In this document: piece after piece, positions 1 through 64,000 of the stretch
How positions within the stretch are numbered: position 1 is the stretch's first letter
Layout: the number at the start of each line of letters is the position of its first letter
DNA from: Oscillospiraceae bacterium
GTDB taxonomy: Bacteria > Bacillota > Clostridia > Oscillospirales > CAG-272
Direction of reading: 5' to 3'
Assembly (NCBI GenBank): GCA_015064185.1
Contig: SVSS01000003.1
Location: forward strand, 111,791 to 175,790
DNA: 64,000 nt
Made by a program: the position numbers and the translations under genes
Notes under the pieces: generated by a model
Database searches by the model: none
The model's input: the letters and a program-made list of their open reading frames with translations, nothing else
What the model was told of the DNA's origin: nothing

Positions 1-741
1 AATAAAAAAAGAGGCACGTTTGTTCCCCCAAAAAAGGGAGCGCACAAGCGCACCCTCATCGGCGGTACGTTTTGTGGGCTTTTTTTGTGTGCCGCCTCGG
101 CACTGCAGCAGCTTGGCATTGCGGGTAATACGGGCTCGCCCGGCAAGGATGCCTTTATTACCGCGCTTTATATCGTATTTGTGCCGGCGTTTGGACTTTT
201 GCTTGGCAAGCGTGCGGCGCCCCACATTTACGGATGCGTGGCGGTGGCGCTTGGCGGCTTGTGGCTGCTTTGCATGAATGGCTCCTCTCTTACCACGGGT
301 GACATTCAACTGATCCTCTGCTCGCTTTTGTTTGCTTGTCAGATGCTGCTGGTGGACCATATCGGCGATAGCGTGGATGCGGTGCGCCTGTCGGCAATGC
401 AGTTCCTGGTGGTTGGCGTGGTCTCCACCGTTTTTGCGATCGCTCTTGAGGAGCCGACGGCTGCGGGCGTGCTCACAGGCTGGTGGACGGTGCTGTATGC
501 AGGCATTTTGTCCTCTGCTGTCGCATACACGTTGCAGATCGTGGGGCAGCAGCGCACGCCTGCGGCGTTGGCAAGCCTTGTTTTAAGCCTTGAATCGGTG
601 GTTGCCGTTATCGCAAGCATGATCGCGCTTCGCCTGTATCCTACCTTAAACGAGGTGCTTGGCATGGTGCTGATCTTTGCCGCCATCATCGTGTCGCAGA
701 TTCCGTGGCGCACGTTAAAAAAGCCCAAAACGGTAGAATGA
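1..741 (+). CDS. DMT/EamA-family transporter, 5' end outside window
   Basis: Frame 1 is open from base 1. The sequence is multi-TM and hydrophobic with an EamA-like segment (GKDAFITALYIVFVP...). The listed ORF 85..741 is only the first in-window Met. Confidence 0.8.
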   Translation, partial: NKKRGTFVPPKKGAHKRTLIGGTFCGLFLCAASALQQLGIAGNTGSPGKDAFITALYIVFVPAFGLLLGKRAAPHIYGCVAVALGGLWLLCMNGSSLTTGDIQLILCSLLFACQMLLVDHIGDSVDAVRLSAMQFLVVGVVSTVFAIALEEPTAAGVLTGWWTVLYAGILSSAVAYTLQIVGQQRTPAALASLVLSLESVVAVIASMIALRLYPTLNEVLGMVLIFAAIIVSQIPWRTLKKPKTVE

Positions 742-748
742 CCGTATC

Positions 749-780
749 AAAGCCCCGCTGCAAAAGCAGCGGGGCTTTGT
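749..780 (+). terminator. Intrinsic terminator after transporter gene
   Basis: GC-rich hairpin agccccgctgc/gcagcggggct followed by a T-rich tail. Confidence 0.6.
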
Positions 781-814
781 CGAACAGTTTTTGCAAGGAA
801 TTTCAAAAGATTGC

Positions 815-843
815 TTGACAAGTGCCTTGATTTTATATATAAT
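815..843 (+). promoter_or_regulatory. Sigma-70-type promoter for tRNA-Gly
   Basis: TTGACA at 815-820, a 17-nt spacer, and TATAAT at 838-843, about 10 nt upstream of the tRNA 5' end. Confidence 0.55.
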
Positions 844-853
844 AAGATAGTCC

Positions 854-927
854 GCAGGCATAGTCTAGTGGTAAAACCCCTGCTTCCCAAGCAGGAGATG
901 CGGGTTCGATTCCCGTTGCCTGCTCCA
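854..927 (+). tRNA. tRNA-Gly (anticodon CCC), CCA encoded
   Basis: Acceptor stem gcaggca/tgcctgc, anticodon arm cctgc-ttcccaa-gcagg, T arm gcggg-ttcgatt-cccgt, terminal CCA. Length 74 nt. Confidence 0.9.
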
Positions 928-938
928 AAGCAAAAGGG

Positions 939-1455
939 GTGCCATTTGGCGCCCCTTTTGCTTTGGAGCAGCATGCGAGCCCGTTTTGCGCGCGCAAAAA
1001 GTATAAAATTTGATGATATTGCGGTACGCGCAAAAGCGGGTGCGTTGAAGCGGCTTTGCCGCTTCGTCAAATCTGTTTTGGTGGCTAGACGCCACCATTT
1101 GCTACGCAAAATCGACAGATTTGCGCATTTGCGAAGCAAATATTGCCGCCTTGTGCGGCAAATTCCCGTTGTGCCGCCGCGAAGCAAGGCAGAAAAGTGC
1201 CATTTGGCGCCCCTTTTGCTTTGGAGCAGCATGCGAGCCCGTTTTGCGCGCGTAAAAAGGTATAAAATTCGATGATATTGCGGTACGCGCAAAAGCGGGT
1301 GCGTTGAAGCGGCAAAGCCGCTTCGTCAAATCTGTTTTGGTGGCTAGACGCCACCATTTGCTACGCAAAATCGACAGATTTGCGCATTTGCGAAGCAAAT
1401 ATTGCCGCCTTGTGCGGCAAATTCCCGTTGTGCCGCAACGGAGCAAGGCGGCAGA
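939..1455. repeat. Tandem direct repeat, 2 units of about 258 bp, hairpin-dense and non-coding
   Basis: Unit 1 starts at 939 (gtgccatttggcgcccc...) and unit 2 at 1197 with the same string. The units differ at only a handful of positions, including a ttt to aaa flip of a hairpin loop (1047-1065 vs 1306-1324). Confidence 0.9.
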
Positions 1456-1608
1456 AGCGGCCGAGCCGCTTCGCCAAGGTTGCCTTGACGGCTGAACGCC
1501 GTCGCGGACCGTCAAGGACGCCGGTCCCTACGGGTGCAAATCTTACAATTCCCACCAAACGGACATAAAACGCCGTTTTGCAAAAAACGCTTGAAAGGAG
1601 AGCTGAGT

Positions 1609-2448
1609 ATGATAGAAAAGGCATATCTTGAAATCACCAATATCTGCAATCTCTCCTGTCTGTTTTGCCACAAGACGGGGCGAGAAAAGCGGCAAATGAC
1701 CGAGGCGGAGTTTGAGAGTCTTACCGACCGTCTTTCGGGCGAGGTAAAATACCTGTTTTTTCATTTGATGGGAGAGCCGCTTTTGCACCCGTTGCTGCCC
1801 CAATTTGTAAAGCGGGCAAGGGAAAAGGGCTTTTTGCCCGCCATTACGACAAACGGCACACTCCTTTCAAAAAGGGGCAAGGAGCTGGTGGATGTCGCCC
1901 CCTATAAGATCAGTATTTCTCTGCACGCGCCTGCGGCAAACGCGGCATTTTCCGATGTGGGCTACCTTTCCTCTTGTATTGATTTTGGCAAGGAGATCGC
2001 CAAACGGGGCACGATCGTTGCGTTTCGCCTTTGGAATATCGGGGGTGCGGGCGAGAGTGAGAATCAGGCGGTTCTTGCGGCACTGCATGATGCGTTCCCT
2101 GCGCAGTGGGAGGAGAAATGGAGTGGCTGGCGCCTTGCGCACAAGGTGTTTCTTGAATGGGGAGAGGAATTTGATTGGCCCGATATGAATGCTCCTGCGA
2201 TCGATGCGGATACCCCAATCTTTTGCTATGCGCTTCGCAACCAAATCGGCATTCATGCAGACGGCACGGTGGTGCCCTGCTGTCTTGATGCTGACGGCGT
2301 GCTGTCGCTTGGAAATTTACATGAGCATTCACTTTCTGAGATATTGCGTTCTCCCCGCGCCCGTGCCATATACGATGGCTTTACCGTACACCGCGCCACC
2401 GAGGAGCTTTGCCGCCGCTGCGGCTACGCGCGCAGATTTAAAGCATAA
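1609..2448 (+). CDS. Radical SAM / SPASM-domain protein
   Basis: CNLSCLFC (CxxxCxxC) near the N-terminus and a C-terminal Cys-rich SPASM/twitch-like region (PCCLDADG...CRRCGYA). RBS gaaaggag lies upstream of the ATG at 1609. The longer listed ORF from 1534 has no RBS. Confidence 0.85.
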   Translation: MIEKAYLEITNICNLSCLFCHKTGREKRQMTEAEFESLTDRLSGEVKYLFFHLMGEPLLHPLLPQFVKRAREKGFLPAITTNGTLLSKRGKELVDVAPYKISISLHAPAANAAFSDVGYLSSCIDFGKEIAKRGTIVAFRLWNIGGAGESENQAVLAALHDAFPAQWEEKWSGWRLAHKVFLEWGEEFDWPDMNAPAIDADTPIFCYALRNQIGIHADGTVVPCCLDADGVLSLGNLHEHSLSEILRSPRARAIYDGFTVHRATEELCRRCGYARRFKA

Positions 2449-2452
2449 ATAA

Positions 2453-2492
2453 AAGAGCGCTCCTCGTTTTTGAGGAACGCTCTTCATTTTTT
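2453..2492 (+). terminator. Intrinsic terminator
   Basis: Hairpin agagcgctcctc/gaggaacgctct followed by a T run. Confidence 0.6.
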
Positions 2493-2584
2493 GTGGAAAA
2501 CAGGCTCGCTTAGCGCAGTGCCGAAAGGATCGTGTCGCCGCCTATGATGCACAGTTTCGGTGTATTTACACCAGAATCAACAAT

Positions 2585-3331
2585 GTGGGCTTTTGCTCTG
2601 CCGTGCATGGATCAAGGGAGTGCCTTGCGCGTTGTGTGCAGTCTGACACTGTGGCACTGCGGCAAGTGAAAAAAACGGGAGAGCCTTATCTGCACACCTG
2701 TCCCTTTGGGCTTACCGAACTTGCTTTTCCTGTGAGGGGTGAGGGCGGCATCGTTGGGTATTTGATCGTTGGTCCCACCGTAAGTTTGTCGACCACACCA
2801 AACGACCGTGAGCTCTGTCATCTTGTTTGTCTTAAGAGCACGCATTTCAAGGAGGAGGCGCTTTTGGCTGCTGCCGGTAAGCTACCGCACTGTACCGATG
2901 CGCAGATTGAGGCGCTTGAGATGATGGCATTTGTTGTGAAGGAGCACATTGAGGGCAACCGTCTGCTGCTACCCGACCGACAGACACCCGGGCAGCTGGT
3001 GCGCACCTACGTCAAGAAGAATCTCAGTGAAAAGATAACCCTTTCAAAAATGAGCAAAAATCTGCATTGCAGTACCGTGACCCTTACTGAGGCATTTCGC
3101 CGCGAGTTTGGCGTGACGATCATGGAGTACGTTTTGGCAGAGCGCATGAAGCTGGCGCGTCGGCTGTTGCTCACGACTGCATCGATCACCGAGATCGCAT
3201 ACAGCTGCGGCTATCCCGATGTGGAATATTTCTCAAAATGCTTTAAGCGTGAAAACGGCGAGCTTTCTCCCACACAATGGCGAAAAAGGCAAGTGGTGTC
3301 ATCCGATAGCACCACAGGTGAAGTGTTGTAA
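2585..3331 (+). CDS. AraC-family transcriptional regulator with PocR-like sensory N-terminal region
   Basis: C-terminal AraC HTH (LSKMSKNLHCSTVTLTEAFRREFGVTIMEYVLAERMKLARRLL...ITEIAYSCGYPDVEYFSKCFKR). The N-terminal Cys-containing segment resembles a PocR domain. GTG start; the frame is open upstream to 2474 with no start codon. Confidence 0.75.
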   Translation: MGFCSAVHGSRECLARCVQSDTVALRQVKKTGEPYLHTCPFGLTELAFPVRGEGGIVGYLIVGPTVSLSTTPNDRELCHLVCLKSTHFKEEALLAAAGKLPHCTDAQIEALEMMAFVVKEHIEGNRLLLPDRQTPGQLVRTYVKKNLSEKITLSKMSKNLHCSTVTLTEAFRREFGVTIMEYVLAERMKLARRLLLTTASITEIAYSCGYPDVEYFSKCFKRENGELSPTQWRKRQVVSSDSTTGEVL

Positions 3332-3341
3332 TAAAAACAAT

Positions 3342-3389
3342 AAAAAAGCACGAACGGCATGCGTTTTTCATGCCGTTCGTGCTTTTTTT
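3342..3389. terminator. Bidirectional intrinsic terminator
   Basis: A 15-bp stem agcacgaacggcatg/catgccgttcgtgct flanked by an A run and a T run. It lies between convergent genes. Confidence 0.65.
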
Positions 3390-3420
3390 GGGCAATGCGC
3401 AAGCGAAAAATGCTATCGCG

Positions 3421-3585
3421 TTAGCTTTTTTCGCTATGATCCTGCTTCTTTCCCGTTGGCTCAAAGTTGCCAAGCGTGGTTTCACGTGCCTCGCGGTCAA
3501 GTGCTTGGAGCGCGAAATTGCCGAGCATTGGCGCGCTCACAGCAATATTTCTCATGACGTTTTCTTGCTTTTTACGGTCTTCCAT
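3421..3585 (-). CDS. Small hypothetical protein (54 aa), below the ORF-track cutoff
   Basis: ATG preceded by gggggtgag (RBS). Translation is MEDRKKQENVMRNIAVSAPMLGNFALQALDREARETTLGNFEPTGKKQDHSEKS. It sits 39 nt downstream of the radical SAM gene on the same strand and is followed by the terminator. Confidence 0.45.
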   Translation of the reverse strand: MEDRKKQENVMRNIAVSAPMLGNFALQALDREARETTLGNFEPTGKKQDHSEKS

Positions 3586-3624
3586 ATTCTCACCCCCGAA
3601 TTAGGATGGGCAGAGCGTAGCAAT

Positions 3625-4503
3625 TTATACATGAAAATCCGGTGTAAAGGCGGCGCTTGCGGCATCCTTGGCTTGGGTAAAGCCTGTAAAGCCGAGCCTT
3701 TCGGCTTCAAGAAGCGCTTGCTCGTATTCAAAGGTCGTAACGCGCCGCAAAAGATGCTTGGGGGCGGTTTGGGGCGCGAAATCGGGGGTATATTGGCGCA
3801 TCAGTGAGAGCAAAATATCCGATACGGGCAGTATATCTGCCAAGGCTTTCAGCACGGCGGCGGTATCCTCTCTGCAGCCCGGTAAAACAAGGTGGCGCAC
3901 CACCATGCCGCGCTGCAGCATGCCGTTGTTGTCATAGCGTACAGCGCCCACTTGACGGTACATTTCAAGGAGTGCCGCAGTGGCAACCTCTTTGTAATCC
4001 GCTGCGCCCGAGCAGGTCTTGGCAAGCGCCGCGGAAAAATACTTGAAGTCGGGCAGATAAATATCGACAAGCCCCTCTAACAGGCGCAGCGTTTCGGGGC
4101 GCTCGTATCCGCTGCTGTTCCAAACCACAGGAATTTTCAGTTGTGGCTTGATGCGTGCAAGCACACGCGCGATGCGGTCGGTATAATGCGTGCCCGTGAC
4201 AAGATTCAGGTTGTGCACACCTGTGGCGGAAAGTGAAAGGAAGAGCTCGCCAAGCTCCTCTTCGCTGACGCGCTTGCCCACAGCCTCGCGGCTGATCTCC
4301 TTGTTTTGGCAAAAGATGCAGCCAAGTGAGCAGCCTGCAAAAAACACGGTCCCCGAGCCGTTTGTGCCGCTGATGGGCGGCTCCTCAAAGTGATGGGGGG
4401 CGGCGCGCGATACAAAAATATCGGCACCTACGTGGCACATGCCGATCTCATTTTCAAGGCGCCTCGCGCCGCATTTGCGCGGGCAAAGCATACAACGGGA
4501 CAT
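3625..4503 (-). CDS. Radical SAM protein, PflX-like (pyruvate formate-lyase activase homologue family)
   Basis: N-terminal CMLCPRKC, cluster motif CSLGCIFCQN, and EEPPISG upstream of it. Confidence 0.8.
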   Translation of the reverse strand: MSRCMLCPRKCGARRLENEIGMCHVGADIFVSRAAPHHFEEPPISGTNGSGTVFFAGCSLGCIFCQNKEISREAVGKRVSEEELGELFLSLSATGVHNLNLVTGTHYTDRIARVLARIKPQLKIPVVWNSSGYERPETLRLLEGLVDIYLPDFKYFSAALAKTCSGAADYKEVATAALLEMYRQVGAVRYDNNGMLQRGMVVRHLVLPGCREDTAAVLKALADILPVSDILLSLMRQYTPDFAPQTAPKHLLRRVTTFEYEQALLEAERLGFTGFTQAKDAASAAFTPDFHV

Positions 4504-4639
4504 AGCAGTGCCCCCCTTTCACTTATTTTCCCCTTCATATTAGCACAGTACCTCAAAAAATTCAAGTTTTTTGCACGATCATGCACCAAAAGATAAAAAA
4601 TATGGTAAAATAGTAGCAGTATTTTTGGAGGTATGTCAT

Positions 4640-5917
4640 ATGAACAACAGTTGCTTTTCAAAAGCGGAGATCCTTTGCGTCGGTACCGAGCTGCTGATGG
4701 GTGATATCGTGAACACAAACGCGGCGTATATTTCTCGCCGTCTTGCCCGCCTTGGCATCGGTGTTTACCGTCAAGCGGTGGTGGGAGATAATCCCGCGCG
4801 CCTTGCCGAGGATGTGCGTGCCGCGCTTTCACGCTCCGATCTTGTCATCATGTCGGGCGGTCTTGGCCCCACCTATGACGACCTTACCAAGGAAACGGTT
4901 GCGGGGGTGTTTGGACGCAAGCTCGAGATGCACATGCCGTCCCTTGCCCGTATTGAAAATTATTTTGCTTCCACAGGACGCGTGATGACCGAGAACAATA
5001 AAAAGCAAGCCATGATGCCCGAGGGAGCGGTGGTGTTTCCAAACGATTACGGCACGGCACCTGCCTTGGCGCTTGAAAATGAGCAGGGGAAGGTCGTGGT
5101 CATGCTCCCGGGGCCTCCCCGTGAGCTTGAGCCGCTGTTTTGCGAGCAGGTAGAGCCGTATCTGAAAAAGCGTTGCGCCTCTATCATGGTCAGCCGCAAT
5201 CTGCACATCATTGGCATGGGCGAATCGGCAGTGGAAAGCGAGCTGCCGCAGGAGATCAAGGACAGCACAAATCCGACGGTCGCCCCGTACTGCGTGCCGG
5301 GCGAGGTGCGATTGCGCGTGACGGCAAGGGATAAGGATGAGAGCCACGCCATGCGTCTTTGTGATGCTATGGTAGAACGCCTTATGGCATTGCCGATCCG
5401 AAGGTTTGTATACGGAATTGACGTGCCCGATCCCGCGCACGCACTGGTTGGCGCGCTGATGGCGCGCGGCATGACGGTGGCAACGGCAGAATCCTGTACG
5501 GGTGGCCTCATTGCCAAAAAGCTGACCGACGTGGCGGGCTGCTCCACGGTAGTGGCAGGCGGTGCCGTCACCTATCAAACGCATGAAAAGGAGCAGATCC
5601 TTGGCGTTGACCCTGCACTCATTGCTACGCACACCGCGGTAAGCGAGCCGGTTGCTAAGGCAATGGCACAGGGTGCGCTTGCCCGCTTTGGGGTGGATCT
5701 TGCCATTGCCACCACGGGCTATGCAGGCCCCGGGGGAGGCACCGAAAAGGAGCCCGTTGGCACGGTATATGTGGCGGTAGCAACCAAAGATGCGGTCATC
5801 TGCCGCCGCCTTACCCTTGGCGCGCGTCGCGACCGCGCGTACGTGCGTGAGGTTGCCGCAGTACAGGCAATTTCGCAGGCAATCGGCGTGCTACAAGGAA
5901 ATTTACAAAAATCGTGA
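4640..5917 (+). CDS. cinA: CinA-family competence/damage-inducible protein (MoCF-binding plus nicotinamide-nucleotide amidase domains)
   Basis: N-terminal ILCVGTELLMGDIVNTNAAYISRRL and C-terminal TAESCTGGLIAKKLTDVAG...ATTGYAGP. RBS ggagg upstream of the ATG at 4640. Confidence 0.85.
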   Translation: MNNSCFSKAEILCVGTELLMGDIVNTNAAYISRRLARLGIGVYRQAVVGDNPARLAEDVRAALSRSDLVIMSGGLGPTYDDLTKETVAGVFGRKLEMHMPSLARIENYFASTGRVMTENNKKQAMMPEGAVVFPNDYGTAPALALENEQGKVVVMLPGPPRELEPLFCEQVEPYLKKRCASIMVSRNLHIIGMGESAVESELPQEIKDSTNPTVAPYCVPGEVRLRVTARDKDESHAMRLCDAMVERLMALPIRRFVYGIDVPDPAHALVGALMARGMTVATAESCTGGLIAKKLTDVAGCSTVVAGGAVTYQTHEKEQILGVDPALIATHTAVSEPVAKAMAQGALARFGVDLAIATTGYAGPGGGTEKEPVGTVYVAVATKDAVICRRLTLGARRDRAYVREVAAVQAISQAIGVLQGNLQKS

Positions 5918-5935
5918 AAATTTTATCAATCCTGC

Positions 5936-5964
5936 TTGACATTTCCTGTATGATATATTAGAAT
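5936..5964 (+). promoter_or_regulatory. Candidate sigma-70 promoter for pfkA-ldh
   Basis: TTGACA, 17-nt spacer, TAGAAT. Confidence 0.45.
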
Positions 5965-6020
5965 ATAGACTGTAGTATTTTTCGCAGATCCAAGAACTCG
6001 GCGTAAGAAAGGAAAAAACT

Positions 6021-7097
6021 ATGGCAAAATTTCGCAAAATCGGAATATTGACCTCGGGCGGTGACGCCCCCGGTATGAACGCCGCCATTCGTGCTGTTGC
6101 CCGCAAGGCACTTGACGAGGGTGTGGAGGTTGTTGGTATTCTTGGCGGATATTCCGGCTTGATCAAGGATAATATCGTTGTGTTTAACAGAAGAACAGTA
6201 TCCAATATCATTTCGCGCGGCGGAACGGTGCTGTATTCCGACCGTTGCCCCGAATTTAAAACAGAGGAAGGCATGCAGAAGGCGATCGAAACCTGTAAGC
6301 GCCACAACATCGATGCGATTGTTGCCATGGGTGGTGACGGTACCTTCCGCGGTGCTACGGATCTGACCAATCACGGCATTCCCACCATCGGCATTCCCTG
6401 TACCATTGACAATGATATTACCGCTACGGATTACACCATTGGCTTTGATTCCGCAATGAACACCACCATGAGCATGATCGACTGCCTGCGCGATACGTGT
6501 GAATCTCACAAGCGCTGTAACGTGGTAGAGGTTATGGGTCGTGACTGCGGTCAAATTGCGCTGTATACGGCATTGGCATCGGGCGCGGTTGCGGCTGTCA
6601 TTCCCGAGGTGCCCTTTGATGAAGGTGAGTTTATCGACCGCATGCAAGAGCTTTTGGATGCGGGCAAGCGTAGCTTCCTTGTTATTGTTAGTGAGGGTGT
6701 GCGCGGTGCTAATGGGCAGAAATACGGCGAGCAGCTTTCTCAAAAGATCGAGAGCACGCTTGGCATTGAAAGCAGATTTGCACGCTTTGCGCACGTTGTG
6801 CGCGGCGGTAGCCCCACGTTAAGAGACCGCTTTACCGCAACCCAGATGGGTGTGCGTGCGGTTGAGCGCTTGCTGCAGGGTAAGAGCAATATTGTAATTT
6901 GCGATCGTGCAGGCAAGATCACCGATCTTGATATCAACTATGCACTGGTTGCCGACCGTATGTATAAGAACAAGCTACAGCCGGGTGATCTCGATCTGTT
7001 TGGCGCAGATCAGATCGCGGATATGAAGGCGCTTGCGGCAAGGCGCAGAGCAGACATTGATACCGTTTACGGAATGGTTGCTGAAACCAGCAAGTAA
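6021..7097 (+). CDS. pfkA: ATP-dependent 6-phosphofructokinase
   Basis: IGILTSGGDAPGMNAAIRAV, GGDGT, PCTIDNDI and MGR motifs. Confidence 0.9.
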   Translation: MAKFRKIGILTSGGDAPGMNAAIRAVARKALDEGVEVVGILGGYSGLIKDNIVVFNRRTVSNIISRGGTVLYSDRCPEFKTEEGMQKAIETCKRHNIDAIVAMGGDGTFRGATDLTNHGIPTIGIPCTIDNDITATDYTIGFDSAMNTTMSMIDCLRDTCESHKRCNVVEVMGRDCGQIALYTALASGAVAAVIPEVPFDEGEFIDRMQELLDAGKRSFLVIVSEGVRGANGQKYGEQLSQKIESTLGIESRFARFAHVVRGGSPTLRDRFTATQMGVRAVERLLQGKSNIVICDRAGKITDLDINYALVADRMYKNKLQPGDLDLFGADQIADMKALAARRRADIDTVYGMVAETSK

Positions 7098-7130
7098 ACG
7101 CTACGCAGGAAAGGAACAGAGAAAAGAACC

Positions 7131-8066
7131 ATGAGAAAAGTAACCATTATCGGTGCAGGAAACGTTGGTGCGACCATTGCTTATACCCTGGCAGTAGAGG
7201 GTGTTGCCAACGAGATCGTTATTATTGATATCAAAAAGGAAAAGGCTGAGGGAGAAGCGATCGATATCGGTCAGGGCGGACTCTTTTTCCGTGAGGATGT
7301 GCGTATTGTTTCGGGCGAATACGAGGATGCGGTGGATTCCGATATCGTTGTGATCACCTCGGGTATGGCACGCAAGCCCGGCATGACCCGTCTTGATCTT
7401 GCGCAGACCAACGTAAATATTCTTTGCAGCATTGCACCGCAGATCACCAAGTATGCACCCGATGCGATCTATCTCATTGTCAGCAATCCCGTTGACGTGA
7501 TGACCTACGTGTTCCACAAGATCACCAATATCCCCGAAAGCCGCATTATCGGTTCGGGTAACAGCCTGGATACGGCGCGCCTTCGTTATTGGCTTGCAAG
7601 CCGCTTCAACATCAGCCAGCAAAACGTGCACGCTTATGTGTTTGGCGAGCACGGTGACTCCTCGTTTGTGCCGTGGTCACAGGCGGCGATCTGTACCACA
7701 ATGGTAGAGGATTACTATAAGGCGCTTGAGGGCAAGGAGATCGATAAGACAGCTGCAGAGGAATACGTACGCAAGTCGGGCGCTGAGGTCATCAAGCGCA
7801 AGGGCGCAACCTTCTATGCAGTGGCGTGTGCCGCAGTGCATATGTGCAAGGTTATTTTCAGCGGTGTGGATACCGCGCTTTCGGTTTCGGTGATGATGCA
7901 CGGTGAATACGGTGTGGAGGATGTTTGTCTTTCTACCATTTCTATCGTAGGTGAGGAGGGCATAAGAGCTCAAATTCCCGCAAAGCTTACAGAGGAGGAA
8001 ACCGCAAAGCTGCATCACAGTGCCGAATGCCTCAAAAACGTGATCAATCAAATTACTTATCAGTAA
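7131..8066 (+). CDS. ldh: L-lactate dehydrogenase
   Basis: IIGAGNVG Rossmann motif, NPVD, and GEHGDS substrate-loop motif. 311 aa. Confidence 0.85.
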   Translation: MRKVTIIGAGNVGATIAYTLAVEGVANEIVIIDIKKEKAEGEAIDIGQGGLFFREDVRIVSGEYEDAVDSDIVVITSGMARKPGMTRLDLAQTNVNILCSIAPQITKYAPDAIYLIVSNPVDVMTYVFHKITNIPESRIIGSGNSLDTARLRYWLASRFNISQQNVHAYVFGEHGDSSFVPWSQAAICTTMVEDYYKALEGKEIDKTAAEEYVRKSGAEVIKRKGATFYAVACAAVHMCKVIFSGVDTALSVSVMMHGEYGVEDVCLSTISIVGEEGIRAQIPAKLTEEETAKLHHSAECLKNVINQITYQ

Positions 8067-8077
8067 GAAATAAACAC

Positions 8078-8107
8078 AAAAGCCGCAGGCACTGCCTGCG
8101 GCTTTTC
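8078..8107. terminator. Bidirectional intrinsic terminator
   Basis: aaagccgcaggc-actg-cctgcggcttt, between convergent genes. Confidence 0.6.
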
Positions 8108-8112
8108 ATTTG

Positions 8113-9063
8113 CTATTTAAAGAAATCCAGCATTTCTTCCAGCACGGGGTATAGGATCTCATCATTCGCGAACAGAATCTCGTGCTTGCTGCCCCATACC
8201 GTTTTCAGTGTGCAGTTCGGTAATGCGGCGGCAAGCCTTTTTTGCGCTTCGGGACAGACAAGGTGCTCATGCTCGGCGGCATAGACGAGAATGGGGAGCG
8301 TGACACCCGAGAGTGCTTTTTTATTTAGGATCTGCTTTGTTACGCCAAGGGCAGCGTGACTCCACTGATAGCTGGGCGAGCCGCCGCGTAGCAAGGGGTG
8401 GCTGTTGCGCGATGTGTGCAGATAAGAAAATCTTGCGGGCGAGAGGGAGGAGGAGCTGTCAAAGCTCTCGTTTTCGTAATCCCTTTTTGCAAGAAAAATG
8501 GGGCGCTTCCCGCGCCCCAAAAGGGTGCAGGCGCGGCACAGTGCCATGGCGCCAACGCGGGTGATTCCGCGGTATTGCAGGGAGATCATGGGTGCTGAAA
8601 GTATGGCTTTTTGAAACACGTCCCTGTGCTTTTCTAAAAAGAGCATAGCAATCGCCCCGCCCATGGAGTGTGCAAAAAGATACAGCGGTGGAGTGAGCTT
8701 TGCACAAGGCGCCGCAAGCACCGCCTCGAGATCTTCAACGTAGTGGCAAAAGCGATCGATGTGTATGATATCTGCGCCGACCTCGCGCGCCGAGCGTCCG
8801 TGCCCGCGCTGATCATAAACAAGCACCGAGAGCCCTTCGCGCAGCAGATAGTAGATAAACTCGCGGTATTTATCGGCATTTTCCGAAAAGCCGTGCACCA
8901 GCACTACCGTGCCACGGGGATGGTCGGCTGTGTATTTTACGGCGTAAAGCGCCCCGCCGTCACGGGCGATAACGGATAACACTTCTGTCCTTTGCGCAAG
9001 ATAGGGCATAACGGTATCGTTTATTTGCGTTTGGAACTCCTGCTCCTTGATAAATTCTCTCAA
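8113..9063 (-). CDS. Alpha/beta hydrolase (lysophospholipase / monoacylglycerol-lipase-like)
   Basis: HGFSEN oxyanion region, nucleophile elbow AHSMGG, and a C-terminal GSKHE region. Confidence 0.75.
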   Translation of the reverse strand: MREFIKEQEFQTQINDTVMPYLAQRTEVLSVIARDGGALYAVKYTADHPRGTVVLVHGFSENADKYREFIYYLLREGLSVLVYDQRGHGRSAREVGADIIHIDRFCHYVEDLEAVLAAPCAKLTPPLYLFAHSMGGAIAMLFLEKHRDVFQKAILSAPMISLQYRGITRVGAMALCRACTLLGRGKRPIFLAKRDYENESFDSSSSLSPARFSYLHTSRNSHPLLRGGSPSYQWSHAALGVTKQILNKKALSGVTLPILVYAAEHEHLVCPEAQKRLAAALPNCTLKTVWGSKHEILFANDEILYPVLEEMLDFFK

Positions 9064-9129
9064 AGCCCTGCCTCCCCCAAAATTAGCGGTGTATTTAGTA
9101 TATAATATCGTGCGCGGGTTATTTTTCTT

Positions 9130-9804
9130 TTATCCAAAATCCTTTGAGTTATTATATTCGTCGATCAGGGCTTGGGCGTTTGAATTTGTATGTGTGAGAA
9201 ACCACTCGTAAAGCGCGGGGTTGCCGTAGGTATCAGTCCAGCAGTTATGTCCGTTTTCGGGGTAGATCGTCAGTCTTGCGTTGCCGCCGCGCTTATTTAC
9301 GGCATTTACCATTTTTACGCTTTCCTCCATAAAGACCGATTTGTCCCTTGCCCCGTGGAAAGCCCAAACGGGCACGTTTGCAAGCCTGCCTGCATTCCAA
9401 TACATACCGCCACCGCAAAGCGGAGCGATCGCGGCGAAAACTTCGGGCAGGCTCATGGCAAGCTGCCAGGTGCCGTAGCCACCCATGCTGTTGCCCGTGA
9501 GGTAGATGCGATTTTTATCGGTATAGGCTTGATTTGCAACAAAGAGTGCAAAGCGCGTGAGCGTTTCAAAGTGATCAAACCATGTGTTTTTGTGGCAAAG
9601 GGGCGCAACGATAATGAACTTGAAATCGGGCCATTTCTCGGGGCGGCGCAGAAACGAGTGTGTAACAATGTTGTTGATATCCTCGCCACGTGTGCCGGCG
9701 CCGTGCAGGAAAAAGAGAATGGGATACTGCTCGCCCTCTTTGTAAGTTTCGGGGAAGCGGACGGCGTATTGCATGCCCTCAAAGATATCTGCTTTGATGT
9801 TCAC
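9130..9804 (-). CDS. Alpha/beta hydrolase (esterase / predicted peptidase type)
   Basis: FLHGAG, nucleophile elbow GNSMGG, and downstream D and H (FHGARD, NGHNCW). Confidence 0.7.
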   Translation of the reverse strand: MNIKADIFEGMQYAVRFPETYKEGEQYPILFFLHGAGTRGEDINNIVTHSFLRRPEKWPDFKFIIVAPLCHKNTWFDHFETLTRFALFVANQAYTDKNRIYLTGNSMGGYGTWQLAMSLPEVFAAIAPLCGGGMYWNAGRLANVPVWAFHGARDKSVFMEESVKMVNAVNKRGGNARLTIYPENGHNCWTDTYGNPALYEWFLTHTNSNAQALIDEYNNSKDFG

Positions 9805-9920
9805 TCTGAATTTACCTCCATTGTGTCATGATAGGCTTAGTTTAGCACACGGCAAGGCGAAAGGCAACAATAAATATTGCTGTGTTTGCAAAGGATTGAC
9901 ATTTTTTGCGCCAAATGCGG

Positions 9921-10526
9921 TTAATATCCAAGCGCCTCGTCAATGAGAACGATCTCGATATCAGCGCCACTCGGCTTTTCCCAAAGCACGGCAAGCGCGC
10001 GGCAAATGCGTGCGTCGCTCGCGCAATCATAGCAGCGGTCGCCCTTGGCGGCGCAGGGCGTGGAAACACCAAGACGCTGTGCGTTTTTGGGTGCGGCGAC
10101 GTTGCGCGCGCGCCAAAGTGCCGCCTCATAATTTTCGGCAATTTTATTTTTTCCTGCCACAAGGTACACCTTTTCGTGCCCGTAGAGCGTGGATGCCACG
10201 CGGTTGCAGGTGCCGTCAATATTGATGATCTCGCCGCTTTCCGCAATGCCGTTGACAGAGCTGAGATAGATCTTAGCGGCATTGCCTTGGTCGCGCAGCT
10301 CGGCGGCGGTGGTGCCATCCTTTATACGCCAATGCCAAAAGCAGGCGTTATGGGTAGAAAGGCTCTCATAAAGCCCCATCTCTTGCAGCGTCACCGAGCC
10401 GCCAAACCCAACGGTTTTTCCATCAATTATGGTGTTTAAATACTTGCTTGCTTCGCTTGCCGTGTCAAACAGGGAAACGGCAAAGCCGCGCTTTTCCAAA
10501 TTGCTTTTGATAACGTCAAAATTCAT
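9921..10526 (-). CDS. LUD-domain (lactate-utilization LutC/YkgG-like) protein
   Basis: Size and N-terminal pattern are typical of the DUF162/LUD family (KTVGFGGSVTL...), with a C-terminal Cys cluster CAAKGDRCYDCASDARIC. Confidence 0.65.
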   Translation of the reverse strand: MNFDVIKSNLEKRGFAVSLFDTASEASKYLNTIIDGKTVGFGGSVTLQEMGLYESLSTHNACFWHWRIKDGTTAAELRDQGNAAKIYLSSVNGIAESGEIINIDGTCNRVASTLYGHEKVYLVAGKNKIAENYEAALWRARNVAAPKNAQRLGVSTPCAAKGDRCYDCASDARICRALAVLWEKPSGADIEIVLIDEALGY

Positions 10527-10544
10527 AGCATATCCTCACAATTC

Positions 10545-11264
10545 TTATATGGCATAGCCGCCGTCAACACCAAGGCATTGCCCTGTGATAAACGAAGCAC
10601 CGTTTGACGCAAGAAACAGCACCGCCGACGCGACCTCATCGGGTGTGCCGATGCGGCAAAGCGGCGTTTCCTCGGCAAGCGCGCGCATGGTATCGGCGTC
10701 ATATGCGGCATTCATGTCGGTATCGATCACACCCGGCTCCACGCAGTTTACCGTGATGCCCGAGGGGCCAAGCTCCTTGGCAAGCGCCATGGTAAGACCG
10801 CGCAGACCCGCCTTGGCGGCAGAATACGGCACCTCCATGGATGCCCCCGTCTTACCCCACATAGAGCCGATGTTGATAATGCGCCCTTGCCCTGCCGCAA
10901 TCATGGCGGGCTGTGCCTCACGCGAGAGATAAAAGGCGGCACTGAGATTGGTGTCGATCATTTGTCGCCAAGCGGCATCATCCACGTCGCGCGAAAGGGC
11001 ACTTTCCGCGATCCCTGCGTTGTTGATCAAAACAAGAGGCGCGCCGCCAAGCGCGTCGCGCACAGCGGCATACGCGGTGCGTACCGCCGCGGGGTCAGAG
11101 ATGTCGCAGCAAAAGGGAATTGCACCTGTTTGGGCGGCGATTTTCGTTGCCGCCGCATGGTTGCTGTGATAAAAGAATGCAACACGGTCACCCTGTGCGG
11201 CAAACGCACGCACAATGGCGGCGCCAATGCCGCGCGAGCCACCCGTGACAAGAACTCGTTTCAT
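10545..11264 (-). CDS. SDR-family oxidoreductase (FabG-like)
   Basis: TGGSRGIGAAI cofactor motif, NNAG, and YSAAK catalytic motif. Confidence 0.85.
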   Translation of the reverse strand: MKRVLVTGGSRGIGAAIVRAFAAQGDRVAFFYHSNHAAATKIAAQTGAIPFCCDISDPAAVRTAYAAVRDALGGAPLVLINNAGIAESALSRDVDDAAWRQMIDTNLSAAFYLSREAQPAMIAAGQGRIINIGSMWGKTGASMEVPYSAAKAGLRGLTMALAKELGPSGITVNCVEPGVIDTDMNAAYDADTMRALAEETPLCRIGTPDEVASAVLFLASNGASFITGQCLGVDGGYAI

Positions 11265-11303
11265 ATTGGTTCTCCTTTGTTTGAGTATTCAAAAGCCTAT
11301 GCG

Positions 11304-12740
11304 TTATTGAAATCTTGGGGGTCTTCTTACCTCTGCCGCGCTAAAATCCGCCTCAAGATACCGCATAAATTCCGCATGCAGATCGGGGGCTAGCAGTGTT
11401 TTGCCAAAGTCACAGACCAGCGTGAAAAGGTCACGCTGAGAGATCTTTTGCAGCGCGCGACCGTCTGTCTTGTTGCAGTAGTCAAGGAAGCCCTCGTAAA
11501 AGGAAAAGGGGGACGTGATGTGCGACAGGATAAAGTGCAGAGTGTGGGCAAATCGCCCCTTCTCATGCAGGCGGTCAAGGATGTCCGAAATGCCGTGCAG
11601 GCGGTCAAGCTCCGCAAAGGAAAGCCACCGGGTTGTAAGCACGGTGTAAGGGGGTGTGGCAGAGTAAAGGATGCCGTGCTTTGCGGCATCGCGGCGAAGC
11701 GCCGTGCCGGGCAGAAGCTTGAGAAAGCCAAGCTGGAGCACGTCGCAATGCGGGTATGCCGCATCAAAGGATCTCGCAAAGGAGCGATAGTCCTCAAAGG
11801 GGAGCCCCGCGATAAGATCAAGGTGTACGTGCAGATTTCCCGCCTCCTTCAAGCGCCTCGCGGCAGCAAGCGTTCCCATAGCGCTTTGGTGGCGGCTGAT
11901 CGCCGCGAGTGTTTCCTCGTTGGTGCTTTGCAGACCGATCTCAAGGCGGATCTTCCCCTTGGGAAACTGCTTTAAAATGGCAAAGCTCTCCTCGTTAAGC
12001 AAGGATGCCGCGATCTCAAAATGGTAGCATTTGGTGTAGCGCGGGGAAAGCAAGCCCTGCCAAATGGCATTTGCGCGCGCACGGTCAAAATTAAAGGTGC
12101 GGTCTACTAATTTAACTGTTAAGGGTTGCTCAAATTTTTCAAACTCAAGCAGGTCGGCAAGTGTTTTCTCGGCACTTTTGGCGCGTACACCCTCGGTTAC
12201 CGAGGAAAGGCAAAAGGCGCAGGAAAAGGGACAGCCGCGCGCGCTTTCGTAGTATACAAGTGGGGAGATCGGCTCGTTTGGCGCATAATGCGTGCCGCGT
12301 GCGGTAAATTGGGCATCGGGCGCGCCTTGCATCAGCTTTGGCAGTGCCTGGCCCTGCTTTAGCGCGGCGGCAAGCGTAACGATCGCGTGCTCGCCCTCGC
12401 CCGTGATAACGGTGTCAATAAAATCAAGCGAGGTAAAGCGTGCGGTATCAAAGGATACCTCGGGGCCACCAAAGACAATTTTGCAGTTGGGGCGCACGGT
12501 TTTGAGGTCCCTTGCCAGCACCAGCATTTCCTTGATATTCCAGATGTAGCAGGAAAAGGAGTAGAGCGCGGCATTTGCTTCAACCAAGCGCGCAAGCACC
12601 GAGGCGGTGCGGTCGCGCAGCGTTGCCTCGGTGCAGTGCACCGCGGTGTAGCCTGCCTCCTCAAGTGCCGTTTTCAGGCACCGCATGGCAAGATTTGAGT
12701 GGGCAAAGGAGCCGTTTAACGTAAAAAGTTCAATTTTCAT
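11304..12740 (-). CDS. B12-binding-domain radical SAM protein with C-terminal extension (DUF4080-like architecture)
   Basis: The N-terminal region resembles a cobalamin-binding domain. CPFSCAFC cluster motif. About 150-aa C-terminal extension. Confidence 0.75.
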   Translation of the reverse strand: MKIELFTLNGSFAHSNLAMRCLKTALEEAGYTAVHCTEATLRDRTASVLARLVEANAALYSFSCYIWNIKEMLVLARDLKTVRPNCKIVFGGPEVSFDTARFTSLDFIDTVITGEGEHAIVTLAAALKQGQALPKLMQGAPDAQFTARGTHYAPNEPISPLVYYESARGCPFSCAFCLSSVTEGVRAKSAEKTLADLLEFEKFEQPLTVKLVDRTFNFDRARANAIWQGLLSPRYTKCYHFEIAASLLNEESFAILKQFPKGKIRLEIGLQSTNEETLAAISRHQSAMGTLAAARRLKEAGNLHVHLDLIAGLPFEDYRSFARSFDAAYPHCDVLQLGFLKLLPGTALRRDAAKHGILYSATPPYTVLTTRWLSFAELDRLHGISDILDRLHEKGRFAHTLHFILSHITSPFSFYEGFLDYCNKTDGRALQKISQRDLFTLVCDFGKTLLAPDLHAEFMRYLEADFSAAEVRRPPRFQ

Positions 12741-12752
12741 AGTGCTATTGTA

Positions 12753-14621
12753 TCACGTAAACTGTGAATTGTAAAGAGAGGCGTAAAAGCCGCCCGGCTT
12801 TTTCATCAGCGCCTCGTGGTTGCCTGCCTCTATCACGTTTCCGTCCTTGACGACCAAAATAATGTCTGCGTTTTGAATGGTGGAAAGACGGTGTGCGATC
12901 ACAAAGCAGGTGCGCCCTGCCATCAGCTTTTTCATAGCCGCCTGTATTTGCTGCTCGGTGCGGCTGTCAACGTTGGAGGTCGCCTCGTCAAGGATGAGCA
13001 TAGGGGCATCGGCAAGCATGGCGCGCGCGATGGTGATCAGCTGGCGCTGACCCTTGGAAATATTCACGCCGTCATCGGTGAGCATGGTGTCATATCCATC
13101 CTTCAGGCTTTCGATATAGTCATGGATATGCGCTGCCTTGGCGGCGGCGATCACCTCTTCACGCGTGGCATTCTCCTTGCCGTAGGTGATGTTTTCAAAT
13201 ATGGTGCCGCAAAATAGCCACGTGTCCTGCAGGACCATGGTAAAGGCACTGCGCAGCGATCTTCTCGTTGCGTCGCGCACATCCACACCATCGATGGATA
13301 CAGCACCCTCGTTCACGTCATAAAAGCGCATCAAGAGGTTAATAACCGTCGTTTTTCCCGCGCCCGTAGGGCCTACGATCGCCACGGTCGTGCCGGGCTT
13401 TGCGTGTACGGTGAGGTCGTGCAGGATCGTTTTTCCCTCCACGTATCCGAATTTAACGTGAGAAAAGTCAACCTCGCCCTGCACATCGGTAAGGGCAGTG
13501 GCGGTATCCTTATCCTTTGTTTCGGGGGCCTCGTCGATCAGTCGGAACACGCGCTCTGCCGCAGCGGTTGCCGATTGCAGCTCGCTGACGATGTTAGCCA
13601 GCTCGTTAATGGGGCCCGAAAACTTGCGCGAATACTGCACAAAGGCGGAAACACCGCCAAGCGAGAGCACAAGGATCGGCGCGAGGGTCGGGGTGGTTTG
13701 CGTGAGCATGTAAAGAATGCCGCCGCACACCGTGACAAGCGCGATGGAAAGGTTGTTGATAAAGTTGACGGAGGGGCCGATCATAGCGCCGTGCCAATCC
13801 GCCTTGTAATACGCCTCGACCGCATCGTTATTGCGCGCATCAAAGCGTGAAACGATCGTATCCTCGCGCGAGTAGGCGCGAATGGTCTTTTGGCCTGAGA
13901 GCATTTCCTCGGCAAAGCCGTTCAGCTCTCCGAGTTTACGTGAGCGCGTCTTGAAAAGCGGACGGATGCGCTTGGTCTTGTAGCGGGTGAAAAGCACGGA
14001 AATGGGAATGGTAATGGCAAATACAAGCACCAACGGGGGCGAAATAGAGAGCATCATCACAAGTGCACCCACCACGGTAACGATGCTGGCAAGCACCTGC
14101 AGGATATCATGGGAAAGCGAGGTGTTTACCGTATCGATATCATAGGAGATGTGGCTGATAATGTCGCCCGTCTGGTGCGTGTCAAAATACCCGACGGGGA
14201 GTGAAGTCAGGTGCTCAAACACCTCACGGCGCATGGTGTAAATGATCCTTTGGCTCAGATTTACCATGATGACCGAAAGGATATAGGACAGCATTCCCGA
14301 TACCGCGTAAAAGACGATCAAAAGACCGACAAAAAGCCAGACCTCCCCAAAATTGACTGCGCCCCGTCCCGGCTCAATGGCATCGATCGCCTTACCCGAG
14401 AGCATAGGACCCGCGAGGGCGAGGAGATTGGAGGAGAGCATGAGAAAAAGGGCAAGGATAACGGTTTTGGGATAACGGAGCAGGTATTTGCCCATGCGGC
14501 GCAGCACACGCACGCGATCGGCACCCGTTTGCTTTTGATCAACGACGGTGCTACTGAGGGACCTTGATTTGCCAAGGCCGCCGCCACCGCCGCCCATTTG
14601 CATATTATTCAAGGAAGGCAC
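12753..14621 (-). CDS. ABC transporter permease/ATP-binding protein (type I exporter half)
   Basis: Six-TM N-terminal domain, Walker A GPTGAGKTT, signature ISKGQRQL, Walker B LILDEATS. The start is uncertain because a GTG lies inside the SD sequence; TTG or ATG a few codons downstream is possible. Confidence 0.85.
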   Translation of the reverse strand: MPSLNNMQMGGGGGGLGKSRSLSSTVVDQKQTGADRVRVLRRMGKYLLRYPKTVILALFLMLSSNLLALAGPMLSGKAIDAIEPGRGAVNFGEVWLFVGLLIVFYAVSGMLSYILSVIMVNLSQRIIYTMRREVFEHLTSLPVGYFDTHQTGDIISHISYDIDTVNTSLSHDILQVLASIVTVVGALVMMLSISPPLVLVFAITIPISVLFTRYKTKRIRPLFKTRSRKLGELNGFAEEMLSGQKTIRAYSREDTIVSRFDARNNDAVEAYYKADWHGAMIGPSVNFINNLSIALVTVCGGILYMLTQTTPTLAPILVLSLGGVSAFVQYSRKFSGPINELANIVSELQSATAAAERVFRLIDEAPETKDKDTATALTDVQGEVDFSHVKFGYVEGKTILHDLTVHAKPGTTVAIVGPTGAGKTTVINLLMRFYDVNEGAVSIDGVDVRDATRRSLRSAFTMVLQDTWLFCGTIFENITYGKENATREEVIAAAKAAHIHDYIESLKDGYDTMLTDDGVNISKGQRQLITIARAMLADAPMLILDEATSNVDSRTEQQIQAAMKKLMAGRTCFVIAHRLSTIQNADIILVVKDGNVIEAGNHEALMKKPGGFYASLYNSQFT

Positions 14622-16323
14622 CTCCCATCTGCGAATCGCTGATCTCCTTGTAGGCGGGGCAGGTCACAAGCAGCTCCTCGTGTCTGCCCGCGCCGATCAC
14701 CTTGCCGTGATCAAGCACCAAAATGTGATCTGCGTGCCGCACAGAGCTTACGCGCTGTGCCACGATCACGGTTGTGGTGTGCAGCTCCTCGCGAATGGCG
14801 CGGCGCAGGGCTGCATCGGTTTTGTAGTCAAGGGCAGAGGAGGCATCGTCAAGCACAAGGATCTCGGGATTGCCTGCAAGTGCCCTTGCAATGAGGATGC
14901 GCTGACGTTGACCGCCTGACACGTTTGTGCCCTTGGCGGTAAGCTGGTGCGCGTAGCCTTCGGCAAAGCTCTCAATGAAATCGGCGGCCTGTGCCAGCGT
15001 TGCCGCGCGGCGCATATCTTCATCGGAAACATCGCGCCCAAATCGGATGTTTTCCGCTACCGTATCGGCACATATGAAGTCGTTTTGCATCACAACACCA
15101 AACATTTGGTGCAGGCGCTTTTTGTCCATGGCATAGACATCCTCGCCGCCAATGCGGATGCTGCCGCTGTCAATATCATAAAAGCGCTGCAGAATTGATA
15201 GCAGTGTGGTCTTGCCCGAGCCCGTAGCGCCGATCACACCAAGTGTGCCGCCGCGCGGCAGAGTAAAGCTGACGTGAGAGAGGTTATCCTTTTTGCCGTT
15301 GTAGGAGAAGCAAACATCGTCAAACACGATAAAGGCTTGATCGTTATCGGCAAGCGGTGGGGTTGCGGTCTTTTTTGAGGCGTCCGTTGCCTGCAGCACC
15401 TCGGCAATGCGGTTGGCAGAGGCAGAGCTTTTTGTTGCCATGACAAAAATACGTGTCATGGCGGTCATGGCGCCCGACATGAGCGTAAAATATTGCAAAA
15501 AGGCAATGATGCGACCGGGAGCCGAGAGTCCGCCGTGCACCAGATACGCACCCACCAGAATGACTGCCACAAGCCCAAAGTTTAAAAACAGCGTCATCAG
15601 GGGCTGTGAAAGTGCCATGGTGATGCTTGCCTTGCGCTCGCAAGCGACCAGCCGTTTATTAACGCCATCATAGCGGCGGCATTCGTATTCTTCCTTTGAC
15701 AGAGCCTTGATCACGCGTACGCCCTGACAGTCCTCGCGCACCACGCGCACCATGCCGTCAACTGCCTTTTGTGTTTGGCGGTAGAGCGGTAAGCCGCGGC
15801 GGGTAATGAAAAACACGGATCCGCCAATCAGGGGCATGGTTACGATCATGACGAGCGCGAGGCGCCAATCGAGGATCAGCGTGATCACCACACCGCCCGC
15901 CAGAAGGATCGGCACGCGCACTGCCATGCGCTGCATCATGCCGATAAAGTGGTGCACGTTGTAGGTATCCGAGGTCAGGCGGCTTTCGAGCGACGGCACG
16001 GTAAAGGCATCGGTCTGGCGTGAGGAAAGGTGCATGGTCGCCTCAAACAGATCGTGCCTGATGTGGCGAGATGCCTCCTTTGCCACCTTGGCGGCATTGC
16101 GGTTTGCAATGACGTTGCCGATCATGGCGCAGCACGCCGCAGCGATCATCGCAACACCCCACTTTAAAATATCAAGCAGGCTGTGTCGCGGCACCACTGT
16201 GTCAAGGATATGGCTGAGGATATAGGGCAGCAGTAGCTCAAACAGCGTGGCAAACACCTTTATGGTAAGACCAAATGCCACGGTGCGCTTGAGGGGCCGT
16301 AAATAGTTAAAAATCAGTTTCAT
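14605..16323 (-). CDS. ABC transporter permease/ATP-binding protein (partner half)
   Basis: Walker A GATGSGKTT, signature VSGGQRQR, Walker B LVLDDASS. It overlaps both neighbours, consistent with an operon. Confidence 0.85.
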   Translation of the reverse strand: MKLIFNYLRPLKRTVAFGLTIKVFATLFELLLPYILSHILDTVVPRHSLLDILKWGVAMIAAACCAMIGNVIANRNAAKVAKEASRHIRHDLFEATMHLSSRQTDAFTVPSLESRLTSDTYNVHHFIGMMQRMAVRVPILLAGGVVITLILDWRLALVMIVTMPLIGGSVFFITRRGLPLYRQTQKAVDGMVRVVREDCQGVRVIKALSKEEYECRRYDGVNKRLVACERKASITMALSQPLMTLFLNFGLVAVILVGAYLVHGGLSAPGRIIAFLQYFTLMSGAMTAMTRIFVMATKSSASANRIAEVLQATDASKKTATPPLADNDQAFIVFDDVCFSYNGKKDNLSHVSFTLPRGGTLGVIGATGSGKTTLLSILQRFYDIDSGSIRIGGEDVYAMDKKRLHQMFGVVMQNDFICADTVAENIRFGRDVSDEDMRRAATLAQAADFIESFAEGYAHQLTAKGTNVSGGQRQRILIARALAGNPEILVLDDASSALDYKTDAALRRAIREELHTTTVIVAQRVSSVRHADHILVLDHGKVIGAGRHEELLVTCPAYKEISDSQMGGAFLE

Positions 16324-16751
16324 TTGGGAAGCTCCTTCACTTTTTGCTGCGCGTTGGCATAGGCACGTGCCACCAGATCGGAGAAGACGTTCAGCTCCTC
16401 CTCGCTAAAGCCTCTGGTAATGATCTCGTTCCATTCGTGTGACATCTCGCGCAAAAGGGGCAGCAGCGCGAGCGCCTTTTGGGTAGGGGATACCAGCAGC
16501 ACGCGGCGGTCACCTTCATCGGGCGTTCTGGTAACGTAGCCCTGCTTTTCCAAATGCGCCAAGCGCCGTGCGACGCTGCTTTTGTTGACAAAGAGCGCAT
16601 CCGATAGTGTATCCTGTGAAATGTTGGGGTGGTGGCAGATATAAAATAGGTAAGGGCGGTCGCAGGCGCCTATGCCTGTGTCCGCAAGCTTGGGGGTGCG
16701 CCAAAAGTTGCCGTAGCGAACGATGGCGTTCATTTTACTTAAAGAGTGCAT
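16320..16751 (-). CDS. MarR-family transcriptional regulator
   Basis: Winged-helix pattern SQDTLSDALFVNKSSVARRLAHLEKQGYVTRTPDEGDRRV. A 4-nt overlap with the downstream ABC gene. Confidence 0.8.
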   Translation of the reverse strand: MHSLSKMNAIVRYGNFWRTPKLADTGIGACDRPYLFYICHHPNISQDTLSDALFVNKSSVARRLAHLEKQGYVTRTPDEGDRRVLLVSPTQKALALLPLLREMSHEWNEIITRGFSEEELNVFSDLVARAYANAQQKVKELPK

Positions 16752-16913
16752 GATAATGCTCCTGTTTTAATTAGTTGCACACGCAACCAAATATATTATA
16801 GCACGAATGTGTGCGTTGTCAATAGAATTTAAAAAAACAGGAGGTATTTTTGCATAATCGGTGTGGCTTGCACATATAAGTGAATGAGGCAATAAACAAA
16901 GGAGGATTGAAAG

Positions 16914-17474
16914 ATGGAAAATCAACTTGAAATGCCCAAGCAAGAAAGAAAAGAAGGGCGCCGCCCGTGGCGCCGTCAGATCGTGATCGCATGTGCTGTC
17001 ATGCTTGTTGCCGTGGCTCTGGCTCTCAATTTTACGCTGTTTGGTGGCAATGCAAACACCACAGATCCGGGGGATGCGCCCGCAGGTGATGCGGCAGGAA
17101 ACAATGATGCCCAGACTAACACCTCGCTTGACGGATATTTTTCTGCTACGCAGGTCAGCCGTCAGCGCGCACGCGATGAGGCGCTTGAGGTGCTGCAAAG
17201 CGTGGTAGACAGTGCGGAAGCCGACGAAGCCACCAAAACAGGGGCATTGCTTGAGATTTCCGAGCTTGCAAAGGAGATGGAGGCAGAGGCAAACATTGAG
17301 GCAATGGTGCTTGCCAAGGGCTTTGAGCAGTGCGTGGCGATCCTCAACGGTGAGACCTGCTCGGTCGTTGTAAACGGCGGGGAGCTGCAGCAAAATCAGA
17401 TCTCTCAGATCAACGAGATCGTGTATGAGCAGGCAGGCATTCTCCCCACAAACATACGTATTATAACCAAATAA
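16914..17474 (+). CDS. SpoIIIAH-like protein (single N-terminal TM)
   Basis: N-terminal TM, a low-complexity linker, then FSATQVSRQRARDEALEVLQSVV...EANIEAMVLAKGFEQCVAILNGETCSVVV, typical of the SpoIIIAH family. Strong RBS aaaggagg. Confidence 0.6.
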   Translation: MENQLEMPKQERKEGRRPWRRQIVIACAVMLVAVALALNFTLFGGNANTTDPGDAPAGDAAGNNDAQTNTSLDGYFSATQVSRQRARDEALEVLQSVVDSAEADEATKTGALLEISELAKEMEAEANIEAMVLAKGFEQCVAILNGETCSVVVNGGELQQNQISQINEIVYEQAGILPTNIRIITK

Positions 17475-17622
17475 AGAGATCCTCGGGTCAGCGGTACGCC
17501 AAAGGGCGTTCGTTGACCCGATTTTTGTGTTGCCGTTACCTTGTTTCTTGACATTTTCGGTTAAATGTTATATAATATTTTTATGCTTTGTGAGGTTATC
17601 GTAAAAAAACGAGGAGAAATAT

Positions 17623-19128
17623 ATGTATAAGCTTTTAAAAACACTTTTTCTGTCCTTGCTGATCGCTTGCTTGCTTTTGCCTACACTTGCCTCCTGCGGC
17701 AAATGTAAGCACAAGGAGAGCGAATGGGTGGATGAGATCGAGGCGACCTGCTCTGTGGCAGGTACGCGTGTGAAAAAATGCACAGAGTGCGGCGCTGAGC
17801 TTGACCGCGAGCAATACAGCACCAATCATTTGTACGAGGAGGGCGCCTGCATTTACTGTGGGCGCACGCAGTACGGTTCGGAATTCCTGGAATATGCCGA
17901 GATCACGTTTGACGGAGAAGAGGGGTATGAGGTAATCGGTTACGGAAACAGTAACGCAAAAGCAGTGGAGATCCCTGCGCTGAGAAACGGCAAGCCCGTG
18001 CTTTCCGTTCGGGCAAGAGCCTTTTATAACAATGAAAAGATCACTTCGGTTACCTTTGGTAAGAATGTAAAAAAGATTGGCGAGAGTGCGTTTTACGGCT
18101 GCAAGGTGCTAGAAAGCGTTACCTTTCACGAGAACAGCGAGGCTGAGGTGATCGGTGCCGCCGCATTTGCGGAGTGTGTACTTTTGAAGGCGTTTTCTGT
18201 GCCATCGGGTGTGAGTGTTATTCCCGCACAAATGTTAAGGGGATGTACGGCGCTCAACGCGCTTACCCTGCATAGCGGCATTACCTCGATCGGCGAGAGT
18301 GCGCTTGAGGGGTGTGATGCCATTACTTACAGTGAGGAAAACGGTGCAAAATACCTTGGCGCAGCCGATGTGCCGCATTTGCTGCTTCTTGAGGTCATAG
18401 ATAAAAGCATTACGTCCTTTACCGTGCCTGCCGACACCAGGATCATCGGCACTGCGGCATTCCTTGGCTGCACGGCGCTTGAGGCGATCACGCTGCCCGA
18501 GGGTGTGCTATCACTTTCCTCCTATGCCTTTGCGGCATGCACGGCATTGGCGGAGATATCGTTGCCTTCTACCCTGCAAAGCATCGGCGCCTATGCCTTT
18601 GCCGAGTGCGCGGCACTTACCGATATTGTGATCCCTGCTGCCACTGCACATATTGGTGAAAGGGCATTTTACAAGTGCCTTGCGCTTTCCGCAATACAGC
18701 TGCCGAGCAGCATCAAAACCATGGGCGTATTTGCCTTTCTCCAAACGGCTTTGTCATATACGGAGTGGAATGGCGGCAAGTATCTTGGCAATACCGAAAA
18801 CCCTTATCTTGTATTGGTGGATACCGCAAGCGGTATTACGGCGCTTACCGTTCATGATAGGACCCGCGTGATCGCAAACGATGCGCTGGCAGACAGCGAC
18901 TGTGCTGAGCTTCGATCGGTTACGCTCGGTGCAGACGTCATCACGCTGGGGGCAGGTGCCTTTGCGGGGTGCGCGGCGCTTGAGGAGCTGATCTTTTCGA
19001 CAACTGAAGGCTGGAGGGTAGCTACCGTTTACGGGGAAAGCAAAATCGGCGTTAAGGTAGAGGATACGCCTTGGAATGCGGAAGCAATTACCAAGAGTGA
19101 GTTGAAAAATTACTATTGGTACCGTTAA
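17623..19128 (+). CDS. Lipoprotein with BspA-type leucine-rich repeats
   Basis: Lipobox LPTLASC, an N-terminal Cys-rich module, then repeated I(G/P)xxAFxxCxxLxx(I/V)x(L/I)P units. Confidence 0.7.
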   Translation: MYKLLKTLFLSLLIACLLLPTLASCGKCKHKESEWVDEIEATCSVAGTRVKKCTECGAELDREQYSTNHLYEEGACIYCGRTQYGSEFLEYAEITFDGEEGYEVIGYGNSNAKAVEIPALRNGKPVLSVRARAFYNNEKITSVTFGKNVKKIGESAFYGCKVLESVTFHENSEAEVIGAAAFAECVLLKAFSVPSGVSVIPAQMLRGCTALNALTLHSGITSIGESALEGCDAITYSEENGAKYLGAADVPHLLLLEVIDKSITSFTVPADTRIIGTAAFLGCTALEAITLPEGVLSLSSYAFAACTALAEISLPSTLQSIGAYAFAECAALTDIVIPAATAHIGERAFYKCLALSAIQLPSSIKTMGVFAFLQTALSYTEWNGGKYLGNTENPYLVLVDTASGITALTVHDRTRVIANDALADSDCAELRSVTLGADVITLGAGAFAGCAALEELIFSTTEGWRVATVYGESKIGVKVEDTPWNAEAITKSELKNYYWYR

Positions 19129-19287
19129 AATTGTGAAATAGGACACCGGCAAACGAGGACAGGGAAGTGAAATTCCCTGTCCTTTTGCTTTGACGCTTTG
19201 AAAAAGCAGGAAAACCGCGTAAAAATCCATTGCAATGATTTGAAAAGTATGCTATAATAGATTAACTATATGAAAGGGGGAGAGCGC

Positions 19288-20829
19288 ATGCTGACAACGT
19301 TGCTTTCTGCGGGGCTTTGCGGTATAGACGGTTTTTTGGTAACCGTGGAATGCGACGCACAGGAACGGCTTGGTGAATTTGAGATCGTTGGGCTGCCTGA
19401 CGCAGCCGTAAAAGAGGCCAAGGACCGTGTGCGTACGGCAAGCTATAATAGCGGCTATCGCTTTCCCTCGCTTTCACTTACCGTGAATTTAGCACCTGCC
19501 AACCGTAAAAAAGAGGGCTCGGGCTTTGACGTGGCGATCTTGGCGGGTATCCTGCGGTGCGCCGGCATCATTGACCGACGCTGCGATCTTTCTCGCATAT
19601 GCCTTGTAGGGGAGCTTTCCCTTTCCGGCAGCATTCGCCCTGTGCGCGGTGCGCTTTCCATGTGCGTGGCGGCACGCGATGCGGGCCTTACGCAAATTTT
19701 TGTGCCTGCTGAAAATGCAAAGGAGGCGGCTGCTGTGGCAGGCATGACGGTGTATCCCTTGACTGATATGCAGGCGCTGGTGGCACACCTTAACGGGCAG
19801 GAGCAGATCCTTCCCGTGTCGCCTGTGACAACTGATCTTCATGATGCAAGCCTTGAAGCGGCACTTGATTTTGCCGATGTGCGCGGACAGACTATGGCAA
19901 AGCGCGCGCTTGAAATTGCCGCCGCGGGCGGACATAACGTATTGCTGATCGGCCCGCCCGGTACGGGCAAATCGATGCTGGCAAAGCGCTTGCCAACTAT
20001 ATTGCCGCCTCTTACCTTTGATGAGGCGATCGAAACCACCAAGATCCATTCGGTTGCGGGCACGCTCCCCGAGGGCAAGTCATTGCTTGGCGCAAGACCC
20101 TTTCGGGCGCCGCATCACACCATGTCAGCAGTAAGCCTGGTGGGTGGTGGGGCAAATCCCATGCCGGGCGAGGTGTCGCTGGCCCATAACGGTGTGCTCT
20201 TTCTTGATGAATTGCCTGAGTTTCCCAAGACTGTAACCGATACACTGCGCCAGCCCCTTGAGGATCGGCGTGTGACCATCACCCGTGCGGCGGCACGCGT
20301 CACGTTTCCGTGCTCGTTTATGCTGGTGGGTGCTATGAATCCCTGCCGTTGCGGGTATTTTGGCCATCCCACAAAGCCCTGCACCTGCTCCCCGACCGAC
20401 GTGAAGCGCTATATCTCGCGCATCAGCGGCCCGCTGCTTGACCGCATTGATATTGAGGTAGAGCTGCCCTCGCTTTCCTATGAGGAGCTGGCAACAAGAG
20501 AGCCCGGTGCTGAAAGCTCGCGCACCGTGCGTGAGCGCGTGATGCGCGCAAGGGCGTTTGCGGCGGCGCGTATGAAGGGCGAAAAAAGTATATTTTGCAA
20601 CGCACAGCTTGACGGCTCGGCAATTCGCAAATATTGCGTGATCGATGAGAGCGCCCGCACACTTTTGCAGGGTGCGTATGACCGCATGGGGCTTTCCGCC
20701 CGCGGCTATGACCGCGTGATGCGCGTGGCGCGCACCATTGCCGACCTTGATGAGAGCGAAACGATCGGCGCTGCCCATATCGCTGAGGCGATACAGCTGC
20801 GCAGTCTGGATAAAAAATATTGGAATTGA
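19288..20829 (+). CDS. YifB/ComM-family Mg-chelatase-like AAA ATPase
   Basis: Lon-like N-terminal domain, Walker [27 protein letters not shown], and a C-terminal [18 protein letters not shown] region. RBS gggggag upstream of the ATG at 19288. Confidence 0.85.
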
Positions 20830-20861
20830 TCGCGTTTGGCGATATCGAAAGGAAGTATATT

Positions 20862-22289
20862 ATGTCTAACACCGGTTACATTTCTCCCTTTTCTACCCGT
20901 TATGCATCCAAGGAGATGCAGTATCTTTTCTCGGTGGAGAAAAGGCCGCTTACCTTCCGCCGCTTGTGGATCGCGCTTGCCGAGGCAGAGCAAAAGGCGG
21001 GCTTGCCGATCACCGATGAGCAGATCGCCGAGATGAAGGCGCACGAAACCGATCTGGATCTTGAGCTTGCGGCTGAGTATGAGAGAAAGCTGCGTCATGA
21101 CGTCATGGCATACATCCACGCGTGGGGCGACGTTTGCCCCAAGGCGCGCCCGATCATTCACCTTGGTGCAACGTCTGCCTATGCGCAGGACAATGCGGAT
21201 ATGATCATTTACCGTGAGGCGCTGCTTTTGGTGCGCGGAAAAATGGTACGCGTGATGCAAAATCTGCGTGATTTTGCCCTGAAATACAAGGATCTCCCCA
21301 CGCTCGGCTACACCCATTTGCAGCCTGCGCAAATGGTAACGGTCGGCAAGCGTGCCACGCTTTGGCTTTACGATCTGCTGCTTGATTACCGCGATCTTGA
21401 ATATACGCTCTCCACGCTCGCACTTCTTGGCTCCAAGGGCACAACGGGTACGCAGGCAAGCTTTATGGAGCTTCTTGACGGGGATAGTGAAAAGATCGAT
21501 GAGATCGAGCAATATATTGCCGAACAAATGGGCTTTGACAAGGTCGTGCCCGTAAGCGGTCAGACCTATTCGCGCAAGTTTGACAGCCGCATCATGAACG
21601 TGCTCTCGGGCATCGCGCAGAGTGCGTATAAGTTCTCAAACGACATGCGCCTTTTGCAGTCCTTTAAGGAAATGGAGGAGCCCTTTGAGAAGAATCAGAT
21701 CGGGTCGTCTGCCATGCCCTACAAGCGCAATCCCATGCGCTGTGAGCGCATCAGTGCGCTCTGTCGCGCAGTCATTTCAAATGTCACCAACACGGCGATC
21801 ACCCATTCGACGCAGTGGATGGAGCGCACGCTTGATGACAGCGCGAATCGCCGTATTGCCATGTCCGAGGGGTTCCTCGCGATCGATGCGATCCTCAACG
21901 TTTATATTAACGTTACCGACGGTCTTGTGGTTTACCCGAAGGTGATCGCCTCCCGCGTGGCTGCCGAATTGCCCTTTATGGCATCGGAGAATATTCTCAT
22001 GGCTGCCGTGAAGCGCGGTGGCGACCGTCAGACGCTCCACGAGGTCATTCGTGAGCACGCAATGGCGGCAGGCCGTATGGTCAAGGAGGAGGGCAAGGCA
22101 AACGATCTTCTCGAGCGCATTGCCGCAGATCCTCGCTTCGGGCTTGATAAGGCAGATATTGAAAAGCTGCTTGACCCCGCCGATTACATTGGCAGATGCC
22201 CCGAGCAGGTGGAGCAGTTTATCCTGAGCGAGGTCGATCCCGTTCTTGCCAAGGTGCAGGCGATCGGCGGCGCTGCTTTGACGGTTTAA
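20862..22289 (+). CDS. purB: Adenylosuccinate lyase
   Basis: Fumarate-lyase signature [11 protein letters not shown] and N-terminal [15 protein letters not shown] gaaagga upstream of the ATG at 20862. Confidence 0.9.
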
Positions 22290-22325
22290 ACCTTTGATGA
22301 TAAAAATGATGGGGGGTGTCATACG

Positions 22326-24020
22326 GTGAGCATGCGTGAAGGTGCGCAAGGCGGTTTTTGCAATCTTAGAGAAATGCTTTGCGCTACTCGAGAAAAACAC
22401 GGCACGTGTGTGGCTTTTCATGAAAAAAAGCAGGGCTTTTATCAGCATATTTCCTACGGACGCCTTTGTGAGGAGGCGGGGGCACTGGGCACGGCGCTGT
22501 GCCGTATGCTGCCTGCCTCGCCTCGCGTGCTCCTTGTAGGCAAAAGCAGCTACCATTGGGCACTTTCCTTTGTTGCACTGCTTTGTGGCGCGGGTATACC
22601 CGTGCCGGTAGATGCAGCGCTTTGTGCCGAGGATATCGAGGAAATTGCGGCAAGCGCCCACGTAGATGCTGTGCTTTACGATGCGGATGCGGCAGAGCTT
22701 GTCAAGGGGCTTTCGGGTATTACCTCCATTTGTTTTGATGCGATTCCGCAGCTCGTTGAGGATGGCAGAACTGTCGTGCTTGCGGGCGAGGAGGATATCT
22801 TTGCCACGCCGATCGATCCCGAGGCTCCCGCTATGATCTTTTATACAGGCGGCGCTGCAAAAGGGGTCGTTCATTCACACAAAAGCATTGCAGCCACGCT
22901 TGCGGGAATATGTGCTTCGAGCACGGTAAATGAGGAGGATATCTTCCTTTCGGTACTGCCGTTATCCCACGTGTATGAGTGCGTGTTGGGGCTCTTGTAT
23001 CCCATCGCGTGCGGCGCTTCTATTGCGTTTGCCGAGGGGCTTGGCAGCATGATGCGCAATATGCGTGAGATCCACCCCACCTGCATGGTTACGGTGCCTT
23101 TCCTTGCCGAGCGTATCTATGATAAGCTTTGGCAACTAGTAGGTGAAAATGAAGCACGGGTACGGCGTGCGATTGCTATATCAGACCCCGTTCGTCCTCT
23201 TTCCGCAAGACAAGCGCTGAAGGAGCGCTTGCTTGCGCGTGCGCGCGCGCCCTTTGGCGGCGCGCTGCGCTATATGATGATCGTGGGCGGTTGCTTGCCC
23301 GCGGCACTTTCAAAGGGGCTTCGTCAGCTTGGTATTTTTGCCGCACAGTGCTACGGCATGGCGGAATGCGGTGGGCTTGTCGCAATGACCTCGCCCACGT
23401 GCTACCGTGACGGCACGGTTGGCATGCCGTTACCAAACGCTGCGGTCGAGCTTTTGAACCGGCAAGCGGACGGTAGCGGTGAGATACGGATCAAGTCAAG
23501 CGGCTTGATGCTGGGATATGCCGATGATGAGGCGTTCTTGATGAGTGAGCCGCAGCAAGAGGGCTATGATACGGGTGACATGGGCAGGATAGACAGCGAC
23601 GGATTTTTACATATCATTGGTAAAAAGGAAAACTGCATCATTCGTGCTGACGGTACGGTGATCTCGCCCGAGGAAACAGAGCAGCTGCTTTTGCAAAGCC
23701 CGCTTGTGCGAGAGGCGGTTGTGGTAGGTGTGCGTGATGATGCACGAGGGGATTGTGAGCCCGCCGCCATGATCCTGCCCGATATAGAAAATGCCGCGGA
23801 TCTCTTTGGTCCTGCCTTTACACGGGAGGCGTTGGAGAGCGCTGTTGGCGAGTGGATCTGTGAGATCAATAAGGGGCTGCCTGATGCGGCACAGATCCTG
23901 CTCTTTGCCCTGTGTGAAACCGCGTTTCCAAAGGATGCGGCAGGGCGTGTGATACGTGCCGCAGTCGCCGCAGAGCTTCAAGCGGCAAAGGGCGTTGATG
24001 AGAAAACTTTGAGTCAATAG
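22326..24020 (+). CDS. AMP-binding enzyme (acyl-CoA synthetase-like)
   Basis: Adenylate-forming motifs YTGGAAKGVVHSH, GYGMAE-like QCYGMAECGG, and DTGDMG. The start is uncertain (GTG 22326 or ATG 22332). Confidence 0.75.
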   Translation: MSMREGAQGGFCNLREMLCATREKHGTCVAFHEKKQGFYQHISYGRLCEEAGALGTALCRMLPASPRVLLVGKSSYHWALSFVALLCGAGIPVPVDAALCAEDIEEIAASAHVDAVLYDADAAELVKGLSGITSICFDAIPQLVEDGRTVVLAGEEDIFATPIDPEAPAMIFYTGGAAKGVVHSHKSIAATLAGICASSTVNEEDIFLSVLPLSHVYECVLGLLYPIACGASIAFAEGLGSMMRNMREIHPTCMVTVPFLAERIYDKLWQLVGENEARVRRAIAISDPVRPLSARQALKERLLARARAPFGGALRYMMIVGGCLPAALSKGLRQLGIFAAQCYGMAECGGLVAMTSPTCYRDGTVGMPLPNAAVELLNRQADGSGEIRIKSSGLMLGYADDEAFLMSEPQQEGYDTGDMGRIDSDGFLHIIGKKENCIIRADGTVISPEETEQLLLQSPLVREAVVVGVRDDARGDCEPAAMILPDIENAADLFGPAFTREALESAVGEWICEINKGLPDAAQILLFALCETAFPKDAAGRVIRAAVAAELQAAKGVDEKTLSQ

Positions 24021-24031
24021 GAGTAAAGCAT

Positions 24032-24883
24032 ATGAGCAAAAAGGTTGTTATTTGCAGTGACAGCACCACAGATCTTAGTGCGGAGTTGATTGCAAAATAT
24101 GACATTAAAACAGTGCGTCTTACCGTCAATCTTGGTGGTAAGGTATATACTGACGGGCTGGATGTCGACCCCGATATGATCTACCGGCATTACGAGGCAC
24201 ACGGTGAGTTGCCTAAGACCGCTGCCCCCAACATTGCCGCCTTCTGCAGCTTCTTTGAGGAGCAGACAGCAAACGGGTGTGCCGTAGTGCTTTTTACGAT
24301 CAGTGGGGAAATGTCCTCTACCTATAATAACGCGCGCCTTGCGGCGGCAAATTATCCCGATGTTTATGTAGTGGATACGAGAAACCTCTCCACGGGCGGA
24401 GGACTTTTGGTCTTGGCTGCGGCGCAAATGGCACAAAGCGGTATGTCGGCAGGTGAAATTGCAAGGGAGAGCGCCTCGCTGGTTGACCTTGTGGATGCCT
24501 CGTTTGTGATCGACAATCTTGAATTCTTACATAAGGGCGGCAGATGCTCGGCAGTTGCGGCGCTTGCCGCGGGCGTGCTGCAATTAAAGCCCTGCATTAC
24601 GGTGCGCGGCGGCAAAATGGGCGTGGCGAAAAAATATCGCGGCAAATTTGCACGCGTGCTGCAGACCTATATTGCCGATCGCATTGGTACTGCTGCGAAT
24701 ATCGATCTCTCGCATGTGTTTGTGACGCATGCGGGGTGCGATGAGGAGATCGTGGCACAGTGCGTGGCACAGGTGAAGGCGGCCGCGCCTTGGGGAGAGG
24801 TGCATGTGACCCGCGCGGGCTGTACTGTTTCCTCACACTGTGGCAGAAATACGCTTGGCGTGCTGTTTATGCGTAAGAAATAA
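24032..24883 (+). CDS. DegV-family fatty-acid-binding protein
   Basis: VVICSDSTTDL N-terminus, FVIDNLEFLHKGGR motif, 283 aa. Confidence 0.85.
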   Translation: MSKKVVICSDSTTDLSAELIAKYDIKTVRLTVNLGGKVYTDGLDVDPDMIYRHYEAHGELPKTAAPNIAAFCSFFEEQTANGCAVVLFTISGEMSSTYNNARLAAANYPDVYVVDTRNLSTGGGLLVLAAAQMAQSGMSAGEIARESASLVDLVDASFVIDNLEFLHKGGRCSAVAALAAGVLQLKPCITVRGGKMGVAKKYRGKFARVLQTYIADRIGTAANIDLSHVFVTHAGCDEEIVAQCVAQVKAAAPWGEVHVTRAGCTVSSHCGRNTLGVLFMRKK

Positions 24884-24897
24884 GAACAGAACAAAAG

Positions 24898-24945
24898 AAA
24901 ACCGCTGTCCGCGTTGCCTTTGGCAACGCGGACAGCGGTTTTTTG
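24898..24945. terminator. Bidirectional intrinsic terminator
   Basis: Long stem accgctgtccgcgttgcc/ggcaacgcggacagcggt flanked by A and T runs. Confidence 0.65.
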
Positions 24946-24979
24946 CAGAGGAGTAATACGTTTTGTGTGTTTTTGAAAA

Positions 24980-26356
24980 TTATTTGTTGCGCAGACCCTT
25001 GGGGTAGTGGTTCTTGAGCTTTCCGTTTACGCACTTGCCGCCGCCAAGGGGGGCGCCCTCAAAGAAAACACAAGCGTAGCCGTTTTTCTCGTGTGCCAGC
25101 TCAGGGCAGTCGATCTCCTCGCCGCGCAGATATTGTGCAATACGCGGATCGTTGCAAGTGAGGTGCAGCTGTCGGCAAAACAGGTGTCCGTATGCCGAAT
25201 AGAGCTGATGGTGTGGCTCAATGCGATTTTTTTGGAGTGTGCCGATGCACACGCCCGCTGCAAAAACACCCGTGGGTGGTAGGGGAATGTCGGGGGCAAG
25301 ATAGAGGCTGTCGCGCAGGCGACAAAGCGTGCCTTGCGGTTCCTTGGTGAGTGCTTCGGCAAAAAGTGCCGCAACGGTGTCGATTTCCGCGCGGGTGAGC
25401 GGTAGAGCGTTGCTTTTTGGCGGACTATTCTTTTGACTTGCGGTAGCGCGTACCATGAGGGCAAGGAATTGCCCCTCGCCGGGAGAGCGATGCGGATAAA
25501 AGCGGCGGCAGGAGGTGAGATCTTGCCCGGCAACAGGGATGCCGTCTGCTGTAACCGCGGCGACCGAAGGGGCAACGGGAATGAGCGAAAAATCGGGGTG
25601 CGTGTCAAGAAAATGCGCTACATTTTGCTCGTTTTCCTCAAGCGAAAAGGTACAGGTGGAGTAAAGCAGCCTGCCGCCGGGTGTCACACACCGTGCGGCA
25701 TGAGAAAGGATCTCGCGCTGACGCTCGGCGCAAAGCCGAACGTTTTCCTCGCTCCATTCCTCTCCCGCTACCTCATATTTGCGCAGCATGCCTTCGCCTG
25801 AGCAGGGCGCGTCCACCAAAACAAAATCAAAGTAAGCACCGTAAAAATCGGCAAGTGCCTTGGGGGCAAGATTGGTCACCACTGTATTTGTAGCACCCAT
25901 ACGTTCCATGTTGCCCTGCAAAATCCTGCACCGTGCAGGCACGTATTCGTTGGATACTAAAACGCCTCCTGTTCCGATCGCAGCGGCAAGCTGCGTGGAT
26001 TTTCCACCGGGTGCCGCGCAAAGATCCAGTACACGCGTGCCCTCGGTAATTTCAACGGCCGCGATCGTGCTGATCGCAGAGGGATCCTGCATATAGATCA
26101 TGCCTGCATGGTGCAGGGGGAGCGCTCCCACCTTCTCATCGGTTGCATAAAAGGCATTGGGGGCAAAGGGAAGGGGCTTCGGCACAAAGGGGAGGAGGGG
26201 CATAAGGCGCTCGGCGGTCGTTTTTATCGTGTTGACACGAAAGGCACGCACGGCAGGGGCTTCGAGGGCGGCACAAAACGCGTCGTATTCGGCATCGCCG
26301 AAAAGATCCCGCATGCGCGCGAGAAATTTTGTTGGGATCATGCGGTATATTTTCAT
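24980..26356 (-). CDS. RsmB/RsmF-type RNA cytosine-C5 methyltransferase
   Basis: SAM-binding DLCAAPGGKS, catalytic DAPCSGEG and YSTCT motifs. The start is uncertain (26356 or 26341). The listed ORF from 26494 would run into the tRNA promoter. Confidence 0.8.
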   Translation of the reverse strand: MKIYRMIPTKFLARMRDLFGDAEYDAFCAALEAPAVRAFRVNTIKTTAERLMPLLPFVPKPLPFAPNAFYATDEKVGALPLHHAGMIYMQDPSAISTIAAVEITEGTRVLDLCAAPGGKSTQLAAAIGTGGVLVSNEYVPARCRILQGNMERMGATNTVVTNLAPKALADFYGAYFDFVLVDAPCSGEGMLRKYEVAGEEWSEENVRLCAERQREILSHAARCVTPGGRLLYSTCTFSLEENEQNVAHFLDTHPDFSLIPVAPSVAAVTADGIPVAGQDLTSCRRFYPHRSPGEGQFLALMVRATASQKNSPPKSNALPLTRAEIDTVAALFAEALTKEPQGTLCRLRDSLYLAPDIPLPPTGVFAAGVCIGTLQKNRIEPHHQLYSAYGHLFCRQLHLTCNDPRIAQYLRGEEIDCPELAHEKNGYACVFFEGAPLGGGKCVNGKLKNHYPKGLRNK

Positions 26357-26436
26357 CCTTTCTTGGATATAATGGCATATAGATAAAGTATACCGCCCGG
26401 CACAGATACTTGTCAATAACTTTTTTTCAAAAAGGC

Positions 26437-26465
26437 TTGACATCGGCATTTTGATATGGTATAAT
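26437..26465 (+). promoter_or_regulatory. Consensus sigma-70 promoter for the tRNA-Leu/tRNA-Met pair
   Basis: TTGACA at 26437-26442, a 17-nt spacer, and TATAAT at 26460-26465. Confidence 0.6.
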
Positions 26466-26502
26466 AGCAAAGCGAGTGAGGGCAACCTCAGCATTTCGGC
26501 TT

Positions 26503-26590
26503 GCCGGAATGGCGGAACTGGCAGACGCCCGGGACTTAAAATCCCGTGATACTTAGTATCGTACCGGTTCGATCCCGGCTTCCGGCACCA
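26503..26590 (+). tRNA. tRNA-Leu (anticodon TAA), long variable arm, CCA encoded
   Basis: Acceptor gccggaa/ttccggc, anticodon loop cttaaaa, long variable arm gtgatacttagtatcgt, T loop ggttcgatcc. Confidence 0.9.
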
Positions 26591-26605
26591 TTTTTAATTT
26601 CATAT

Positions 26606-26683
26606 CGCGGGGTAGAGCAGCTTGGTAGCTCGTCGGGCTCATAACCCGGAGGCCGTGTGGTTCAAATCCCACCCCCGCAACCA
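26606..26683 (+). tRNA. tRNA-Met (anticodon CAT) with initiator hallmarks
   Basis: Almost collinear with bacterial initiator tRNA: a C1/A72 mismatch and three consecutive G-C pairs in the anticodon stem (cggg-ctcataa-cccg). It is one nt longer than expected, which places a bulged T in the T stem (gtg-t-gg/cccac). Confidence 0.8.
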
Positions 26684-26689
26684 AAAAAA

Positions 26690-26720
26690 TTCCTCGGACT
26701 TGTTCCGAGGATATTTTTTT
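26690..26720 (+). terminator. Intrinsic terminator of the tRNA operon
   Basis: cctcgga-cttgt-tccgagg followed by a T7 run. Confidence 0.65.
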
Positions 26721-26814
26721 ACCTCTTCACTTTTCACTCTTCACTCTTCACTTTTCTCCCTCCGCAGAGGAATTTTTTTTGGAGGTAATAAGTAATAGTG
26801 AATAGTGAAAAGGT
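26721..26814. repeat. Imperfect palindrome built from heptamer repeats (copy 1)
   Basis: Left arm tcttcac/ttttcac x5, centre ccgcagaggaatttttttt, right arm gtaataa/gtaatag/tgaatag/tgaaaag. Confidence 0.7.
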
Positions 26815-26824
26815 ATTAGATGTA

Positions 26825-26846
26825 GCTTTTCGCTGTGGCGAAAAGC
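26825..26846. repeat. Short hairpin gcttttcgc-tgtg-gcgaaaagc (family copy 1)
   Basis: Perfect 9-bp stem. Related copies at 28883-28907 and 62591-62612. Confidence 0.7.
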
Positions 26847-26864
26847 ATTTTTTATTATATCAGG

Positions 26865-26893
26865 TTGAAAAGTAATAGGTTTTATGGTATAAT
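26865..26893 (+). promoter_or_regulatory. Near-consensus promoter of cassette 1
   Basis: TTGAAA, 17-nt spacer, TATAAT, about 30 nt upstream of the four-helix-bundle ORF. Confidence 0.5.
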
Positions 26894-26923
26894 TATTATA
26901 ACAAAGTAAAAGGCGGTAAGGTT

Positions 26924-27277
26924 ATGGCTGACAGTCCTTTGATAGTGAAATCTAAAGCGTTTGCGCTTGATGTGATACAGGTATGCAAGGAACTCAGAGT
27001 GGCAAAGTGCGAGAGTGCTTTGATCAATCAGTTTTTACGCTCGGGAACAAGCATAGGTGCGAATATCAGAGAAGCTTTTTATGCTCACGGAAAGGCTGAT
27101 TTTATTGCTAAACTGCAAATAGCTTTGAAAGAGTGTTCCGAAACGGAATATTGGATTGAACTTATTTTAGAAAGTGGATATTATCACGACAAAACCTTGC
27201 TCGATAAATGTACGGAGCTAAAAAGGATTTTAATTTCTTCCCTTAATACAGCAAAAGCAAATCAAGATAATAAATAA
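26924..27277 (+). CDS. Four-helix-bundle protein (23S rRNA intervening-sequence protein family)
   Basis: Family hallmark QFLRSGTSIGANIREA...KADFIAKLQIALKECSETEYWIELI. 117 aa. RBS aaaaggcgg. Confidence 0.8.
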   Translation: MADSPLIVKSKAFALDVIQVCKELRVAKCESALINQFLRSGTSIGANIREAFYAHGKADFIAKLQIALKECSETEYWIELILESGYYHDKTLLDKCTELKRILISSLNTAKANQDNK

Positions 27278-27349
27278 ATCTCAAAAAAGCACTGGACTTC
27301 TCGCGATCTTTCGGTATAATGAGTGTTACCACCCGAAAGGAGCGCGAAA

Positions 27350-27565
27350 ATGATAGACTTAAAGCCCTATTATCAAGTAAAACTGACTCTTTGCCGTTGT
27401 ATGTCATACTATCTCATCAATCCCCCGAAAACCGAGAACGAAAAATACGCTTACGACATTATTCAAAAGGCGTATTGGATAAACGAGAAAAAGATTGAAA
27501 TGCTTGATTTTGATAAAAGCAAAAAACTACTCCAAGATTATTATAAATTTCAAATAAACAAATGA
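27350..27565 (+). CDS. Hypothetical protein (71 aa)
   Basis: RBS aaaggag upstream of the ATG at 27350. The stop overlaps the next start (ATGA). No recognisable motif. Confidence 0.5.
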   Translation: MIDLKPYYQVKLTLCRCMSYYLINPPKTENEKYAYDIIQKAYWINEKKIEMLDFDKSKKLLQDYYKFQINK

Positions 27566-28269
27566 ATGGTGGTGATAAGGTGAAAAACTTTGTAGGTTTT
27601 ACCTCAAACGGTGAATATTCCGTTGGTTGCACAGGGCAAACGGTATATTTATATGACAAAGGTGGCAAGGAGCTTGCAAAATTCAAGGATTTGAGATATG
27701 CTTATTCTCCTATGATTTCACCTGACGGAAAAATTCTCGTTATAAAGTCAACGGAAGGTAGGCTTGCGGTTTATTCGCTTGAATCTCACACACTTGTAAA
27801 AAAATTCCGCTTCTCAAAGGTTGACGGTTCGCAGGATGATAATTTCTGCTTTTCACCCGATAGCAAGGAATTTTATAATATTGAGCGACACATTGACAGC
27901 TGTAAAACTGCTCTTTCAATATACGATACATCAGATTTTTCTTTGAAAAAGAAAATTCTGCATGATGATTTCATCCTTGTTCTGACAGCAGTCGAGTATG
28001 ATACCGAAGAAAACAAGGTATTTCTGTTAGGGTATATGCGAGAGTCTGAAAGTGGGGTTGCGTATAAATTTTTTGTGGGAGAACTTGTAAAAAACAGCCT
28101 ACAAAGCATTGTGTACATAAGTCAAAAAGAGCACGACTTTTATTTGGATTGTAAAAGCTTTGAAATTCATTCTTTTGCAGTTACAGATTGCTATACCCCT
28201 GACGAGATAGGTAGAATCAAAAACGCCAAGCACTCATTGGCGAAACTATGGAAATACTATTCAAAATAA
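27562..28269 (+). CDS. Hypothetical protein with beta-propeller-like (PD40/WD40-like) repeats
   Basis: Repeated blade-like strings SPDGKILVIKSTEGRLAVYSL and FSPDSKEFYNIE. Translationally coupled to the upstream ORF. AT-rich codon usage. Confidence 0.55.
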   Translation: MNGGDKVKNFVGFTSNGEYSVGCTGQTVYLYDKGGKELAKFKDLRYAYSPMISPDGKILVIKSTEGRLAVYSLESHTLVKKFRFSKVDGSQDDNFCFSPDSKEFYNIERHIDSCKTALSIYDTSDFSLKKKILHDDFILVLTAVEYDTEENKVFLLGYMRESESGVAYKFFVGELVKNSLQSIVYISQKEHDFYLDCKSFEIHSFAVTDCYTPDEIGRIKNAKHSLAKLWKYYSK

Positions 28270-28302
28270 TTGGCATCTATTAAGGATGCACAACACAAAA
28301 AA

Positions 28303-28336
28303 GAAAACACCCCCTCGTGGGGTGTTTTCTTTTTTG
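28303..28336. terminator. Bidirectional intrinsic terminator after cassette-1 cargo
   Basis: gaaaacacccc-ctcg-tggggtgttttc flanked by A and T runs. Confidence 0.65.
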
Positions 28337-28499
28337 TCCACGGGGCTTGCGTTTTGAACCCTGCGGCGTGCCATTACTGTGGAAGCTGTAAGCATAATGC
28401 CGCCGCAGAGAAGGTTGCCGTTTTTGCAAAGCAAAATGGTCGGCGGTGCCGACAAGGCAACCTTTAAACGTGCGAGCGAAGCGAGCAAAGTGGGGCAAC

Positions 28500-28550
28500 A
28501 TCCCACCCCCGCAACCAAAGACTTGTTGAAAAACGAGTCTTCTTTTTTTC
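28500..28550 (+). repeat. Direct copy of the tRNA-Met 3' end (20 nt) plus its own terminator hairpin
   Basis: atcccacccccgcaaccaaa is identical to 26666-26685. It is followed by the hairpin gacttgt/acgagtc and a T run. Confidence 0.8.
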
Positions 28551-28735
28551 CCTTTGGCAAAAATGGTGCTGGGGTGAGGTTTGAGCCTCACGAGCTACGC
28601 TCTATGACCTGAGCATTCAAGCCCTACGGGCACAGAATGCCGTCGGGGTCTATGCTTGCCGTCTAAGGCGGCAACATACTGCGTCATTTTGCGTGTCCGA
28701 CCGCAAAATAGCAGATAACCCATTCCCAGCTTTTT

Positions 28736-28786
28736 TCAAATCCCACTCCCGCAACCAAAAAGAAAAGTCGCGCAAGCGGCTTTTTT
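28736..28786 (+). repeat. Second direct copy of the tRNA-Met 3' end (26 nt, 1 mismatch) plus terminator-like hairpin
   Basis: tcaaatcccacTcccgcaaccaaaaa compared with 26662-26687. It is followed by gtcgc-gcaa-gcggc and a T run. Confidence 0.8.
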
Positions 28787-28788
28787 GT

Positions 28789-28880
28789 ACTTTTCACTAT
28801 TCTCTTTTCACTCTTCACTTTTCTCTTACTCTCCCGCGCGACTTTTCCGGAGAAGAGATAAGAAGAGAGAAAAGAAAAGG
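28789..28880. repeat. Imperfect palindrome built from heptamer repeats (copy 2)
   Basis: ttttcac/tattctc/ttttcac/tcttcac/ttttctc, centre cgcgcgacttttc, then a purine-rich right arm ggagaagagataagaagagagaaaagaaaagg. Confidence 0.7.
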
Positions 28881-28882
28881 TA

Positions 28883-28907
28883 GCTTTTCTCCCTTTGGTC
28901 GAAAAGC
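28883..28907. repeat. Short hairpin, degenerate family copy 2
   Basis: gcttttc...gaaaagc in the same position relative to the palindrome and promoter as copy 1. Confidence 0.6.
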
Positions 28908-28908
28908 A

Positions 28909-28936
28909 TTGATTTTTAGTTAAAATGTGATATAAT
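28909..28936 (+). promoter_or_regulatory. Promoter of cassette 2 (extended -10)
   Basis: TTGATT, 16-nt spacer ending in TGa, TATAAT. Confidence 0.5.
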
Positions 28937-28959
28937 GATTTCAAAGAGAGGTGAAGACA

Positions 28960-29118
28960 ATGAATAGCCCCTTACTTGAAAAATTAATGGATTTCGCAAC
29001 GCAAATTGTGCTTTTCTACGAAGAATTTTCAAAGAGTAAAAAGGATACGACGATCGCAAAGCAATTATTGCGTTCTGCCACAAACGTGGGTGCGAAAACA
29101 AACGAAAACGAAGGTTGA
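28960..29118 (+). pseudogene. Truncated four-helix-bundle ORF (52 codons)
   Basis: MNSPLLEKLMDFATQIVLFYEEF...IAKQLLRSATNVGAKTNENEG stops inside the family core motif (compare QFLRSGTSIGANIREA in the intact copy). Confidence 0.65.
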
Positions 29119-29147
29119 TTTTTTGTTAAGCTGAAAGGATTACACAT

Positions 29148-31247
29148 ATGATTAAATCAATACTAAAGGGGATAAAATCGCCCGATAAAGAATTTTCGCC
29201 TATTCCCTTTTGGTTTTTGAATGATACTTTAACGGATGAGGAAATCGCACGTCAGCTTTGCGATTTTCACGATAAGGGGATTTTTGGAGTAGTGCTCCAT
29301 CCTAGAATCGGTATTCCCGAGTCAACAACCTACCTTTCAGACCAATTTATGCATTTCATAAAGGTTGCCGTACAAACGGCAGCAGGTCTTGGCATGTCGG
29401 TTGTTCTATATGACGAAGCGATGTACCCGTCAGGAAGTGCGCACGGGTTGGTCGTCGCCGAAAACCCAAAATTTGCGGCACAGGCAATTGTTCTGACAGA
29501 GGATTGTACTGAGGGAAAGCTTATTGCAAAATGCAAGAGTGGAAAATATATCGTTCAGGTTAACAGCGGTGGAACGATACGCGGAATTCATTACGGAGAG
29601 GACGACTTTGAGGAAAACGCGCCGCCTGCGGCAGATCTTTTGTCACAGGCATCGGTCGATACCTTTATCATGTTGACCTATCAAAGATATTTTGATGTTG
29701 TTGGCGAGTATTTTGGCAGTACCGTGATTGGTTTCTTTACCGATGAGCCGTCGGTACTCGGTCGTTGCTGCAGAAAAAATTGTTTTCCTTTTACCTGGGA
29801 TTTCGAAATTGATTTTGAAAAAGCAGGCGGAAGGCTCGACGAGCTTGAAGGTCTGTTTACGGGCGAGGAAAACGAAAGCACAATTCTATATCGTAAAATG
29901 ATCTTTCAGCGCGAGCTTGATATTTATTATGAATCGCTCCACCGTTTTTGTGCGGAGCACGGTATCGCCCTTATGGGACACCCTCATTTTGGTGATGATA
30001 TCGAATGTGAGAGGTATTTTGATATCCCCGGACAGGATATGGTATTAAGATGGGTTGCCCCCGAAAAGGATCCGCTTGGCGGCAGGGAAAGCGCGCAGGG
30101 CAAATGCTCCTCGGATGCGGCTCGCATAAGCGGAAAAAGGAGAAATTCCAACGAGTGCTTTGGCGTTTGCGTCAGAAACGATATCCCCTGGTATTTCACG
30201 GGAGCAGATATGAAATGGTATATTGACTATCTCGGAGTTCGTGGAGTAAATATGTTTATCCCACACGCGTTCTATTACAGCGTAAGAGGAAAAAGAAAGG
30301 ATGAAAGACCTCCGGATGTCGGTCCTAACAATATATGGTGGGAGCATTACGGTCAGATTTCCGATTATATAAAGCGCATATCCTATATTATGACCGATTC
30401 CGCAAACGAAGCGCGCGTTGTCGTAATGTGTGAAAACCGCGATATGCGAATAGACAAAGTAAGAGAATTCTATGAGAATCAAGTGGAGTTCAATTATCTG
30501 CCCTACGCTGATTTTCACCCGGATATGGTCCAGGGAAATTCGCTTGTCGTAGGTAAAAATGTCTATACCTATGTATGCTGCGATGACAATGAGCGCGTTC
30601 CCTCCCTGCAAAAAATAGAGGGAATTAAAGATCTCGGATACCGTGATATTTATACAGAAAATCCCTGCCCCACGCTCCGAGTCTCGCGCATTCAAAAAAA
30701 CGGTGTCCGAATGATTTTTCTGACCAACGAGGGTGACACAGATATTGTCACGCAGGCTTCTATCGATGATGCAACCGAGCTTATCTTTATTGATCTTTGG
30801 ACCGGATGCTATTGGAAACAGGAATGTAAGCGATACAACGGAAAAACGCATTTTGATCTTTCGATGAAATATCGCGAGAGCTTACTGTTGATCCTTGATT
30901 GTAATGGGACAGTCGACGCACCCTTACAAAATAAAAAGGAATATGCTTCCGTTGATTTCAGAATGATCCACCACGATGAGACAAAGTATATAAAAACATA
31001 CGCCGGTAGCTTAAATGCGGACAAGGTAAACAATGAAAACTTATGGATATCTGTGGATGCTGAGGAAATGGTCGAATGCTTTGTAAACGGTAATTTCGTA
31101 GGTGTCAGTCTTTGGAACAGGCATGAGTTCAATTTAGCGTCTTATCTCCACAGCGGAGAAAATGAAATTCTTTTAAGAGTAACCGGAAATGCGGCAAACC
31201 GATTTACTAATTATAAGATTCCATACGGCCTTAACAATGATGCCTGA
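29148..31247 (+). CDS. Putative glycoside hydrolase (GH106-like N-terminal region plus C-terminal jelly-roll / sugar-binding-like domain)
   Basis: N-terminal PIPFWFLND...GIFGVVLHPRIG...YLSDQFM...VVLYDEAMYPSG pattern recalled from rhamnosidase-like hydrolases. The C-terminal NGNFVGVSLWNRHEFNL...ENEILLRVTGN is galactose-binding-like. The family assignment is from memory and unverified. Confidence 0.5.
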   Translation: MIKSILKGIKSPDKEFSPIPFWFLNDTLTDEEIARQLCDFHDKGIFGVVLHPRIGIPESTTYLSDQFMHFIKVAVQTAAGLGMSVVLYDEAMYPSGSAHGLVVAENPKFAAQAIVLTEDCTEGKLIAKCKSGKYIVQVNSGGTIRGIHYGEDDFEENAPPAADLLSQASVDTFIMLTYQRYFDVVGEYFGSTVIGFFTDEPSVLGRCCRKNCFPFTWDFEIDFEKAGGRLDELEGLFTGEENESTILYRKMIFQRELDIYYESLHRFCAEHGIALMGHPHFGDDIECERYFDIPGQDMVLRWVAPEKDPLGGRESAQGKCSSDAARISGKRRNSNECFGVCVRNDIPWYFTGADMKWYIDYLGVRGVNMFIPHAFYYSVRGKRKDERPPDVGPNNIWWEHYGQISDYIKRISYIMTDSANEARVVVMCENRDMRIDKVREFYENQVEFNYLPYADFHPDMVQGNSLVVGKNVYTYVCCDDNERVPSLQKIEGIKDLGYRDIYTENPCPTLRVSRIQKNGVRMIFLTNEGDTDIVTQASIDDATELIFIDLWTGCYWKQECKRYNGKTHFDLSMKYRESLLLILDCNGTVDAPLQNKKEYASVDFRMIHHDETKYIKTYAGSLNADKVNNENLWISVDAEEMVECFVNGNFVGVSLWNRHEFNLASYLHSGENEILLRVTGNAANRFTNYKIPYGLNNDA

Positions 31248-31321
31248 TTATAAAAACAAGCGGGGCTTTGATTTCATTGACTTTTTGAGGTTGACATCTA
31301 TTTAGGCTGTACAACACAAAA

Positions 31322-31357
31322 CGAAAAAGCACCCCTTGTGGGTGCTTTTTTCGTTTT
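31322..31357. terminator. Bidirectional intrinsic terminator after cassette-2 cargo
   Basis: gaaaaagcaccc-cttg-tgggtgctttttc, preceded by a conserved 30-nt box shared with 28270-28302. Confidence 0.65.
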
Positions 31358-31373
31358 GCTTGCCCTTGGCAAG

Positions 31374-31393
31374 GCGGGGGTGGGATTTGAACC
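31374..31393 (-). repeat. Inverted copy of the tRNA-Met T-loop/acceptor segment (20 nt)
   Basis: The reverse complement ggttcaaatcccacccccgc is identical to 26659-26678 and then diverges (cttgcca). Confidence 0.75.
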
Positions 31394-31480
31394 ATGCGAA
31401 GGAGGCGCATGGGGCGACCTTTGGTCGCATCAGACCGAGCACGCGATGGTAGCGTTTGGTAATGAACGTGCCGTATTTTA

Positions 31481-32299
31481 TTATTTTGCCTCATCTTTTT
31501 CATTATAGTAATTTCTTGTATCTTCAGCACATTTTTCGATACGTTCCATTATTCCATCTTCGTATATATCAGCATAAAGAAAATCTTTAAGATTTATCTC
31601 CCCTTCGGGGCGCTGGTAGGATTTTTCGGGATCGATGGGGGGATATCTCAGCACAAAATGTACGGAATAGAATGAAATGCCCGATCGATCTAATAATTCC
31701 TTTGTTTTTAACAGTATTTCGGCTGCCTTTTCGTTCGTTACGGTGTCGCTGTCGATATACAGTACGAGCTTTCCGTTTTTAGCTCCCAGCTCGCCTACGT
31801 TATAAAATCTGTCGTTGACAAGCTCACTTCTCTTGATGGCGCCTTCCACCGCTTCCGTACCGACCTCGCGCTCAAATTCCAAGTCACCGTACCCCATAGA
31901 TACGGTGTAAGGATAAGATCGGCTGCCAAGAACGGTATCTACCATTTCACGGTACTCAAAAAACAATCTGTTCGCCACATTTCCGTGTCCCTGAACGCGT
32001 GAGCTGTAATCATCATATCTTAACTTGCCAAACATGGAGATCCGCAATGTAAAATGACCATCCATGCTGCTGGGGGATACGATGTGAGCGTAATATCCGC
32101 CGTCCTTAAAGCTATAGGATACCTCTTCTATCGTATAATCGGTATTAGGATAGGTTGCTTCAAGGTGTTTTTCTGCTGTGTGTCGAGCCACCATTTTTGA
32201 AATGGGATTACCCACAAGCCCATTTGCGAACCAACAAACCCCGACGATCAAAACAATAGCCAAACATAGAGCTGATATTTTTAGAATCCGTTTTTTCAT
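31481..32299 (-). CDS. Membrane-anchored hypothetical protein, third gene of the ECF operon
   Basis: N-terminal TM ISALCLAIVLIVGVCWF. A 4-nt overlap with the anti-sigma gene. No catalytic motif recognised. Confidence 0.55.
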   Translation of the reverse strand: MKKRILKISALCLAIVLIVGVCWFANGLVGNPISKMVARHTAEKHLEATYPNTDYTIEEVSYSFKDGGYYAHIVSPSSMDGHFTLRISMFGKLRYDDYSSRVQGHGNVANRLFFEYREMVDTVLGSRSYPYTVSMGYGDLEFEREVGTEAVEGAIKRSELVNDRFYNVGELGAKNGKLVLYIDSDTVTNEKAAEILLKTKELLDRSGISFYSVHFVLRYPPIDPEKSYQRPEGEINLKDFLYADIYEDGIMERIEKCAEDTRNYYNEKDEAK

Positions 32300-32850
32300 T
32301 TTTTATCCTCCTTCCGAAGGGCGAAATGTAAGAGAAAAGCGATCGTCACTCCGATGAGGACAAAGATGGCATACAACACGGTCCACATAAGCGTATCCGC
32401 AAAGCCTAACTCCACAAGTTGAAAAGCGAATATGGCAAGGTCGATGAAAAGCAACAACACGGGTACTTTATAAACCGCTTTCCATTTGAATACGTAATAT
32501 CCAAAAATGCCAACGACCGGCATAATCAAGCTATTGTACATGAGGTTATTGCCTGCAGTCCACCCGAAGCCAAGGAAAATTAAAAATATGAGCGCGGCAT
32601 AAGCAATAGAATAAAACTGTTTGTTCATACGTTTCATCATTTTCTTGAAAGACTTTGCATCATCAGACATTTGAACAGGCTTTGCTTCGGTCGTTGATAG
32701 CTCCGCGCCCTCTTTCAAATTTACAAGCTCTCTTTGACATTCGTCACAACCTTTCAGATGCTCGTTTATATACTGCGCCGTTTCTGTGCTGACCATGTTT
32801 TCAATGTAAAGTGGGAGCAGGTCCCTTGTTACACTACATTCCGTTTTCAC
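32296..32850 (-). CDS. Anti-sigma factor (zf-HC2 type) with multi-TM C-terminal region
   Basis: N-terminal C...H-x3-C-x2-C pattern (CSVTRDLLPLYIEN...HLKGCDECQ) followed by four hydrophobic segments. Overlaps the sigma gene. Confidence 0.7.
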   Translation of the reverse strand: MKTECSVTRDLLPLYIENMVSTETAQYINEHLKGCDECQRELVNLKEGAELSTTEAKPVQMSDDAKSFKKMMKRMNKQFYSIAYAALIFLIFLGFGWTAGNNLMYNSLIMPVVGIFGYYVFKWKAVYKVPVLLLFIDLAIFAFQLVELGFADTLMWTVLYAIFVLIGVTIAFLLHFALRKEDKK

Positions 32851-33343
32851 CGTTCTTGCCCTCCAATCTTTCTTTAATCATTTTTCGCGCTCGGTGATAG
32901 GTGACGCAAGCCCAATTCTCGGTCTTGCCAAAGATCTCGGCAATTTGCTTGAACGAGAGCTGTGCATACACACGCCACAGAAATACTTCCTTGTATGGCT
33001 CACTAACATTGTGCAAAGCTTTTTGTATTCGCTCGATCTCGTCACGTCGGGCACACTCCTCTGCCACGCTTGGGGCGAGGTCGGGTATCTCCTGCATTTT
33101 GGCTTCGTCAATGTGTTCTGTTCGATTGCTTTTCTTTGTATAGGAATAATAACAGTTTTTTGCTATTTGGCAAAGCCAAACGCGCACGTCACAATCGCCG
33201 CGGAAGCTGTCGATCGATTTCATTGCTTTGAAGAAGGTATCACTTGTTATTTCTTCGGCCATATGTTCGTTTCCCGAAAGCCGCAGAATATACAAGTAAA
33301 CATCGTTAAAATAGGTATTGTACAGCTGCTCAAAATCTGTCAC
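32834..33343 (-). CDS. ECF-type sigma-70 family RNA polymerase sigma factor
   Basis: Region 2 (YNTYFNDVYLYILRLSGNEHMAEEITSDTFFKA) and region 4 HTH (LSFKQIAEIFGKTENWACVTYHRARKMI). GTG start at 33343 with RBS aaggagg at 7-nt spacing. Confidence 0.8.
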   Translation of the reverse strand: MTDFEQLYNTYFNDVYLYILRLSGNEHMAEEITSDTFFKAMKSIDSFRGDCDVRVWLCQIAKNCYYSYTKKSNRTEHIDEAKMQEIPDLAPSVAEECARRDEIERIQKALHNVSEPYKEVFLWRVYAQLSFKQIAEIFGKTENWACVTYHRARKMIKERLEGKNGENGM

Positions 33344-33525
33344 GCCATCACCTCCTTCACTTATAAGACTCCGAAGAAAAGAAAATCTTACAACCTTTTT
33401 TCTTAGTATACCATATTTTGTCTTGCAATGTGTGAATAAGGGTGTTGATTCTTTCGAATATGCACATATTCGGGCTTTTTCGTTTTGCTTCCGCAAACGC
33501 GGGGATCACACTTATGGGGGCACTA

Positions 33526-33554
33526 TTTACAAGATGTGGCGTTTGTGCTATAAT
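33526..33554 (+). promoter_or_regulatory. Candidate sigma-70 promoter
   Basis: TTTACA, 17-nt spacer, TATAAT. Confidence 0.45.
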
Positions 33555-33585
33555 GGTTTTATCAAAGCAAGGATGGTGTAGTGCT

Positions 33586-34140
33586 ATGGAGTTCGGAGAA
33601 AAAACGTTATACCAAGAGGCGCGCTCGGTGATAGCGGAAATTGCAGAAAAGGCAAATTTAAAAAGGGGCAGTATTTTGGTGATCGGTTGCTCGACCAGCG
33701 AGATCGTGGGTGCGAAGATCGGCACCAATTCGGCACCCGCGGTGGCGGCAGAGGTCTTTGGTGCATTTTTGGATTATGCAAAGGAAAATGGCATCTATCT
33801 TGCAGTGCAGTGCTGTGAGCATCTGAACCGTGCCATTGTGATCGAGCGTACGGCAGCCGCCGGGCTTGAGATCGTTAACGCGGTTCCGCAGCCCAAGGCG
33901 GGCGGCTCTATGGCAACGCAGGCGTATGCCATGCTGCAAGACCCTGTTGTGGTAGAAGAAATAAAAGCCGACGCGGGCATAGATATCGGCTTTACGCTCA
34001 TTGGCATGCACCTTAAGCGCGTGGCGGTGCCCGTACGGCTTGAAAGCAATCGCATTGGAGAAGCGACTGTTGTTGCGGCGCGCACGCGCCCCAAGTTTAT
34101 CGGCGGAGTAAGAGCCGTTTACGATGAAACGATGCTGTGA
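33586..34140 (+). CDS. UPF0340 / TIGR01440-family protein (YwlG-like)
   Basis: ILVIGCSTSEI...GIYLAVQCCEHLNRAIV...PKAGGSMA...GMHLK pattern characteristic of this family. Confidence 0.7.
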   Translation: MEFGEKTLYQEARSVIAEIAEKANLKRGSILVIGCSTSEIVGAKIGTNSAPAVAAEVFGAFLDYAKENGIYLAVQCCEHLNRAIVIERTAAAGLEIVNAVPQPKAGGSMATQAYAMLQDPVVVEEIKADAGIDIGFTLIGMHLKRVAVPVRLESNRIGEATVVAARTRPKFIGGVRAVYDETML

Positions 34141-34190
34141 GGTGGATCAGAAAAGGAAAAGCAGGCTTTTACCTGCCGCAAAATAATCTC

Positions 34191-34264
34191 GTAGGGGCGA
34201 TTCACGAATCGCCCGCCTCAAATGGCATAAAAACAAAAACGGGCGATTCGTGAATCGCCCCTAC
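34191..34264. repeat. Pair of REP-like palindromic units in inverted arrangement
   Basis: gtaggggcgattcacgaatcgcccg ... cgggcgattcgtgaatcgcccctac. Each unit is itself a hairpin. A third unit lies at 62492-62527. Confidence 0.85.
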
Positions 34265-34364
34265 AGAAAAGGACGGAGATCTTATACCTTCGTCCTTTTT
34301 TGCACTTGCAAGCGAGGGCGAAAGGTGCTACAATTTAAGTAGTAGATCGATCAAGGAGTGTTTT

Positions 34365-35579
34365 ATGTTTATACTGAAAAAAATAGGATGCCGCGCGGTG
34401 CAGCTTGCTTTTCGTGCGGTACTGCCCGTGCTTCCGTACAGAGAGCCGAGGATCCTTTCCTCTGTTGATGCATTGGGAGAGGTGCTTTTGGCGCGCGGTG
34501 AGGCTTCGGCATTGATCGTGACAAGCGCAGGGAGTGCCAAGAGGGGTATGATCGTTCCCATTGAGGAAGTGCTGCAAAAGCAGGGCATCCGCTATGCTAT
34601 CTATGATAAAACGCAACCAAATCCCACGGTTGCAAATGTAGAAGAGGCACTCCAAATGTATTACGAAAACGGTTGTGATAGCCTGATTGCCATTGGTGGC
34701 GGGTCTGTGATGGACTGTGCCAAGGGGATCGGCGCGAGAGTCGCTTACCCTAAAAAGGAGCTGAACAAGCTGGCGGGGGTGATGAGGGTGCTTCGCAAGA
34801 TCCCCTTGCTCATCGCCATCCCAACAACGGCGGGCACAGGCAGTGAGGTGACGCTTGCTGCCGTTATTACAGATGAAAAAACGCGCCACAAGTATGCGAT
34901 CATGAGCTTTCCCTTAATTCCGCAGTATGCCGTGCTTGATGCCGCGCTCACCTGCTCTATGCCGCCGCATCTCACCGCCACTACGGGTATGGATGCACTG
35001 ACCCACGCAGTGGAGGCTTATATCGGGCGCGCCACGTGCAGAAAAACAAGGCGTCTGGCGCTTGATGCCACGGCACTTGTGTTTGAAAACATAGAAAAAG
35101 CATATACCAATGGGCAGGATACCGTTGCGCGTGAAAATATGCTGCATGCCGCATACAAGGCGGGGGTTGCGTTTTCGATGTCCTATGTCGGGTATATACA
35201 CGCCATTGCGCATTCTCTTGGTGGAAAATACGATACCCCGCACGGGCTTGCCAACGCTGTTATTATGCCTCACGTGCTTGGGGGATACGGCAAGAGCGCA
35301 CACAAAAAATTGCACCGCCTTGGCATTGCCGCAGGTGTTTGCAATGCGGGCGACAGCCACGAGGTTGGGGCGAAAAAATTTATTGCGGCTGTGAGGGTGC
35401 TAAATGCAAGTATGCAGATTCCCGCGGTTATTTCGGATATCAAGGAAGCGGATATCCCCGCACTTGCTAAGCATGCCGAGCGGGAGGCAAATCCGCTTTA
35501 TCCTGTGCCGAGGCTGATGACGGGCAAGGAGCTTGAGGTCTTATATTATCAAATTGCGGGGCTTAACACCAAGAAATAA
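34365..35579 (+). CDS. Iron-containing alcohol dehydrogenase
   Basis: GGGSVMDCAKG, PTTAGTGSE, and His-rich metal site (HAIAHSLGGKYDTPHG). Confidence 0.85.
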   Translation: MFILKKIGCRAVQLAFRAVLPVLPYREPRILSSVDALGEVLLARGEASALIVTSAGSAKRGMIVPIEEVLQKQGIRYAIYDKTQPNPTVANVEEALQMYYENGCDSLIAIGGGSVMDCAKGIGARVAYPKKELNKLAGVMRVLRKIPLLIAIPTTAGTGSEVTLAAVITDEKTRHKYAIMSFPLIPQYAVLDAALTCSMPPHLTATTGMDALTHAVEAYIGRATCRKTRRLALDATALVFENIEKAYTNGQDTVARENMLHAAYKAGVAFSMSYVGYIHAIAHSLGGKYDTPHGLANAVIMPHVLGGYGKSAHKKLHRLGIAAGVCNAGDSHEVGAKKFIAAVRVLNASMQIPAVISDIKEADIPALAKHAEREANPLYPVPRLMTGKELEVLYYQIAGLNTKK

Positions 35580-35633
35580 CAACGCTTGAGGGTGCGGACT
35601 CAGAGTTCAGCAAAATTTTTTAAAAACTCTTGA

Positions 35634-35840
35634 CTTTTACCTAAGGAAGAAGCCTACCTCAACCGTGAGCTTTGCAACGAAACCGGCATACAAAAGATGC
35701 TTGATGACCTTTACAAGGAAGGCAAGTACGGCGTAAAGACCGGCGCGGGCTTTTACGATTACGCCGACGGGAAAGATGTTGAGGCGCTGAAAGCGCGTGA
35801 CGAGAAGTTTGTAAAGATCTACAAGGTGCTTTATTCCTAA
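35634..35840 (+). pseudogene. C-terminal fragment of 3-hydroxyacyl/3-hydroxybutyryl-CoA dehydrogenase
   Basis: A start-less reading frame, ...LDDLYKEGKYGVKTGAGFYDYADGKDVEALKARDEKFVKIYKVL*, typical of the Hbd C-terminus and followed by its own terminator. The listed minus-strand ORF 35637..35852 is its antisense shadow. Confidence 0.7.
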
Positions 35841-35912
35841 CAGAACAAGCACCCTTTTTTGGGGTGCTTATTCTTTTTTTAAAAGATACGTATAAAATAT
35901 TTTCGACACGAA

Positions 35913-35941
35913 TTGACTTTATAAAACAGGGGTGTTATAAT
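35913..35941 (+). promoter_or_regulatory. Candidate sigma-70 promoter for the uracil permease-upp operon
   Basis: TTGACT, 17-nt spacer, TATAAT. Confidence 0.5.
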
Positions 35942-35994
35942 AAAAATTGGGTACATACTAAAAAATAAAGATACCCAAAAAAGAGGAGGGAAAA

Positions 35995-37389
35995 ATGAGT
36001 AAAAATCTTGTGTATGACATCAGTGACAAACCGCGGTTTCATGAAATGATCGTGTTTGCGATCCAACAGCTTTTGGCGATCATGGCCGCTACCATTCTGG
36101 TTCCCGCAATCATTGGAAATGGCATGAGCCAATCCGCAGCCCTTTTCGGTGCCGGTGTAGGCACACTGGTCTATCAGCTCTTTACAAAATTCAGAAGCCC
36201 TGTTTTCCTTGGTTCTTCCTTTGCATTTATCGGTTCTATGCTCGCGGCGTTTGCCGGTGCGATATCCACCTCTGCCGGGTATGCCGGTCTTGTGATCGGT
36301 GCTGTTTTTGCCGGTCTTGTATACGTTGTGATCGCCGTTGTTGTTAAGTTTGCAGGCGTTGCCTGGATCAATAAGCTCATGCCCACCGTGGTCATTGGCC
36401 CCACCGTAGCGCTGATCGGTCTTTCGCTTGCCGTGAACGCTGTTAACGACCTTGGCGCAGGCAAGGTGATGGTGGAAACCACCACGCAGGCAATTGTTGA
36501 CGGTGCGATCGTCGAAAGCACCTCGCTGGTATCCGGTGCCAGCACCTACGTGACTCTTATTTGTGGCCTTGCTACGCTGTTTTCGATCTTTGCCTTCTCG
36601 GTGTACGGCAAGAAAATGGCGAAGCTCATTCCCTTTATTCTTGGTATTGGCGTAGGCTATGCGGTAGCTTCGATCTTTACCGTAATCGGCATTGCTACCG
36701 ATAACGTGGCACTGCAGGTTATCGACTTCTCTGCTTTTGCTAACATGAAGCTGTTTGCTTTGCCCGATTTTGCCTTTGTTGAGGCATTTAAGGGTGTTAA
36801 GGATATCGACGGTGCTTTTATTGCCACCGTGGCTGTTGCTTATATTCCCGTTGCCTTTGTGGTATTTGCCGAGCATATTGCAGACCACAAAAACCTCTCC
36901 TCTATCATCGAAAAGGATCTTTTGGAGGATCCGGGTCTTCACCGCACGCTTCTTGGTGACGGTGTTGGCTCGATGGCAGGCGCATTTTTCGGCGGTTGCC
37001 CCAACACCACCTACGGTGAGTCGGTGGGCTGTGTGGCAATTACCCGCAACGCCTCTGTTGTAACCATTACCACGACTGCCATTATGAGCATGATCATCTC
37101 CTTCTTCGGTCCCTTTGTAACCCTTTTGTCTTCGATCCCCAACTGTGTCATGGGCGGCGTTTGCGTAGCGCTTTACGGCTTTATTGCGGTATCGGGTCTG
37201 AAAATGATCCAAAAGGTAGACCTCAACGAGGGTCGCAACCTCTTTGTGGTTTCCTCTATTCTCATCCCCGGCATCGGCGGTCTTAGCGTTTCCTTTGGCA
37301 AGATCACCCTGACGACCATCGCTTGCTCTTTGATCCTTGGTATTATTACCAATATCGTGCTGAATATGAAAAAGGGTAAGGCAGAATAA
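35995..37389 (+). CDS. NCS2-family nucleobase (uracil) permease
   Basis: About 13 TM segments with an NCS2-like motif region (GESVGCVAITRNAS). It lies immediately upstream of upp. Confidence 0.8.
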   Translation: MSKNLVYDISDKPRFHEMIVFAIQQLLAIMAATILVPAIIGNGMSQSAALFGAGVGTLVYQLFTKFRSPVFLGSSFAFIGSMLAAFAGAISTSAGYAGLVIGAVFAGLVYVVIAVVVKFAGVAWINKLMPTVVIGPTVALIGLSLAVNAVNDLGAGKVMVETTTQAIVDGAIVESTSLVSGASTYVTLICGLATLFSIFAFSVYGKKMAKLIPFILGIGVGYAVASIFTVIGIATDNVALQVIDFSAFANMKLFALPDFAFVEAFKGVKDIDGAFIATVAVAYIPVAFVVFAEHIADHKNLSSIIEKDLLEDPGLHRTLLGDGVGSMAGAFFGGCPNTTYGESVGCVAITRNASVVTITTTAIMSMIISFFGPFVTLLSSIPNCVMGGVCVALYGFIAVSGLKMIQKVDLNEGRNLFVVSSILIPGIGGLSVSFGKITLTTIACSLILGIITNIVLNMKKGKAE

Positions 37390-37406
37390 AAAAGAGGTAT
37401 TCCTAC

Positions 37407-38048
37407 ATGAAAAATTACGATAACGTTATTATTTTTGATCACCCTCTCATCCGCCACAAGATCGCTATTTTGCGTGATGAGCGCACCAGCATGAAGGAAT
37501 TCCGAGAGCTGGTGGAGGAGATCACCACGCTGATGACCTATGAGAGCTTAAAGGAGGGCGTGCCCACGACCGAGATCGAGGTCAAGACCCCCCTTGAAAC
37601 CTGCACGCAGACCGTGGTTGCGGATAATTCTATCGTGATCGTGCCGATCCTGCGCGCGGGTCTTGGTATGGTTAACGGCATTCACGTGCTGTTCCCTTCG
37701 GCAAGAGTGGGGCATATCGGCATGTATCGCAACGAGGAAACACTTGTGCCCGAAACCTACTACTGCAAGCTGCCTCAAGGAATTGAGGAAAAGCTTGTGA
37801 TCGTGGTCGATCCCATGCTTGCCACGGGCGGTAGCGCATGCGATGCCATCCAGCTTCTCAAACAGAAGGGCTGCAAGCAGATCAAGTTTATGGCGATCAT
37901 CGGTGCGCCCGAGGGTGTTTCCAAGGTTGCCGAGGCACACCCCGACGTGGATATTTATGTGTCCACGCTCGATCGTTGCCTCAATGAGCACGGGTATATT
38001 CTGCCCGGTCTTGGGGATGCCGGAGACCGTCTGTTTGGCACAAAATAA
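37407..38048 (+). CDS. upp: Uracil phosphoribosyltransferase
   Basis: PRPP-binding VVDPMLATGGS and C-terminal YILPGLGDAGDRLFGTK. Confidence 0.9.
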   Translation: MKNYDNVIIFDHPLIRHKIAILRDERTSMKEFRELVEEITTLMTYESLKEGVPTTEIEVKTPLETCTQTVVADNSIVIVPILRAGLGMVNGIHVLFPSARVGHIGMYRNEETLVPETYYCKLPQGIEEKLVIVVDPMLATGGSACDAIQLLKQKGCKQIKFMAIIGAPEGVSKVAEAHPDVDIYVSTLDRCLNEHGYILPGLGDAGDRLFGTK

Positions 38049-38160
38049 TACTGAAAAAATATTTCAAAAAGAATGGGTCGCTGTTCCATTTAACCATGTC
38101 TTATGCGGCGGCATTCCTTTCGGATACACCTCTTGATGAGATATTTTAATAAGACATGCC

Positions 38161-38191
38161 AAAGGGAGCAGACAGTGTCTGCTCCCTTTTT
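38161..38191 (+). terminator. Intrinsic terminator after upp
   Basis: gggagcagac-agt-gtctgctccc followed by a T5 run. Confidence 0.65.
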
Positions 38192-38204
38192 GATGATAAA
38201 AGAC

Positions 38205-38234
38205 TTGATTTTGTATATTTAAATGGTATATAAT
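38205..38234 (+). promoter_or_regulatory. Candidate promoter for the metF operon
   Basis: TTGATT, 18-nt spacer, TATAAT. Confidence 0.4.
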
Positions 38235-38262
38235 GAGGATAATACGTGAGAAGTGAGGTTCG

Positions 38263-39141
38263 ATGATGAAATTATCCGATCTTTTTTCAAGGGAGGGGCT
38301 TTCGCTCTCCTTTGAGGTGTTTCCCCCCAAAACAGATACCGTGTTTGAAAGCGTGCGACAAGCTACTGAGGAGATCGCAACGCTTCGCCCTGCCTTTATG
38401 AGCGTGACCTACGGCGCCGGGGGCGGCACCAGCCGCTATACGCTGGATATCGCAAAAAACATCAAGGAGCGCTATGGCGTGCCTACGCTCGCGCACCTGA
38501 CCTGTGTTTCCTCAACAAGGGAAACCGTGCACGAAAAGATCGAGGCAATGCGTGCGGCAGGTATTCAAAACGTCATGGCGCTACGCGGCGATATTCCCGC
38601 CGATGTGAGTGACGCCGCGCGTGCAGGCTGGGCATACAGCCACGCCGTAGAATTGGTGCGTGAGCTTAAGAGCTTTGGCGATGAATTTTGCGTGGGTGGC
38701 GCGTGCTATCCCGAGGTGCACCCCGAGAGTGCCAATCAAAGAGAGGATATCAGATATTTGCGTGAAAAGGTAGAGGCAGGCTGTGATTTTCTTACCACGC
38801 AGATGTTTTTTGATAACAATCTGTTTTACAATTTCCTCTATAAGATCCGTGAGGCGGGCATTACGGTGCCTGTCATTCCGGGCATTATGCCGATTACAAA
38901 CGGCAATCAGGTGGAGCGCGCGATCAAGCTTTCAGGATCGCTGATGCCACAGCGCTTTAAGGCGTTGGTGGATAAATTTGGCACCACGCCTGCCGCCATG
39001 AAGCAGGCGGGCATTGCCTATGCCACCGATCAGATCATCGATCTGTTTGCCAACGGCATCAAAAACGTGCACGTTTACTCGATGAACAAGCCCGATGTGG
39101 CGGCGGCAATTCAACAAAATTTATCGGACATATTGGGCTGA
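38263..39141 (+). CDS. metF: 5,10-methylenetetrahydrofolate reductase
   Basis: SFEVFPPKT, TYGAGG, LTC and TQMFFD motifs. Confidence 0.85.
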   Translation: MMKLSDLFSREGLSLSFEVFPPKTDTVFESVRQATEEIATLRPAFMSVTYGAGGGTSRYTLDIAKNIKERYGVPTLAHLTCVSSTRETVHEKIEAMRAAGIQNVMALRGDIPADVSDAARAGWAYSHAVELVRELKSFGDEFCVGGACYPEVHPESANQREDIRYLREKVEAGCDFLTTQMFFDNNLFYNFLYKIREAGITVPVIPGIMPITNGNQVERAIKLSGSLMPQRFKALVDKFGTTPAAMKQAGIAYATDQIIDLFANGIKNVHVYSMNKPDVAAAIQQNLSDILG

Positions 39142-39142
39142 T

Positions 39143-39748
39143 ATGGAAGGTGTTTTTGTAAAAGCATATGCGGCGCCCCCTGTTGACTACAGGGAAATTT
39201 GGCGTTATGCGGGTGCGCGCAATATGGATACAGAGCAGGAGCAGCTCCTCAACGAGTGCCTGTTAGAGCTTGGCGACCAAGCTGTTTTTCGCGTTTGTTA
39301 CCGAGAATTTCCCATTTCGTGTGAGGGAGATACCGTCGATCTTAGCTTTGCCAAGGTAACCTCACCGGCACTTGCAAGGTGCCTTGCGGGGTGTGGGAGC
39401 GCCGTGGCTTTTGCGGCAACCGTTGGCACGGCGATAGACCGTTTGATCACAAGGTACAGCGCGGTATCGCCTGCGCGAGCGTTGCTTCTCGATGCCATTG
39501 GCACCGAGCGCGTGGAGGCGCTTTGTGATACCTTCTGCCGCGAGCTTGCTACTGAAAAGGGAAGCCTTGGGCTTTGCACGCGCCCGCGCTTCAGCCCGGG
39601 CTATGGAGATCTTTCGCTTTCGCTGCAAACAGAGATATTCAGCGTTTTGGATTGCCCGAGAAAAATTGGCTTGTCACTGGGGCAGGACCTTATCATGTCC
39701 CCCTCAAAATCGGTGACGGCTATTGTTGGGATAGGAAATAATTTATGA
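39143..39748 (+). CDS. Stand-alone methionine synthase activation (AdoMet-binding) domain protein
   Basis: RPRFSPGYGD...MSPSKSVTAIVGI pattern of the MetH reactivation domain. The ATG at 39143 directly follows the metF stop, and its stop overlaps the metH start. Confidence 0.7.
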   Translation: MEGVFVKAYAAPPVDYREIWRYAGARNMDTEQEQLLNECLLELGDQAVFRVCYREFPISCEGDTVDLSFAKVTSPALARCLAGCGSAVAFAATVGTAIDRLITRYSAVSPARALLLDAIGTERVEALCDTFCRELATEKGSLGLCTRPRFSPGYGDLSLSLQTEIFSVLDCPRKIGLSLGQDLIMSPSKSVTAIVGIGNNL

Positions 39749-42162
39749 TGAAATTTACAGAGCTTTTAAAGGACCATACCGTATATCTTGACGGCGGCAT
39801 GGGCACGCTCCTGCAAGAAGCAGGTCTTACCGCAGGGGAGCTGCCCGAGCGCTGGAACCTCACGCACGCGGCGGCGGTGCAGGAGATCCACCGCGCGTAT
39901 TTTGATGCGGGCAGCCATGTGGTGTCGACCAACACCTTTGGCGCAAACAGCTTAAAGTTTTCCGATGCAGAGCTTGAACAGATCGTGGCGGCTGCGGTAG
40001 AAAACGCACGTGCGGCGGCAAGGGATAGCATTGGCACGCAGCAAAGGTTTGTGGCGCTTGACATTGGCCCCACAGGCCGCATGCTAAAGCCCCTTGGCGA
40101 CCTTGACTTTGAGGATGCGGTAGCGGTGTTTGCCAAGACCGTAAGGCTTGGTGTCAAATACGGTGTAGATCTTATTTTGATCGAGACCATGAGTGACAGC
40201 TATGAAACCAAGGCGGCATTGCTTGCCGCCAAGGAGGAAAGCGAGCTGCCCGTGCTTGTTTCCTGCGCGTTTGGCGCTGACGGCAAGCTGATGACGGGGG
40301 CAACGCCTGCCGCCATGGTGGCGATGCTTGAGGGTATGGGCGCCGATGCGATCGGTGTGAATTGCTCCCTTGGCCCCCGAGCGCTTCGCCCTGTGGTGGA
40401 GGAGTATCTTCGCCTAGCCTCCGTGCCTGTGCTCCTCAAGCCCAATGCAGGCTTGCCACACGTGATAGACGGTAAAACCGCCTACGATGTGTCGCCTGCG
40501 GATTTTGCCGATGAGGTAACGGAAATGCTTGCCATGGGTGTGCGTTTGGCAGGTGGGTGCTGTGGCACAACACCACGCTATATCGAGGCATTGGTAAAGC
40601 GCTCTCGCGACATAAAGCCTCAGCCCGTTACAAGCAAGGATATTACCGCTGTTAGCTCGTATACGCACGCGGTCACCTTTGGAAGCGCGCCTGTTTTGAT
40701 TGGCGAGCGCATCAACCCCACGGGTAAAAAGCGCTTTAAGGAGGCGCTGCGCGCGGGGGATATGGATTATATTTTAAAGGAGGGCATCACCCAGGAGGAG
40801 CAGGGGGTGCATATCCTTGACGTAAACGTAGGGCTACCCGAGCTGGATGAGCCAAGGATGCTGACCGATGCGGTCTGCGCCCTGCAAGCAGTGACGGCAT
40901 TGCCCCTGCAGATCGATACCTCAGACCCAGTGGCAATGGAACGGGCATTGCGTCGCTATAACGGCAAGGCAATGATCAACTCTGTGTCGGGCAAAAAGGA
41001 AAGCATGGCAGCGGTCTTTTCGCTTGCGAAAAAATACGGCGGCCTTGTAGTGGCGCTCACTCTCGATGAGCAGGGCATTCCCGCTACCGCCGAGGCGCGC
41101 GTGGAGATCGCGCGTAAAATACTTGCCGAGGCGAAAAAATACGGCATTGACAAAAAGGATCTGATTTTTGATCCGCTTGCGCTGACGGTCAGTGCCGATC
41201 CTGTGGCGGCGCTCGAAACACTGCGTGCCGTGGAGCTTATCCGCCGCGAGCTTGGATGTCATACCTCGCTTGGGGTATCCAACGTGTCGTTTGGCTTGCC
41301 TCTAAGAGAGGTGATCACCGCCTCGTTTTTCACGCTTGCCTTGGGGCGCGGACTTTCTGCGGCGATCATGAACCCCTATGCAAGAGAAATGATGCAGGCT
41401 TATTTTGCTTACCGCGCGTTATCGGCGCTCGATGAGAACTGTGCCGATTATATTGCCTTTGCGCAAAGCCAGCCGCAATTAACGGCAGCAACGACGCCAA
41501 GTGCGCCCTCGGGTACCACGGTAAGCGCCGCAAGTGAATTGCAGCAGGCTGTGATAAAGGGCAGAGCGGAGCGCGCCGCAGCACTGACAAAAGAGCTGCT
41601 ACAGGCAAAGGATCCGCTGGCAATCGTTGGGCAGGAGATCATTCCAGCCCTTGATCGCGTGGGAGAGGGATTTGAAAAAAAGACCGTGTATCTGCCCCAG
41701 CTCCTGATGAGCGCCGAGGCGGCAAAGGCGGCGTTTGAACAGATCAAGGCAAGGCTTGCAAGCGGTGGTGCGGCTCACAAATGCGCCTTTGTTTTGGCAA
41801 CGGTAAAGGGAGATATTCATGATATCGGCAAGAATATCGTGAAGCTTTTGCTTGAGAACTATGGCTTTGCCGTAACCGATCTTGGCCGTGATGTGGCACC
41901 CGAGGCGGTGGTAGATGCAGTTGTGCGTCTGCACGCGCCTATGGCGGGGCTATCTGCCCTGATGACCACCACCGTGCCCGCAATGGAGGAAACGATCAGG
42001 CAGCTGCGCGCGAGGGCGCCCTGGTGTAAGATCCTGGTTGGCGGTGCGGTGCTCACGCCCGAATATGCCAATGCCATCGGTGCGGATCACTATGCGAGGG
42101 ACGCGATGGAAGCGGTGCGCTATGCCGAGGAGATCGACCGTACACTTGGTGCGAACACATAA
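39745..42162 (+). CDS. metH: Methionine synthase (homocysteine-binding, pterin-binding and B12-binding modules; no activation domain)
   Basis: GGCCGTTP Hcy-domain Zn motif, INSVS pterin region, and the cobalamin motif (GDIHDIGKNIV). Confidence 0.85.
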   Translation: MMKFTELLKDHTVYLDGGMGTLLQEAGLTAGELPERWNLTHAAAVQEIHRAYFDAGSHVVSTNTFGANSLKFSDAELEQIVAAAVENARAAARDSIGTQQRFVALDIGPTGRMLKPLGDLDFEDAVAVFAKTVRLGVKYGVDLILIETMSDSYETKAALLAAKEESELPVLVSCAFGADGKLMTGATPAAMVAMLEGMGADAIGVNCSLGPRALRPVVEEYLRLASVPVLLKPNAGLPHVIDGKTAYDVSPADFADEVTEMLAMGVRLAGGCCGTTPRYIEALVKRSRDIKPQPVTSKDITAVSSYTHAVTFGSAPVLIGERINPTGKKRFKEALRAGDMDYILKEGITQEEQGVHILDVNVGLPELDEPRMLTDAVCALQAVTALPLQIDTSDPVAMERALRRYNGKAMINSVSGKKESMAAVFSLAKKYGGLVVALTLDEQGIPATAEARVEIARKILAEAKKYGIDKKDLIFDPLALTVSADPVAALETLRAVELIRRELGCHTSLGVSNVSFGLPLREVITASFFTLALGRGLSAAIMNPYAREMMQAYFAYRALSALDENCADYIAFAQSQPQLTAATTPSAPSGTTVSAASELQQAVIKGRAERAAALTKELLQAKDPLAIVGQEIIPALDRVGEGFEKKTVYLPQLLMSAEAAKAAFEQIKARLASGGAAHKCAFVLATVKGDIHDIGKNIVKLLLENYGFAVTDLGRDVAPEAVVDAVVRLHAPMAGLSALMTTTVPAMEETIRQLRARAPWCKILVGGAVLTPEYANAIGADHYARDAMEAVRYAEEIDRTLGANT

Positions 42163-42171
42163 ATAACAAAG

Positions 42172-42199
42172 AAAGCCATCTGACAGATGGCTTTTTTTG
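42172..42199. terminator. Bidirectional intrinsic terminator
   Basis: aaagccatctg-aca-gatggcttt plus a T run, between convergent genes. Confidence 0.6.
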
Positions 42200-42200
42200 T

Positions 42201-42617
42201 TTAGTCCCATAACAGCAGAATGAGTAGGAAGGGCAGGAGATCGTTTTCGGGACTGTCCAGCAATAGTAATAGCACGATCCCAATGACTGCCCATTCGGGC
42301 AGCCCCTCTCCCTTACCGTGCCTTTTTCGCGGCGGGGGCATGAGAGAGGATAAAAACGGGAGCTTTGAAAAAATACCGCCCTCGCGCCGCGTGTCGCCGC
42401 ACGGGGCAAAGGTAGGAGCAGCCTCGGCATCTGTTGATGGCGGTATGACAGCCTCGCTCTCTGCCGCATCGGGTGGCGGTATGGGGGCAGGCTCGGGCTC
42501 GCTTGGCGCGGCACGCGCCAAGGGCTCCGGTGCAGGCACTGATGAAAAAGCGTTCCCGCTGTATCCCTTGGGTACGGTAAAGGGCAATTCGGGCTGATTG
42601 TTGCTTTGAATGTACAT
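42201..42617 (-). CDS. Hypothetical Pro-rich protein with C-terminal hydrophobic, Leu-rich tail
   Basis: RBS aaggagg 5 nt upstream of the ATG at 42617. Low-complexity P/A/E region, then WAVIGIVLLLLLDSPENDLLPFLLILLLWD. Confidence 0.5.
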   Translation of the reverse strand: MYIQSNNQPELPFTVPKGYSGNAFSSVPAPEPLARAAPSEPEPAPIPPPDAAESEAVIPPSTDAEAAPTFAPCGDTRREGGIFSKLPFLSSLMPPPRKRHGKGEGLPEWAVIGIVLLLLLDSPENDLLPFLLILLLWD

Positions 42618-42695
42618 ATACACCTCCTTTTTAAGCTAATAAGTTGACAAGAGTAAAAAGTTTTAAAAGCGCGAAAAAGCAGGGCTTTAGAGCAG

Positions 42696-43004
42696 CTATG
42701 CTAACGTGCGAAGGATATCGCCGATCCTCGCGATGCGCACAAGATAATCCACAGCCTCACAACGCGTAGGGGAAAGATAGGGCTTGAGGGAAAGCAAAAA
42801 CGCCTCCCGTACCGCACAAGCCTCAGAGCGCTTGCCGCCAAGCACGCCGCCAAGCCCCTTGAGGAGTGGTGCCATGGTGTTGATGCTCTCCATGAATGAG
42901 GAGAACTCCTCCTCAGAAAGTCCGTCTGTCTTTGGTGCTGTGTCTGCTTGCGCGGTTTCGTTCATCACGCTCTCGGCGCGCGGCTCGCGCACCGCTTCGC
43001 TCAT
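42696..43004 (-). CDS. Hypothetical small protein (102 aa)
   Basis: A 4-nt overlap with the upstream ORF. Acidic N-terminus and a helical C-terminus (LKPYLSPTRCEAVDYLVRIARIGDIL). Confidence 0.5.
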   Translation of the reverse strand: MSEAVREPRAESVMNETAQADTAPKTDGLSEEEFSSFMESINTMAPLLKGLGGVLGGKRSEACAVREAFLLSLKPYLSPTRCEAVDYLVRIARIGDILRTLA

Positions 43005-43222
43005 GGCTTTAATCTCCCGTTTTTCAGCTGTTCGCCAAGATTCCTTAGGGTGCTGTCATCGGCGTGGCGCAGGGCGCGGCGCAGCTCTTGCATATTGGTG
43101 GTGTTGACGTTCAGCGTTGTCAGGTCAAGTCCGTAATCGGTTGCCAGCTTGCGAACAACCTGCTCGAGTTGTTTATCGTTTAGCATGAGTAAGCGGTCAA
43201 GTGCCTTGCGGTCAAATTGCAT
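43001..43222 (-). CDS. Hypothetical small protein (73 aa)
   Basis: RBS aaaggag 5-6 nt upstream of the ATG at 43222. Predicted helical (MQFDRKALDRLLMLNDKQLEQVVRKLATDYGLD...). Confidence 0.5.
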   Translation of the reverse strand: MQFDRKALDRLLMLNDKQLEQVVRKLATDYGLDLTTLNVNTTNMQELRRALRHADDSTLRNLGEQLKNGRLKP

Positions 43223-43326
43223 ACTATCACTCCTTTCAATCGGGTCGCTCCCTTTATTTATGCTATGCCGAGGGCCTCTCTTTGGCGAAAGAAAAAAGTC
43301 GATGTGGCGGTGCCACATCGACTTTT

Positions 43327-44610
43327 TTAAATATGATGTATGGGAGAAGCGGTGCTTTCCTCCTGCAGCTCGCGGCTTGCGTTAGCAAGCATCAGCTTTA
43401 GGCGGTTCTCTTGATTGATGCGCGAGGCGCCGGGATCGTAATCAATGGAAACAAGATTGACACCGGGGTGCTTTTCGCGAATGATCTTCATCATGCCCTT
43501 ACCAACGATATGATTGGGTAGGCACCCGAAGGGCTGCGCGCAGACCACGTTTTTGACACCGCCATCAATCAGCTCAAGCATTTCGGCAGTCAGCAGCCAC
43601 CCCTCGCCCATTTGCACGCCCTCGCTGATATAGCCCGCAATGGCAGCACGTGTTTTTTCAAAATCGGTGGGGGGGATAAAATTGCTGTTTTCGCGGTACA
43701 ACCGAATGAAATCAAGCTGCTTTTTATGTAGGAAGTTATAGGCAAGCTTCATGATTTTTGCACGGGTCTTTTTTATACCGTAAAGACGGTAATCGACCAC
43801 TGCCGTATTTACGGTATACATCAAAAAGTCAAGCAGACCCGCCATAACCGTTTCCGCGCCCTCTCCAACCAAAAACCGTTCAAGGTTGTTGTTGGCAAGG
43901 GGGGAAAATTTTACGTAGATCTCGCCTACAATTCCCACACGCACCTTTTTTTCCTTGGTGCGCGGAAGATTTAACTCAAAATCCTTCAATATATTTATGT
44001 AATTTTTCTGTACCGTTTTGTAATTGAGGGATCTGCCGCTGTTCATCTCTTGCACCAAGTAAGAAACCCATTTATCTGCCATGGCTTGTGTGGAGCCTGG
44101 CAGCACCTCATAGGGGCGGCATTGATTGACAAGGCTCATCAAAAGATCACCATAGTAAACGGCGTACAGGATGCGCTTGCCAAACCCGAGGGTCAGCTTA
44201 AACCCGGGGTTTTTTTCAAGGCCTGACACGTTTAGTGAGATCACGGGAACCTGCGCGAGCCCCGCACGTGCAAGTGCTTTTCTGATGAGGGTAATGTAGT
44301 TGGAGGCGCGGCACCCACCGCCCGTTTGCGTCATCATGACGGCTGTTTTGTTGACGTCATATTTGCCGCTTTGCAGGGCATCGATAAACTGGCCGATGAC
44401 AAGGAGTGCGGGATAGCAGGCATCGTTGTGCGTGTATTTGAGGCCGCAATCGATCACGCTTTGCCCCTCGTTTTGCAGGAGCTCTACCTTGTATCCATAG
44501 TTGCGAAAGATCTCTGCCATGATCTTAAAATGCATTTCAAGCATGTTGGGCAAGAGAATGGTGTAGTCCCGTTTCATTTCCTTGGTAAATATAACGCGTT
44601 CGGTTGCCAA
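43327..44610 (-). CDS. 2-hydroxyacyl-CoA dehydratase-family protein (BCR/HAD superfamily subunit)
   Basis: HgdB/D-component-like pattern with conserved Cys (NDACYPALL, GGGCRASNY, QPFGCLPNH). It starts 3 nt after the upstream gene stop. Confidence 0.7.
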   Translation of the reverse strand: MATERVIFTKEMKRDYTILLPNMLEMHFKIMAEIFRNYGYKVELLQNEGQSVIDCGLKYTHNDACYPALLVIGQFIDALQSGKYDVNKTAVMMTQTGGGCRASNYITLIRKALARAGLAQVPVISLNVSGLEKNPGFKLTLGFGKRILYAVYYGDLLMSLVNQCRPYEVLPGSTQAMADKWVSYLVQEMNSGRSLNYKTVQKNYINILKDFELNLPRTKEKKVRVGIVGEIYVKFSPLANNNLERFLVGEGAETVMAGLLDFLMYTVNTAVVDYRLYGIKKTRAKIMKLAYNFLHKKQLDFIRLYRENSNFIPPTDFEKTRAAIAGYISEGVQMGEGWLLTAEMLELIDGGVKNVVCAQPFGCLPNHIVGKGMMKIIREKHPGVNLVSIDYDPGASRINQENRLKLMLANASRELQEESTASPIHHI

Positions 44611-44612
44611 GG

Positions 44613-47567
44613 TCAGTTCCTCCCTTCCTGTTGCTCAAGCGCACCAATGAGGCTGCGCAAGCGAATGGTCACGGCGCCAAGATTGGTGATCTCGTCGATT
44701 TTGATCTGGGTATACAGCTTGTTGCCGTCCTCAAGAATGCTGCGCACCTCATCGGTGGTGATGGCATCGATGCCGCAACCGAAGGAAACCAGCTGCACAA
44801 GCTCTGCACCCTTTGTTTCGGTCACAAATTTGGCGGCGTTATAAAGGCGCGCGTGGTAGGTCCATTGGTTAAGCGCCGCGGGGCGCGCGGGATGTGTGGC
44901 AAGATGCGCTACGGCATCCTCACTTACCACAACAAAGCCAAGGGTGGTCGCCAGACGGTCAATGCTGTGGCCGATCTCGGGATCAATGTGATAGGGTCTG
45001 CCCGAAAGCACCATGAGTCTGTGCCCCTCGCGCTGGGCGCGTGCCACGGCACGCTCGCCCTCACGGCGGATCTTTTTCATGTGTGCCTGATAGGAAAGCT
45101 TTGCGGTGCGTACGGCATTTGCTACCTCACGTCGGCTAAAGCCACCGAACTCGGCATTGAGAAACGCAAGCAATTCTTGGCTGAGCTGCTTGTCGTCGTT
45201 GATATTCAAATAAGGATAGAAGAAGCGCACGCGTGAGAGGGTATCCATGTTATGCGAAAGGAGCTCTGCATAATAAGCAACCACGGGGCAGTTATAGCAG
45301 TTATCTGCCACGCGCTCGTCAATGTTACGCGTCATGGAGGGATAGAAGATGCCGTCAACGCCGTCCTCGATCAGCTGCTCGATATGACCGTGCATGATCT
45401 TGGCGGGGTAGCAGGCGGTATCCGAGGGAATGCTGTACTGTCCCTTTTGATAAAGCTTGCGGCTCGAAAAGCCCGAAAAGCGTACGCCAAAGCCGAGCGC
45501 ACGGAAAAGAGCGTACCAAAACGGCCCCAGCTCGTACATGCCAAGCGCAAGCGGCAGACCTATGGTAAAATCTCGCTTGCCCGCGACAGGTGTCATTTCG
45601 GCAAACAGGTCGCGCTTATAGGCATGAAGGTTCGGCAGGGGATTGGCGGCGGCGCGCTTGCCCGCGCCCTTCTCGCATTTGTTACCCGAAATAAACCGTT
45701 CGCCATCGGCAAAGGTATTTACGGTAATATTGCAGTTGTTGGTACAGCCGCGGCAAACTGCCGCCTTTGAGGTGTGTGTAAAGCTCTTCAACTCCTCGCG
45801 TGTGAGCATAGAGGAATGCTCTTTTGCGGTGGACTGTGCATAAAGCGCGGCGCCCCAAGCGCCCATAAGCCCTGCAATGGCGGGGCGGATGACGTTATGA
45901 CCGAGCTCGCGCTCAAAGCTACGCAGTACGGCATCGTTTAAAAATGTACCGCCCTGCACAACGATGTTTTCGCCAAGCTCCTCGGCACTGCCCGCGCGAA
46001 TGACCTTATAAATGGCATTTTTTACAACGGATACCGAAAGACCGGCTGAAATATCTCCTACCGTGGCACCGTCCTTTTGTGCTTGCTTGACGGAGGAATT
46101 CATAAATACCGTGCAGCGTGAGCCGAGGTCAACGGGTGCGGGCGCAAAGAGCGCAAGCCTTGCAAACTCCTCGGTTTCATAGCCAAGGGATTTGGCAAAG
46201 GTTTCAATAAAGGAGCCACAGCCCGAGGAGCAAGCCTCGTTGAGCATGATGCTGTCAATGGCGCCCCCGCGGATCTTAAAGCACTTGATATCCTGTCCGC
46301 CAATGTCAAGAATGAAATCAACGTTCGGGTTAAAGTAGCGTGCGGCGGTAAAGTGCGCCATGGTTTCAACAAGCCCCTGATCGAGGTGGAAGGCATGGCG
46401 AATCAGCTCCTCACCGTAGCCTGTAACGGCGGTGGAGCTGATCTTAATGTGATCGCCGCAAATGGCATAGATCTCCTCAAGCTGCTCCTTGACGATCCCC
46501 ACGGGATTGCCCTTGTTTGAGTTGTAGTATGTATAAAGCAGCTTGTGATCCTCCGCCATAAGGACCAGCTTTGTGGTGGTGGAGCCGCAATCGATACCAA
46601 GATAGGCGTTGCCACGGTAGGTTGCGGGATCGGCATACTCTACCGAGGCGGCAGCATGACGCGTGCGGAAGGCGGCGTAATCCTGCTTGTCTGTAAAAAG
46701 AGGGGCAAGCCCTGTCGTGTCGGTCTTGACGGTAGCCGAGGCTCCCACACGTGCGACAAGATCGGTATAGGTAAATTCTTCATTCAGACTTGCCGCAAAG
46801 AGTGCCGCGCCAAGCGCCACCGAAATGCGCGCATAGGGTGGGAAAACGGCATCCGTGGGCGAGAGCTTCAGCACGTGCACGAATTGGCGGCGCAGCCCCT
46901 CGTTAAAGGACAGGGGCCCACCGAGAAACATGACCTTGCCCGCAATACGTCTGCCCTGCGCAAGCCCTGCGATGGTTTGGTTGACCACCGCGCGGAAAAT
47001 GCTTGCCGCAATGTCCGATTTTGCCGCGCCTTGATTTAACAGCGGCTGAATATCGGTTTTTGCAAACACGCCGCAGCGTGAAGCAATGGGATAAATGCGG
47101 GTGGATTCAAGGCTGAGCCTGTCAAGCTCCTCAACGGTCACGTCAAGCAGCGTTGCCATTTGGTCGATGAATGCGCCCGTGCCGCCGGCACAGGTGCCGT
47201 TCATGCGCTCGTCGGTGCCGCCGTCAAAGAAGATGACCTTGGCATCCTCGCCCCCGAGCTCCACTACAACATTGGTGTCGGGCTCTAGGTGACGGACGGT
47301 TTCGCCCGTGGCAAACACCTCCTGTACAAAGGGCAGCCCTGCGGCACGCGCAAGGCCAAGCCCGGCGGAGCCCGATACGGCAACCTTTACGGTGCTTGTA
47401 CCGATCAGCTCCTGCAGGCGCTCTAGAATTTCGAGTGTTTTTTGGCGCACCTGTGAAAAGTGGCGCTCATAGCATTCATACAGGATCTCCTCGCCGCGGG
47501 CGAGCACCACCTTTGCGGTAGTAGAGCCGATATCAATGCCGAGTGTAAGTTGTGCTATCTTTTCCAT
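44613..47567 (-). CDS. Fusion protein: two BadF/BcrA/HgdC-type activase ATPase domains plus a dehydratase-related domain
   Basis: Two acetate/sugar-kinase-fold starts (LGIDIGSTTAKVV and LGIDCGSTTTKLV) and cluster-bridging Cys motifs. RBS ggga upstream of MEKIAQ. The start coordinate is derived from ORF-track phase. Confidence 0.75.
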   Translation of the reverse strand: MEKIAQLTLGIDIGSTTAKVVLARGEEILYECYERHFSQVRQKTLEILERLQELIGTSTVKVAVSGSAGLGLARAAGLPFVQEVFATGETVRHLEPDTNVVVELGGEDAKVIFFDGGTDERMNGTCAGGTGAFIDQMATLLDVTVEELDRLSLESTRIYPIASRCGVFAKTDIQPLLNQGAAKSDIAASIFRAVVNQTIAGLAQGRRIAGKVMFLGGPLSFNEGLRRQFVHVLKLSPTDAVFPPYARISVALGAALFAASLNEEFTYTDLVARVGASATVKTDTTGLAPLFTDKQDYAAFRTRHAAASVEYADPATYRGNAYLGIDCGSTTTKLVLMAEDHKLLYTYYNSNKGNPVGIVKEQLEEIYAICGDHIKISSTAVTGYGEELIRHAFHLDQGLVETMAHFTAARYFNPNVDFILDIGGQDIKCFKIRGGAIDSIMLNEACSSGCGSFIETFAKSLGYETEEFARLALFAPAPVDLGSRCTVFMNSSVKQAQKDGATVGDISAGLSVSVVKNAIYKVIRAGSAEELGENIVVQGGTFLNDAVLRSFERELGHNVIRPAIAGLMGAWGAALYAQSTAKEHSSMLTREELKSFTHTSKAAVCRGCTNNCNITVNTFADGERFISGNKCEKGAGKRAAANPLPNLHAYKRDLFAEMTPVAGKRDFTIGLPLALGMYELGPFWYALFRALGFGVRFSGFSSRKLYQKGQYSIPSDTACYPAKIMHGHIEQLIEDGVDGIFYPSMTRNIDERVADNCYNCPVVAYYAELLSHNMDTLSRVRFFYPYLNINDDKQLSQELLAFLNAEFGGFSRREVANAVRTAKLSYQAHMKKIRREGERAVARAQREGHRLMVLSGRPYHIDPEIGHSIDRLATTLGFVVVSEDAVAHLATHPARPAALNQWTYHARLYNAAKFVTETKGAELVQLVSFGCGIDAITTDEVRSILEDGNKLYTQIKIDEITNLGAVTIRLRSLIGALEQQEGRN

Positions 47568-47699
47568 ATGTTCTCCCTTTGGCAGGGTAAGCATGCCGAA
47601 GCCGCCAAAAGCTGCGCTCATGGATAGATCGGCTTGCTTCCGTTTGCCGGTGCGGTAAGAGGCTTGCTCTAAGCATGAGCAAGCCACCTCGCATGCGGT

Positions 47700-49832
47700 T
47701 TAAACTTCAGGGTCTTGACCGGAGTTATCTTGACCGGTTTCCTTTTCATCGGTTGTATCTTCCGTAGGCATTTGTTGACCGTTGCCTGCGGTTGGCATAG
47801 CAAATTCGTTGGTAGCAAATCGGCTATCTGAAAAATCTGCGGCGAGTGCTGCCTCACGTGCTGCCTTTTCAGCCGCCTCGCGCTCAGCCTTTGCGCGTGC
47901 CTCATTTTCCTCTTTGCTGCGTGCACGCTTTTGTTCTGTCATTGCCTCAAGCTCGGCAATGGTTACGTCGTCGCGGTCCATGGCGGCGGCAAATTGGTCG
48001 CCGTCCATCAGTTCGTTCTTAAGCAGGAATTCCGCCACAAAATCAAGCTTTTGACGGTTTTGTTCAAGCACGCGCTTGGCGGTTTGATAGCCGTAGTCAA
48101 TGAGTGCCTTGATCTCGGCATCGATCTTGGCAGAAATCTCCTCGGAGAAATTGTTTCCGCTGGAAAAATCGCGTCCAAGGAAGACCTCGCTGTCAGCTGT
48201 GCCGTATTTGACAGGGCCAAGTACGTCGGACATGCCGAGCTGTGTGACCATCTTGCGTGCAATATTGGTGGCACGCTCAATGTCGTTTGAGGCACCGCCC
48301 GAGATATCGCCAAACACAATAGCCTCTGCTACGCGACCGCCGAGCAGCTCGGCAATGCGCTCCTTCAGCTCCTGCTTATATACGCTGTATTTATCCTCCT
48401 GGGGCAGGCTCATGGTGTAGCCGAGTGCGCGCCCGGAGGGTACGATAGAGATCTGATGCACGGCATCAAGGTGGGGCAAAACATGGGATACGATCGCGTG
48501 ACCTGCCTCGTGATAGGCGGTGTTCTTGCGCTCGCGCTCGCTCATCACGCGCGATGCCTTCTTCGGTCCTGCGATCACGCGGATAAAGGCGTCGTCAATA
48601 TCATCCATACCGATCAGGCTTTTGCCGCGGCGTGCCGCCAACAAAGCCGCCTCGTTGAGGAGGTTGGCAAGATCCGCACCCGTAAAGCCTGCGGTCTTTT
48701 TGGCAACCACAGAAAGGTCAACCGCTGCTTCAAGCGGCTTTTTGCGTGCGTGTACATGAAGGATCGCCTCGCGCTCCTTTACGTCGGGGGCATCCACCGT
48801 GATCTGACGGTCAAAGCGACCGGGGCGCAGGAGTGCAGGGTCAAGGATGTCGGGGCGGTTGGTGGCGGCGATCACAATAATACCCTCATGAGAGCCAAAG
48901 CCGTCCATTTCTACCAAAAGCTGATTGAGAGTCTGCTCGCGCTCGTCGTGTCCGCCGCCAAGGCCTGCGCCGCGGTGACGGCCCACGGCATCGATCTCAT
49001 CAATAAAGATAATGCTGGCAGGGGTCTTGCGTGCCGTTTCAAAAAGGTCGCGCACACGGGAAGCACCAACGCCCACGTACATTTCTACGAAATCTGAGCC
49101 GGAAAGCGAATAAAAGGGAACGCCTGCCTCGCCTGCTACCGCCTTGGCAAGCAGGGTTTTACCCGTACCGGGAGGGCCCACGAGCAGCACGCCGTGGGGG
49201 ATCTTTGCGCCGAGCCTGGTGAATTTGGAGGGATCCTTGAGGAACTCTACGATCTCCTCAAGCTCCTGCTTTTCCTCGTTAGAGCCTGCCACATCGGCAA
49301 AGGTAACGCGCTCCTTCTGGTCGGCGGCGGTTTTCGCGCGCGCCTTGCCAAAGCTGTTCAGCTTGGAGCCGGGGCCGCCTGCCGAGCGCATCATAAACAT
49401 CCACAGCACGATGACTGCAATGATGATGAGCGCGTAAGGAAGAAGGCTTACCCACCAAGGATAGGTGGTCTGCGGCTCAATGTCGTAATCGGTGAGATTG
49501 GCGTTGGATCTTACATGATCGCCGCAGTATTCGTTGAACAGGTCAAGCGAGCGAAGCTGATAAGAAATTTCGGTGGTGTCCCAGCTTCCGTCGGCCTTTG
49601 TTTGCAGATTGCCTGCCGCATCCTGCTTGATGACCTGCATGGTGATGTAATAATTTTCATCGATCAAAAAGGATACTACTCTGTCGCTTTCAAAGTAGGT
49701 AACCACATCGCCGAGCACGATCTTTTCCTCCTCGGTGCTCTGGAAAATAGTTGCAACCACACCGATAATCACGGCAATGAGCAGCACATACAAAAGTATT
49801 GTTTTCAAGTGGTTCTTCATTTGTTCCTCCAA
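47700..49832 (-). CDS. ftsH: ATP-dependent zinc metalloprotease FtsH
   Basis: Two N-terminal TM segments, Walker [22 protein letters not shown] region, and HEAGHA zinc motif. Confidence 0.95.
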
Positions 49833-49926
49833 ATAGGGAATATTTTAACTGTGATATATACGACGGAGCCCTACGGGCATCCTGCTGATATCAAAAGGGG
49901 GCGCCTCCACCAAAGGTGGAAGCGTA

Positions 49927-51267
49927 TTAATTGAAATAAACAAAGACCTCAAGGTCGGTTTTCTTGTTTGCCCCGTCACGCACGGGACCAAAGGGGATAG
50001 CAAGTATGCCGTCATCGTCAAAAAGCAGAGGCATGCGTGCGCGTGCCTCGGGCGGTAAATGCTTGAGGCACGCAAGACGGCGCACCGCCTTGTGCATGCC
50101 ACCCGAAAGGATGACATCGCCCGCCATACGGCGACACAGGCGGATCTCGCCCTTTACGGCATCCTTACGAAGGGAGAGCTTTGTTGCGTATTTGTAGTGT
50201 GCCTTAAGCGCATCATTTGTAGTTTTGCCAACACCGCCGAGAATTACTAAAGCAGCGGCTTCTTTTATTTGTGTTTCGTCTTGACAGAGCAACAGGATAT
50301 CGTTGTTTGACTGCTTTTTTTGTTTTTGCTCAATGCGCAGCTTGCCGTTGCTCTTGCGCAAAACGGTCTTGGGGGGTAAGGAGAGTGAGGCGTGCGGCCT
50401 GCTGCTGCGCATGAGATTGCAAATTGCCGCAAGATGCTGCGCTGAGGGCGGCTCGGGCAAAAGATGCCGCATCACGCGCACAAGGATCGGCTGGGGGAGC
50501 GCCAAAAGCGCCTCCACGCGCGGCTCGGTGCCCTCTTTTGCAAGAAATTCAACTGCCAAACCGTCAAGGTATGCCTCATCGCCCGCAAGTGCCTCGGCAC
50601 ATCGCGCCGCAAGCAGGGGGGCGTTTGGCTGGAGCTCGGCGAGCAAGGGAAGCACGCGCAAGCGCAGGAAATTGCGCTGGCAGCAGATCTCCTCATTGGT
50701 GCTGTCTGTCACGAACGCAAGATCCTGCTCCTTTAAATAGCGGAGCAGCGCTGCCTTGGGCACCGATAGGAGCGGGCGCACCACAAAAAGCCCTTCCTCA
50801 AGTGCACGGCATGCGGGAATACCGCAAAGTCCACGTGTGCCGCTGCCGCGCAGCAGGTGCTGGAGAATGGTTTCCAGCTGATCGTCTGCATGGTGCGCCG
50901 TAGCAAGCAGAAGGATCCCTTGCTCGCGCATCCATGCGGTGATTGCCGCATAGCGTGCGGTGCGCGCTGCGGTTTCAAGGCTTTCACCCGTTTGGCGCGC
51001 CATGGCGGGCACATCTGTTTTTAACAGGTGAAAGGGAATATCAAATTTTTTCGCGAGGGCCTCGCAAAATGCCGCATCGCGGTCTGCCTCAGCACCGCGA
51101 ATACCGTGGTGCACGTGTACGGCGCAAAGCCCCCTCTTGCCACGGAGCAAGGAGAGCAGCGCTACCGAATCCGCACCCCCCGAAAGGGCAACGGCGATGG
51201 GGGCTTCGGCGGGCATATTGGCAAGCTGGTGCGGGTCGCGAAAGCCTGCAAGTAAAGGCTGCTTCAT
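49927..51267 (-). CDS. tilS: tRNA(Ile)-lysidine synthase
   Basis: PP-loop VALSGGADSVALL and its position upstream of ftsH. Confidence 0.85.
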   Translation of the reverse strand: MKQPLLAGFRDPHQLANMPAEAPIAVALSGGADSVALLSLLRGKRGLCAVHVHHGIRGAEADRDAAFCEALAKKFDIPFHLLKTDVPAMARQTGESLETAARTARYAAITAWMREQGILLLATAHHADDQLETILQHLLRGSGTRGLCGIPACRALEEGLFVVRPLLSVPKAALLRYLKEQDLAFVTDSTNEEICCQRNFLRLRVLPLLAELQPNAPLLAARCAEALAGDEAYLDGLAVEFLAKEGTEPRVEALLALPQPILVRVMRHLLPEPPSAQHLAAICNLMRSSRPHASLSLPPKTVLRKSNGKLRIEQKQKKQSNNDILLLCQDETQIKEAAALVILGGVGKTTNDALKAHYKYATKLSLRKDAVKGEIRLCRRMAGDVILSGGMHKAVRRLACLKHLPPEARARMPLLFDDDGILAIPFGPVRDGANKKTDLEVFVYFN

Positions 51268-52643
51268 TACGGTTCTTCTCGGTCGGTATCAATGGTGCGG
51301 AACTTGGTATAGGTGCCAAGCCAAGCCATTTTTACGTTACCCGTTGAGCCGTGACGGTTCTTCTGAATGATGACCTCGGCAATGTTGCCCTCCTTTTGGT
51401 CGGGGTCGCGCGAGGTGTTATAGTATTCGTCACGGTAAAGGAACATAACCACGTCCGCATCCTGCTCGATGGCACCCGAGTCACGCAGGTCGGAGAGCTG
51501 GGGACGCTTGTCGGTTCTGCCCTCGGGTCCACGGGAGAGCTGAGCGCAGCAAAGAATGGGCACACGCAGCTCCTTAGCCATCAGCTTTAAGCCACGGGAG
51601 ATCACACTGACCTCAAGCGCGCGGTTGTCGTAATGCTGCTCGCTTTCCATCAGGCCGAGGTAGTCGACTACAACAAGCCCAAGGTTTTCCACACGCCTCA
51701 GTTTTGCCTTCATGGCGGTTACCGTAATGCCCGAGGTATCGTCGATCAAAAGATCGGTGTTGGAAAGGCGCATGGCGGCGTCGGCGATCTTTTTCCAGTC
51801 CTCGGGTTGGATCTGACCCGAGCGCAGGCTGTAGCTGTCAACAAGCGCTTCGCTGGAGATCATACGCGAGGCAAGCTGCTCGGCAGACATCTCAAGGGAG
51901 AACAGGCACACCTTTTTGCCCGAGGAAAATGCCACGTTGGTGGCAACGTTAAGAGCAAACGCCGTTTTACCCATACCGGGGCGCGCGCCCACGAGAATGA
52001 GGTCGGAGTCGCCCATGCCAACAAGCAGCTTATCTACACCCGAAAAGCCCGTGGGAGTACCCATAGCGGCAGCTTTATCTGTCTGCAGCTTGTGCAGGTT
52101 TTCCATGAGGTCGCGCAGCACGTCACGGATGTGGCGGAAGGTGCGGGAATCGCGCCCCTGTGCGATCTCGGTAAAGCGGCTTTGCGCAAGGTCAAGCACC
52201 TGCGCCACGCCCTCCTGCTCACCATAGGTAAGGTCAGAGATCTCGCTGCACACATCAATGATGCGGCGGCGCGTGCTCTCTTCCTTTACAATGCGCGCGT
52301 AATCGGCAATGTTCATGGCGCTGGGGGTCACGTCAAGCAGGGAACGGATATAGTTCTCACCGCCCGATTTTTCGTAAACGCCCTTGTGCACGAGGGTGTC
52401 GATCAGTGTAACGGGGTCGATCTCTTGGCTGGCATCAAAGAGCTCGCGCATCGCAAGATAGATCTCGCGGTGCTCCTGTACGTAAAAATCGTCAGCACCG
52501 ATGGTTGCCGCGATCTCGTTGATAGCATTGGGGTCAATGAGGATAGAGCCGAGCAGGGCGCGCTCCGCTGAAAGCGAGCAGGGCATCTTGCGCGAGAGCA
52601 TATCCTCTCCTCTTACTGCTTCGTTATTCATAGTCCGCCTCAT
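51267..52643 (-). CDS. dnaB: Replicative DNA helicase
   Basis: [12 protein letters not shown]-terminal domain, Walker [15 protein letters not shown], and the RecA-like C-terminal motifs. Confidence 0.95.
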
Positions 52644-53086
52644 GTGTCTGCCACAACAACGTTGATCTTGCCCGAAACATCGGTGTAAAGGCGCACGTCA
52701 AGCACATAGGTGCCGTATGCCTTGATCGGTGCTTGGAGTGCGATCTTGCGCTTGTCAACGGTAACACCGTGCTCCTTTTGCAGCTTTTCCGCGATTTCCT
52801 TGGAGGTTACAGACCCGTAAAGGTGACCGTCGGCGCCTGCGCCTACCTTGATCTTTACTACAATGCTCTCAAGCTTTGCCGCAATTTCCTTGGCGGCGGC
52901 ACGCTCGGTGTCGATCTTGTGCTGCTTGGAGGCCTCTTTATTTTTCAGCTCTGTCATTGATTGGTTGTCGGCAGGGATAGCAAGCTTGCGGGGGAGAAGA
53001 AAATTGCGGGCATAGCCGTCAGATACCTCGATAAGCTGATCCTTTTTTCCTTGCCCCTTTACATCGGCTGTTAAAATGACTTTCAT
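52640..53086 (-). CDS. rplI: 50S ribosomal protein L9
   Basis: [36 protein letters not shown]. Start taken at the Met matching the family N-terminus. Confidence 0.9.
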
Positions 53087-53121
53087 AAAAACGTTCCTTT
53101 CTTTATCGATTGTGCAATCGG

Positions 53122-55302
53122 TCATGCACCGTGATGGTTGTCTTCAATTTCGGCAAAATAAGCGCGAATGGCGCCGCGCAGATCCTCAACAGCGGCTTCC
53201 AGCGATACGTCGGAGAGTGCTGTGCCGGCGGAATCAAAGCGCCCGCCGCCACCGAGTCGTTCAAGGATAAGCTGTACGTTTACCGATCCGTCCGAGCGGC
53301 CCGAAATGTGCACCACATTATCTACTACAACAAGTGCAAAGGAGGCGCACACGCCCTTGACGTTGAGGAGCCTGTCTGCTTCCTTGGCGGCGGCAACGCG
53401 GTCGTCCGCGCCTCTGCCGGTTCCCTTGCTCCAGGTAAGGCCAACGGTGTTGTTTTGCATCAAAGAGCAGCCTGAGAAGCTGCGCTCGCAAACATAATCG
53501 GCGTAATCTTGGTTGAAAAAGCCATGCACATATTCGGCGTTTGCGCCCTTGCCGTAGAGATAACGTGCGGCATCAAGCGTACGGCTGCCCGTGTTTCGGG
53601 TAAAGCCGTTTGTGTCGAGCATGATGCCGGAAAGCATCACGCTTGCCACCTCATCGGATACCAGCTTGTTGTCGCTTTCGTTGCCTGTTTCGCTTTGCTC
53701 CAGCATTTCCGCAACCAATTCAACGGTTGAGGAAGCGCTGGGGTCAATATAGTTGACAACAGGCTCAAAATCGTATTCGCCTGCCTGACGGTGGTGGTCG
53801 ATAATGGCGATCCTTCCCGAAACCTGTCGCACGCTGTCGGCAACCTCGGGGGATTCAATGATGCGGAAGTTGTTGGCGTCCGCAATGATCAGCAACGTGC
53901 CCGAGCGAATGAGGTCAAGACCCTTATGCCCCGAAATAAACATATCGCTGTATATTTTGGAGGTGGTCAGACGCTCGGTGGAAATGCGGAAGTTGGCATT
54001 GTCAAGATCCATGATGATCTTGGTGGGTATACCTGCAAGCAGGCCAAACTGCGCAATGCCAAGGCAGGCGCCGATAGAGTCAAAGTCGGGGTTGCGGTGC
54101 CCCATGATGAGCAGATTGTCCGCCTCGGAGATCTTGGTCAGCAGGTAGTTTGCCACCACGCGGGATTGCACGCGTGAGCGACGCTGAGAGGGTCTTGTTT
54201 GACCGCCGTAGTAGCGAATACCGTCACGGCGGCGCACGGCAACCTGGTCACCGCCGCGCTGCAGTGCCATGTCAAGCGCGGAGTTTGCTTCCTTTGCGCG
54301 CTCTGCCATGCTGCAGTCGTCAAGGGAGATGCCGATCGAAACGGTTACGGGAATGCCGTACTCGCCAAGACGAATGTCGCGGATGCGGTCAAGCAGGGTG
54401 CTGAATTTATCCTCTTCGCACAGATGAAGCTTCTCCTGTGAAAAGAACATGATATAACGGTCACGCTCATATTCGCGTAAAAAGCCGTTCATATCGGTCG
54501 CCCATTGCAAAAGCACGTCATCGACCTTGCGCGAAGCATCGCGGTAGTTGGCATGGGTGTACTGCGTCAGCTCCTCAAGGTTATCCACGTCGATATAGGC
54601 AACTGCCGGCATATCTCGCTCCATTTTTTCTCGAAGGTCGAGCAGCTCGGAGGCGTCGGTAAAGGTGACAAGATAACTAATGCGGTCGCCCAGCGCGATC
54701 TCATACGCGCGCGCAATATAGCGCCCGTCATCGGGCAAGCGCACGACAGTGCTGTCGATCTTGCTGGCGGGCAGCGTTTCGGCAGGTGCCTTGCTGTCGT
54801 CGGATCTTGCGGCAATGGTTTCCATGGTAAACTTGCCGAGCTTGGTGCGCGAGTCCTCTCCGTTTACGCCCGCGCGCACGATCTCCTGCAAACTCACACC
54901 ACCGCAGAAATCCGAAATGGAACCGCGGTAAAAGGGATCGTCGGCGTCGAGTATTTTTTGCAGGGCGCTGTTGAGCGCACGCACGCGCCCCTGCTCATCC
55001 ACGATGGCATAGGGCAGTCCCACGGCATATTTGAACATGTTATGCATTTTGGTGTTCAGCGTTTCAAACATGATCTCCTCGCCGCGCTGCTTGTGCTCCT
55101 TTAAGAGGAAAAACAGGCACGCAAGCAGACCAAATGCCGCATAAGCACCCAAAAAGATGAGTGCGGAGCGCGCGGTCAGTGCGGTGGCGGAAAATTGCGC
55201 GGCGGCAATATACACGCCGAAAAATAATAGACCAAGCGCGAGAAGAACGATCATCGGAATGGCGGCGCCGTGTCGGCGACGGTTCTCAGATTGTTTTTGC
55301 AT
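53122..55302 (-). CDS. gdpP: GdpP-type DHH/DHHA1 phosphodiesterase (cyclic-di-AMP phosphodiesterase family)
   Basis: Two N-terminal TM segments, a central degenerate GGDEF-like region, the DHH motif (IIDHH) and a DHHA1 GGGG motif. Conserved yybS-gdpP-rplI-dnaB order. Confidence 0.85.
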
Positions 55303-56495
55303 TATTGTTCTCCTTTGCTGTTTTTAGCATGTTGATAGGATGTGATCAGCACATGGATGGCGCCGTACAGGGCGGCTGCCGCAAGTGCTGTGGCGGGATT
55401 GACCCAAATAAGATAAACAAGCATGATCAGCGCAAGCATTGAGAAGCAGGAGCGCGGTGCGTTACGCCGCAGCAGCTGCCCGAGACCCACAAGCGCAAGC
55501 CCGGGCTCAAGAATGAGGGCAAGATTTTGCGCCACCGCGCCAAACAGCGTTGCCGTGTCAGCATTGGCGATCATTGCCGCAAGCTGTGCCAAAATAAAGA
55601 GGATGGCGGCGGTAACACTCATGGTTGGAACGGCGAGCGCGCGCGGCAAGCGCGGCAATGCCCCAAAGGAAACCAGAAGCACGGAAAGCGTGCGCCAGGT
55701 GAAAAAGGCGGTTACCATGCCTGCGATAATGAAGATCGCGGGGGAGAGGTTGATCAGCTCGGCAAGGAGATTGCGGATGGCTGTTTCGGAAATTTCGATC
55801 GTGACACCCGCTTCGGCATAAAGCGCCTTTGCTTCCTCAAGCAGGGCGATGACCTCATCGCCAAGAGAGCTGAGGAAGGTTGGGAGCAGCGAAGCGTCAA
55901 GAAGATTAAGTGAGGCAAGCGTAGCACCTGCCGCTGCAAGAAGGCTGACACAGACCGTGGCGGTGAGCGCTATCATGATAGGAGTGAAGGGGGTGCAACG
56001 GCGCACGCCGAGCGTGGCAACGATCGTCACAGGTATTGGCAGGAGTGTAAGCAATGCGACAAGGGGTGTGGCGCCGAGCAGGATCGCACCCAAATATGCG
56101 CCAATCGGCAAGAGTACCGGCACAAGATCGCCAGGAGCTTTTGCCGACAGCAAAAGCATTGCGCCACAAGCGCCGCCAAAGACAATTGCAAAAAAGGCGG
56201 CAGGGAGCATCATAGACCCCGAAACCGAAAACAGCAGCATGGCGGGAATGGCGGGGGCAATGAGGGATGCCAGCGTGCGCGTTTGCATGTAAAAGAAGAG
56301 CGCGCAGACCCCGACAAAGAGCAGCGATACCGTTTCATTTGCCGCAAAGGGGAGAAGGAGCGAGGAAATGAGGTACAGTGCTGCCGCCGCAAGCAGCTTT
56401 GTGCCGCTTGGGCGCGTGATCAAGCTCCGCCATGCGGCAAGATCGGTTTTGTTTAATGCGGTGCCGGCCATAGCGGATCCTCCTAACAAAAACAT
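55302..56495 (-). CDS. YybS-family (DUF2232) integral membrane protein
   Basis: A polytopic Ala/Leu-rich membrane protein immediately upstream of gdpP, as in Bacillus. Confidence 0.7.
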   Translation of the reverse strand: MFLLGGSAMAGTALNKTDLAAWRSLITRPSGTKLLAAAALYLISSLLLPFAANETVSLLFVGVCALFFYMQTRTLASLIAPAIPAMLLFSVSGSMMLPAAFFAIVFGGACGAMLLLSAKAPGDLVPVLLPIGAYLGAILLGATPLVALLTLLPIPVTIVATLGVRRCTPFTPIMIALTATVCVSLLAAAGATLASLNLLDASLLPTFLSSLGDEVIALLEEAKALYAEAGVTIEISETAIRNLLAELINLSPAIFIIAGMVTAFFTWRTLSVLLVSFGALPRLPRALAVPTMSVTAAILFILAQLAAMIANADTATLFGAVAQNLALILEPGLALVGLGQLLRRNAPRSCFSMLALIMLVYLIWVNPATALAAAALYGAIHVLITSYQHAKNSKGEQ

Positions 56496-56640
56496 TACTC
56501 TAATTTAATATTATAACATAAAAAATGATGATTGTAAACAGATTACATGAAGGATTTGTGAAAAAAAGAGATGAAAAGGGAAATCTTGCCGCAGACATTT
56601 CGGCTTTTTGACAAAAAAATAAAAAAATTTGAGTAGTCTA

Positions 56641-56669
56641 TTGCAAAATGGAAAAAAGTGTGCTATACT
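56641..56669 (+). promoter_or_regulatory. Candidate promoter of the rimP-nusA-infB operon
   Basis: TTGCAA, 17-nt spacer (ending in tgc), TATACT. Confidence 0.5.
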
Positions 56670-56691
56670 ATTACACAGTAGATAGTAGGTT

Positions 56692-56724
56692 GGAGCAGGT
56701 TGGTAAGACCTGCTCCTCTTATTT
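56692..56724 (+). terminator. Leader hairpin with U-rich tail (possible attenuator) upstream of rimP
   Basis: ggagcaggt-tggtaag-acctgctcc followed by tcttattt, located inside the 5' leader about 70 nt upstream of the rimP start. Confidence 0.45.
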
Positions 56725-56791
56725 GCGACAGCGAAATGCGCAAAAGCTTTCGTTAAGAGGTCGTTTTCAATGCCAAACGGGAGGTGTTTTT

Positions 56792-57259
56792 ATGGCAACA
56801 GCAAAAAATATTGCCGAAACCGTGCGCGAGCTGATTGCGCCCGTAGCAGAGGAGCTGGGGCTTTTCTTGTGGGACGTGGAGTTCGTCAAGGAGGGCGCGC
56901 GACGCGTGCTTCGGGTGACCATTGACAGTGACGAGGGCATTACCATTGATGATTGCGAGCGTATGCACCGCGCCATTGACCCCGTGCTTGACGAGGCAGA
57001 CCCCATTGAAAGCGCCTATGATCTTGAGGTCAGCTCCCCCGGTATCGAGCGAGAGCTTCGTACCGATGCACACATTGATTTCGGCATTGGAGAATTGGTG
57101 GATCTGCGTTTCTTTGCGCCTGTGAACGGCAAAAAGACGCACCGCGGTGTTTTGGTTGGCAGAGATGAGGCGGGAAGCATTCTGCTTGAGGCGGACGGAG
57201 CCGTTACAGCCTTTGAGCGCGCCACCGTTGCCAAAATCACGACCGTGTTTGAGTTTTAA
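56792..57259 (+). CDS. rimP: Ribosome maturation factor RimP
   Basis: LWDVEFVKEGARRVLRVTID...YDLEVSSPGIEREL. RBS gggagg. Confidence 0.9.
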   Translation: MATAKNIAETVRELIAPVAEELGLFLWDVEFVKEGARRVLRVTIDSDEGITIDDCERMHRAIDPVLDEADPIESAYDLEVSSPGIERELRTDAHIDFGIGELVDLRFFAPVNGKKTHRGVLVGRDEAGSILLEADGAVTAFERATVAKITTVFEF

Positions 57260-57328
57260 ATTCAAATAGTAAAAATAGCGAATAAATTTGAGAAAGTAAA
57301 AGATAACATAGTACGAAAGGATAAAGCC

Positions 57329-58369
57329 ATGAGCACGAAAAGCAGTAAGGAGTCCTTCCTCAACGCCCTTGACCTTCTTGAAAAGGAGAAGGGAATTCCG
57401 AAAGCCTACATGTTGGAAAAGATCGAAGCCGCACTTGTTTCCGCCTATCACAAGGAGTACGGTGCAAACGCCAATGTGAGGATCGCGTTTGATCTTGAAA
57501 AGGACGACGTGCGCGTATTTAAGCAAATGACAGTTGTGGATACCGTGACTGACCCCGAGACCGAGATCTCGCTTGAGGATGCAAAGGCTCTCAACAAGCG
57601 TCATACCCTTGGCAAGCTGATCGAGATCAAGGTCAAGCCCGAGAACTTCCGCCGCCTGTCTGCAGCTGCCGCAAAATCCGTTATTATTCAGAGCATTCGC
57701 GAGGGTGAGCGCCGCGTGATGCAGGAGGCATATGAGAGCCAGCGCGAGGAGATCATTACCGCAACGGTCAGCAAGATCGACCCCGTTAACGGCAATGTTG
57801 TGCTTGACACCGGCACAGGTCGCGCGGTTCTTCTTAAGAACGAGCAGATCCCCGGCGAGAGCTTTATGGTAGACGACCGTGTAAAGGTATTTGTCATGGA
57901 AGTAAACAAGGAGGCGCATGGACCGCTGGTTACGCTTTCGCGCTCTCACTCGGGTCTTGTACGCCGCTTGTTTGAGCTTGAAATTCCCGAGATCGCAGAC
58001 GGCGTTGTGATGATCAAGGGCGTATCCCGTGAGGCGGGTGTGCGAAGCAAGGTGGCTGTATATTCCCGTGATGAAAACGTAGATCCGATCGGTGCGTGCA
58101 TCGGTAATCGCGGTATGCGTATCGGTAGCATCGTTGAGGAGCTGCGCGGCGAAAAGATCGACATCATTCCTTACAGCGAAACGCCCGAGGAATTTATTGC
58201 CGCCGCCCTTGCTCCTGCGCGTGTGCTTTCGGTTGAGCTCACGGGTGAGCGCACCTGTCGCGTGCTGGTTGAGCCCGACCAGCTGTCGCTTGCCATTGGC
58301 AGAGAAGGTCTTAACGCCCGTCTTGCGGCAAGACTTACCGGCTACAAAATCGATATCAAGGCAGAATAA
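57329..58369 (+). CDS. nusA: Transcription termination/antitermination factor NusA
   Basis: N-terminal domain, S1 domain and two KH domains (GACIGNRGMRI, LAIGREGLNARLAARLTG). Confidence 0.95.
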   Translation: MSTKSSKESFLNALDLLEKEKGIPKAYMLEKIEAALVSAYHKEYGANANVRIAFDLEKDDVRVFKQMTVVDTVTDPETEISLEDAKALNKRHTLGKLIEIKVKPENFRRLSAAAAKSVIIQSIREGERRVMQEAYESQREEIITATVSKIDPVNGNVVLDTGTGRAVLLKNEQIPGESFMVDDRVKVFVMEVNKEAHGPLVTLSRSHSGLVRRLFELEIPEIADGVVMIKGVSREAGVRSKVAVYSRDENVDPIGACIGNRGMRIGSIVEELRGEKIDIIPYSETPEEFIAAALAPARVLSVELTGERTCRVLVEPDQLSLAIGREGLNARLAARLTGYKIDIKAE

Positions 58370-58389
58370 AGCCATAACGGTATAAGAAA

Positions 58390-58671
58390 ATGGAGAAAAA
58401 AGCGAAAAAGATCCCGATGCGCCAATGCCTGGGCTGCAACGAGCATTTCCCCAAAAAGGAGCTGCTGCGTGTGGTGCGCGATCCCGCAGGTGGGGTATCG
58501 CTTGATTTCACGGGCAAGAAATCGGGGCGTGGCGCGTATATTTGTAAGAGTAGCGCTTGTCTTGCGAAGGCGGAGAAGAACGGCCGTCTTGCACGCAACC
58601 TTGAGTGCGAGATCCCCCATGAGATCTACGCCGCAATGCGCGAAGAGCTTGCCGCCCATGAAGCAAATTGA
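58390..58671 (+). CDS. ylxR: YlxR-family (DUF448) RNA-binding protein
   Basis: PMRQCLGCNEHFPKKELLRVV...GRGAYIC motif and its position after nusA. Confidence 0.85.
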   Translation: MEKKAKKIPMRQCLGCNEHFPKKELLRVVRDPAGGVSLDFTGKKSGRGAYICKSSACLAKAEKNGRLARNLECEIPHEIYAAMREELAAHEAN

Positions 58672-59014
58672 AGCAAGGGCGCTCTCCTATCTTGGCTTCG
58701 CCGTGCGCGCAAGACGTGTGGTCATCGGCGTGGCGCTGGTGTGTGAGGCGCTTAAGAAGGTACCAAACGGTAGTGATAAATCTCCACTTATCGTTTTAGA
58801 AGCGGCGGATACCTCGGCAAATACGCATAAGCGTATTGTCGACCGCACTCTTTATTATAAGACCCCCGCCGTTCGGCTTTCGATCAACGGTGATGCGCTT
58901 GCCACTGCCGTGGGTAAGCGTGGCGGCACGGTCGGCGCGGTTGGCGTGACCGATCAAAATCTTGCGGCGGCAATTGCCGCGCTTTACGGCGTTTCTGTTT
59001 CAGACAGTCATTAA
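58658..59014 (+). CDS. L7Ae/L30e-family protein (YlxQ-like)
   Basis: LSYLGFAVRARRVVIG pattern and its position between ylxR and infB. The ATG at 58658 overlaps the ylxR end. Confidence 0.75.
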   Translation: MKQIEARALSYLGFAVRARRVVIGVALVCEALKKVPNGSDKSPLIVLEAADTSANTHKRIVDRTLYYKTPAVRLSINGDALATAVGKRGGTVGAVGVTDQNLAAAIAALYGVSVSDSH

Positions 59015-59091
59015 ATTACCCATAGGGTGTAAGAATTTTAACCAAACTTTGGAAGGTGTTCCGCACGGACTGCGGAAGACAAGGAGGAAAT

Positions 59092-61896
59092 ATGGCGTTT
59101 AAGGTTGCACAATTAGCAAAGGATCTCGGTATCAAAAGTAAGCAAATTACAGAATTGATGACCGCAAAGGGTCTTGAATGCAAGACTACGCAAAAATCGC
59201 TTGATGCAAAGGAATTTGATATTATTTTTGATGCATTGACGCGTGAAAAGCAGGTATCTGATATTGACGGATATCTGTTTGGCGATACCTATATTCCTAC
59301 GGTGGCAAAGCCTGCCCCCGAAAAGGAAGCTGTCACGGAAAAGGGTAAGGAGGCTCCTGCCGCCGCACCTGCCGCAGATACTAAAGCTGCACCCAAAACA
59401 GAAAAAGCACCCGCAAAAGCAGCGCCCGAGGTGAAGTCCGCACCGAAGACGGAAGCTGCAAAGGCCCCCGCCTCCTCCAAAGAGTCAACAGTGGAGCGAT
59501 CCACCGCAAAGCCCGAAGCGGCAAAGCCGGCGCCTGCAGCACCCGCACGCCCCGCACCGCGTACCTATAATATTCCGCAAAACCTGCGTGCCACCATTAC
59601 TACCGCACAGCGCCCCGCAGCGCCCGCGGCACCCGCGGCACCTCGCCGTGGTGATGCAACACTCGCGCGCTCGGCACAGCAGGGCGGCGCACGCCCCATG
59701 GGCGATCGCCCCGCACGCCCCGAGTTTGCACCCCGTGGCGGTGCATTTTCGCAGGGTAATGTAAAGCCTAATTTTGCACAGCAAAGACCCGATAACCGTC
59801 CGCAGAAGTCGCAGCAAAACCGTGGTGGCGGCAATGGCGGATTCCGTGATAAGGATGAAGGGGGAGGGCGCATCGTACGCGAGCAGTTCCGCCCCACGGT
59901 CATTACCCGTGGGCAGACCCCCAAGGGCACCGATGCTACCGCAAAGGCGCGCACCACACGTGTGGTGGATATGCGCGGCTCTAGCGTAGATCTTTCCAAA
60001 TACGATGAGCGTCTTGATACCTTTGTGCCCGATGCTGTTCGTGATGCACGCGGCGGCAACCAGCGCTTTAAAAAGCAGCAGGTAGGCACGCATGCCTTTA
60101 CCTCGGGTAAGAAGGGCGCAAAAAAGAGCAGCGCACCTGTTACCAAGCAGGCAAACTCCGTGACGATCCCTGAGGAGATCACGGTAAGCGAATTTGCATC
60201 ACGTATGAAGATTCCGCCCGCTGAGGTTGTGAAAAAGCTTATGATGATGGGCATGATGGTCACGCTCAATCAAACCATTGACTTTGACACTGCATTTTTG
60301 ATTGCAGGCGAGCTCGGTGTTGAGGCGACCAAGGAGGTCGTTGTCAGCATTGAGGAAAAGCTGTTTGATGATACCGAGGATAAGGCAGAGGATCTGATGG
60401 ATCGCGCACCCGTTGTGTGCGTTATGGGTCACGTTGACCACGGTAAGACCTCCTTGCTGGATGCCATTCGCCACACCAACGTAACGGCAGGCGAGGCAGG
60501 CGGTATTACGCAGCACATCGGTGCTTACCGCGTGAAGGTTGACGGCAGAGATCTTACCTTCCTTGACACCCCCGGTCACGAGGCGTTTACCGCCATGCGT
60601 GCACGCGGTGCTAAGGCAACTGATATTGCCATTCTCGTGGTGGCGGCAGATGACGGCATTATGCCGCAGACCGTTGAGGCGATCAATCATGCAAAGGCAG
60701 CTGAGATCGACATCATCGTTGCTATCAATAAAATGGATAAACCCGGTGCTAACCCCGATGCCATTAAGCAGGAGCTTACCAAATATGACCTTGTGCCCGA
60801 GGAGTGGGGCGGCGACGTCATTTGCGTGCCGATCTCCGCACTCAAGCGCGAGGGTATTGATACGCTGCTTGAAAACGTATTGCTCGTTGCCGACATGAAG
60901 GAGCTGAAGGCAAATCCCGACCGCCGTGCAAAGGGTATTATTATCGAGTCCAAGCTTGACCGTGGCCGCGGTCCCGTTGCAACCGTTCTGGTGCAAAACG
61001 GTACGCTGCATAGCGGCGATATCGTGATCGCAGGCACCGCCGTTGGCCGTGTGCGCGTGATGAGCGACCACAATGGCAGAACGCTGAAGGAGGCAGGCCC
61101 CTCCGTACCTGTTGAGATCGTTGGTCTTGCAGAGGTGCCCGAGGCAGGTGACGAATTTGCCGCTGTTGAAGATGAACGCATGGCAAGAACCCTTGCCGAT
61201 CAGCGCCGTGACAAGGCGAAGGAGGAGGGCTTTAAGGCAAATGCCCGCGCCAACCTTAACGACCTGTTTGCGCAGATCTCTGAGGGCGTAAAGGAACTTA
61301 ACATCATTGTTAAGGCAGACGTTGCAGGCTCGGCTGAGGCTGTAAAGCAATCGCTTGAGAAGCTCACGAATGAGGAAGTAAAGGTGCGTGTCATCCATGC
61401 TGCCGTAGGCGGTATCATTGAGGGTGACGTTATGCTTGCCGCTGCATCCAATGCTATCATTGTTGGCTTTAACGTACGCCCTGATAAGGCGGCGACCGAC
61501 TCCGCAGAGCGTCAAAAGGTGGATATTCGTACCTACCGTATCATTTACGAGTGCATCGAGGAGATCGAGGCAGCGATGAAGGGTATGCTTGCGCCCAAGT
61601 TCCGTGAAAACGTGCTTGGTCACGCAGAGGTGCGTCAGACCATTCATGTGCCCAATGTTGGCTTTATTGCAGGCTCGTATGTGCAAGACGGTAAGATCAC
61701 CCGTCAGTCGCAGATCCGCGTGGTGCGCGACGGTATTGTGATCTTTGAGGATAAAATCGCTTCGCTTCGTCGCTTTAAGGACGACGTGAAGGAGGTTGCC
61801 GACGGGTACGAGTGCGGCATCGGTCTTGATCGCTTTAACGATATCAAGGTAGGCGATATTCTCGAGGCCTTCATCATGGAGGAAATTGCGCAGTGA
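59092..61896 (+). CDS. infB: Translation initiation factor IF-2
   Basis: Low-complexity A/P/K-rich N-terminal region, GTPase motifs [20 protein letters not shown] and NKMD. RBS aaggagg upstream of the ATG at 59092. Confidence 0.95.
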
Positions 61897-61936
61897 GATA
61901 AGCTCACGCCGATTTCGATCCACAGGGAGGTTTCAG

Positions 61937-62362
61937 ATGAATTGGGAAAAATCTTGCGGCGCACTTGTGGTGCGCCGCGAAAAAGACAATTATTATATAC
62001 TCATGATACGCCATAAGGCGGGCGGAAGTCGCTCCTTCCCTAAGGGACACATGGAACAGGGAGAAAGCGAATATGCAACCGCGTTGCGCGAGGTGATGGA
62101 AGAAACCTCTTCCCGTATAGCGATTATTTCGGATTTTCGTGCTACCGTTAAGTATAGTCCCTCGCCGGGCGTGATGAAAGAGGTTGTGTATTTTCTCGCC
62201 TTTACGACCGAGGAAAGCATTAAGGCAAGAGAGGGCGAGATCGCTGAGGTCGAGTGGGTGCCGCTTGAGAAGGCGGAAAACTGCCTTACGCACGAAAACG
62301 ATAAAACAGTATTTCGTGCCGCCATGGAGCGCATGCAGCATCTTTCTTTTGAAATTAAATGA
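61937..62362 (+). CDS. NUDIX hydrolase
   Basis: Nudix box GHMEQGESEYATALREVMEETS. RBS gggagg upstream of the ATG at 61937. Confidence 0.85.
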   Translation: MNWEKSCGALVVRREKDNYYILMIRHKAGGSRSFPKGHMEQGESEYATALREVMEETSSRIAIISDFRATVKYSPSPGVMKEVVYFLAFTTEESIKAREGEIAEVEWVPLEKAENCLTHENDKTVFRAAMERMQHLSFEIK

Positions 62363-62364
62363 AA

Positions 62365-62417
62365 AAGGGGAGAGGGGAACCGCTTTTGAAAAAGTGGTTC
62401 CCCTCTCCCTTGTTTTC
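62365..62417 (+). terminator. Intrinsic terminator after the NUDIX gene
   Basis: Long stem ggggagaggggaacc.../...ggttcccctctccc followed by ttgtttt. Confidence 0.6.
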
Positions 62418-62491
62418 GCTTTGCGAAAACAATTCACACGCCCCTCCCGAAAACTTTCCCAAAAGATGCGGTGGGAGTGGGTGTAAAATAT

Positions 62492-62527
62492 CATCATAGG
62501 GGCGATTCGTGAATCGCCCCTATGATG
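62492..62527. repeat. REP-like palindromic unit (third copy)
   Basis: catcataggggcgattcgtgaatcgcccctatgatg, the same core as at 34191-34264. Confidence 0.85.
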
Positions 62528-62590
62528 TGCATTGTACAGTGGTCAGATTTATCCTTTTATCCAAAGGTTTTCGGAGAGGTTGGTGAATTT

Positions 62591-62612
62591 GCTTTTCGCG
62601 GATGCGAAAAGC
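62591..62612. repeat. Short hairpin gcttttcgc-ggat-gcgaaaagc (family copy 3)
   Basis: Same stem as at 26825-26846. It is preceded by tccaaaggttttcgg (62560-62574), which recurs at the window end (63985-63999). Confidence 0.7.
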
Positions 62613-62653
62613 AAGAATATAAAAAACCGCAGCATGTGCTGCGGTTTTTGTGA

Positions 62654-62890
62654 TTATACATTAGAATCAGATGTAGCAGGAACAAGATCCTGATCCTTCA
62701 TGCAAAGCATAAGAACGCCAGCGATAACGTTGCACAAAATTAAGGTTGCGATCGCCATGCCGGTCAGTTCGGACTTCTTTGTTGCGGTGTTAAGCTTTTT
62801 CAGTGCCAATATACCTATGATCAACGGTACAACGAGGTAGAATTGGCAGATCATGCCGATGATGATGAATACTTTTGCAGCGGTTTTCAT
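62654..62890 (-). CDS. Small two-TM membrane protein (78 aa)
   Basis: RBS aaaggag upstream of the ATG at 62890. MKTAAKVFIIIGMICQFYLVVPLIIGILAL... It is followed by a terminator hairpin at 62621-62650. Confidence 0.55.
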   Translation of the reverse strand: MKTAAKVFIIIGMICQFYLVVPLIIGILALKKLNTATKKSELTGMAIATLILCNVIAGVLMLCMKDQDLVPATSDSNV

Positions 62891-63096
62891 AATGGTCTCC
62901 TTTACTAGATGTTGCATAAGTGCGTTATGCATATTTATACTATCACAAAACACACCTGTTGTCAATAGACCTTGATTAAGTGTAATAAAAATTCTCAAAA
63001 AATGTATAGTATGTGAACGATATACAGTATTGTGTGAATATGGCGATTACACTTCCGTTAGAAGGCCTTTTGGCTTTCCTTAAAAGCACAGTCAAC

Positions 63097-63125
63097 TTGA
63101 CTCCTCTTTACAAATATGATATGAT
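63097..63125 (+). promoter_or_regulatory. Candidate sigma-70 promoter
   Basis: TTGACT, 17-nt spacer, TATGAT. Confidence 0.45.
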
Positions 63126-63136
63126 AGTGATAAGAG

Positions 63137-63870
63137 GTGAGATACATGATTGATCAGATCAACGCTCGCGTAAAGGTAGTAGTTGTGTTTTTGCTTTCGG
63201 TAGTGGCGTTGCTTGTGTTTACGGCCTGCTGCTATTTGGGGCAGGATTGGTTTTCTAAATGGCATGGTTTGCCCATGGGCGGTTTGTTGATGCTGCTCGC
63301 TATTCCGTTTCACTTGCAGGGTGAAAAGAGAAAGATCTTCTATTTGATCAGCTTTTTGCTGAACACGGCGGGCATGGGCATTTGTGCCTCGGCATATTAC
63401 ACTATGACGATCGTGCCCTCCGCACTTGAGGATCTTTTGCCGGCTCTTGCTTTGCCGCTTGCTATCTTACTTGTGACCGGTATTTTACTTGTACTGTTCG
63501 AAGAAAAAAACAATTCATCGTTACGGTCGTAATATTTCTTGAAATCGCGTTGATTGTGGCTTCGATCGTGTTTTGGGTAAATCGGGGTGCAGAATTCTAT
63601 GCATTTTCACTTTTTTCCTTGGTTGTGGCAAGCTTTTATACGTTTGCGTATCATCTCGCCATAGAAGAGGAGGAGTACAGCATTCTGCGCGATATTTCGC
63701 TCGGCAGCTACGGTGCATTTTTGTTGGTGGGCATTGCTGTGTTGATTGCCATTGCCTGTGTCGCGGGTGATGGCTGTGACTGTGATTGCGGTGACAGCTG
63801 CGATTGTTGCGATTGTGATTGTGGCAGTGGCAGTGGCGGTAGTCAGAAAGCGAAAAAAACCAAAAAATAA
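63137..63870 (+). pseudogene. Polytopic membrane protein with Cys/Asp-rich C-terminal tail, reading frame broken at an A7 run
   Basis: ORF 63137..63532 and ORF 63550..63870 are contiguous if the frame shifts by -1 at 63504-63510 (gaagAAAAAAAc). The second frame is open upstream through the junction and reads hydrophobic KKQFIVTVVIFLEIALIVASIVFW. Confidence 0.6.
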
Positions 63871-64000
63871 TTGCTGTGAGCAGGGAGAGCCTCTCTGTAG
63901 CGGAAGGCGCGAACAGGGAGAAAGGTGTTAGATGACATGGCAGGGGCGCCTGTGCGCACAGCATTGCGGATATAATAAAATTTTTTCCAAAGGTTTTCGG

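Follow-up and report, generated by a model that had tools for sequence, protein, structure and literature searches.

Integrase-less elements that are mobilised in cis (CIMEs) occupy tRNA sites, and some recombination sites, such as attP(+) of the CTX phage and attC of integrons, act as folded single-stranded DNA. Tandem inversion duplications leave direct, inverted and direct copies in a row. Genomic islands and prophages integrate into tRNA and tmRNA genes through tyrosine integrases, leaving the displaced 3' fragment of the gene as attR (Islander, PMC4383910). Phage Ms6 has its attB in a T-loop (PMC1762012), and tycheposons are islands with partial tRNAs (bioRxiv 10.1101/2020.12.28.424599). 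Template switching at quasipalindromes homogenises the arms, inverts spacers, and creates or maintains hairpins (PMC8604942, PMC8794818).

Here we analyze positions 928–1608 of a 64,000-nucleotide stretch of DNA (the window) from an Oscillospiraceae bacterium. The array found there is a copy-number-variable, gene-less, palindrome-rich DNA module behind tRNA-Gly(CCC), and similar modules with a common core of two hairpins (X and Y) follow other tRNA genes and tmRNA. Like tRNA-targeting islands and prophages, these modules sit at the 3' end of a tRNA or tmRNA, leave the tRNA intact, form tandem arrays, and have a direct repeat running from the T-loop to the CCA or beyond (21 nt in L030, 26 nt in L065, and about 64–65 nt in L021). 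They differ in having 150–260 bp between the repeats, no integrase or cargo, an inverted copy, a T-arm split by hairpins, and no viral, phage or plasmid match. With CIMEs and tycheposons they share gene-poor segments bounded by tRNA-derived att repeats and tandem accretion beside a tRNA, but those elements span kilobases with recognisable remnants, whereas the modules consist of hairpins and tRNA copies with the same core behind different tRNAs.

Likeness to attP(+) and attC lies in the strand-biased hairpin loops and in L030, in which inverted and direct copies are predicted to anneal into a target-mimicking duplex with a branched or unpaired centre at the presumed crossover; this is a resemblance only. 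An inversion of a TTT/AAA loop, a palindrome-perfecting change, and a direct–inverted–direct layout recall template switching and tandem inversion duplications, although template switching leaves unexplained the X–Y core shared behind different hosts and the above-neutral conservation. REP/BIME elements and MITEs are also short, gene-less, hairpin-forming extragenic repeats; unlike them, the modules have no dispersed copies in the 64-kb window or in about 180 kb of flanks outside tRNA 3' ends, no short target-site duplication was noted, and inverted copies are only of the host tRNA 3' end.

Our literature search found no description of the module architecture, and to our knowledge a recurrent structure of this kind behind stable-RNA genes has not been described before. 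If the family reading is true, stable-RNA genes of uncultured gut Clostridia carry a recurrent, conserved 3' structure built from their own 3' ends and a shared hairpin core, representing either a tiny integrase-less relative of tRNA-targeting integrative elements or a case of template switching. The former would bear on attachment-site evolution and the persistence of satellite elements; the latter would be a clear natural case of palindrome-driven shaping of conserved non-coding DNA.

A two-unit array behind tRNA-Gly(CCC)

Tandem Repeats Finder called a repeat at 939–1449 (period 259, 2.0 copies, 96% matches), and a pairwise alignment of unit 1 with unit 2 (258/259 bp) gave a mean identity of 96%, in agreement with the near-identical tandem repeat of a preliminary description made from the sequence alone. 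The array and its setting comprise the following features.

815–843, + strand: promoter of tRNA-Gly, TTGACA / 17-nt spacer / TATAAT (12/12 consensus matches)
854–927, + strand: tRNA-Gly(CCC), the host gene (66 bits against the Rfam tRNA model)
920–971, + strand: terminator hairpin T, GGGGTGCC / GGCGCCCC then TTTTGCTTT (inverted repeat, 25 nt, 96% complementary)
939–1196, + strand: repeat unit 1, 258 bp (the segment missing from a one-unit allele)
976–1044, + strand: hairpin S1 of unit 1 (folds; orthologous S1 stems with covarying apices in L015 and L016)
1047–1065, + strand: hairpin HP, GAAGCGGC-TTT-GCCGCTTC (also 1306–1324 with loop AAA and 1454–1472 with loop CGA)
1068–1123, + strand: three-way junction, CAAATCTGT / ACAGATTTG around GGTGGC-TAGAC-GCCACC and TTTGC-TAC-GCAAA (fold; unit-2 copy 1327–1382)
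1127–1171, + strand: family core, consisting of hairpin X, A, hairpin Y and b (family pattern match; unit-2 copy 1386–1430)
1172–1196, + strand: segment Z, diverged counterpart of the tRNA acceptor 3' strand and A-rich trailer (counterpart Z' 1431–1453)
1197–1453, + strand: repeat unit 2 (tandem-repeat call and pairwise alignment)
1454–1608, + strand: HP' and tail, an older degenerate paralogue of HP–junction–X–b with a remnant b'' AATTCCCACC at 1547–1556 (direct repeat)

The copies in the modules derive from the T-arm and 3' end of tRNA-Gly (GCGGGTTCG / ATTCCCGTTGCCTGCTCCA). One unit reads, in order, b–c (or a diverged b–Z), T, c'(b')a', an apex, a, X and Y, and the next unit restarts at b. 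Here b–c is the tRNA segment from T-loop position 58 to the CCA, c'(b')a' repeats the tRNA 3' end in inverted orientation, and a repeats the T-stem 5' half and TTCG in direct orientation. X–Y in effect interrupts the loop of a T-arm copied from the host. The repeat register reaches back into the tRNA and starts inside the T-loop, with ATTCCCGTTG at 909, 1162 and 1421 (spacings 253 and 259); at 1162–1171 it is segment b, a copy of the T-loop and T-stem 3' half. Neither this register nor the partial origin of the unit from tRNA 3'-end copies, direct and inverted, appears in the preliminary description.

A canonical terminator sits between tRNA-Gly and the repeat element. A segment c' (TTTGGAGCAG), which repeats the tRNA 3' end CTGCTCCAAA in inverted form, lengthens its stem to 25 bp; the arms (920–944 and 947–971) extend the 21-bp stem described earlier, which also took in the tRNA 3' end. 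A host-tailored version of this T plus c' design is found at other loci as well. In S1, a' (CGAGCCCG, 976–983) pairs with a (GCGGGTGCG, 1036–1044), the T-stem 5'-half copy. The apex of unit-1 S1 holds a perfect palindrome, which had been ascribed to both units and is in fact confined to unit 1 (TTTTGCGCGCGCAAAA, 984–999); unit 2, with its S1 at 1234–1303, reads TTTTGCGCGCGTAAAA. Besides this and the HP loop, the units are set apart by one indel, a T/C substitution and clustered changes at their 3' ends (CCGCGA vs. CAACGG; GGCAG vs. GGCGGCAG). The three-way junction, inserted between a and X, is peculiar to the window's lineage. It is followed by X (ATTTGC-GAA-GCAAAT) and Y (TTGCCGC-CTTGT-GCGGCAA, 1143–1161). 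Segment Z aligns to the tRNA 3' end plus trailer with a score of 80 (shuffled maximum 24) and is conserved in L012, L014, L015 and L035.

No conserved ORF was found inside the units. The earlier statement that the region holds no credible ORF needs qualifying in that mechanical ORFs are present; a 90-aa ORF called by one metagenome gene caller spans the unit junction, which is missing from shorter alleles, and no Pfam match is on record for it.

Folding is strong and nearly symmetric between strands

The region is hairpin-dense, as had been described, with fold z-scores of −12.65 (+ strand) and −12.08 (− strand) against dinucleotide-preserving shuffles. The HP hairpin indeed occurs three times (at 1047, 1306 and 1454, with loops TTT, AAA and CGA), compared with 0.07 copies expected from shuffles, none of which (0/100) reached three. 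The minimum-free-energy fold recovered the long-range stem enclosing two hairpins that had suggested a three-way junction.

Across modules, stems are near-perfect palindromes without strand bias, and G·U pairs (per-module counts summed by hand) number about 50 on the sense strand versus 55 on the antisense strand. Folding is symmetric, with no sense-strand G·U excess, and strand bias is seen in the hairpin loops alone: out of 26 Y loops, 10 read GNA on the sense strand and none its complement. In 18 of 25 modules, folding slightly favours the sense strand (mean 1.3 kcal/mol). Pairing in X and Y is kept (92% of cells paired vs. 84% in shuffles) and double changes are frequent (35 vs. 14); none of 500 shuffles reached either value. 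Hairpin X has conserved C-U-Y-G tetraloops, and an X–Y core with conserved loops and internal loops is common to modules behind different tRNA and tmRNA genes.

Copy number and loop orientation vary between strains

The unit has homologues in metagenome contigs, four independent ones of which (L003, L004, L007 and L009) carry a two-unit spacer identical to that of the window. Metagenomes that contain the window's species include JGI 3300018475, 3300018878, 3300023371 and 3300029705. A one-unit allele (L002) equals the window minus 939–1196 exactly, and its flanking genes are 100% identical to those of L003. A third allele (L001, also L005 and L008) is without a further 148 bp, and its HP loop, AGA in L001, reads as a chimera of AAA and CGA. 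The spacer between the EamA gene and the radical SAM gene accordingly measures 460, 609 or 867 bp. Alleles have zero, one or two head-to-tail units, as in a variable-number tandem repeat, and recombination between repeats would fit the places where they break. In L019, which comes from a distant species, the tRNA and terminator stand bare. An assembly artefact is excluded, because independent contigs share the two-unit spacer and because one-unit, flipped-loop and 148-bp-shorter alleles exist.

Across 609 bp, the one-unit contigs L002 and L006 differ in nothing but the three bases of the HP loop. The TTT/AAA change is a genuine single-event inversion, a mark that template switching between the arms of an inverted repeat is known to leave (PMC8604942). 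The exact loop inversion noted earlier is borne out, and the template-switch mutation proposed with it is supported at this hairpin. A very recent duplication, also proposed, is not supported: unit 1 and unit 2 have diverged by 4%, and a more distant allele has two variants in common with unit 1. Since the one-unit allele equals the window minus one exact unit, a recent deletion from an older two-unit array would fit at least as well as a recent duplication.

Related modules lie behind other tRNA genes and tmRNA

We scanned for Y plus b, with b required to be ATTCCCGT, and obtained 32 loci, eight of which had an identifiable host RNA gene (seven by ARAGORN, L041 by eye). In all eight, the motif was 135–230 nt downstream from the host on the same strand. 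The hosts were tRNA-Gly(CCC), tRNA-Glu(TTC), tRNA-Glu(CTC), tmRNA, and an RNA gene with a tRNA-like 3' end. Agreement of b with the hosts is partly an ascertainment effect of the required pattern; the b of L041 mismatches its host. Another member, L065, was found without the motif, via a neighbouring protein. It has tRNA-Leu(CAG) and then two 87-nt direct repeats (163 nt apart, 87% identical), each made of a tRNA 3' end, a terminator and an inverted copy. The host-tailored architecture is thus present behind tRNA-Gly, two tRNA-Glu, tRNA-Leu and tmRNA in rumen and gut Clostridia, and every member with an identifiable host lies downstream from an intact tRNA or tmRNA 3' end on the same strand. 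The family had gone unnoticed in the preliminary description.

Copy a follows the T-stem of its host from class to class (GCGGG, CATGGG, CGGGTTCA, GAGGG), the inverted copy c' fits each host's own 3' end, and b–c matches the host over 8–21 nt. Direct repeats bound the module in the window, L030, L021 and L065; that of L030 (ATTCCCGTCGGCTCCACCAAA) is perfect over its 21 nt, and that of L021, copied from the 3' part of the tRNA, has an alignment score of 125. Folded with DNA parameters, L030 (tmRNA) is predicted to form a four-way junction in which X and Y branch at the T-loop position and whose ~25-bp closing stem pairs the inverted copy with the direct one.

The window has the features that define the family: Y then AAATTCCCGT, X closed by AT...AT, and an upstream T-stem 5'-half copy. 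Both of its units match the Y–b pattern and carry X, with copy a about 90 nt upstream. A covariance model (R1), built from long-X members and searched against about 285 kb of sequence, recovered the family, and no copies were found away from tRNA flanks. The match over X–Y–b of the window is weak (11–13 bits for its own units) because HP and the three-way junction are inserted between a and X; the tRNA-Gly modules of L012 and L035 are orthologous to it, which backs membership. The window core is 76%–83% identical over 52–67 nt to the modules of L012, L014 and L015. More broadly, spacer blocks are 80%–96% identical over 50–212 nt in a mosaic pattern, compared with an identity of 0.42–0.66 at fourfold sites of the radical SAM gene, suggesting that the spacer is either constrained or exchanged.

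The array belongs to the 3' flank of tRNA-Gly(CCC) and not to the downstream radical SAM gene: L020 and L021, where the tRNA has the opposite orientation with respect to that gene, have the module behind the tRNA all the same.

Origin of the module

We tentatively favour, over the other accounts considered, a DNA-level module of an integrative or att-relic kind that multiplies head to tail at the tRNA 3' end; the repeat is probably not an RNA gene. Since the fold z-scores are equal on both strands and the G·U counts are close, we suggest that the module acts as DNA. Multiplication would proceed by recombination at the T-loop-to-CCA repeat, in the mode of integrative elements, with the tRNA regenerated and the old 3' fragment displaced. 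The module may be a miniature non-autonomous integrative element or an att-site relic, served in trans by a putative recombinase. The changes seen at the species level would be ordinary repeat dynamics (unequal recombination or slippage, from two units to one), as would the 148-bp change between two 19-nt HP hairpins, and template-switch mutation would account for the flipped loop and for the cluster of changes by which the palindrome CCGTTG-TGCCG-CAACGG became perfect. The earlier view of a structured, duplicated element tied to the tRNA survives in this form, apart from its being a structured RNA.

Several observations sit uneasily with the integrative account. The tandem duplications do not keep to one register (they measure 258 and 148 bp here, but 66 bp in L015 and 163 bp in L065), which fits generic slippage better than one site-specific event. 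Segment Z is conserved yet diverged, unpredicted by a simple model of a decaying displaced fragment, and neither the inverted copy nor the split T-arm has a role in the standard double-stranded integrase model. We found no integrase, transposase or other gene in or next to any module, noted no recombinase-like ORF beside eight family loci (by inspection of ORF starts), and found no tyrosine-recombinase motif in the 64-kb window. There was neither a full-length element nor an empty-versus-filled pair for the first insertion; the tmRNA locus, approached through its neighbouring 2-dehydro-3-deoxygalactonokinase gene, proved not to be syntenic for tmRNA in relatives. Distant-mode BLAST against phage and plasmid collections returned nothing relevant, and in viral contigs the Y–b scan gave one apparent chance match and the tRNA 3'-end scan zero. 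BLAST found no further copies of the unit, insert, head or tail in the window, and no dispersed copies of the REP/MITE kind were found in it or in ~180 kb of flanks outside tRNA 3' ends.

A possible but less likely account is that the array is a mutational by-product with no enzyme or function. Terminator hairpins beside heavily transcribed stable-RNA genes would provoke template switching, so that the palindrome extends into the tRNA 3' end and yields direct–inverted–direct copies, with slippage expanding and contracting the array. Host-derived sequence does run as direct copy, terminator, inverted copy and direct copy, and the stems are perfect palindromes on both strands. Homogenised arms, inverted spacers and new or maintained hairpins are what template switching produces (PMC8604942, PMC8794818), and the single-event loop inversion, the palindrome-perfecting cluster, the several duplication registers and the failure to find a recombinase all speak for this account. 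However, local copying cannot make an X–Y core common to different tRNA and tmRNA hosts, and spacer blocks exceed the fourfold-site identity of 42%–66%. In L030 the terminator beside the tmRNA is absent after the distal repeat, and hence came with the insert. In L065 the first 26 nt of the repeat, derived from tRNA and trailer, are identical (by eye, in the printed sequences), whereas the other 61 nt hold all of the ~11 differences (about 82% identity). The one-sided GNA bias of the Y loops also speaks against a by-product.

Structured non-coding RNA appears improbable. The units would be transcribed as a tRNA 3' trailer or from their own promoter and would fold into a three-way junction with a T-stem-like closing helix. 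Orientation along the tRNA strand, always downstream, is compatible with this, as are the compensatory changes that keep the hairpins, the tetraloops of X, the conservation above neutral sites and the slight sense-strand advantage in folding. Yet a T-run terminator-type hairpin, read from the sequences, precedes every closely examined module (window, L030, L057, L065), and no promoter-like site was found within 928–1608. Pairing of the inverted copy takes in the discriminator base and CCA, and the copies track the host acceptor, which DNA copying predicts and an RNA fold does not need. A search with Rfam 15 at permissive E-values, covering window positions 1–5000 and 20 family loci, matched only tRNA and tmRNA at the modules; in the window, a scan at E ≤ 10 gave tRNA alone. 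The kinship with large tRNA-linked RNAs (ROOL, GOLLD, raiA) raised earlier is therefore unsupported, given also the equal-strand folding, the lack of a sense-strand G·U excess and the intervening terminator. A weak AaHKsRNA22 match (31.7 bits, below the 39.8-bit threshold) overlapped the L036 modules.

Some narrower candidates were rejected. An IS110-type bridge RNA is unlikely given guide-like copies that both run in the same sense and the lack of a recombinase; the parts that define a group II intron, retron or T-box are absent. An IS200/IS605-type mini-element inserted at TTCG has no copies outside the T-arm copies, and in a tRNA-mimic RNA the inverted copy would pair over the CCA, leaving no free acceptor end.

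About as improbable as the structured RNA is a bolder version of the integrative account. It would make the modules gene-less mobile DNA of a new class, aimed at the T-loop of tRNA and tmRNA genes, bringing a replacement 3' end and its own terminator and relying on a recombinase in trans. Inverted and direct target copies would then fold as single-stranded DNA into a double-stranded mimic of the att site, with X and Y at the crossover, by analogy with attP(+) of the CTX phage or attC of integrons.

It is very improbable that the array is a leader regulating the radical SAM/SPASM gene in cis, with a duplication like that of tandem riboswitches. The tail does double as the leader of that gene: at 1473–1608, just before the ribosome-binding site, it shares 95% identity with L012, a figure that also holds for 1454–1608 (vs. 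66% at fourfold sites), and part of the tail persists in L013. The repeat units, however, follow the tRNA when tRNA and radical SAM gene are uncoupled, family members adjoin unrelated or convergent genes, and alleles with zero, one or two units have the same tail. The tail's own direct repeat spans 47 nt at 74% identity, with compensatory changes.

Arrays of this kind break short-read assemblies and attract spurious ORF calls; they could pass for non-coding RNA genes, and their copy number is a strain marker. An assembly artefact or chance cluster of palindromes can be dismissed for the window, given the identical two-unit spacer there and in four independent metagenome contigs, unit differences at fixed positions and fold z-scores of about −12, even if short-read assemblies may mishandle such repeats: L035 and L054 look like one locus broken at one.

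A hairpin-rich array beside tRNA-Gly(CCC)

We found that the hairpin-rich DNA between tRNA-Gly(CCC) and the radical SAM/SPASM gene is a DNA segment tied to tRNA and tmRNA genes, variable in copy number, and built from direct and inverted copies of host-gene sequence plus a common hairpin core. The features of the locus, in window coordinates, are

854–927, tRNA-Gly(CCC), with a perfect TTGACA-17-TATAAT promoter 5′ of the gene
920–944 and 947–971, arms of the first stem
939–1196, unit 1
1197–1453, unit 2
1473–1608, tail
1609–2448, radical SAM/SPASM gene

Tandem Repeats Finder reported an array at 939–1449 (period 259, 2.0 copies, 96% matches) and pairwise alignment was concordant, bearing out the near-identical two-copy repeat of the preliminary description. 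The stem said to incorporate the tRNA 3′ end was recovered with 25-nt arms that are 96% complementary; a canonical terminator lies inside it (GGGGTGCC / GGCGCCCC, then TTTTGCTTT). The hairpin GAAGCGGC-NNN-GCCGCTTC (HP) indeed occurs three times, with loops TTT, AAA, and CGA, against 0.07 copies expected in shuffled sequence. The perfect palindrome ascribed to each unit exists in unit 1 (16 nt) and not in unit 2, and the units further differ by one indel, a T/C substitution, and clustered changes at the 3′ end. Segment 909–1472 folds far more stably than shuffled sequence, to an equal degree on the two strands (z = −12.65 and −12.08). The repeat register extends back into the tRNA, with ATTCCCGTTG at 909, 1162, and 1421; the last 18 nt of the tRNA plus trailer align to the unit junction with a score of 80 (shuffled maximum 24).

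Array length is polymorphic

Among the contigs examined, 23 public ones encode the same radical SAM/SPASM protein sequence, and the spacer between the EamA and radical SAM genes falls into three length classes.

Spacer length classes among the contigs
867 bp: L003, L004, L007, L009; identical to the window
609 bp: L002, L006
460 bp: L001, L005, L008

L002 equals the window minus 939–1196 and has the same flanking genes, at 100% identity, as L003, which carries the window's spacer. L006 departs from L002 by a hairpin-loop change of AAA to TTT and nothing else; the loop inversion claimed earlier is therefore real and a single mutational event, as template switching between the arms of an inverted repeat would produce (PMC8604942). 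A more distant lineage, with 93% nucleotide identity in the EamA gene, carries the 460-bp allele. Missing from that allele are the 148 bp that separate the two copies of the 19-nt hairpin, and the loop it has, AGA, looks like a chimera of AAA and CGA. Two variants of unit 1 also occur in this allele, so the two-unit state probably predates the one-unit state. Recent changes in the window's species are between-repeat deletions or duplications together with the loop inversion, and array length is a population polymorphism, not an artefact. Misassembly was considered and excluded by the identical 867-bp spacer on four contigs (L003, L004, L007, and L009).

A 90-aa ORF without a Pfam hit on record was called by metagenome gene callers over the unit junction (window 1085–1357, minus strand; L003 3477–3749); because it spans the junction, it should be missing from shorter alleles and is almost certainly spurious. 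Elsewhere, two contigs from one metagenome (L035 and L054) overlap in the repeated unit and appear to be one tRNA-Gly locus with a two-unit array, split by the assembler at the repeat; its units are distinguished by the apex of hairpin S1.

Modules form a family in the flanks of stable-RNA genes

tRNA-Gly(CCC) lies upstream of a radical SAM relative in nine of 18 species-level genomes (all rumen or gut Clostridia MAGs), and recognisable modules are common to the spacers 3′ of the tRNA in those relatives. Duplications occurred independently, with two units of ∼250 bp in one related species (L012) and two of 66 bp in another (L015). In L020 and L021, where tRNA and radical SAM gene are in inverted relative orientation, the modules remain 3′ of the tRNA. 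Modules belong to the tRNA flank and form a family.

A metagenome scan for the Y–b pattern (hairpin Y plus AAATTCCCGT) returned 32 loci, roughly half of them chance matches. The motif lay 135–230 nt downstream on the same strand at all eight scan loci with an identifiable host RNA gene (8/8). Module hosts comprise tRNA-Gly(CCC), tRNA-Glu(TTC), tRNA-Glu(CTC), tmRNA, and an RNA gene that was not recognised but has a tRNA-like 3′ end; one locus (L060) carries three module copies. L065, reached via a neighbouring protein and not by motif, has two 87-nt repeats after tRNA-Leu(CAG), spaced 163 nt apart and with 87% identity. Both are palindromes with 37- or 40-nt arms, each centred on a terminator loop, and their first 26 nt, derived from tRNA and trailer, are identical as read by eye from the sequences.

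The inverted tRNA-Gly(CCC) orientation was seen in three related species (L019–L021), and L019 has a bare terminator only, with no module. In L021, 1–261 nt downstream of tRNA-Gly (minus strand), ∼65 nt comprising the last 24 nt of the tRNA plus the terminator occur twice in almost identical form (alignment score 125). Between the copies is a hairpin-rich insert of ∼155 nt unrelated to the X–Y core; the arrangement represents a second type of insertion or duplication at this tRNA. At about 860–960 in L041, the sequence 5′ of the module terminates in a tRNA-like T-arm and ...CTCTGCGCCA. ARAGORN and the Rfam tRNA model both failed to recognise this host, which may be a tRNA that has diverged or decayed, or some other stable RNA.

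Module architecture

Modules follow the order tRNA (a, b, c) – terminator T – c′(b′)a′ – apex – a – C – X – A – Y – b – acceptor strand.

Components of a module
c′(b′)a′: tRNA 3′ end, copied in inverted orientation
a: copy of the T-stem 5′ half plus TTCG or TTCA
X: hairpin after a single C, closed by AT...AT
Y: hairpin after a single A
b: ATT plus the T-stem 3′ half
module end: acceptor 3′ strand, partial or whole

Both a and the inverted copy c′ are tailored to the host, whatever its class. The b–c copy matches the host over 8–21 nt, an agreement that for b is partly an ascertainment effect because the family search pattern fixed b = ATTCCCGT; in L041, b differs from the host. A 21-nt sequence, ATTCCCGTCGGCTCCACCAAA, is repeated perfectly in the metagenome locus L030, whose module is predicted with DNA parameters to fold into a four-way junction, with a closing stem of ∼25 bp formed from the inverted and direct copies and with branches X and Y at the T-loop position. 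The window units score only 11–13 bits with a covariance model built from long-X members because HP and a three-way junction set a (1036–1044) apart from X–Y–b (1127–1171).

Modules are constrained or exchanged

Across a 16-sequence alignment, pairing was kept in 92% of cells (shuffles 84%, slid controls 24%–53%) and double-sided changes numbered 35 against 14 expected; neither value was reached in any of 500 shuffles. Spacer blocks are far more alike than 4-fold degenerate sites of the radical SAM gene, where identity is 0.66 between the window and L012 and 0.33–0.58 for other pairs, and the pattern departs from the gene tree.

Identity of spacer blocks between related species
Tail, window and L012: 95% over 130 nt
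L012 and L014: 81% over 212 nt
L015 and L016: about 90% over 108 nt
L013 and L015: 96% over 55 nt

Variants of hairpin X are common to modules of different host genes. We conclude that modules are under constraint or subject to exchange. On the sense strand, 10 of 26 Y loops are GNA and none is the complement, a strand bias that is a hint only because the copies are not independent.

Origin of the modules

We tentatively prefer to read the modules as miniature, non-autonomous relatives, or else relics, of integrative elements that target tRNA genes. An element of this kind interrupts the tRNA gene and rebuilds its 3′ part from a copy of its own, and the fragment it displaces stays behind as a direct repeat (PMC4383910); attachment sites in the T-loop have been documented (PMC1762012). 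The module boundary at one T-loop position, the perfect 21–26 nt repeats beside diverged flanks, the L030 terminator arriving with the insert, and the mosaic conservation of modules all fit. Against this reading, neither a recombinase for the modules nor a full-length element was found. Several duplication registers and segment Z (diverged acceptor 3′ strand plus trailer, 1172–1196), conserved yet diverged, also speak against an integrative origin, which leaves the inverted copy and split T-arm without explanation.

A purely mutational origin, through template switching at terminator palindromes, tandem-inversion-type duplication, and slippage, is possible but less probable: it explains the direct–inverted–direct layout and the perfect palindromes, but not the common X–Y core or the conservation.

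The component kinds are all known, namely tRNA 3′ fragments at integration sites, tandem repeats, and palindrome template switching. Rfam and our literature searches gave no description of the architecture as combined here: a gene-less 150–260 bp unit that joins a replacement 3′ end, a terminator, an inverted target copy, and a T-arm copy split by two conserved hairpins, and that recurs 3′ of several stable-RNA genes. It is unlikely, though conceivable, that modules are a new type of mobile DNA using a folded-strand mimic of the target.

A structured trailer RNA, which covariation and conservation would favour, is similarly improbable in view of the strand symmetry, the intervening terminator, and the copied acceptor sequence. 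Stems are almost all perfect Watson–Crick; across 25 family modules, predicted G·U pairs sum by hand to ∼50 sense and ∼55 antisense, and the sense strand is more stable by a mean of only 1.3 kcal/mol. The terminator stands between tRNA and element, and no promoter-like site was found within the element. Rfam at E ≤ 10 matched nothing but the tRNA, and the likeness to large tRNA-linked ncRNAs raised in the preliminary description was not supported. The element is not a known RNA and not RNA-like in appearance.

A leader of the radical SAM gene is a very unlikely explanation, ruled out for the repeated units since modules stay 3′ of the tRNA where it is inverted relative to that gene (L020 and L021), but plausible for the tail.

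Other observations at module loci

In L060, a near-threshold Rfam Gut-1 match (3837–3912, minus strand; 48.9 bits, gathering score 50; E = 2e-7) has three hairpins, each preceded by UGAUAU, and lies ∼420 nt downstream of tRNA-Glu, just past two modules; Gut-1 may belong to the same tRNA-flank landscape. Similar arrays of a constant spacer plus hairpin occur 3′ of modules in L050 (CTTCATTA, n = 5) and in L039 and L041 (ATGTAATC). Module-bearing contig L052 also has two tandem SAM riboswitch aptamers (212–299 and 403–489; 42.7 and 49.6 bits), which are unrelated to the module finding.

Many family hairpins have A–T closing pairs and G-N-A loops on the tRNA-sense strand. The heptamer GCGAAGC, an unusually stable DNA mini-hairpin with a GAA loop, recurs in hairpins (window 1131–1137 and 1179–1185; L065 about 3843–3853).

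The tail, directly 5′ of the start codon of the radical SAM/SPASM gene, shares 95% identity with L012 versus 66% at the gene's 4-fold sites, and may be a conserved leader or promoter element of that gene, distinct from the repeat. The hairpins GACGGC-TGAAC-GCCGTC and GGACCG...CGGTCC lie within the tail, and the second of them is kept in L013.

Follow-up and report, generated by a model that had tools for sequence, protein, structure and literature searches.

We identified, directly behind a tRNA-Met gene of a Clostridia bacterium from the ruminant gut, a block of DNA that is best explained, with somewhat better than even confidence, as recombinase-less cassettes that entered the 3' portion of the initiator tRNA-Met gene in succession and are moved by a T-loop recombinase encoded elsewhere. 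The block lies within a window of 64 kb, the whole stretch of DNA that was analysed, and each cassette in it has a copy of the tRNA sequence from the T-loop to CCA at its boundary. From 26684 to approximately 31385 it would represent a stack of small cassettes, the newest closest to the tRNA: cassette A (26684-28519), with a head unit, a four-helix-bundle (4HB) gene, two ORFs and the tail E1; relic B (28520-28761), a tail unit alone; and cassette C (28762 to approximately 31385), with a second head unit holding a truncated 4HB gene, a GH106-like gene and the tail E3 (Table 1). We favour serial insertion because the repeats are significant, with a separate terminator for each, the composition is foreign and the content variable; because the breakpoints lie in the T-loop, alleles with and without an insertion occur and the head unit also stands behind other tRNAs; because the junctions fall exactly at CCA and mobility genes are absent from about 18 cassettes and from the window; and because the 4HB protein and the right arm of the head-unit hairpin are strongly conserved and precedents exist in tycheposons and CIMEs.

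A site-specific recombinase crossing over in the T-loop, the classic sublocation for tRNA-targeting integrases, would carry out insertion, excision and inversion, with the T-stem arms probably acting as its core sites. The gene for this enzyme would lie at another place in the genome or on a helper element. Each cassette would bring a replacement 3' end and terminator, so that the tRNA would stay functional, and the 4HB protein and the invariant hairpin right arm are likely components on which the family of cassettes depends for its own maintenance. The 4HB protein may be a binder of GTAATAG-type repeats, a putative role; such repeats are also present in its own promoter.

Table 1. Features around the tRNA-Met to DUF436 interval, in window positions
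Feature	Position	Strand	Details
tRNA-Leu(taa)	26503..26590	+	ARAGORN; Rfam 45.6 bits; first of the tRNA pair, context
tRNA-Met(cat), anchor	26606..26683	+	ARAGORN and Rfam; T-loop TTCAAAT 26661-26667; CCA end 26683
Terminator T1, first part of head unit 1	26684..26720	+	Directly after CCA; A-tract, stem TCCTCGGA/TCCGAGGA, T run
Long imperfect hairpin 1	26721..26815	+	Fold z = -6.4
Small second terminator hairpin	26825-26846	+	Conserved in head-unit alignment
4HB consensus promoter	26865-26893	+	TTGAAA-17-TATAAT with TG; conserved in head-unit alignment
4HB gene, 117 aa	26924..27277	+	PF05635 23S_rRNA_IVP / TIGR02436
Cassette A cargo	27293..28269	+	Promoter 27293-27320; 71-aa ORF 27350-27565; 235-aa ORF 27562-28269
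Cassette A tail E1	28295..28494	+	Bidirectional terminator 28295-28337; inverted T-arm-like piece 28342-28365; GC-rich spacer
Displaced tRNA-Met 3'-end copy 2	28490..28519	+	20/20 nt, A59 through CCA plus AA
Relic B (E2)	28518..28734	+	Own terminator 28518-28541, then 185-nt unit
Displaced tRNA-Met 3'-end copy 3	28735..28761	+	27 nt, 26/27; identity from T54 of the T-loop exactly
Head unit 2	28761..29118	+	Terminator 28761-28786; hairpin 28790-28880; promoter 28909-28936; truncated 4HB
Cassette C cargo, GH106-like/alpha-L-rhamnosidase-like protein, 699 aa	29148..31247	+	
E3 tail unit	31293..31510	-	Bidirectional terminator 31323-31351; inverted tRNA-Met 3' copy 31374-31394; spacer
YfjL-like / zf-HC2 anti-sigma / ECF sigma operon	31481..33343	-	AT-rich
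DUF436/TIGR01440 (UPF0340) gene	33586..34140	+	Conserved right flank of the variable interval

Copies of the tRNA 3' end and gene content of the window

The original prediction of an initiator-like tRNA-Met as anchor agrees with the ARAGORN and Rfam calls, and the gene is of the initiator type because it combines a C1xA72 mismatch with a GGG/CCC anticodon stem. The 20-mer ATCCCACCCCCGCAACCAAA, found at 26666-26685, recurs at 28500-28519 (20/20) and 28740-28759 (19/20). With up to two mismatches there are three matches in the sequence against none in 100 dinucleotide shuffles. The 3'-end copies are real recombination and insertion boundaries and not low-complexity strings. Both direct copies that had been predicted, at 28500-28519 and near 28736-28761, are therefore real, the latter matching at 26 of 27 positions. 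Copy 2 has retained the T-stem GTGGG/CCCAC and has a changed T-loop. The inverted copy is also present in the predicted orientation; its length, however, had been given as 20 nt (31374-31393) and is in fact 21 nt, all of them identical. As had been claimed, a terminator-like hairpin with a T run follows the tRNA (26691-26711) and each of the direct copies (28518-28541 and 28761-28786). In addition, we found degenerate inverted T-arm-like pieces at 28342-28365 and 28566-28596 which had been missed previously.

The GC content in 1-kb windows is 0.365-0.44 across 27-33 kb versus 0.51-0.57 in most of the remaining window (about 0.54 in the flanks), so the stretch reported to be AT-richer from the tRNA to approximately 33.5 kb is indeed so, and the accessory genes listed within it (4HB, two hypotheticals, a glycoside-hydrolase-like gene and an ECF sigma/anti-sigma operon) are as described. 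The composite origin suggested for it, by several integrations or cassette accretion, fits the minimum of two cassettes and one relic stacked behind the tRNA. A domain search of the gene calls and ORFs covering the whole window detected no integrase, recombinase or reverse transcriptase, in keeping with the statement that no recombinase ORF is present, and since none is present, decay or mobilisation in trans was the right inference to draw. The window also contains no rRNA, and the repeat search returned no pair resembling a template and variable repeat (TR/VR).

The cargo of cassette A has a GC content of 0.365, and its 71-aa and 235-aa ORFs received no family assignment. The GC-rich spacer of tail E1 contains TTTTGCAAAGCA, and the 185-nt unit of relic B opens with a minus-strand tRNA-like 3' end plus CCA (28566-28596) that comes from another tRNA. 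The E3 tail family has two further copies in the related locus L018 and one in L019.

A head unit shared among cassettes behind several tRNAs

Directly after CCA, the head unit consists, in order, of a terminator, a long hairpin, a second terminator, a promoter and the 4HB gene. The left arm of hairpin 1 is built of 7-nt repeats, (T[CT]TTCAC)n, while a complementarity matrix places at its apex an inverted copy of CCA, the A-tract and the left half of T1. Its right arm, GTAATAAGTAATAGTGAATAGTGAAAAGGT (26785-26814, 30 nt), is identical in alignments with distant genomes, an invariance that holds although synonymous sites are near saturation. By its profile scores the 4HB protein clearly belongs to the PF05635/TIGR02436 four-helix-bundle family (Pfam 81.3 bits against a cut-off of 33.8; TIGR02436 99.4 against 24; PDB 2RLD, E = 1.2e-22), and it has more than 8000 homologues. 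It is encoded by the sole gene conserved over the cassette family, and a mean pN of 0.05 versus a pS of 0.70 indicates very strong purifying selection. PF05635 is the Pfam signature of Avd of the diversity-generating retroelements (PMC10053308). The second head unit has a long hairpin of the pyrimidine/purine type, and its 4HB gene (28960-29118) is truncated to 52 aa; both this gene and the hairpin at 28790-28880 had gone unnoticed before.

We also found the head unit in about 18 other contexts in gut Firmicutes, directly behind tRNA-Met, -Gln, -Ser(tga), -Ser(gct) or -Tyr or behind tRNA 3'-end fragments. The junction lies exactly at CCA for all five of these tRNAs, and head units compared across tRNA identities are 68-91% identical. 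None of these cassettes contains a mobility gene, and those with both ends visible have a compact size of 1.0-1.9 kb. The large serine recombinase genes that occur near arrays in L101, L153 and L160 seem to have been inserted separately. In four of the roughly 18 contexts the 3' part of the tRNA is repeated at the far end, 1.05-1.2 kb downstream. In L113 a 22/23 repeat of tRNA-Met lies 1216 bp away, and in L123 a perfect 29-nt repeat of tRNA-Gln encloses a 1051-bp element carrying 4HB and GNAT genes; in both, the repeat matches the adjacent tRNA gene. In the other two, L154 and L157, the repeat resembles tRNA-Met, is decayed and lies at a distance of about 1.1 kb, and in L140 and L148 the 6 kb downstream contain no repeat. 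A filled and an empty allele are represented by L138 and L137, respectively: L138 has an additional 193-nt tail unit, including a 21-nt duplicated tRNA-Ser 3' end, with flanks 99.5% identical. Identity to the tRNA starts at T54 in copy 3 and in the L021, L025 and L101 units, and at C56 in L138. This widespread and strongly conserved family of hairpin and 4HB cassettes behind at least five tRNA identities had not been seen in the original prediction, and no description of such a head unit behind tRNAs was found in the literature searched.

The tRNA-Met to DUF436 interval in related genomes

The content between tRNA-Met and DUF436 is different in every relative examined (L018, L019, L020, L021, L024 and L025), as would be expected from the variable cassette content that had been proposed. 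Among 80 related genome loci there was no exact empty site in which tRNA-Met is joined straight to DUF436. The closest relative, L018, has a DUF436 gene that is 98% identical and shares 97% nucleotide identity from 31317 rightward, but lacks the GH106-like gene, the 4HB gene and the 235-aa ORF, with a different cassette set sitting between two E3 units. In L021, L024 and L025, other genes lie between DUF436 and tRNA-Met or a tRNA-Met 3' fragment. Against L018b, identity is approximately 98-100% from TTTGAACC rightwards and patchy leftwards, and the alignment places the end of the recent variable block at about 31385, within the inverted copy's T-loop. The sigma/anti-sigma/YfjL operon adjoins DUF436 also in L018 (97% nucleotide identity) and L019 (83%), and is therefore outside the recent insertions, as an older accessory block. 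Thus, of the variable island thought to extend to approximately 33.5 kb, the part up to about 31385 stands but the operon at 31481-33343 does not belong to it. The inverted copy is perfect (21/21) in the window and differs at four positions in L018. All contigs of the same strain carry the block, which is 100% identical over many metagenome samples, and a head-unit swap in L017 is a recent polymorphism.

Alternative explanations and known systems

Several observations sit uneasily with cassettes mobilised by a T-loop recombinase. Neither a partner recombinase nor an autonomous relative with the same att core was found in the window, the 80 related loci or the viral-contig and metagenome matches. 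Sequence comparison shows closely related heads, some with the same terminator type, joined precisely at CCA to the 3' ends of no fewer than five different tRNAs; such a range of tRNA identities disfavours an att core borne by the element, except with repeated swapping of cores. Duplications of 18-20, 21, 23, 29-32 and about 47 nt are found, a spread that a single integrase would not usually produce; a unit of 193 bp is very small as a double-stranded circular recombination substrate; L140 and L148 lack a repeat over 6 kb downstream; and simple integration at this tRNA cannot yield the inverted copies. These features could instead reflect a new non-autonomous element homing to any tRNA gene 3' end, with no fixed att sequence, an explanation that we regard as unlikely. 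Recognition would be by tRNA structure, by CCA and the terminator, or by a tRNA or RNA guide; the T-loop-to-CCA repeats would be target duplications made at insertion; and the Avd-like 4HB protein would serve an enzyme provided in trans, perhaps a reverse transcriptase, as its cofactor, in the way that Avd does in diversity-generating retroelements. Homing of this kind would account for junctions always exactly after CCA at five tRNA identities and at fragments with heads 68-91% identical, for repeats that match the adjacent tRNA gene in L113 and L123, for the varying duplication length and for cassettes that never hold a recombinase. It also agrees with a hairpin apex complementary to NCCA and the trailer, co-varying over five terminator types, with the inverted copy of the local tRNA T-arm in tail units L138u and E3, and with PF05635 as the signature of Avd (PMC10053308). 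However, none of the copies is linked to a reverse transcriptase or nuclease, T-loop-centred breakpoints are the product of classical integrases, and the near-saturated synonymous sites between copies would allow slow retargeting, with att cores co-evolving as in tycheposon families. The terminator, moreover, is the element's own, so that the apex may be complementary for internal structural reasons and not as a guide, and the cassettes of L113, L123 and window A contain no inverted T-arm copy.

It is distinctly unlikely that the block is what remains of ordinary islands or prophages that once integrated at tRNA-Met with integrases of their own, lost these by deletion and are now immobile, with 4HB as a common attL-proximal cargo. 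The lack of a recombinase in the window, the truncated second 4HB gene, the altered T-loop of copy 2, the decayed inverted piece of E1 and the complete identity of the block across many metagenome samples would all suit such remnants, and island growth typically leaves degenerate elements with partial tRNAs (bioRxiv 10.1101/2020.12.28.424599). Nevertheless, not one of about 18 independent contexts has a mobility gene, and their size is similarly compact (1.0-1.9 kb where both ends are visible), which suggests a family that is non-autonomous by design and not repeated independent decay. Decay is also at odds with the purifying selection on 4HB and the invariant hairpin arm, and with the recent polymorphisms (L138 versus L137, the L017 head-unit swap, and the 21/21 inverted copy against four differences in L018). 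Far less probable again, the intergenic units at 28336-28519, 28556-28761 and 31357-31480 would be genes for structured sRNAs with tRNA-like (or tmRNA-like) ends, or a decayed tRNA array, and not recombination scars. ARAGORN at the 80% threshold does predict a minus-strand permuted tmRNA (28564-28730), and the units are GC-rich, fold somewhat better than shuffles (z = -2.2 to -2.9) and each have their own terminator; but ARAGORN at its default threshold finds nothing, the predicted tag peptide is unlike a tmRNA tag, Rfam gives no match even at E <= 10 and the T-stem 5' strands are missing. Furthermore, beyond short motifs and tRNA-derived ends the units are not conserved between genomes, and they coincide with the boundaries of presence/absence polymorphism.

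Small recombinase-less modules with short direct or inverted sites and a recombinase encoded elsewhere are familiar from Acinetobacter pdif modules and shufflon-type arrays; the sites here differ in being chromosomal tRNA T-arm/acceptor segments, not plasmid XerC/D or sfx sites. Tycheposons form tRNA-anchored islands in Prochlorococcus that grow as elements integrate in series, and that contain partial tRNAs and degenerate elements (bioRxiv 10.1101/2020.12.28.424599). As in the cassettes described here, they insert at the 3' part of tRNA genes, a tRNA-Met and a tRNA-Ser among them, and tandem elements are kept apart by partial copies of the tRNA; older elements are displaced from the tRNA by newer ones, cargo and degenerate remnants build up, and inversions take place inside the islands. 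Tycheposons carry a tyrosine recombinase and replication genes, whereas the cassettes, over about 18 contexts, have no mobility gene, are only about 0.2-2.7 kb long, have 4HB behind a conserved hairpin as their single conserved gene and reside in gut Clostridia; assignment to tycheposons was rejected, the partial tRNA flanks being present but no recombinase or replication gene. CIMEs keep attL and attR and have lost the integration genes, and those of streptococcal ICE families likewise have attL/attR-like repeats without integration or transfer genes, in tandem at an integration hotspot (PMC6323972). Such repeats flank cassette A, which has no integration or transfer genes. However, CIMEs are recognisable deletion derivatives of a known ICE with the same att site, whereas the same head unit occurs here at several tRNA sites, and no parent or helper ICE or IME using the same att site was found in the window, the 80 related loci or the viral-contig and metagenome matches.

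A tRNA gene with an insertion in its 3' part and a far-end direct repeat (window, L113, L123 and L138), variable presence and deviant composition are all features of tRNA-gene genomic islands, but an island with its own integrase was rejected because no gene at 26.6-33.5 kb or elsewhere in the window encodes one. The ORFs of 23S rRNA intervening sequences resemble 4HB in protein family, in lying beside a stable-RNA gene and in having an associated long stem; here, in contrast, 4HB lies behind a tRNA and not inside 23S rRNA, and this assignment was discarded as the window holds no rRNA and the hairpin is wholly upstream of the ORF instead of enclosing it. A role as DGR accessory Avd was set aside, with no reverse transcriptase domain in the window or listed cassette contexts and no TR/VR-like pair, as was an integron cassette, given no integrase, a conserved hairpin at the cassette 5' end and no GTTRRRY/RYYYAAC core by eye. 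Palindrome elements derived from IS200/IS605 have subterminal hairpins and insert 3' of a short target that is not duplicated, with a Y1 transposase in the genome; here a hairpin is beside the left junction and insertion is always 3' of CCA, yet with duplications of 18-30 nt, and the only Y1_Tnp gene observed belongs to a separate polymorphic insertion in L141.

Cassette units behind tRNA-Met in the window

Islands are well known to grow behind tRNA genes, which is normally ascribed to elements with their own integrase, and there is nothing unusual in a tRNA-anchored island that contains displaced 3'-end copies. What appears to be new here is a conserved head unit, made up of a hairpin and a four-helix-bundle (4HB) gene and tied to tRNA 3' ends, together with the consistent lack of mobility genes in the cassettes. 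We found no description of such a tRNA-linked hairpin and 4HB unit in the searchable literature.

The original prediction described an AT-richer accessory island anchored on an initiator-like tRNA-Met, with serial copies of the tRNA 3' end and no recombinase. Most of this was borne out. The mismatch and anticodon stem of the tRNA (Table) are marks of a bacterial initiator tRNA. Two direct repeats and one inverted repeat of its 3' end are present, and a 20-mer of this segment has three matches in the window with at most two mismatches, compared to none in 100 shuffles. A separate terminator-like hairpin with a T run stands behind every direct copy, as one does behind the tRNA itself. The GC content is 0.365-0.44 at 27-33 kb as against 0.51-0.57 over most of the window, the gene content found agrees with the genes that had been listed, and a domain search of the window found no recombinase domain. 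There was likewise no reverse-transcriptase domain among the window genes searched.

The head unit behind tRNA-Met consists of a terminator, a long pyrimidine-rich/purine-rich hairpin (hairpin 1), a small second hairpin, a promoter and the 4HB gene, in that order. Three tail units, E1 and E2 before copies 2 and 3 and E3 behind the GH106-like gene, have a common layout of a bidirectional terminator, an inverted T-arm-like piece and a GC-rich spacer, and the direct tRNA-Met copy forms the terminal part of E1 and E2.

Table. Features of the tRNA-Met island in the window, and tRNA sequences preceding head units on contigs of other genomes and metagenomes (L numbers)
Feature	Position or contig	Detail
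tRNA-Leu(taa)	26503-26590	
tRNA-Met(cat)	26606-26683	C1xA72 mismatch, GGG/CCC anticodon stem
Cassette A	26684-28519	
Head unit	26684-27277	directly after tRNA-Met
Terminator behind tRNA-Met	26691-26711	
Hairpin 1	26721-26815	fold against shuffles, z = -6.4
Copy 2, exact direct repeat	28500-28519	20/20
Terminator behind copy 2	28518-28541	
Relic B	28520-28761	
Copy 3, one-mismatch direct repeat	28735-28761	26/27
Second head unit	28761-29118	behind copy 3; diverged, 4HB gene truncated
Terminator behind copy 3	28761-28786	
Cassette C	28762 to ~31385	
GH106-like gene	29148-31247	
Inverted repeat of tRNA-Met 3' end	31374-31394	21/21
tRNA-Leu/tRNA-Met before head unit	L113	
tRNA-Met before head unit	L148/L149, L155	
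47-nt tRNA-Met 3' half before head unit	L134	
tRNA-Gln(ctg) before head unit	L123-L132, L160-L165, L166	L166: two tandem hairpin units
tRNA-Ser(tga) before head unit	L133/L137	
tRNA-Ser(gct) before head unit	L135, L140/L141/L147	
tRNA-Tyr(gta) before head unit	L168	
Bare 3'-end fragments before head unit	L136, L138, L153, L154, L157	

Relic B also contains, on the minus strand at 28566-28596, an inverted tRNA-like 3' end that carries CCA (GTGAGGCTCAAACCTCACCCCAGCACCA) and derives from a non-Met tRNA. GCTGGGA at 28723-28729 is a 7-nt strand complementary to this tRNA-like end, with pairing at 6 of 7 positions.

Strain variants, close relatives and tail units

Contigs with identical flanking proteins were found in many ruminant-gut metagenomes, and since their blocks are 99.7-100% identical they belong to one strain or species; these same-strain contigs (L001-L017, L109-L112) are uninformative for an empty site. 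Samples with this strain include JGI 3300024268, 3300024270 and 3300032167 and the ENA series ERZ272483xx. One of them, L017 (1-240; corresponding to window 28861-28983 joined to 27284), has the p71/p235 cargo of cassette A (ORFs of 71 and 235 amino acids) behind a type-2 head unit, with the 4HB ORF deleted down to 8 codons. Head units and cargo have therefore been reshuffled at the promoter region just after the 4HB gene. An IS3-family element was found at the apex of hairpin 1 (approximately window 26765) in L111:1-200, from one metagenome sample of the same strain; its OrfA begins MKRTFSKEFKIEACKLV and the insertion point lies right after CTCCCTCCG.

Variable content between related genomes had been anticipated for the interval from tRNA-Met to DUF436, the right flank gene, and it was found in a DUF436 scan with one genome per species (80 loci in Clostridia MAGs from the ruminant and human gut). 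The closest relative, L018 (DUF436 98%), is 97% identical to the window to the right of 31317, a stretch that includes the sigma/anti-sigma/YfjL operon. Its upstream part is without GH, 4HB and p235 genes and instead carries genes for LysR, a membrane protein and an SGNH-like protein, with an E3 unit on either side of them. Both E3 and the sigma operon are present in L019 (91%), and the operon is absent from L020 to L022 (~84%). In L021, a tRNA-Met 3' fragment without a tRNA is followed by a GH43-like gene and DUF436, in L024 the tRNA-Leu/tRNA-Met pair lies 9 kb upstream of DUF436 with unrelated genes between, and L025 has an E-type unit whose end is L025's own tRNA-Met 3' end. Because content differs in L018, L021, L024 and others, the interval is a long-standing hotspot. 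The island had been drawn to about 33.5 kb, and of this stretch only the part up to E3 holds as recent; the sigma operon, kept in L018 and L019, is by these comparisons an older resident.

In the alignment of the window with L018 and L019, near-identity begins at the T-loop of the inverted copy (TTTGAACC, ~31385) and continues rightwards, whereas the sequences to the left diverge patchily, which places a recombination breakpoint within the T-loop. The repeats, the cassette polymorphisms and the T-loop breakpoints are direct observations.

The small tail units also appear to move. Contigs L137 and L138 come from one species with flanks 99.5% identical, and L138 has an additional 193 nt right behind the tRNA-Ser CCA. 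In this insertion a terminator and a 15-16-nt piece of the tRNA-Ser T-arm in inverted orientation are followed by ~110 nt of spacer and by a second copy, 21 nt long, of the tRNA 3' end. The 12-mer TTTTGCAAAGCA is common to this spacer and E1 of the window, a match seen by eye with an estimated chance of roughly 0.003. Contig L101, from the same metagenome series, has three tail units in tandem, each with TTCAAATCCCACCCCCGCAACCA and a terminator at its end.

Downstream of DUF436, at 34191-34264, lies a perfect 25-nt inverted repeat (GTAGGGGCGATTCACGAATCGCCCG and its complement), the motif of which occurs again at 62493-62522 and at L020:1682-1712. From this recurrence it looks like a REP-like palindromic repeat family.

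The head unit at tRNA 3' ends in other genomes

The 4HB protein has >8000 database homologues. For the best 120 of these the identity is 84-97%, with a single partial match at 55% as the exception, and most of them are found on very short contigs. About 18 independent head-unit junctions (Table) emerged from context look-ups and from pattern scans, including one metagenome scan that returned 7 short loci. The head unit begins exactly behind CCA in all of them. Homology runs from the terminator through the 4HB stop codon with none past it in the alignment, and head units are 68-91% identical although the tRNA parts in front of them are unrelated. The cargo downstream of the 4HB gene differs and includes GNAT, PNP, HTH regulators and small ORFs. 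A perfect 29-nt repeat of the tRNA-Gln 3' end flanks a 1051-bp element with 4HB and GNAT genes in L123; a 22/23 repeat lies 1216 bp downstream in L113, and a decayed tRNA-Met-like repeat ~1.1 kb downstream in L154/L157. No downstream repeat was found within 6 kb in L140 and L148. None of the ~18 contexts has a recombinase inside the head-unit cassette, and in queries for a plasmid or phage origin the head unit matched nothing in PLSDB and had a single weak, partial hit in INPHARED.

A comparison of eight 4HB genes gave mean pN 0.05 and mean pS 0.70, which shows synonymous sites close to saturation and very strong purifying selection on the protein. The high identity of the protein reflects constraint and, given this saturation, was rejected as evidence of recent horizontal transfer. 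The 30-nt right arm of hairpin 1, GTAATAAGTAATAGTGAATAGTGAAAAGGT, has the same letters in the window, L113, L123, L133-L138 and others, and since it is identical despite near-saturated synonymous sites the constraint on it must act on the nucleotides themselves. In the left arm the repeat number varies. The head-unit family with its junctions, and the selection on the 4HB gene and hairpin arm, were likewise seen directly. The nearly invariant arm and the small Avd-like 4HB protein are the only conserved parts of the cassettes.

The hairpin apex carries a complement of NCCA, the A-tract and the left half of the unit's own terminator over 13-21 nt, compared to 6-12 nt for other terminator types. 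This complementarity was seen over four terminator types, or five including L168, and either the pairing matters or both segments have been homogenised together.

Several further arrangements were noted. The terminator after tRNA-Gly(ccc) at 854-990 of the window is an extended hairpin whose right half (CCCCTTTTGCTTTGGAGCA) pairs with the 3' end and trailer of that tRNA, just as CCA and trailer pair with the hairpin apex of the cassette head unit. Long composite hairpins occupy the equivalent position, past the terminator and ahead of cargo or a 51%-identical 4HB gene, at L025:483-720 and L036:5790-5990 (minus strand), and are made of other short repeated motifs (AATGATG/CATCATT; GTGATATTCG/CGAATATCAC). 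By these examples the architecture seems more conserved than the sequence. The motif AATGCATCTTTTTCGGCACCTCTACTCAAAAAA stands ahead of the terminator that ends the cargo genes in two unrelated genomes (L113:4777-4808, L025:700-732), and shorter ATCTTTTTCGG forms of it occur in L025, L153 and L166. An IS200-type Y1 transposase gene at L141:8626-9099, missing from the otherwise identical L140, lies at the far end of a block of genes that is headed by a 4HB gene and follows tRNA-Ser(gct).

Competing explanations and candidate enzymes

The best-supported explanation, towards which we lean without great confidence, is a classical one in which the island is built of stacked non-autonomous cassettes with tRNA-derived sites at their borders. 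The cassettes would be inserted and rearranged through site-specific recombination in the T-loop by a recombinase encoded elsewhere and acting in trans, each cassette supplying a new 3' end and terminator for the tRNA, with the conserved head unit behind them. Here we infer the type of enzyme and its action in trans, as well as the role of the 4HB protein and hairpin. The model agrees with the logic of tRNA-anchored island growth in tycheposons (bioRxiv 10.1101/2020.12.28.424599) and with the definition of CIMEs (PMC6323972). However, it fits poorly with one head-unit family and one shared terminator type at at least five tRNA identities, always joined at CCA, with the variable repeat length, with the very small size of the 193-bp unit, with the inverted copies of the local T-arm in some tail units, and with the failure of our searches to find a helper element for the cassettes.

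These same points keep alive a second, more novel reading, which we regard as doubtful. The hairpin and 4HB cassettes and the tail units would form an undescribed non-autonomous family that homes to practically any tRNA gene at its 3' end, duplicating the segment from T-loop to CCA without a fixed att core. The target may be recognised through tRNA structure, CCA or base-pairing (the apex complement of NCCA and trailer; the inverted T-arm copies), and the strongly conserved Avd-like 4HB protein would serve as cofactor to an enzyme provided in trans, which may be a reverse transcriptase. In its favour, PF05635 is the Pfam signature of Avd (PMC10053308). That the units are dead remnants we consider improbable, and that they are small-RNA genes very improbable indeed.

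If true, targeting without a fixed att sequence would be a new way of homing to bacterial tRNA genes. The locus suggests that much of the tRNA-island traffic in gut Clostridia may run via cassettes of 1-2 kb. Outside diversity-generating retroelements and rRNA intervening sequences we found no role assigned to the large PF05635/TIGR02436 family, which would acquire one if it were linked to the mobility or maintenance of cassettes at tRNA genes. The signature of CCA, terminator, (TTCAC)n hairpin and 4HB would serve to find insertion hotspots in metagenomes, together with the glycoside hydrolases, acetyltransferases, regulators and other cargo that they carry.

Other candidates were considered and set aside. 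Rfam, at gathering threshold and at E <= 10, matched just the two tRNAs, and a tmRNA or tRNA pseudogene for the intergenic units came only from ARAGORN at a low threshold, where the tag peptide was implausible, with nothing at the default threshold. PADLOC gave no match to a defence system for 4HB, p71, p235, GH or YfjL. A 22-mer search for phage attP returned ordinary tRNA-Met genes or phage att sites reaching the anticodon loop, which belong to another class; L101 alone was of relevance. For the varying repeat length, reverse-transcriptase stops at modified tRNA bases are a speculative source that fits only the 18-nt copy 2 (A59-A76). Large serine recombinase genes lie near arrays in L101, L153 and L160/L163, and were not adopted as the missing enzyme because those of L160/L163 come after a truncated LRR gene, consistent with a separate insertion. 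On two IMG/VR contigs of the same metagenome series (L101:2091-8507 and 11480-11906; L153:183-6359), clusters of three or four such genes adjoin tRNA-Met-ended unit arrays or a hairpin-only head unit.

Follow-up and report, generated by a model that had tools for sequence, protein, structure and literature searches.

Among the closest described systems to the cassettes reported here are the genomic islands placed at tRNA genes by tyrosine integrases, together with their integrase-less derivatives, such as CIMEs and the cargo-only tycheposon satellites. Like the cassettes, these elements sit at tRNA 3' ends, appear to restore the tRNA end and terminator, and accrete in tandem with variable cargo; a displaced or duplicated tRNA 3' fragment marks their far end, and at some loci also that of the cassettes. 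The cassettes differ in that they are very small (0.6-3 kb), with no integrase seen in any of about 80 loci, that the same conserved leader is found with at least 14 tRNA types, that the junction lies after the CCA and not in the anticodon loop or T-loop, and that they have a signature four-helix-bundle (4HB) gene and heptamer arrays.

Integron cassettes and CALIN arrays also resemble these cassettes: one or few genes each, arranged in arrays, with an imperfect palindrome per cassette, a recombinase outside the cassette (a putative one in our case) and a cargo spectrum of GNAT, small unknown and immunity-like proteins. In contrast to integron cassettes, each cassette here brings a promoter of its own along with two terminators, the palindrome is 5' and made of heptamer repeats where attC has R and L boxes, docking is at tRNA ends and not at attI, and a conserved protein gene (4HB) sits in the cassettes. 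Neither IntI nor another integrase was seen beside the arrays. The 23S rRNA intervening sequences (PF05635) and the DGR protein Avd share the protein family and fold. Intervening sequences are likewise associated with stable-RNA genes, and inverted arms also flank the ORF in related 4HB elements. However, the cassettes are found behind tRNA genes and not within rRNA helices, with the palindrome upstream of the ORF and with their own promoter and cargo genes. The window, by which we mean the whole 64,000-nt stretch analysed, contains no rRNA. As for DGRs, we found no reverse transcriptase domain in the ORFs within about 8 kb and no pair of template/variable-like repeats in 24000-36000.

Two cassettes behind tRNA-fMet

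An earlier note on this DNA had described an ordered module that occurs twice. We located its terminator, heptamer palindrome, hairpin, promoter and 4HB ORF in both copies, with the four parts of the note at the positions it gave; of these copies, copy 1 leads cassette A and copy 2 cassette B.

26605-26682, + strand: tRNA-fMet (CAT), docking site of cassette A (ARAGORN, Rfam)
26683-28296, + strand: cassette A in full, with leader, 4HB gene, two cargo ORFs (71 aa and 235 aa) and 3' motif
26691-26720, + strand: terminator 1, supplied by the cassette (hairpin S, stem 26691-26711, and T-run)
26721-26759, + strand: arm H, pyrimidine-rich heptamer array of T(C/T)TTCAC repeats
26764-26782, + strand: centre A', inverted copy of CCAAAAA plus the terminator 5' arm, 13 nt exact in the window
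26783-26813, + strand: arm H', purine-rich heptamer array A(A/G)GTAATAAGTAATAGTGAATAGTGAAAAGG
26825-26856, + strand: hairpin 2 (26825-26846) and T-run, a putative insulator resembling an intrinsic terminator, upstream of the promoter
26865-26893, + strand: promoter TTGAAA-17-TATAAT with TG extension, 11/12 matches to consensus
26924-27277, + strand: 4HB gene, 117 aa, PF05635 / TIGR02436
27350-28269, + strand: cargo of cassette A, 71-aa ORF (27350-27565) and 235-aa ORF (27562-28269)
28273-28296, + strand: 3' motif of cassette A, GCATCTATTAAGGATGCACAACAC, with an ATCT box 22 nt ahead of the junction to AAAA
28297-28517, + strand: unit U1: a palindromic terminator at 28295-28337, next a degenerate stretch resembling an inverted tRNA end, some 150 nt, and lastly a copy of the tRNA-fMet 3' end at 28496-28517
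28518-28757, + strand: unit U2, with terminator (28518-28541), inverted tRNA-3'-end-like sequence (28565-28596) and tRNA-fMet 3'-end copy (28736-28757)
28758-31317, + strand: cassette B, whole unit
28761-28786, + strand: terminator of cassette B
28790-28833, + strand: arm H of cassette B
28834-28850, + strand: centre of cassette B
28850-28881, + strand: arm H' of cassette B, diverged
28883-28907, + strand: hairpin of cassette B
28909-28936, + strand: promoter of cassette B, TTGATT-16-TATAAT
28960-29118, + strand: truncated 4HB ORF of cassette B, 52 codons
29148-31247, + strand: cargo of cassette B, 699-aa GH106-like ORF
31294-31317, + strand: 3' motif of cassette B (22-nt motif)
31318-31397, + strand: partial unit U3, with terminator (31323-31351), then an inverted tRNA-fMet 3'-end copy, 21 nt exact at 31374-31394

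We call segment A the CCA of tRNA-fMet (26680-26682) with the A-run after it and the 5' arm of the terminator. The boundaries of cassette A were set where same-cargo cassettes of other genomes cease to match, and its GC content is 0.34-0.40 against 0.55 in the flanks. This also defines the right end of the module, the 22-nt motif of both cassettes, which the earlier note did not contain. Each copy had been placed behind a copy of a tRNA 3' end. This is correct for copy 2, which docks at the 22-nt copy (1 mismatch) closing unit U2, whereas copy 1 adjoins tRNA-fMet itself. The terminator that had been assigned to the tRNA-end copy belongs instead to the module. Terminator 1 is predicted to end the tRNA transcript, replacing the displaced tRNA terminator, and its stem varies in sequence from one cassette class to another, in covariation with the centre of the palindrome.

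The near-consensus promoter, the 4HB ORF that is intact in one copy and truncated in the other, and the unlike cargo of the two copies were all described correctly. The spacer of the copy 1 promoter contains a heptamer-like AAGTAAT, and the promoter is conserved in the relatives compared. A further promoter-like site lies ahead of the cassette A cargo, at 27293-27320. The family of the 71-aa ORF is found at 8 loci with a differing second gene, and the 235-aa ORF has weak beta-propeller matches. PADLOC and NCBIfam gave no match for this cargo, and PADLOC none for the window proteins. The 19-mer TTCACTCTTCACTTTTCTC has 6 matches in the window, all within the two module copies, against 0.01 expected.

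The leader variant of cassette B is present without a gene at another locus (L045, 93% identity). Homologues of U2 occur as three tandem copies in L032 and as one in L024. The U units were also considered as tRNA, tmRNA or other RNA genes, which found no support: ARAGORN and Rfam were negative, and only generic terminal stem folds were seen.

Distribution, target sites and boundaries

The proposal of a portable leader in front of unrelated cargo, that is, of a cassette system, is supported by hundreds of genomes and many cargos. A close relative of the 4HB is encoded in 455 species-representative genomes, module copies are carried by at least 120 metagenome contigs or stretches, and the genes downstream of the relatives are diverse, so that copies with different cargo exist well beyond this locus. 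The cargo includes deaminases, GNAT, phosphorylases, ATPases, DMP19, glycosidases and many unknowns, and is frequently translationally coupled to the 4HB gene.

The same architecture is found in 86 leaders from 82 loci. An intact tRNA gene is abutted by 56 of the 86, covering 10 amino-acid types (fMet, Gln, Trp, Val, Ser, Leu, Arg, Glu, Pro and Tyr), and the others lie directly against a tRNA 3' fragment or where a preceding cassette ends. Leaders in metagenomes are additionally found behind tRNA-Cys, Lys, Thr and Asn, giving at least 14 tRNA types overall. The left junction, between CC and AAAA, is common to 82/86 leaders, with C at -1 before the A-run in 82/86 and C at -2 in 70/86. Hairpin 2 is almost universal among the leaders, and its stem comes in at least 5 different sequences; terminator classes are common to different tRNAs.

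The right end is less obvious from repeats alone. A search for direct repeats of the tRNA 3' end (20 nt, at most 3 mismatches) was positive in a minority of loci, and the right end was therefore redefined by same-cargo comparisons. Cassettes with the same cargo at different loci are alike up to a conserved 22-nt motif and divergent beyond it, where a locus-specific terminator (an A-tract hairpin) follows. The spacing of 22 nt from ATCT to the junction is constant across four motif types. As judged from its sequence, this motif is a decayed tRNA 3' end: those of the Val, Trp and Gln cassettes resemble the local tRNA 3' end. Clear repeats of the tRNA 3' end flank the cassette in about 9/80 loci in total, among them L001 (25 nt), L011 (33 nt), the window, L025, L043, L070, L074 and L090; at loci without a clear repeat, only the decayed, tRNA-end-like 22-nt motif is found there. 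Tandem arrays and gene-less minimal cassettes occur in L041, L045, L070, L033, L046 and the window.

When empty and occupied alleles were sought, two locus pairs sharing an upstream flank were found and no true empty site. In one case (L076 and L081), the upstream flanks are orthologous and the cassette is the same, but on the right, beyond the junction, the two loci have unrelated DNA. The tRNA-Cys group shares a block of at least 4 kb, tRNA included, that is 97% identical across different flanks, which indicates that some spread has occurred via larger transfers.

These elements are a large family of small gene cassettes behind tRNA genes in gut Clostridia, and the family is apparently undescribed. 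The statement of the earlier note that it knew of no described element with such an architecture agrees with our searches. In Rfam, at gathering and permissive thresholds, only tRNAs reach threshold and the rest are sub-threshold hairpin look-alikes; blastn of the leader and 4HB gave no match in plasmids and a single weak, partial one in phages; 2.9 million viral contigs do not contain the H' pattern; and a literature search found no description of this architecture.

The 4HB protein, the heptamer arms and the search for a recombinase

The 4HB protein of copy 1 belongs to the PF05635 / TIGR02436 family, as its scores (PF05635 E = 7e-23, 81.3 bits, cut-off 33.8; TIGR02436 99.4 bits, cut-off 24) and its predicted fold agree. 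The AF2 model has four helices (pLDDT 95.9), and Foldseek matches it to 2RLD with a TM-score of 0.85-0.87; the fold also resembles Avd (4DWL, TM-score 0.75). The 52-aa ORF of copy 2 passes TIGR02436 with 28.1 bits (cut-off 24) and is below the Pfam cut-off with 24.8 bits. About 8,300 clusters at 50% identity match the 4HB family, of which, to our knowledge, the only other described members are proteins of rRNA intervening sequences and the DGR accessory protein Avd.

Both the 4HB gene and the H' arm are under purifying selection. The dN/dS of the gene is about 0.045 across 78 genes, and the H' arm is 97.4% identical to its consensus upstream of 74/77 4HB genes, where third codon positions are 57% identical. 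The H arm has between 2 and 10 repeat cores among loci. The earlier note had offered the heptamer arrays either as iterons or as an RNase III-type stem; the former, a protein recognition site, is favoured because the purine arm is invariant while the pyrimidine arm varies.

Segments A and A' form an exact inverted repeat of 10-19 nt in 83/90 leaders, compared with 5.5 nt on average and at most 11 in shuffled controls, and this repeat covaries across at least 8 terminator classes. Two other origins of A' were considered. A direct copy of the terminator 3' arm, as in a target-site duplication, was rejected on the sequences of L025 and L043, where A' is the exact Watson-Crick complement of the terminator 5' arm and the terminator's own 3' arm has G-T wobbles. 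Re-templating from each target tRNA is not supported by L039 and L042, where an extra C of A' mismatches the tRNA end.

In relatives elsewhere, heptamer arms are found at both ends of small 4HB-only or ORF-less elements. The former are about 500 bp, with the 4HB ORF alone between inverted arms in either orientation (L166, L124, L218). The latter, H'-inner-H elements of 80-150 bp scattered intergenically, are gene-less and similar to MITEs. Since the arms bound small elements elsewhere, the leader palindrome looks like two abutted element ends, and H-A'-H' is comparable to a transposon-circle junction, in which two ends are joined over a short spacer. Unlike in MITEs and transposons, the ends here consist of heptamers in tandem, and the number of copies varies. 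The end-flanked elements showed no target-site duplications, and no transposase ORF, of the IS200/IS605 type or any other, was found in the cassettes.

A motif scan with regular expressions of the ORFs in 82 loci and their 6-kb flanks found no recombinase linked to the cassettes. The sole recombinase in the scan, a serine recombinase at L079, lies in a separate island that uses the same tRNA as the cassette. The ORFs of the window island contain no recombinase domain within the partial Pfam coverage, and thus the integrase within the island that an Islander-type search expects was seen neither by motif nor by Pfam.

How the cassettes may move

We consider it probable, reasoning from sequence comparison, that these are site-specific, trans-mobilised, recombinase-less cassettes of gut Clostridia, and that the modules of the window are one intact (copy 1) and one decayed (copy 2) member of this family. 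Their anatomy, target rule, cargo variability and array structure, and the purifying selection on 4HB and H', are established. The cassette would insert at the extreme tRNA 3' end, between the encoded CCA and the terminator A-tract, and also at tRNA-end-like sequences left by earlier insertions, which would give rise to tandem arrays. Its leader would substitute its own terminator for the displaced one. In the leader, two inverted heptamer arrays, apparently the sequences that end the elements of the wider 4HB family, abut on either side of a centre of 15-20 nt with complementarity to the left junction; these arrays are most likely a protein recognition or recombination site. The second terminator may act as an insulator, and a predicted sigma-70 promoter and RBS would drive the conserved 4HB gene and the cargo. 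Movement might occur by site-specific recombination around the shared CCAAAAA core, catalysed by a putative recombinase encoded elsewhere in the genome; 4HB would be a regulator or accessory factor that works at the heptamer arrays.

The lack of a linked recombinase in the 82-locus scan raises the question whether the 4HB protein and the heptamer arrays are themselves the mobility machinery of a minimal element. The protein might need no partner, or might enlist a host nuclease or a reverse transcriptase in the manner of Avd in DGRs, and tRNA cassettes and 23S intervening sequences would then be one system. We think this unlikely. It would account for 4HB being the only gene common to the cassettes and strongly conserved, for the 4HB-only and MITE-like elements, for the resemblance of H-A'-H' to the abutted ends of an excised transposon circle and for the fold shared with Avd. 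However, we know of no catalytic motif in such a 115-aa helical bundle, 10/86 leaders persist without 4HB, the end-flanked elements have no target-site duplications, and the leader is upstream of the promoter and so not on the cassette's own transcript, which speaks against simple retro-mobility.

It also seems rather improbable that leader and 4HB are an old, vertically inherited tRNA-trailer module that does not move, with cargo turnover by homologous or illegitimate recombination or by other elements inserting at the pseudo-tRNA end. Synonymous sites between the 4HB copies are saturated (dS about 1.6), so that the majority of copies are old and vertical descent could explain a large part of the distribution. 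The shared upstream flank and cassette of L076 and L081, the second island at the same tRNA in L079 and the large-block transfer in the tRNA-Cys group point the same way. Against a static module, the same leader classes follow tRNA genes of at least 14 types as well as earlier cassettes, and different tRNAs have terminator classes in common. The two junctions are each precise and conserved, the 22-nt motif being fixed, and tandem arrays and minimal cassettes also speak against it.

An element acting at the RNA level like a 23S intervening sequence, in which the palindrome would be the RNase III stem of a read-through transcript, is very unlikely for the cassettes. The palindrome of copy 1 folds into a long, stable stem (+ strand z = -6.3, - strand z = -8.5; the values of copy 2 are -2.8 and -3.7), the protein family is that of the rRNA intervening sequences, and an intervening-sequence-like reading is possible for the end-flanked relatives, in which the arms bracket a promoter-less ORF. 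In the window form, however, the palindrome lies upstream of the promoter and between two terminators, which disfavours RNase III processing, and the element is outside any rRNA gene. The left arm varies between 2 and 10 cores and the right arm does not vary, which means that conservation is not for pairing; the compensatory changes that the earlier note had suggested looking for are not seen, and arm mismatches are of the C/A type and uncompensated. A simple local segmental duplication of the tRNA-proximal region can practically be dismissed: the copies are within 2.1 kb and both behind tRNA-fMet 3'-end sequences, but their 75% leader identity, 33% amino-acid identity of the ORFs and unlike terminator stems mark them as diverged members with no recent duplication, and closer relatives exist elsewhere (99% 4HB identity in L029, 93% leader identity in L045).

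Beyond trans-mobilised cassettes, we put forward tentatively, as a possibility, that PF05635 4HB genes and inverted heptamer arrays together make up a class of minimal mobile elements, unrecognised until now and directed at stable-RNA genes. The arm-ORF-arm form might then explain the origin of ORF-bearing rRNA intervening sequences, and the form in gut Clostridia, a derived one, would be an integron-like docking of promoter-equipped cargo behind almost any tRNA, with a chemistry unlike that of known integrase and transposase families and a junction set by the segment complementary to CCAAAAA and the terminator arm.

If the cassettes are mobile, they would represent a hidden route of gene flux, for resistance-like, immunity-like and carbohydrate genes, in abundant and mostly uncultured gut Clostridia. 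With no recombinase in cis, they would be missed by island, integron and transposon finders alike. The compact leader, with its terminator, insulator and promoter, and the rule of docking behind any tRNA could serve as parts for the engineering of gut anaerobes. Mobility would also give a concrete, testable function to a very large orphan family of 4HB proteins.

Two cassettes behind a tRNA gene

GC content drops to 0.34-0.48 after the tRNA-Met gene and stays low out to about 33600; the flanks have about 0.55. The same ordered module is present here twice, as the earlier note had described: terminator (S), pyrimidine heptamer arm (H), palindrome centre, purine heptamer arm (H'), second hairpin, promoter and a four-helix-bundle (4HB) gene. 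The order in copy 2 follows that of copy 1 up to its 52-codon ORF, and the note was also right that the 4HB ORF is intact in copy 1 and shortened in copy 2. Each module with its cargo and 3' motif is called a cassette.

Features of the window (forward-strand coordinates)
26503-26590: tRNA-Leu(TAA)
26605-26682: initiator-type tRNA-Met(CAT), 5' neighbour of copy 1
26683-28296: cassette A (copy 1), from the junction rule
26691-26711: copy 1 terminator and T-run
26721-26759: copy 1 pyrimidine heptamer arm
26764-26782: copy 1 palindrome centre
26783-26813: copy 1 purine arm
26825-26846: copy 1 hairpin and T-run
26865-26893: copy 1 promoter, TTGAAA-17-TATAAT
26924-27277: copy 1 4HB ORF, 117 aa (PF05635 E = 7e-23; TIGR02436 99 bits)
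28297-28517: U unit, a repeat beside the cassettes
28518-28757: U unit
28736-28757: tRNA 3'-end copy, 22 nt, one mismatch; copy 2 begins directly after it
28758-31317: cassette B (copy 2), from the junction rule
28960-29118: copy 2 ORF, 52 codons, still passing TIGR02436
31318-31397: partial U unit

The heptamer 19-mer has six matches in the window, all confined to the two module copies (0.01 expected). A segmental duplication is refuted: the two leaders match at 75% of positions, their terminator stems are unrelated and the ORFs share 33% amino-acid identity, so the copies are not recent duplicates.

A promoter-like site (TGGACT-16-TATAAT, 27293-27320) follows the 4HB gene of cassette A and precedes its 71-aa cargo ORF; the cargo may therefore have a source of expression besides the leader promoter. 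The tRNA-Met is 78 nt long, with an extra T-stem base (GTGTGG...CCCAC) that is probably real and not an assembly error, since loci L001, L061 and L069 from other genomes have it too. At 34191-34264 a 24-nt spacer separates the perfect 25-nt arms of an inverted repeat, GTAGGGGCGATTCACGAATCGCCCG. The same sequence is found next to a heptamer element of metagenome locus L153 and so looks like a dispersed palindrome of REP type.

A common leader with varying cargo

In 455 species-representative genomes there is a gene for a relative of the 4HB protein; the 80 top-ranking ones all belong to uncultured gut Clostridia (Acutalibacteraceae, Oscillospiraceae, Faecousia, Christensenellaceae and others), and metagenomes contain thousands of relatives at 85% identity or above. 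The leader is repeated part for part 5' of these relatives: tRNA-CCA, A-run, hairpin S, T-run and ACTTTTTCAC(TCTTCAC)n, followed by a centre ending in TTTTTGG, AAGTAATAAGTAATAGTGAATAGTGAA, the second hairpin with its T-run, promoter, RBS and 4HB. We surveyed 86 leaders from 82 loci. According to ARAGORN 56 of them adjoin a tRNA (Met 30, Trp 9, Gln 7, plus Ser, Val, Leu, Tyr, Arg, Glu and Pro), and the remainder adjoin either a piece of a tRNA 3' end or the end of the cassette ahead of them. The base before the A-run is C in 82 of the 86, and the one before that in 70. Scanning metagenomes for the purine arm gave at least 120 stretches and added tRNAs Cys, Lys, Thr and Asn. The module is thus found far beyond the window, and the idea of a portable leader in front of unrelated cargo is borne out by the diverse cargo that it precedes in many genomes.

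At 18 tRNA-Cys(GCA) loci (L102, L113, L123, L133, L163 and 13 others) a common block spans both tRNA and cassette, starting about 110-250 nt upstream of the tRNA and extending at least 4 kb beyond the cassette. The block shows 95-98% identity among contigs in which the genes upstream of it are either unrelated or match at only about 70%. One or two copies of a 174-nt segment follow the 4HB gene there.

Both leader hairpins resemble intrinsic terminators, and hairpin 2 keeps its structure across at least five different stem sequences. Terminator S falls into several classes (ttcctcgg, atcgacaag, ccttctcgg, tccccgagg, gccccaaagg, gtcccaaag, atcctgaatgcg, atcctcattcg and others) whose occurrence does not depend on which tRNA precedes them; S is therefore carried along with the cassette. 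In 83 of 90 leaders the palindrome centre is an exact inverted copy, 10-19 nt long, of CCAAAAA plus the 5' arm of S (shuffled controls: mean 5.5, maximum 11). It covaries with S in all classes, and in loci L025 and L043 it makes exact Watson-Crick matches at places where the 3' arm of the terminator itself relies on G-T wobbles.

H' is 97.4% identical to its consensus 5' of 74 of 77 4HB genes, genes whose third codon positions are just 57% identical, and the pyrimidine arm ranges from 2 to 10 repeat cores. To judge from these alignments, a sequence-specific recognition site fits better than a conserved stem. The heptamer arrays had been proposed to be either protein-binding iterons or an RNase III-type stem; the invariance of H' favours the former and the variation of the pyrimidine arm speaks against the latter. 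The promoter spacer contains a heptamer-like AAGTAAT.

The 4HB protein is under strong purifying selection (78 genes; median dN 0.07, dS about 1.6, dN/dS 0.045). Its predicted four-helix bundle (pLDDT 95.9) matches 2RLD and 2GSC and, more distantly, Avd, the accessory protein of diversity-generating retroelements, consistent with the published association of PF05635 with Avd (PMC10053308). Overlap of the first cargo ORF with the stop codon of the 4HB gene is frequent. Assigned cargo includes cytidine-deaminase-like, PNP/UDP phosphorylase, AAA_15/21 ATPase, DMP19-like, GNAT and GH106-like proteins, and many cargo proteins have no match at all. The family of the 71-aa ORF is present in eight loci, with varying partners.

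Cassette ends and related elements

Cassettes with the same cargo from different genomes are alike up to a short 3' motif and then diverge into a locus-specific A-run, hairpin and T-run or into the next leader. The motif types are ATCTTTTTTGTCCGCCCTTCAC, ATCTTTTTCGGTGCGACGTGCC, ATCTTTTTCGGCACCTCTACTC and, in the window lineage, ATCTATTAAGGATGCACAACAC, each with an ATCT box 22 nt before the junction. Likeness to tRNA ends can be seen at the right end of Val cassettes (AAGTCCTATAAGAATACGCGTACC against GAGTCCTATATCGTCCACC), in the Trp counterpart L036, and for Gln as a perfect 33-nt tRNA-Gln end in L011 and a 25-nt repeat in L001. Together these boundaries and likenesses define the unit as running from the A-run after CCA through a motif that resembles a decayed tRNA end and closes with C(C), with ...CC|AAAAA at either junction. 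Two or three cassettes often stand in an array, and minimal cassettes that have just a leader and 3' motif, with no genes, are likewise common; cases include the first leader of L070, the third one of L045, and L041, L033 and L046.

In the window lineage (right ends of L022, L023, L024, L028 and L029; window 31255-31317) the 3' motif is usually doubled, about 50 nt apart, with a conserved TTGATTTTATTGACTTTTT in between, a possible -35-like box facing outward. In cassette A there is one motif only, a hybrid, as would result from deletion of the stretch between two copies.

Each U unit (about 220-240 nt) opens with a terminator and the local tRNA 3' end in inverted form; GC-rich sequence of about 130-150 nt separates these from the same end in direct orientation. 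The units supply additional CC|AAAA docking sites, and their internal part is 80-84% conserved between species. Others are found in L032 (1-547, three in tandem), in L024 (1640-1850), in L074 (about 5440-5600, a tRNA-Val version) and to the right of the cassette in L036 and L029; in L036 the inverted copy merely prolongs the terminator palindrome into tRNA acceptor sequence.

The same heptamer arms bound small intergenic elements remote from tRNAs. Some are ORF-less and MITE-like (L101, L105, L109, L149, two copies in L161, L171, L203, L205, L216), with H' and H enclosing 1-100 nt and one or two hairpins, one of which resembles hairpin 2. Others enclose a single PF05635 ORF in either orientation, without its own promoter (L166 168-704, L124 916-1383, L218 999-1456). 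Because the arms form the ends of these elements, the leader's H-centre-H' resembles two element ends abutted over a spacer, and the tRNA cassettes have the appearance of a permuted version, with its opening at CC|AAAA.

Mobility and the nature of the family

A motif scan of all ORFs linked no recombinase to the cassettes. Its sole match was a 505-aa large serine recombinase (4332-5849) in L079, where a separate 4.9-kb island (946-5860) in tRNA-Leu(TAA) lies between the tRNA and the 4HB cassette; a displaced tRNA-like end directly follows the recombinase gene. In L086 the cassette is directly 3' of the same tRNA, without this island. In the window, the ORFs around the cassette region are housekeeping or sigma/anti-sigma genes. 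Neither an excised form nor an empty site turned up among the compared loci, where only two locus pairs have a common upstream flank; in one such pair (L076 and L081) the cassette is kept next to unrelated DNA right of the junction.

The best-supported explanation, which we consider probable, is that these are recombinase-less, site-specific cassettes which dock at the boundary between tRNA CCA and A-tract and are mobilised in trans. An autonomous mobility system based on the 4HB protein, the most novel of the readings, seems unlikely; the elements with a lone PF05635 ORF between heptamer arms speak for it, as does the lack of a linked recombinase in the scan. Equally unlikely is a static platform on which the cargo turns over, a reading that the pair L076 and L081 speaks for. 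An RNA-processing stem like that of intervening sequences (IVS) is very improbable; the H'-4HB-H elements resemble ORF-bearing rRNA IVS in layout, but the cassettes are not in an rRNA gene.

In their working the cassettes are most like integrase-less derivatives of tRNA-integrating islands and integron cassettes. However, the integrase that defines tRNA-integrating islands is absent by the motif scan, and unlike integron cassettes they have their own promoter and no attC/attI platform. They also differ from diversity-generating retroelements in lacking a reverse transcriptase. The earlier note knew of no element with this architecture, and we likewise found no description of the family in Rfam, phage and plasmid records or the searchable literature. 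A categorically new mechanism is unlikely, though the chance of it is real. We rate the family as a kind of site-specific integrative cassette, in which the leader would provide termination, insulation and expression, and the 4HB protein and the heptamer arrays would be the conserved cis/trans pair.
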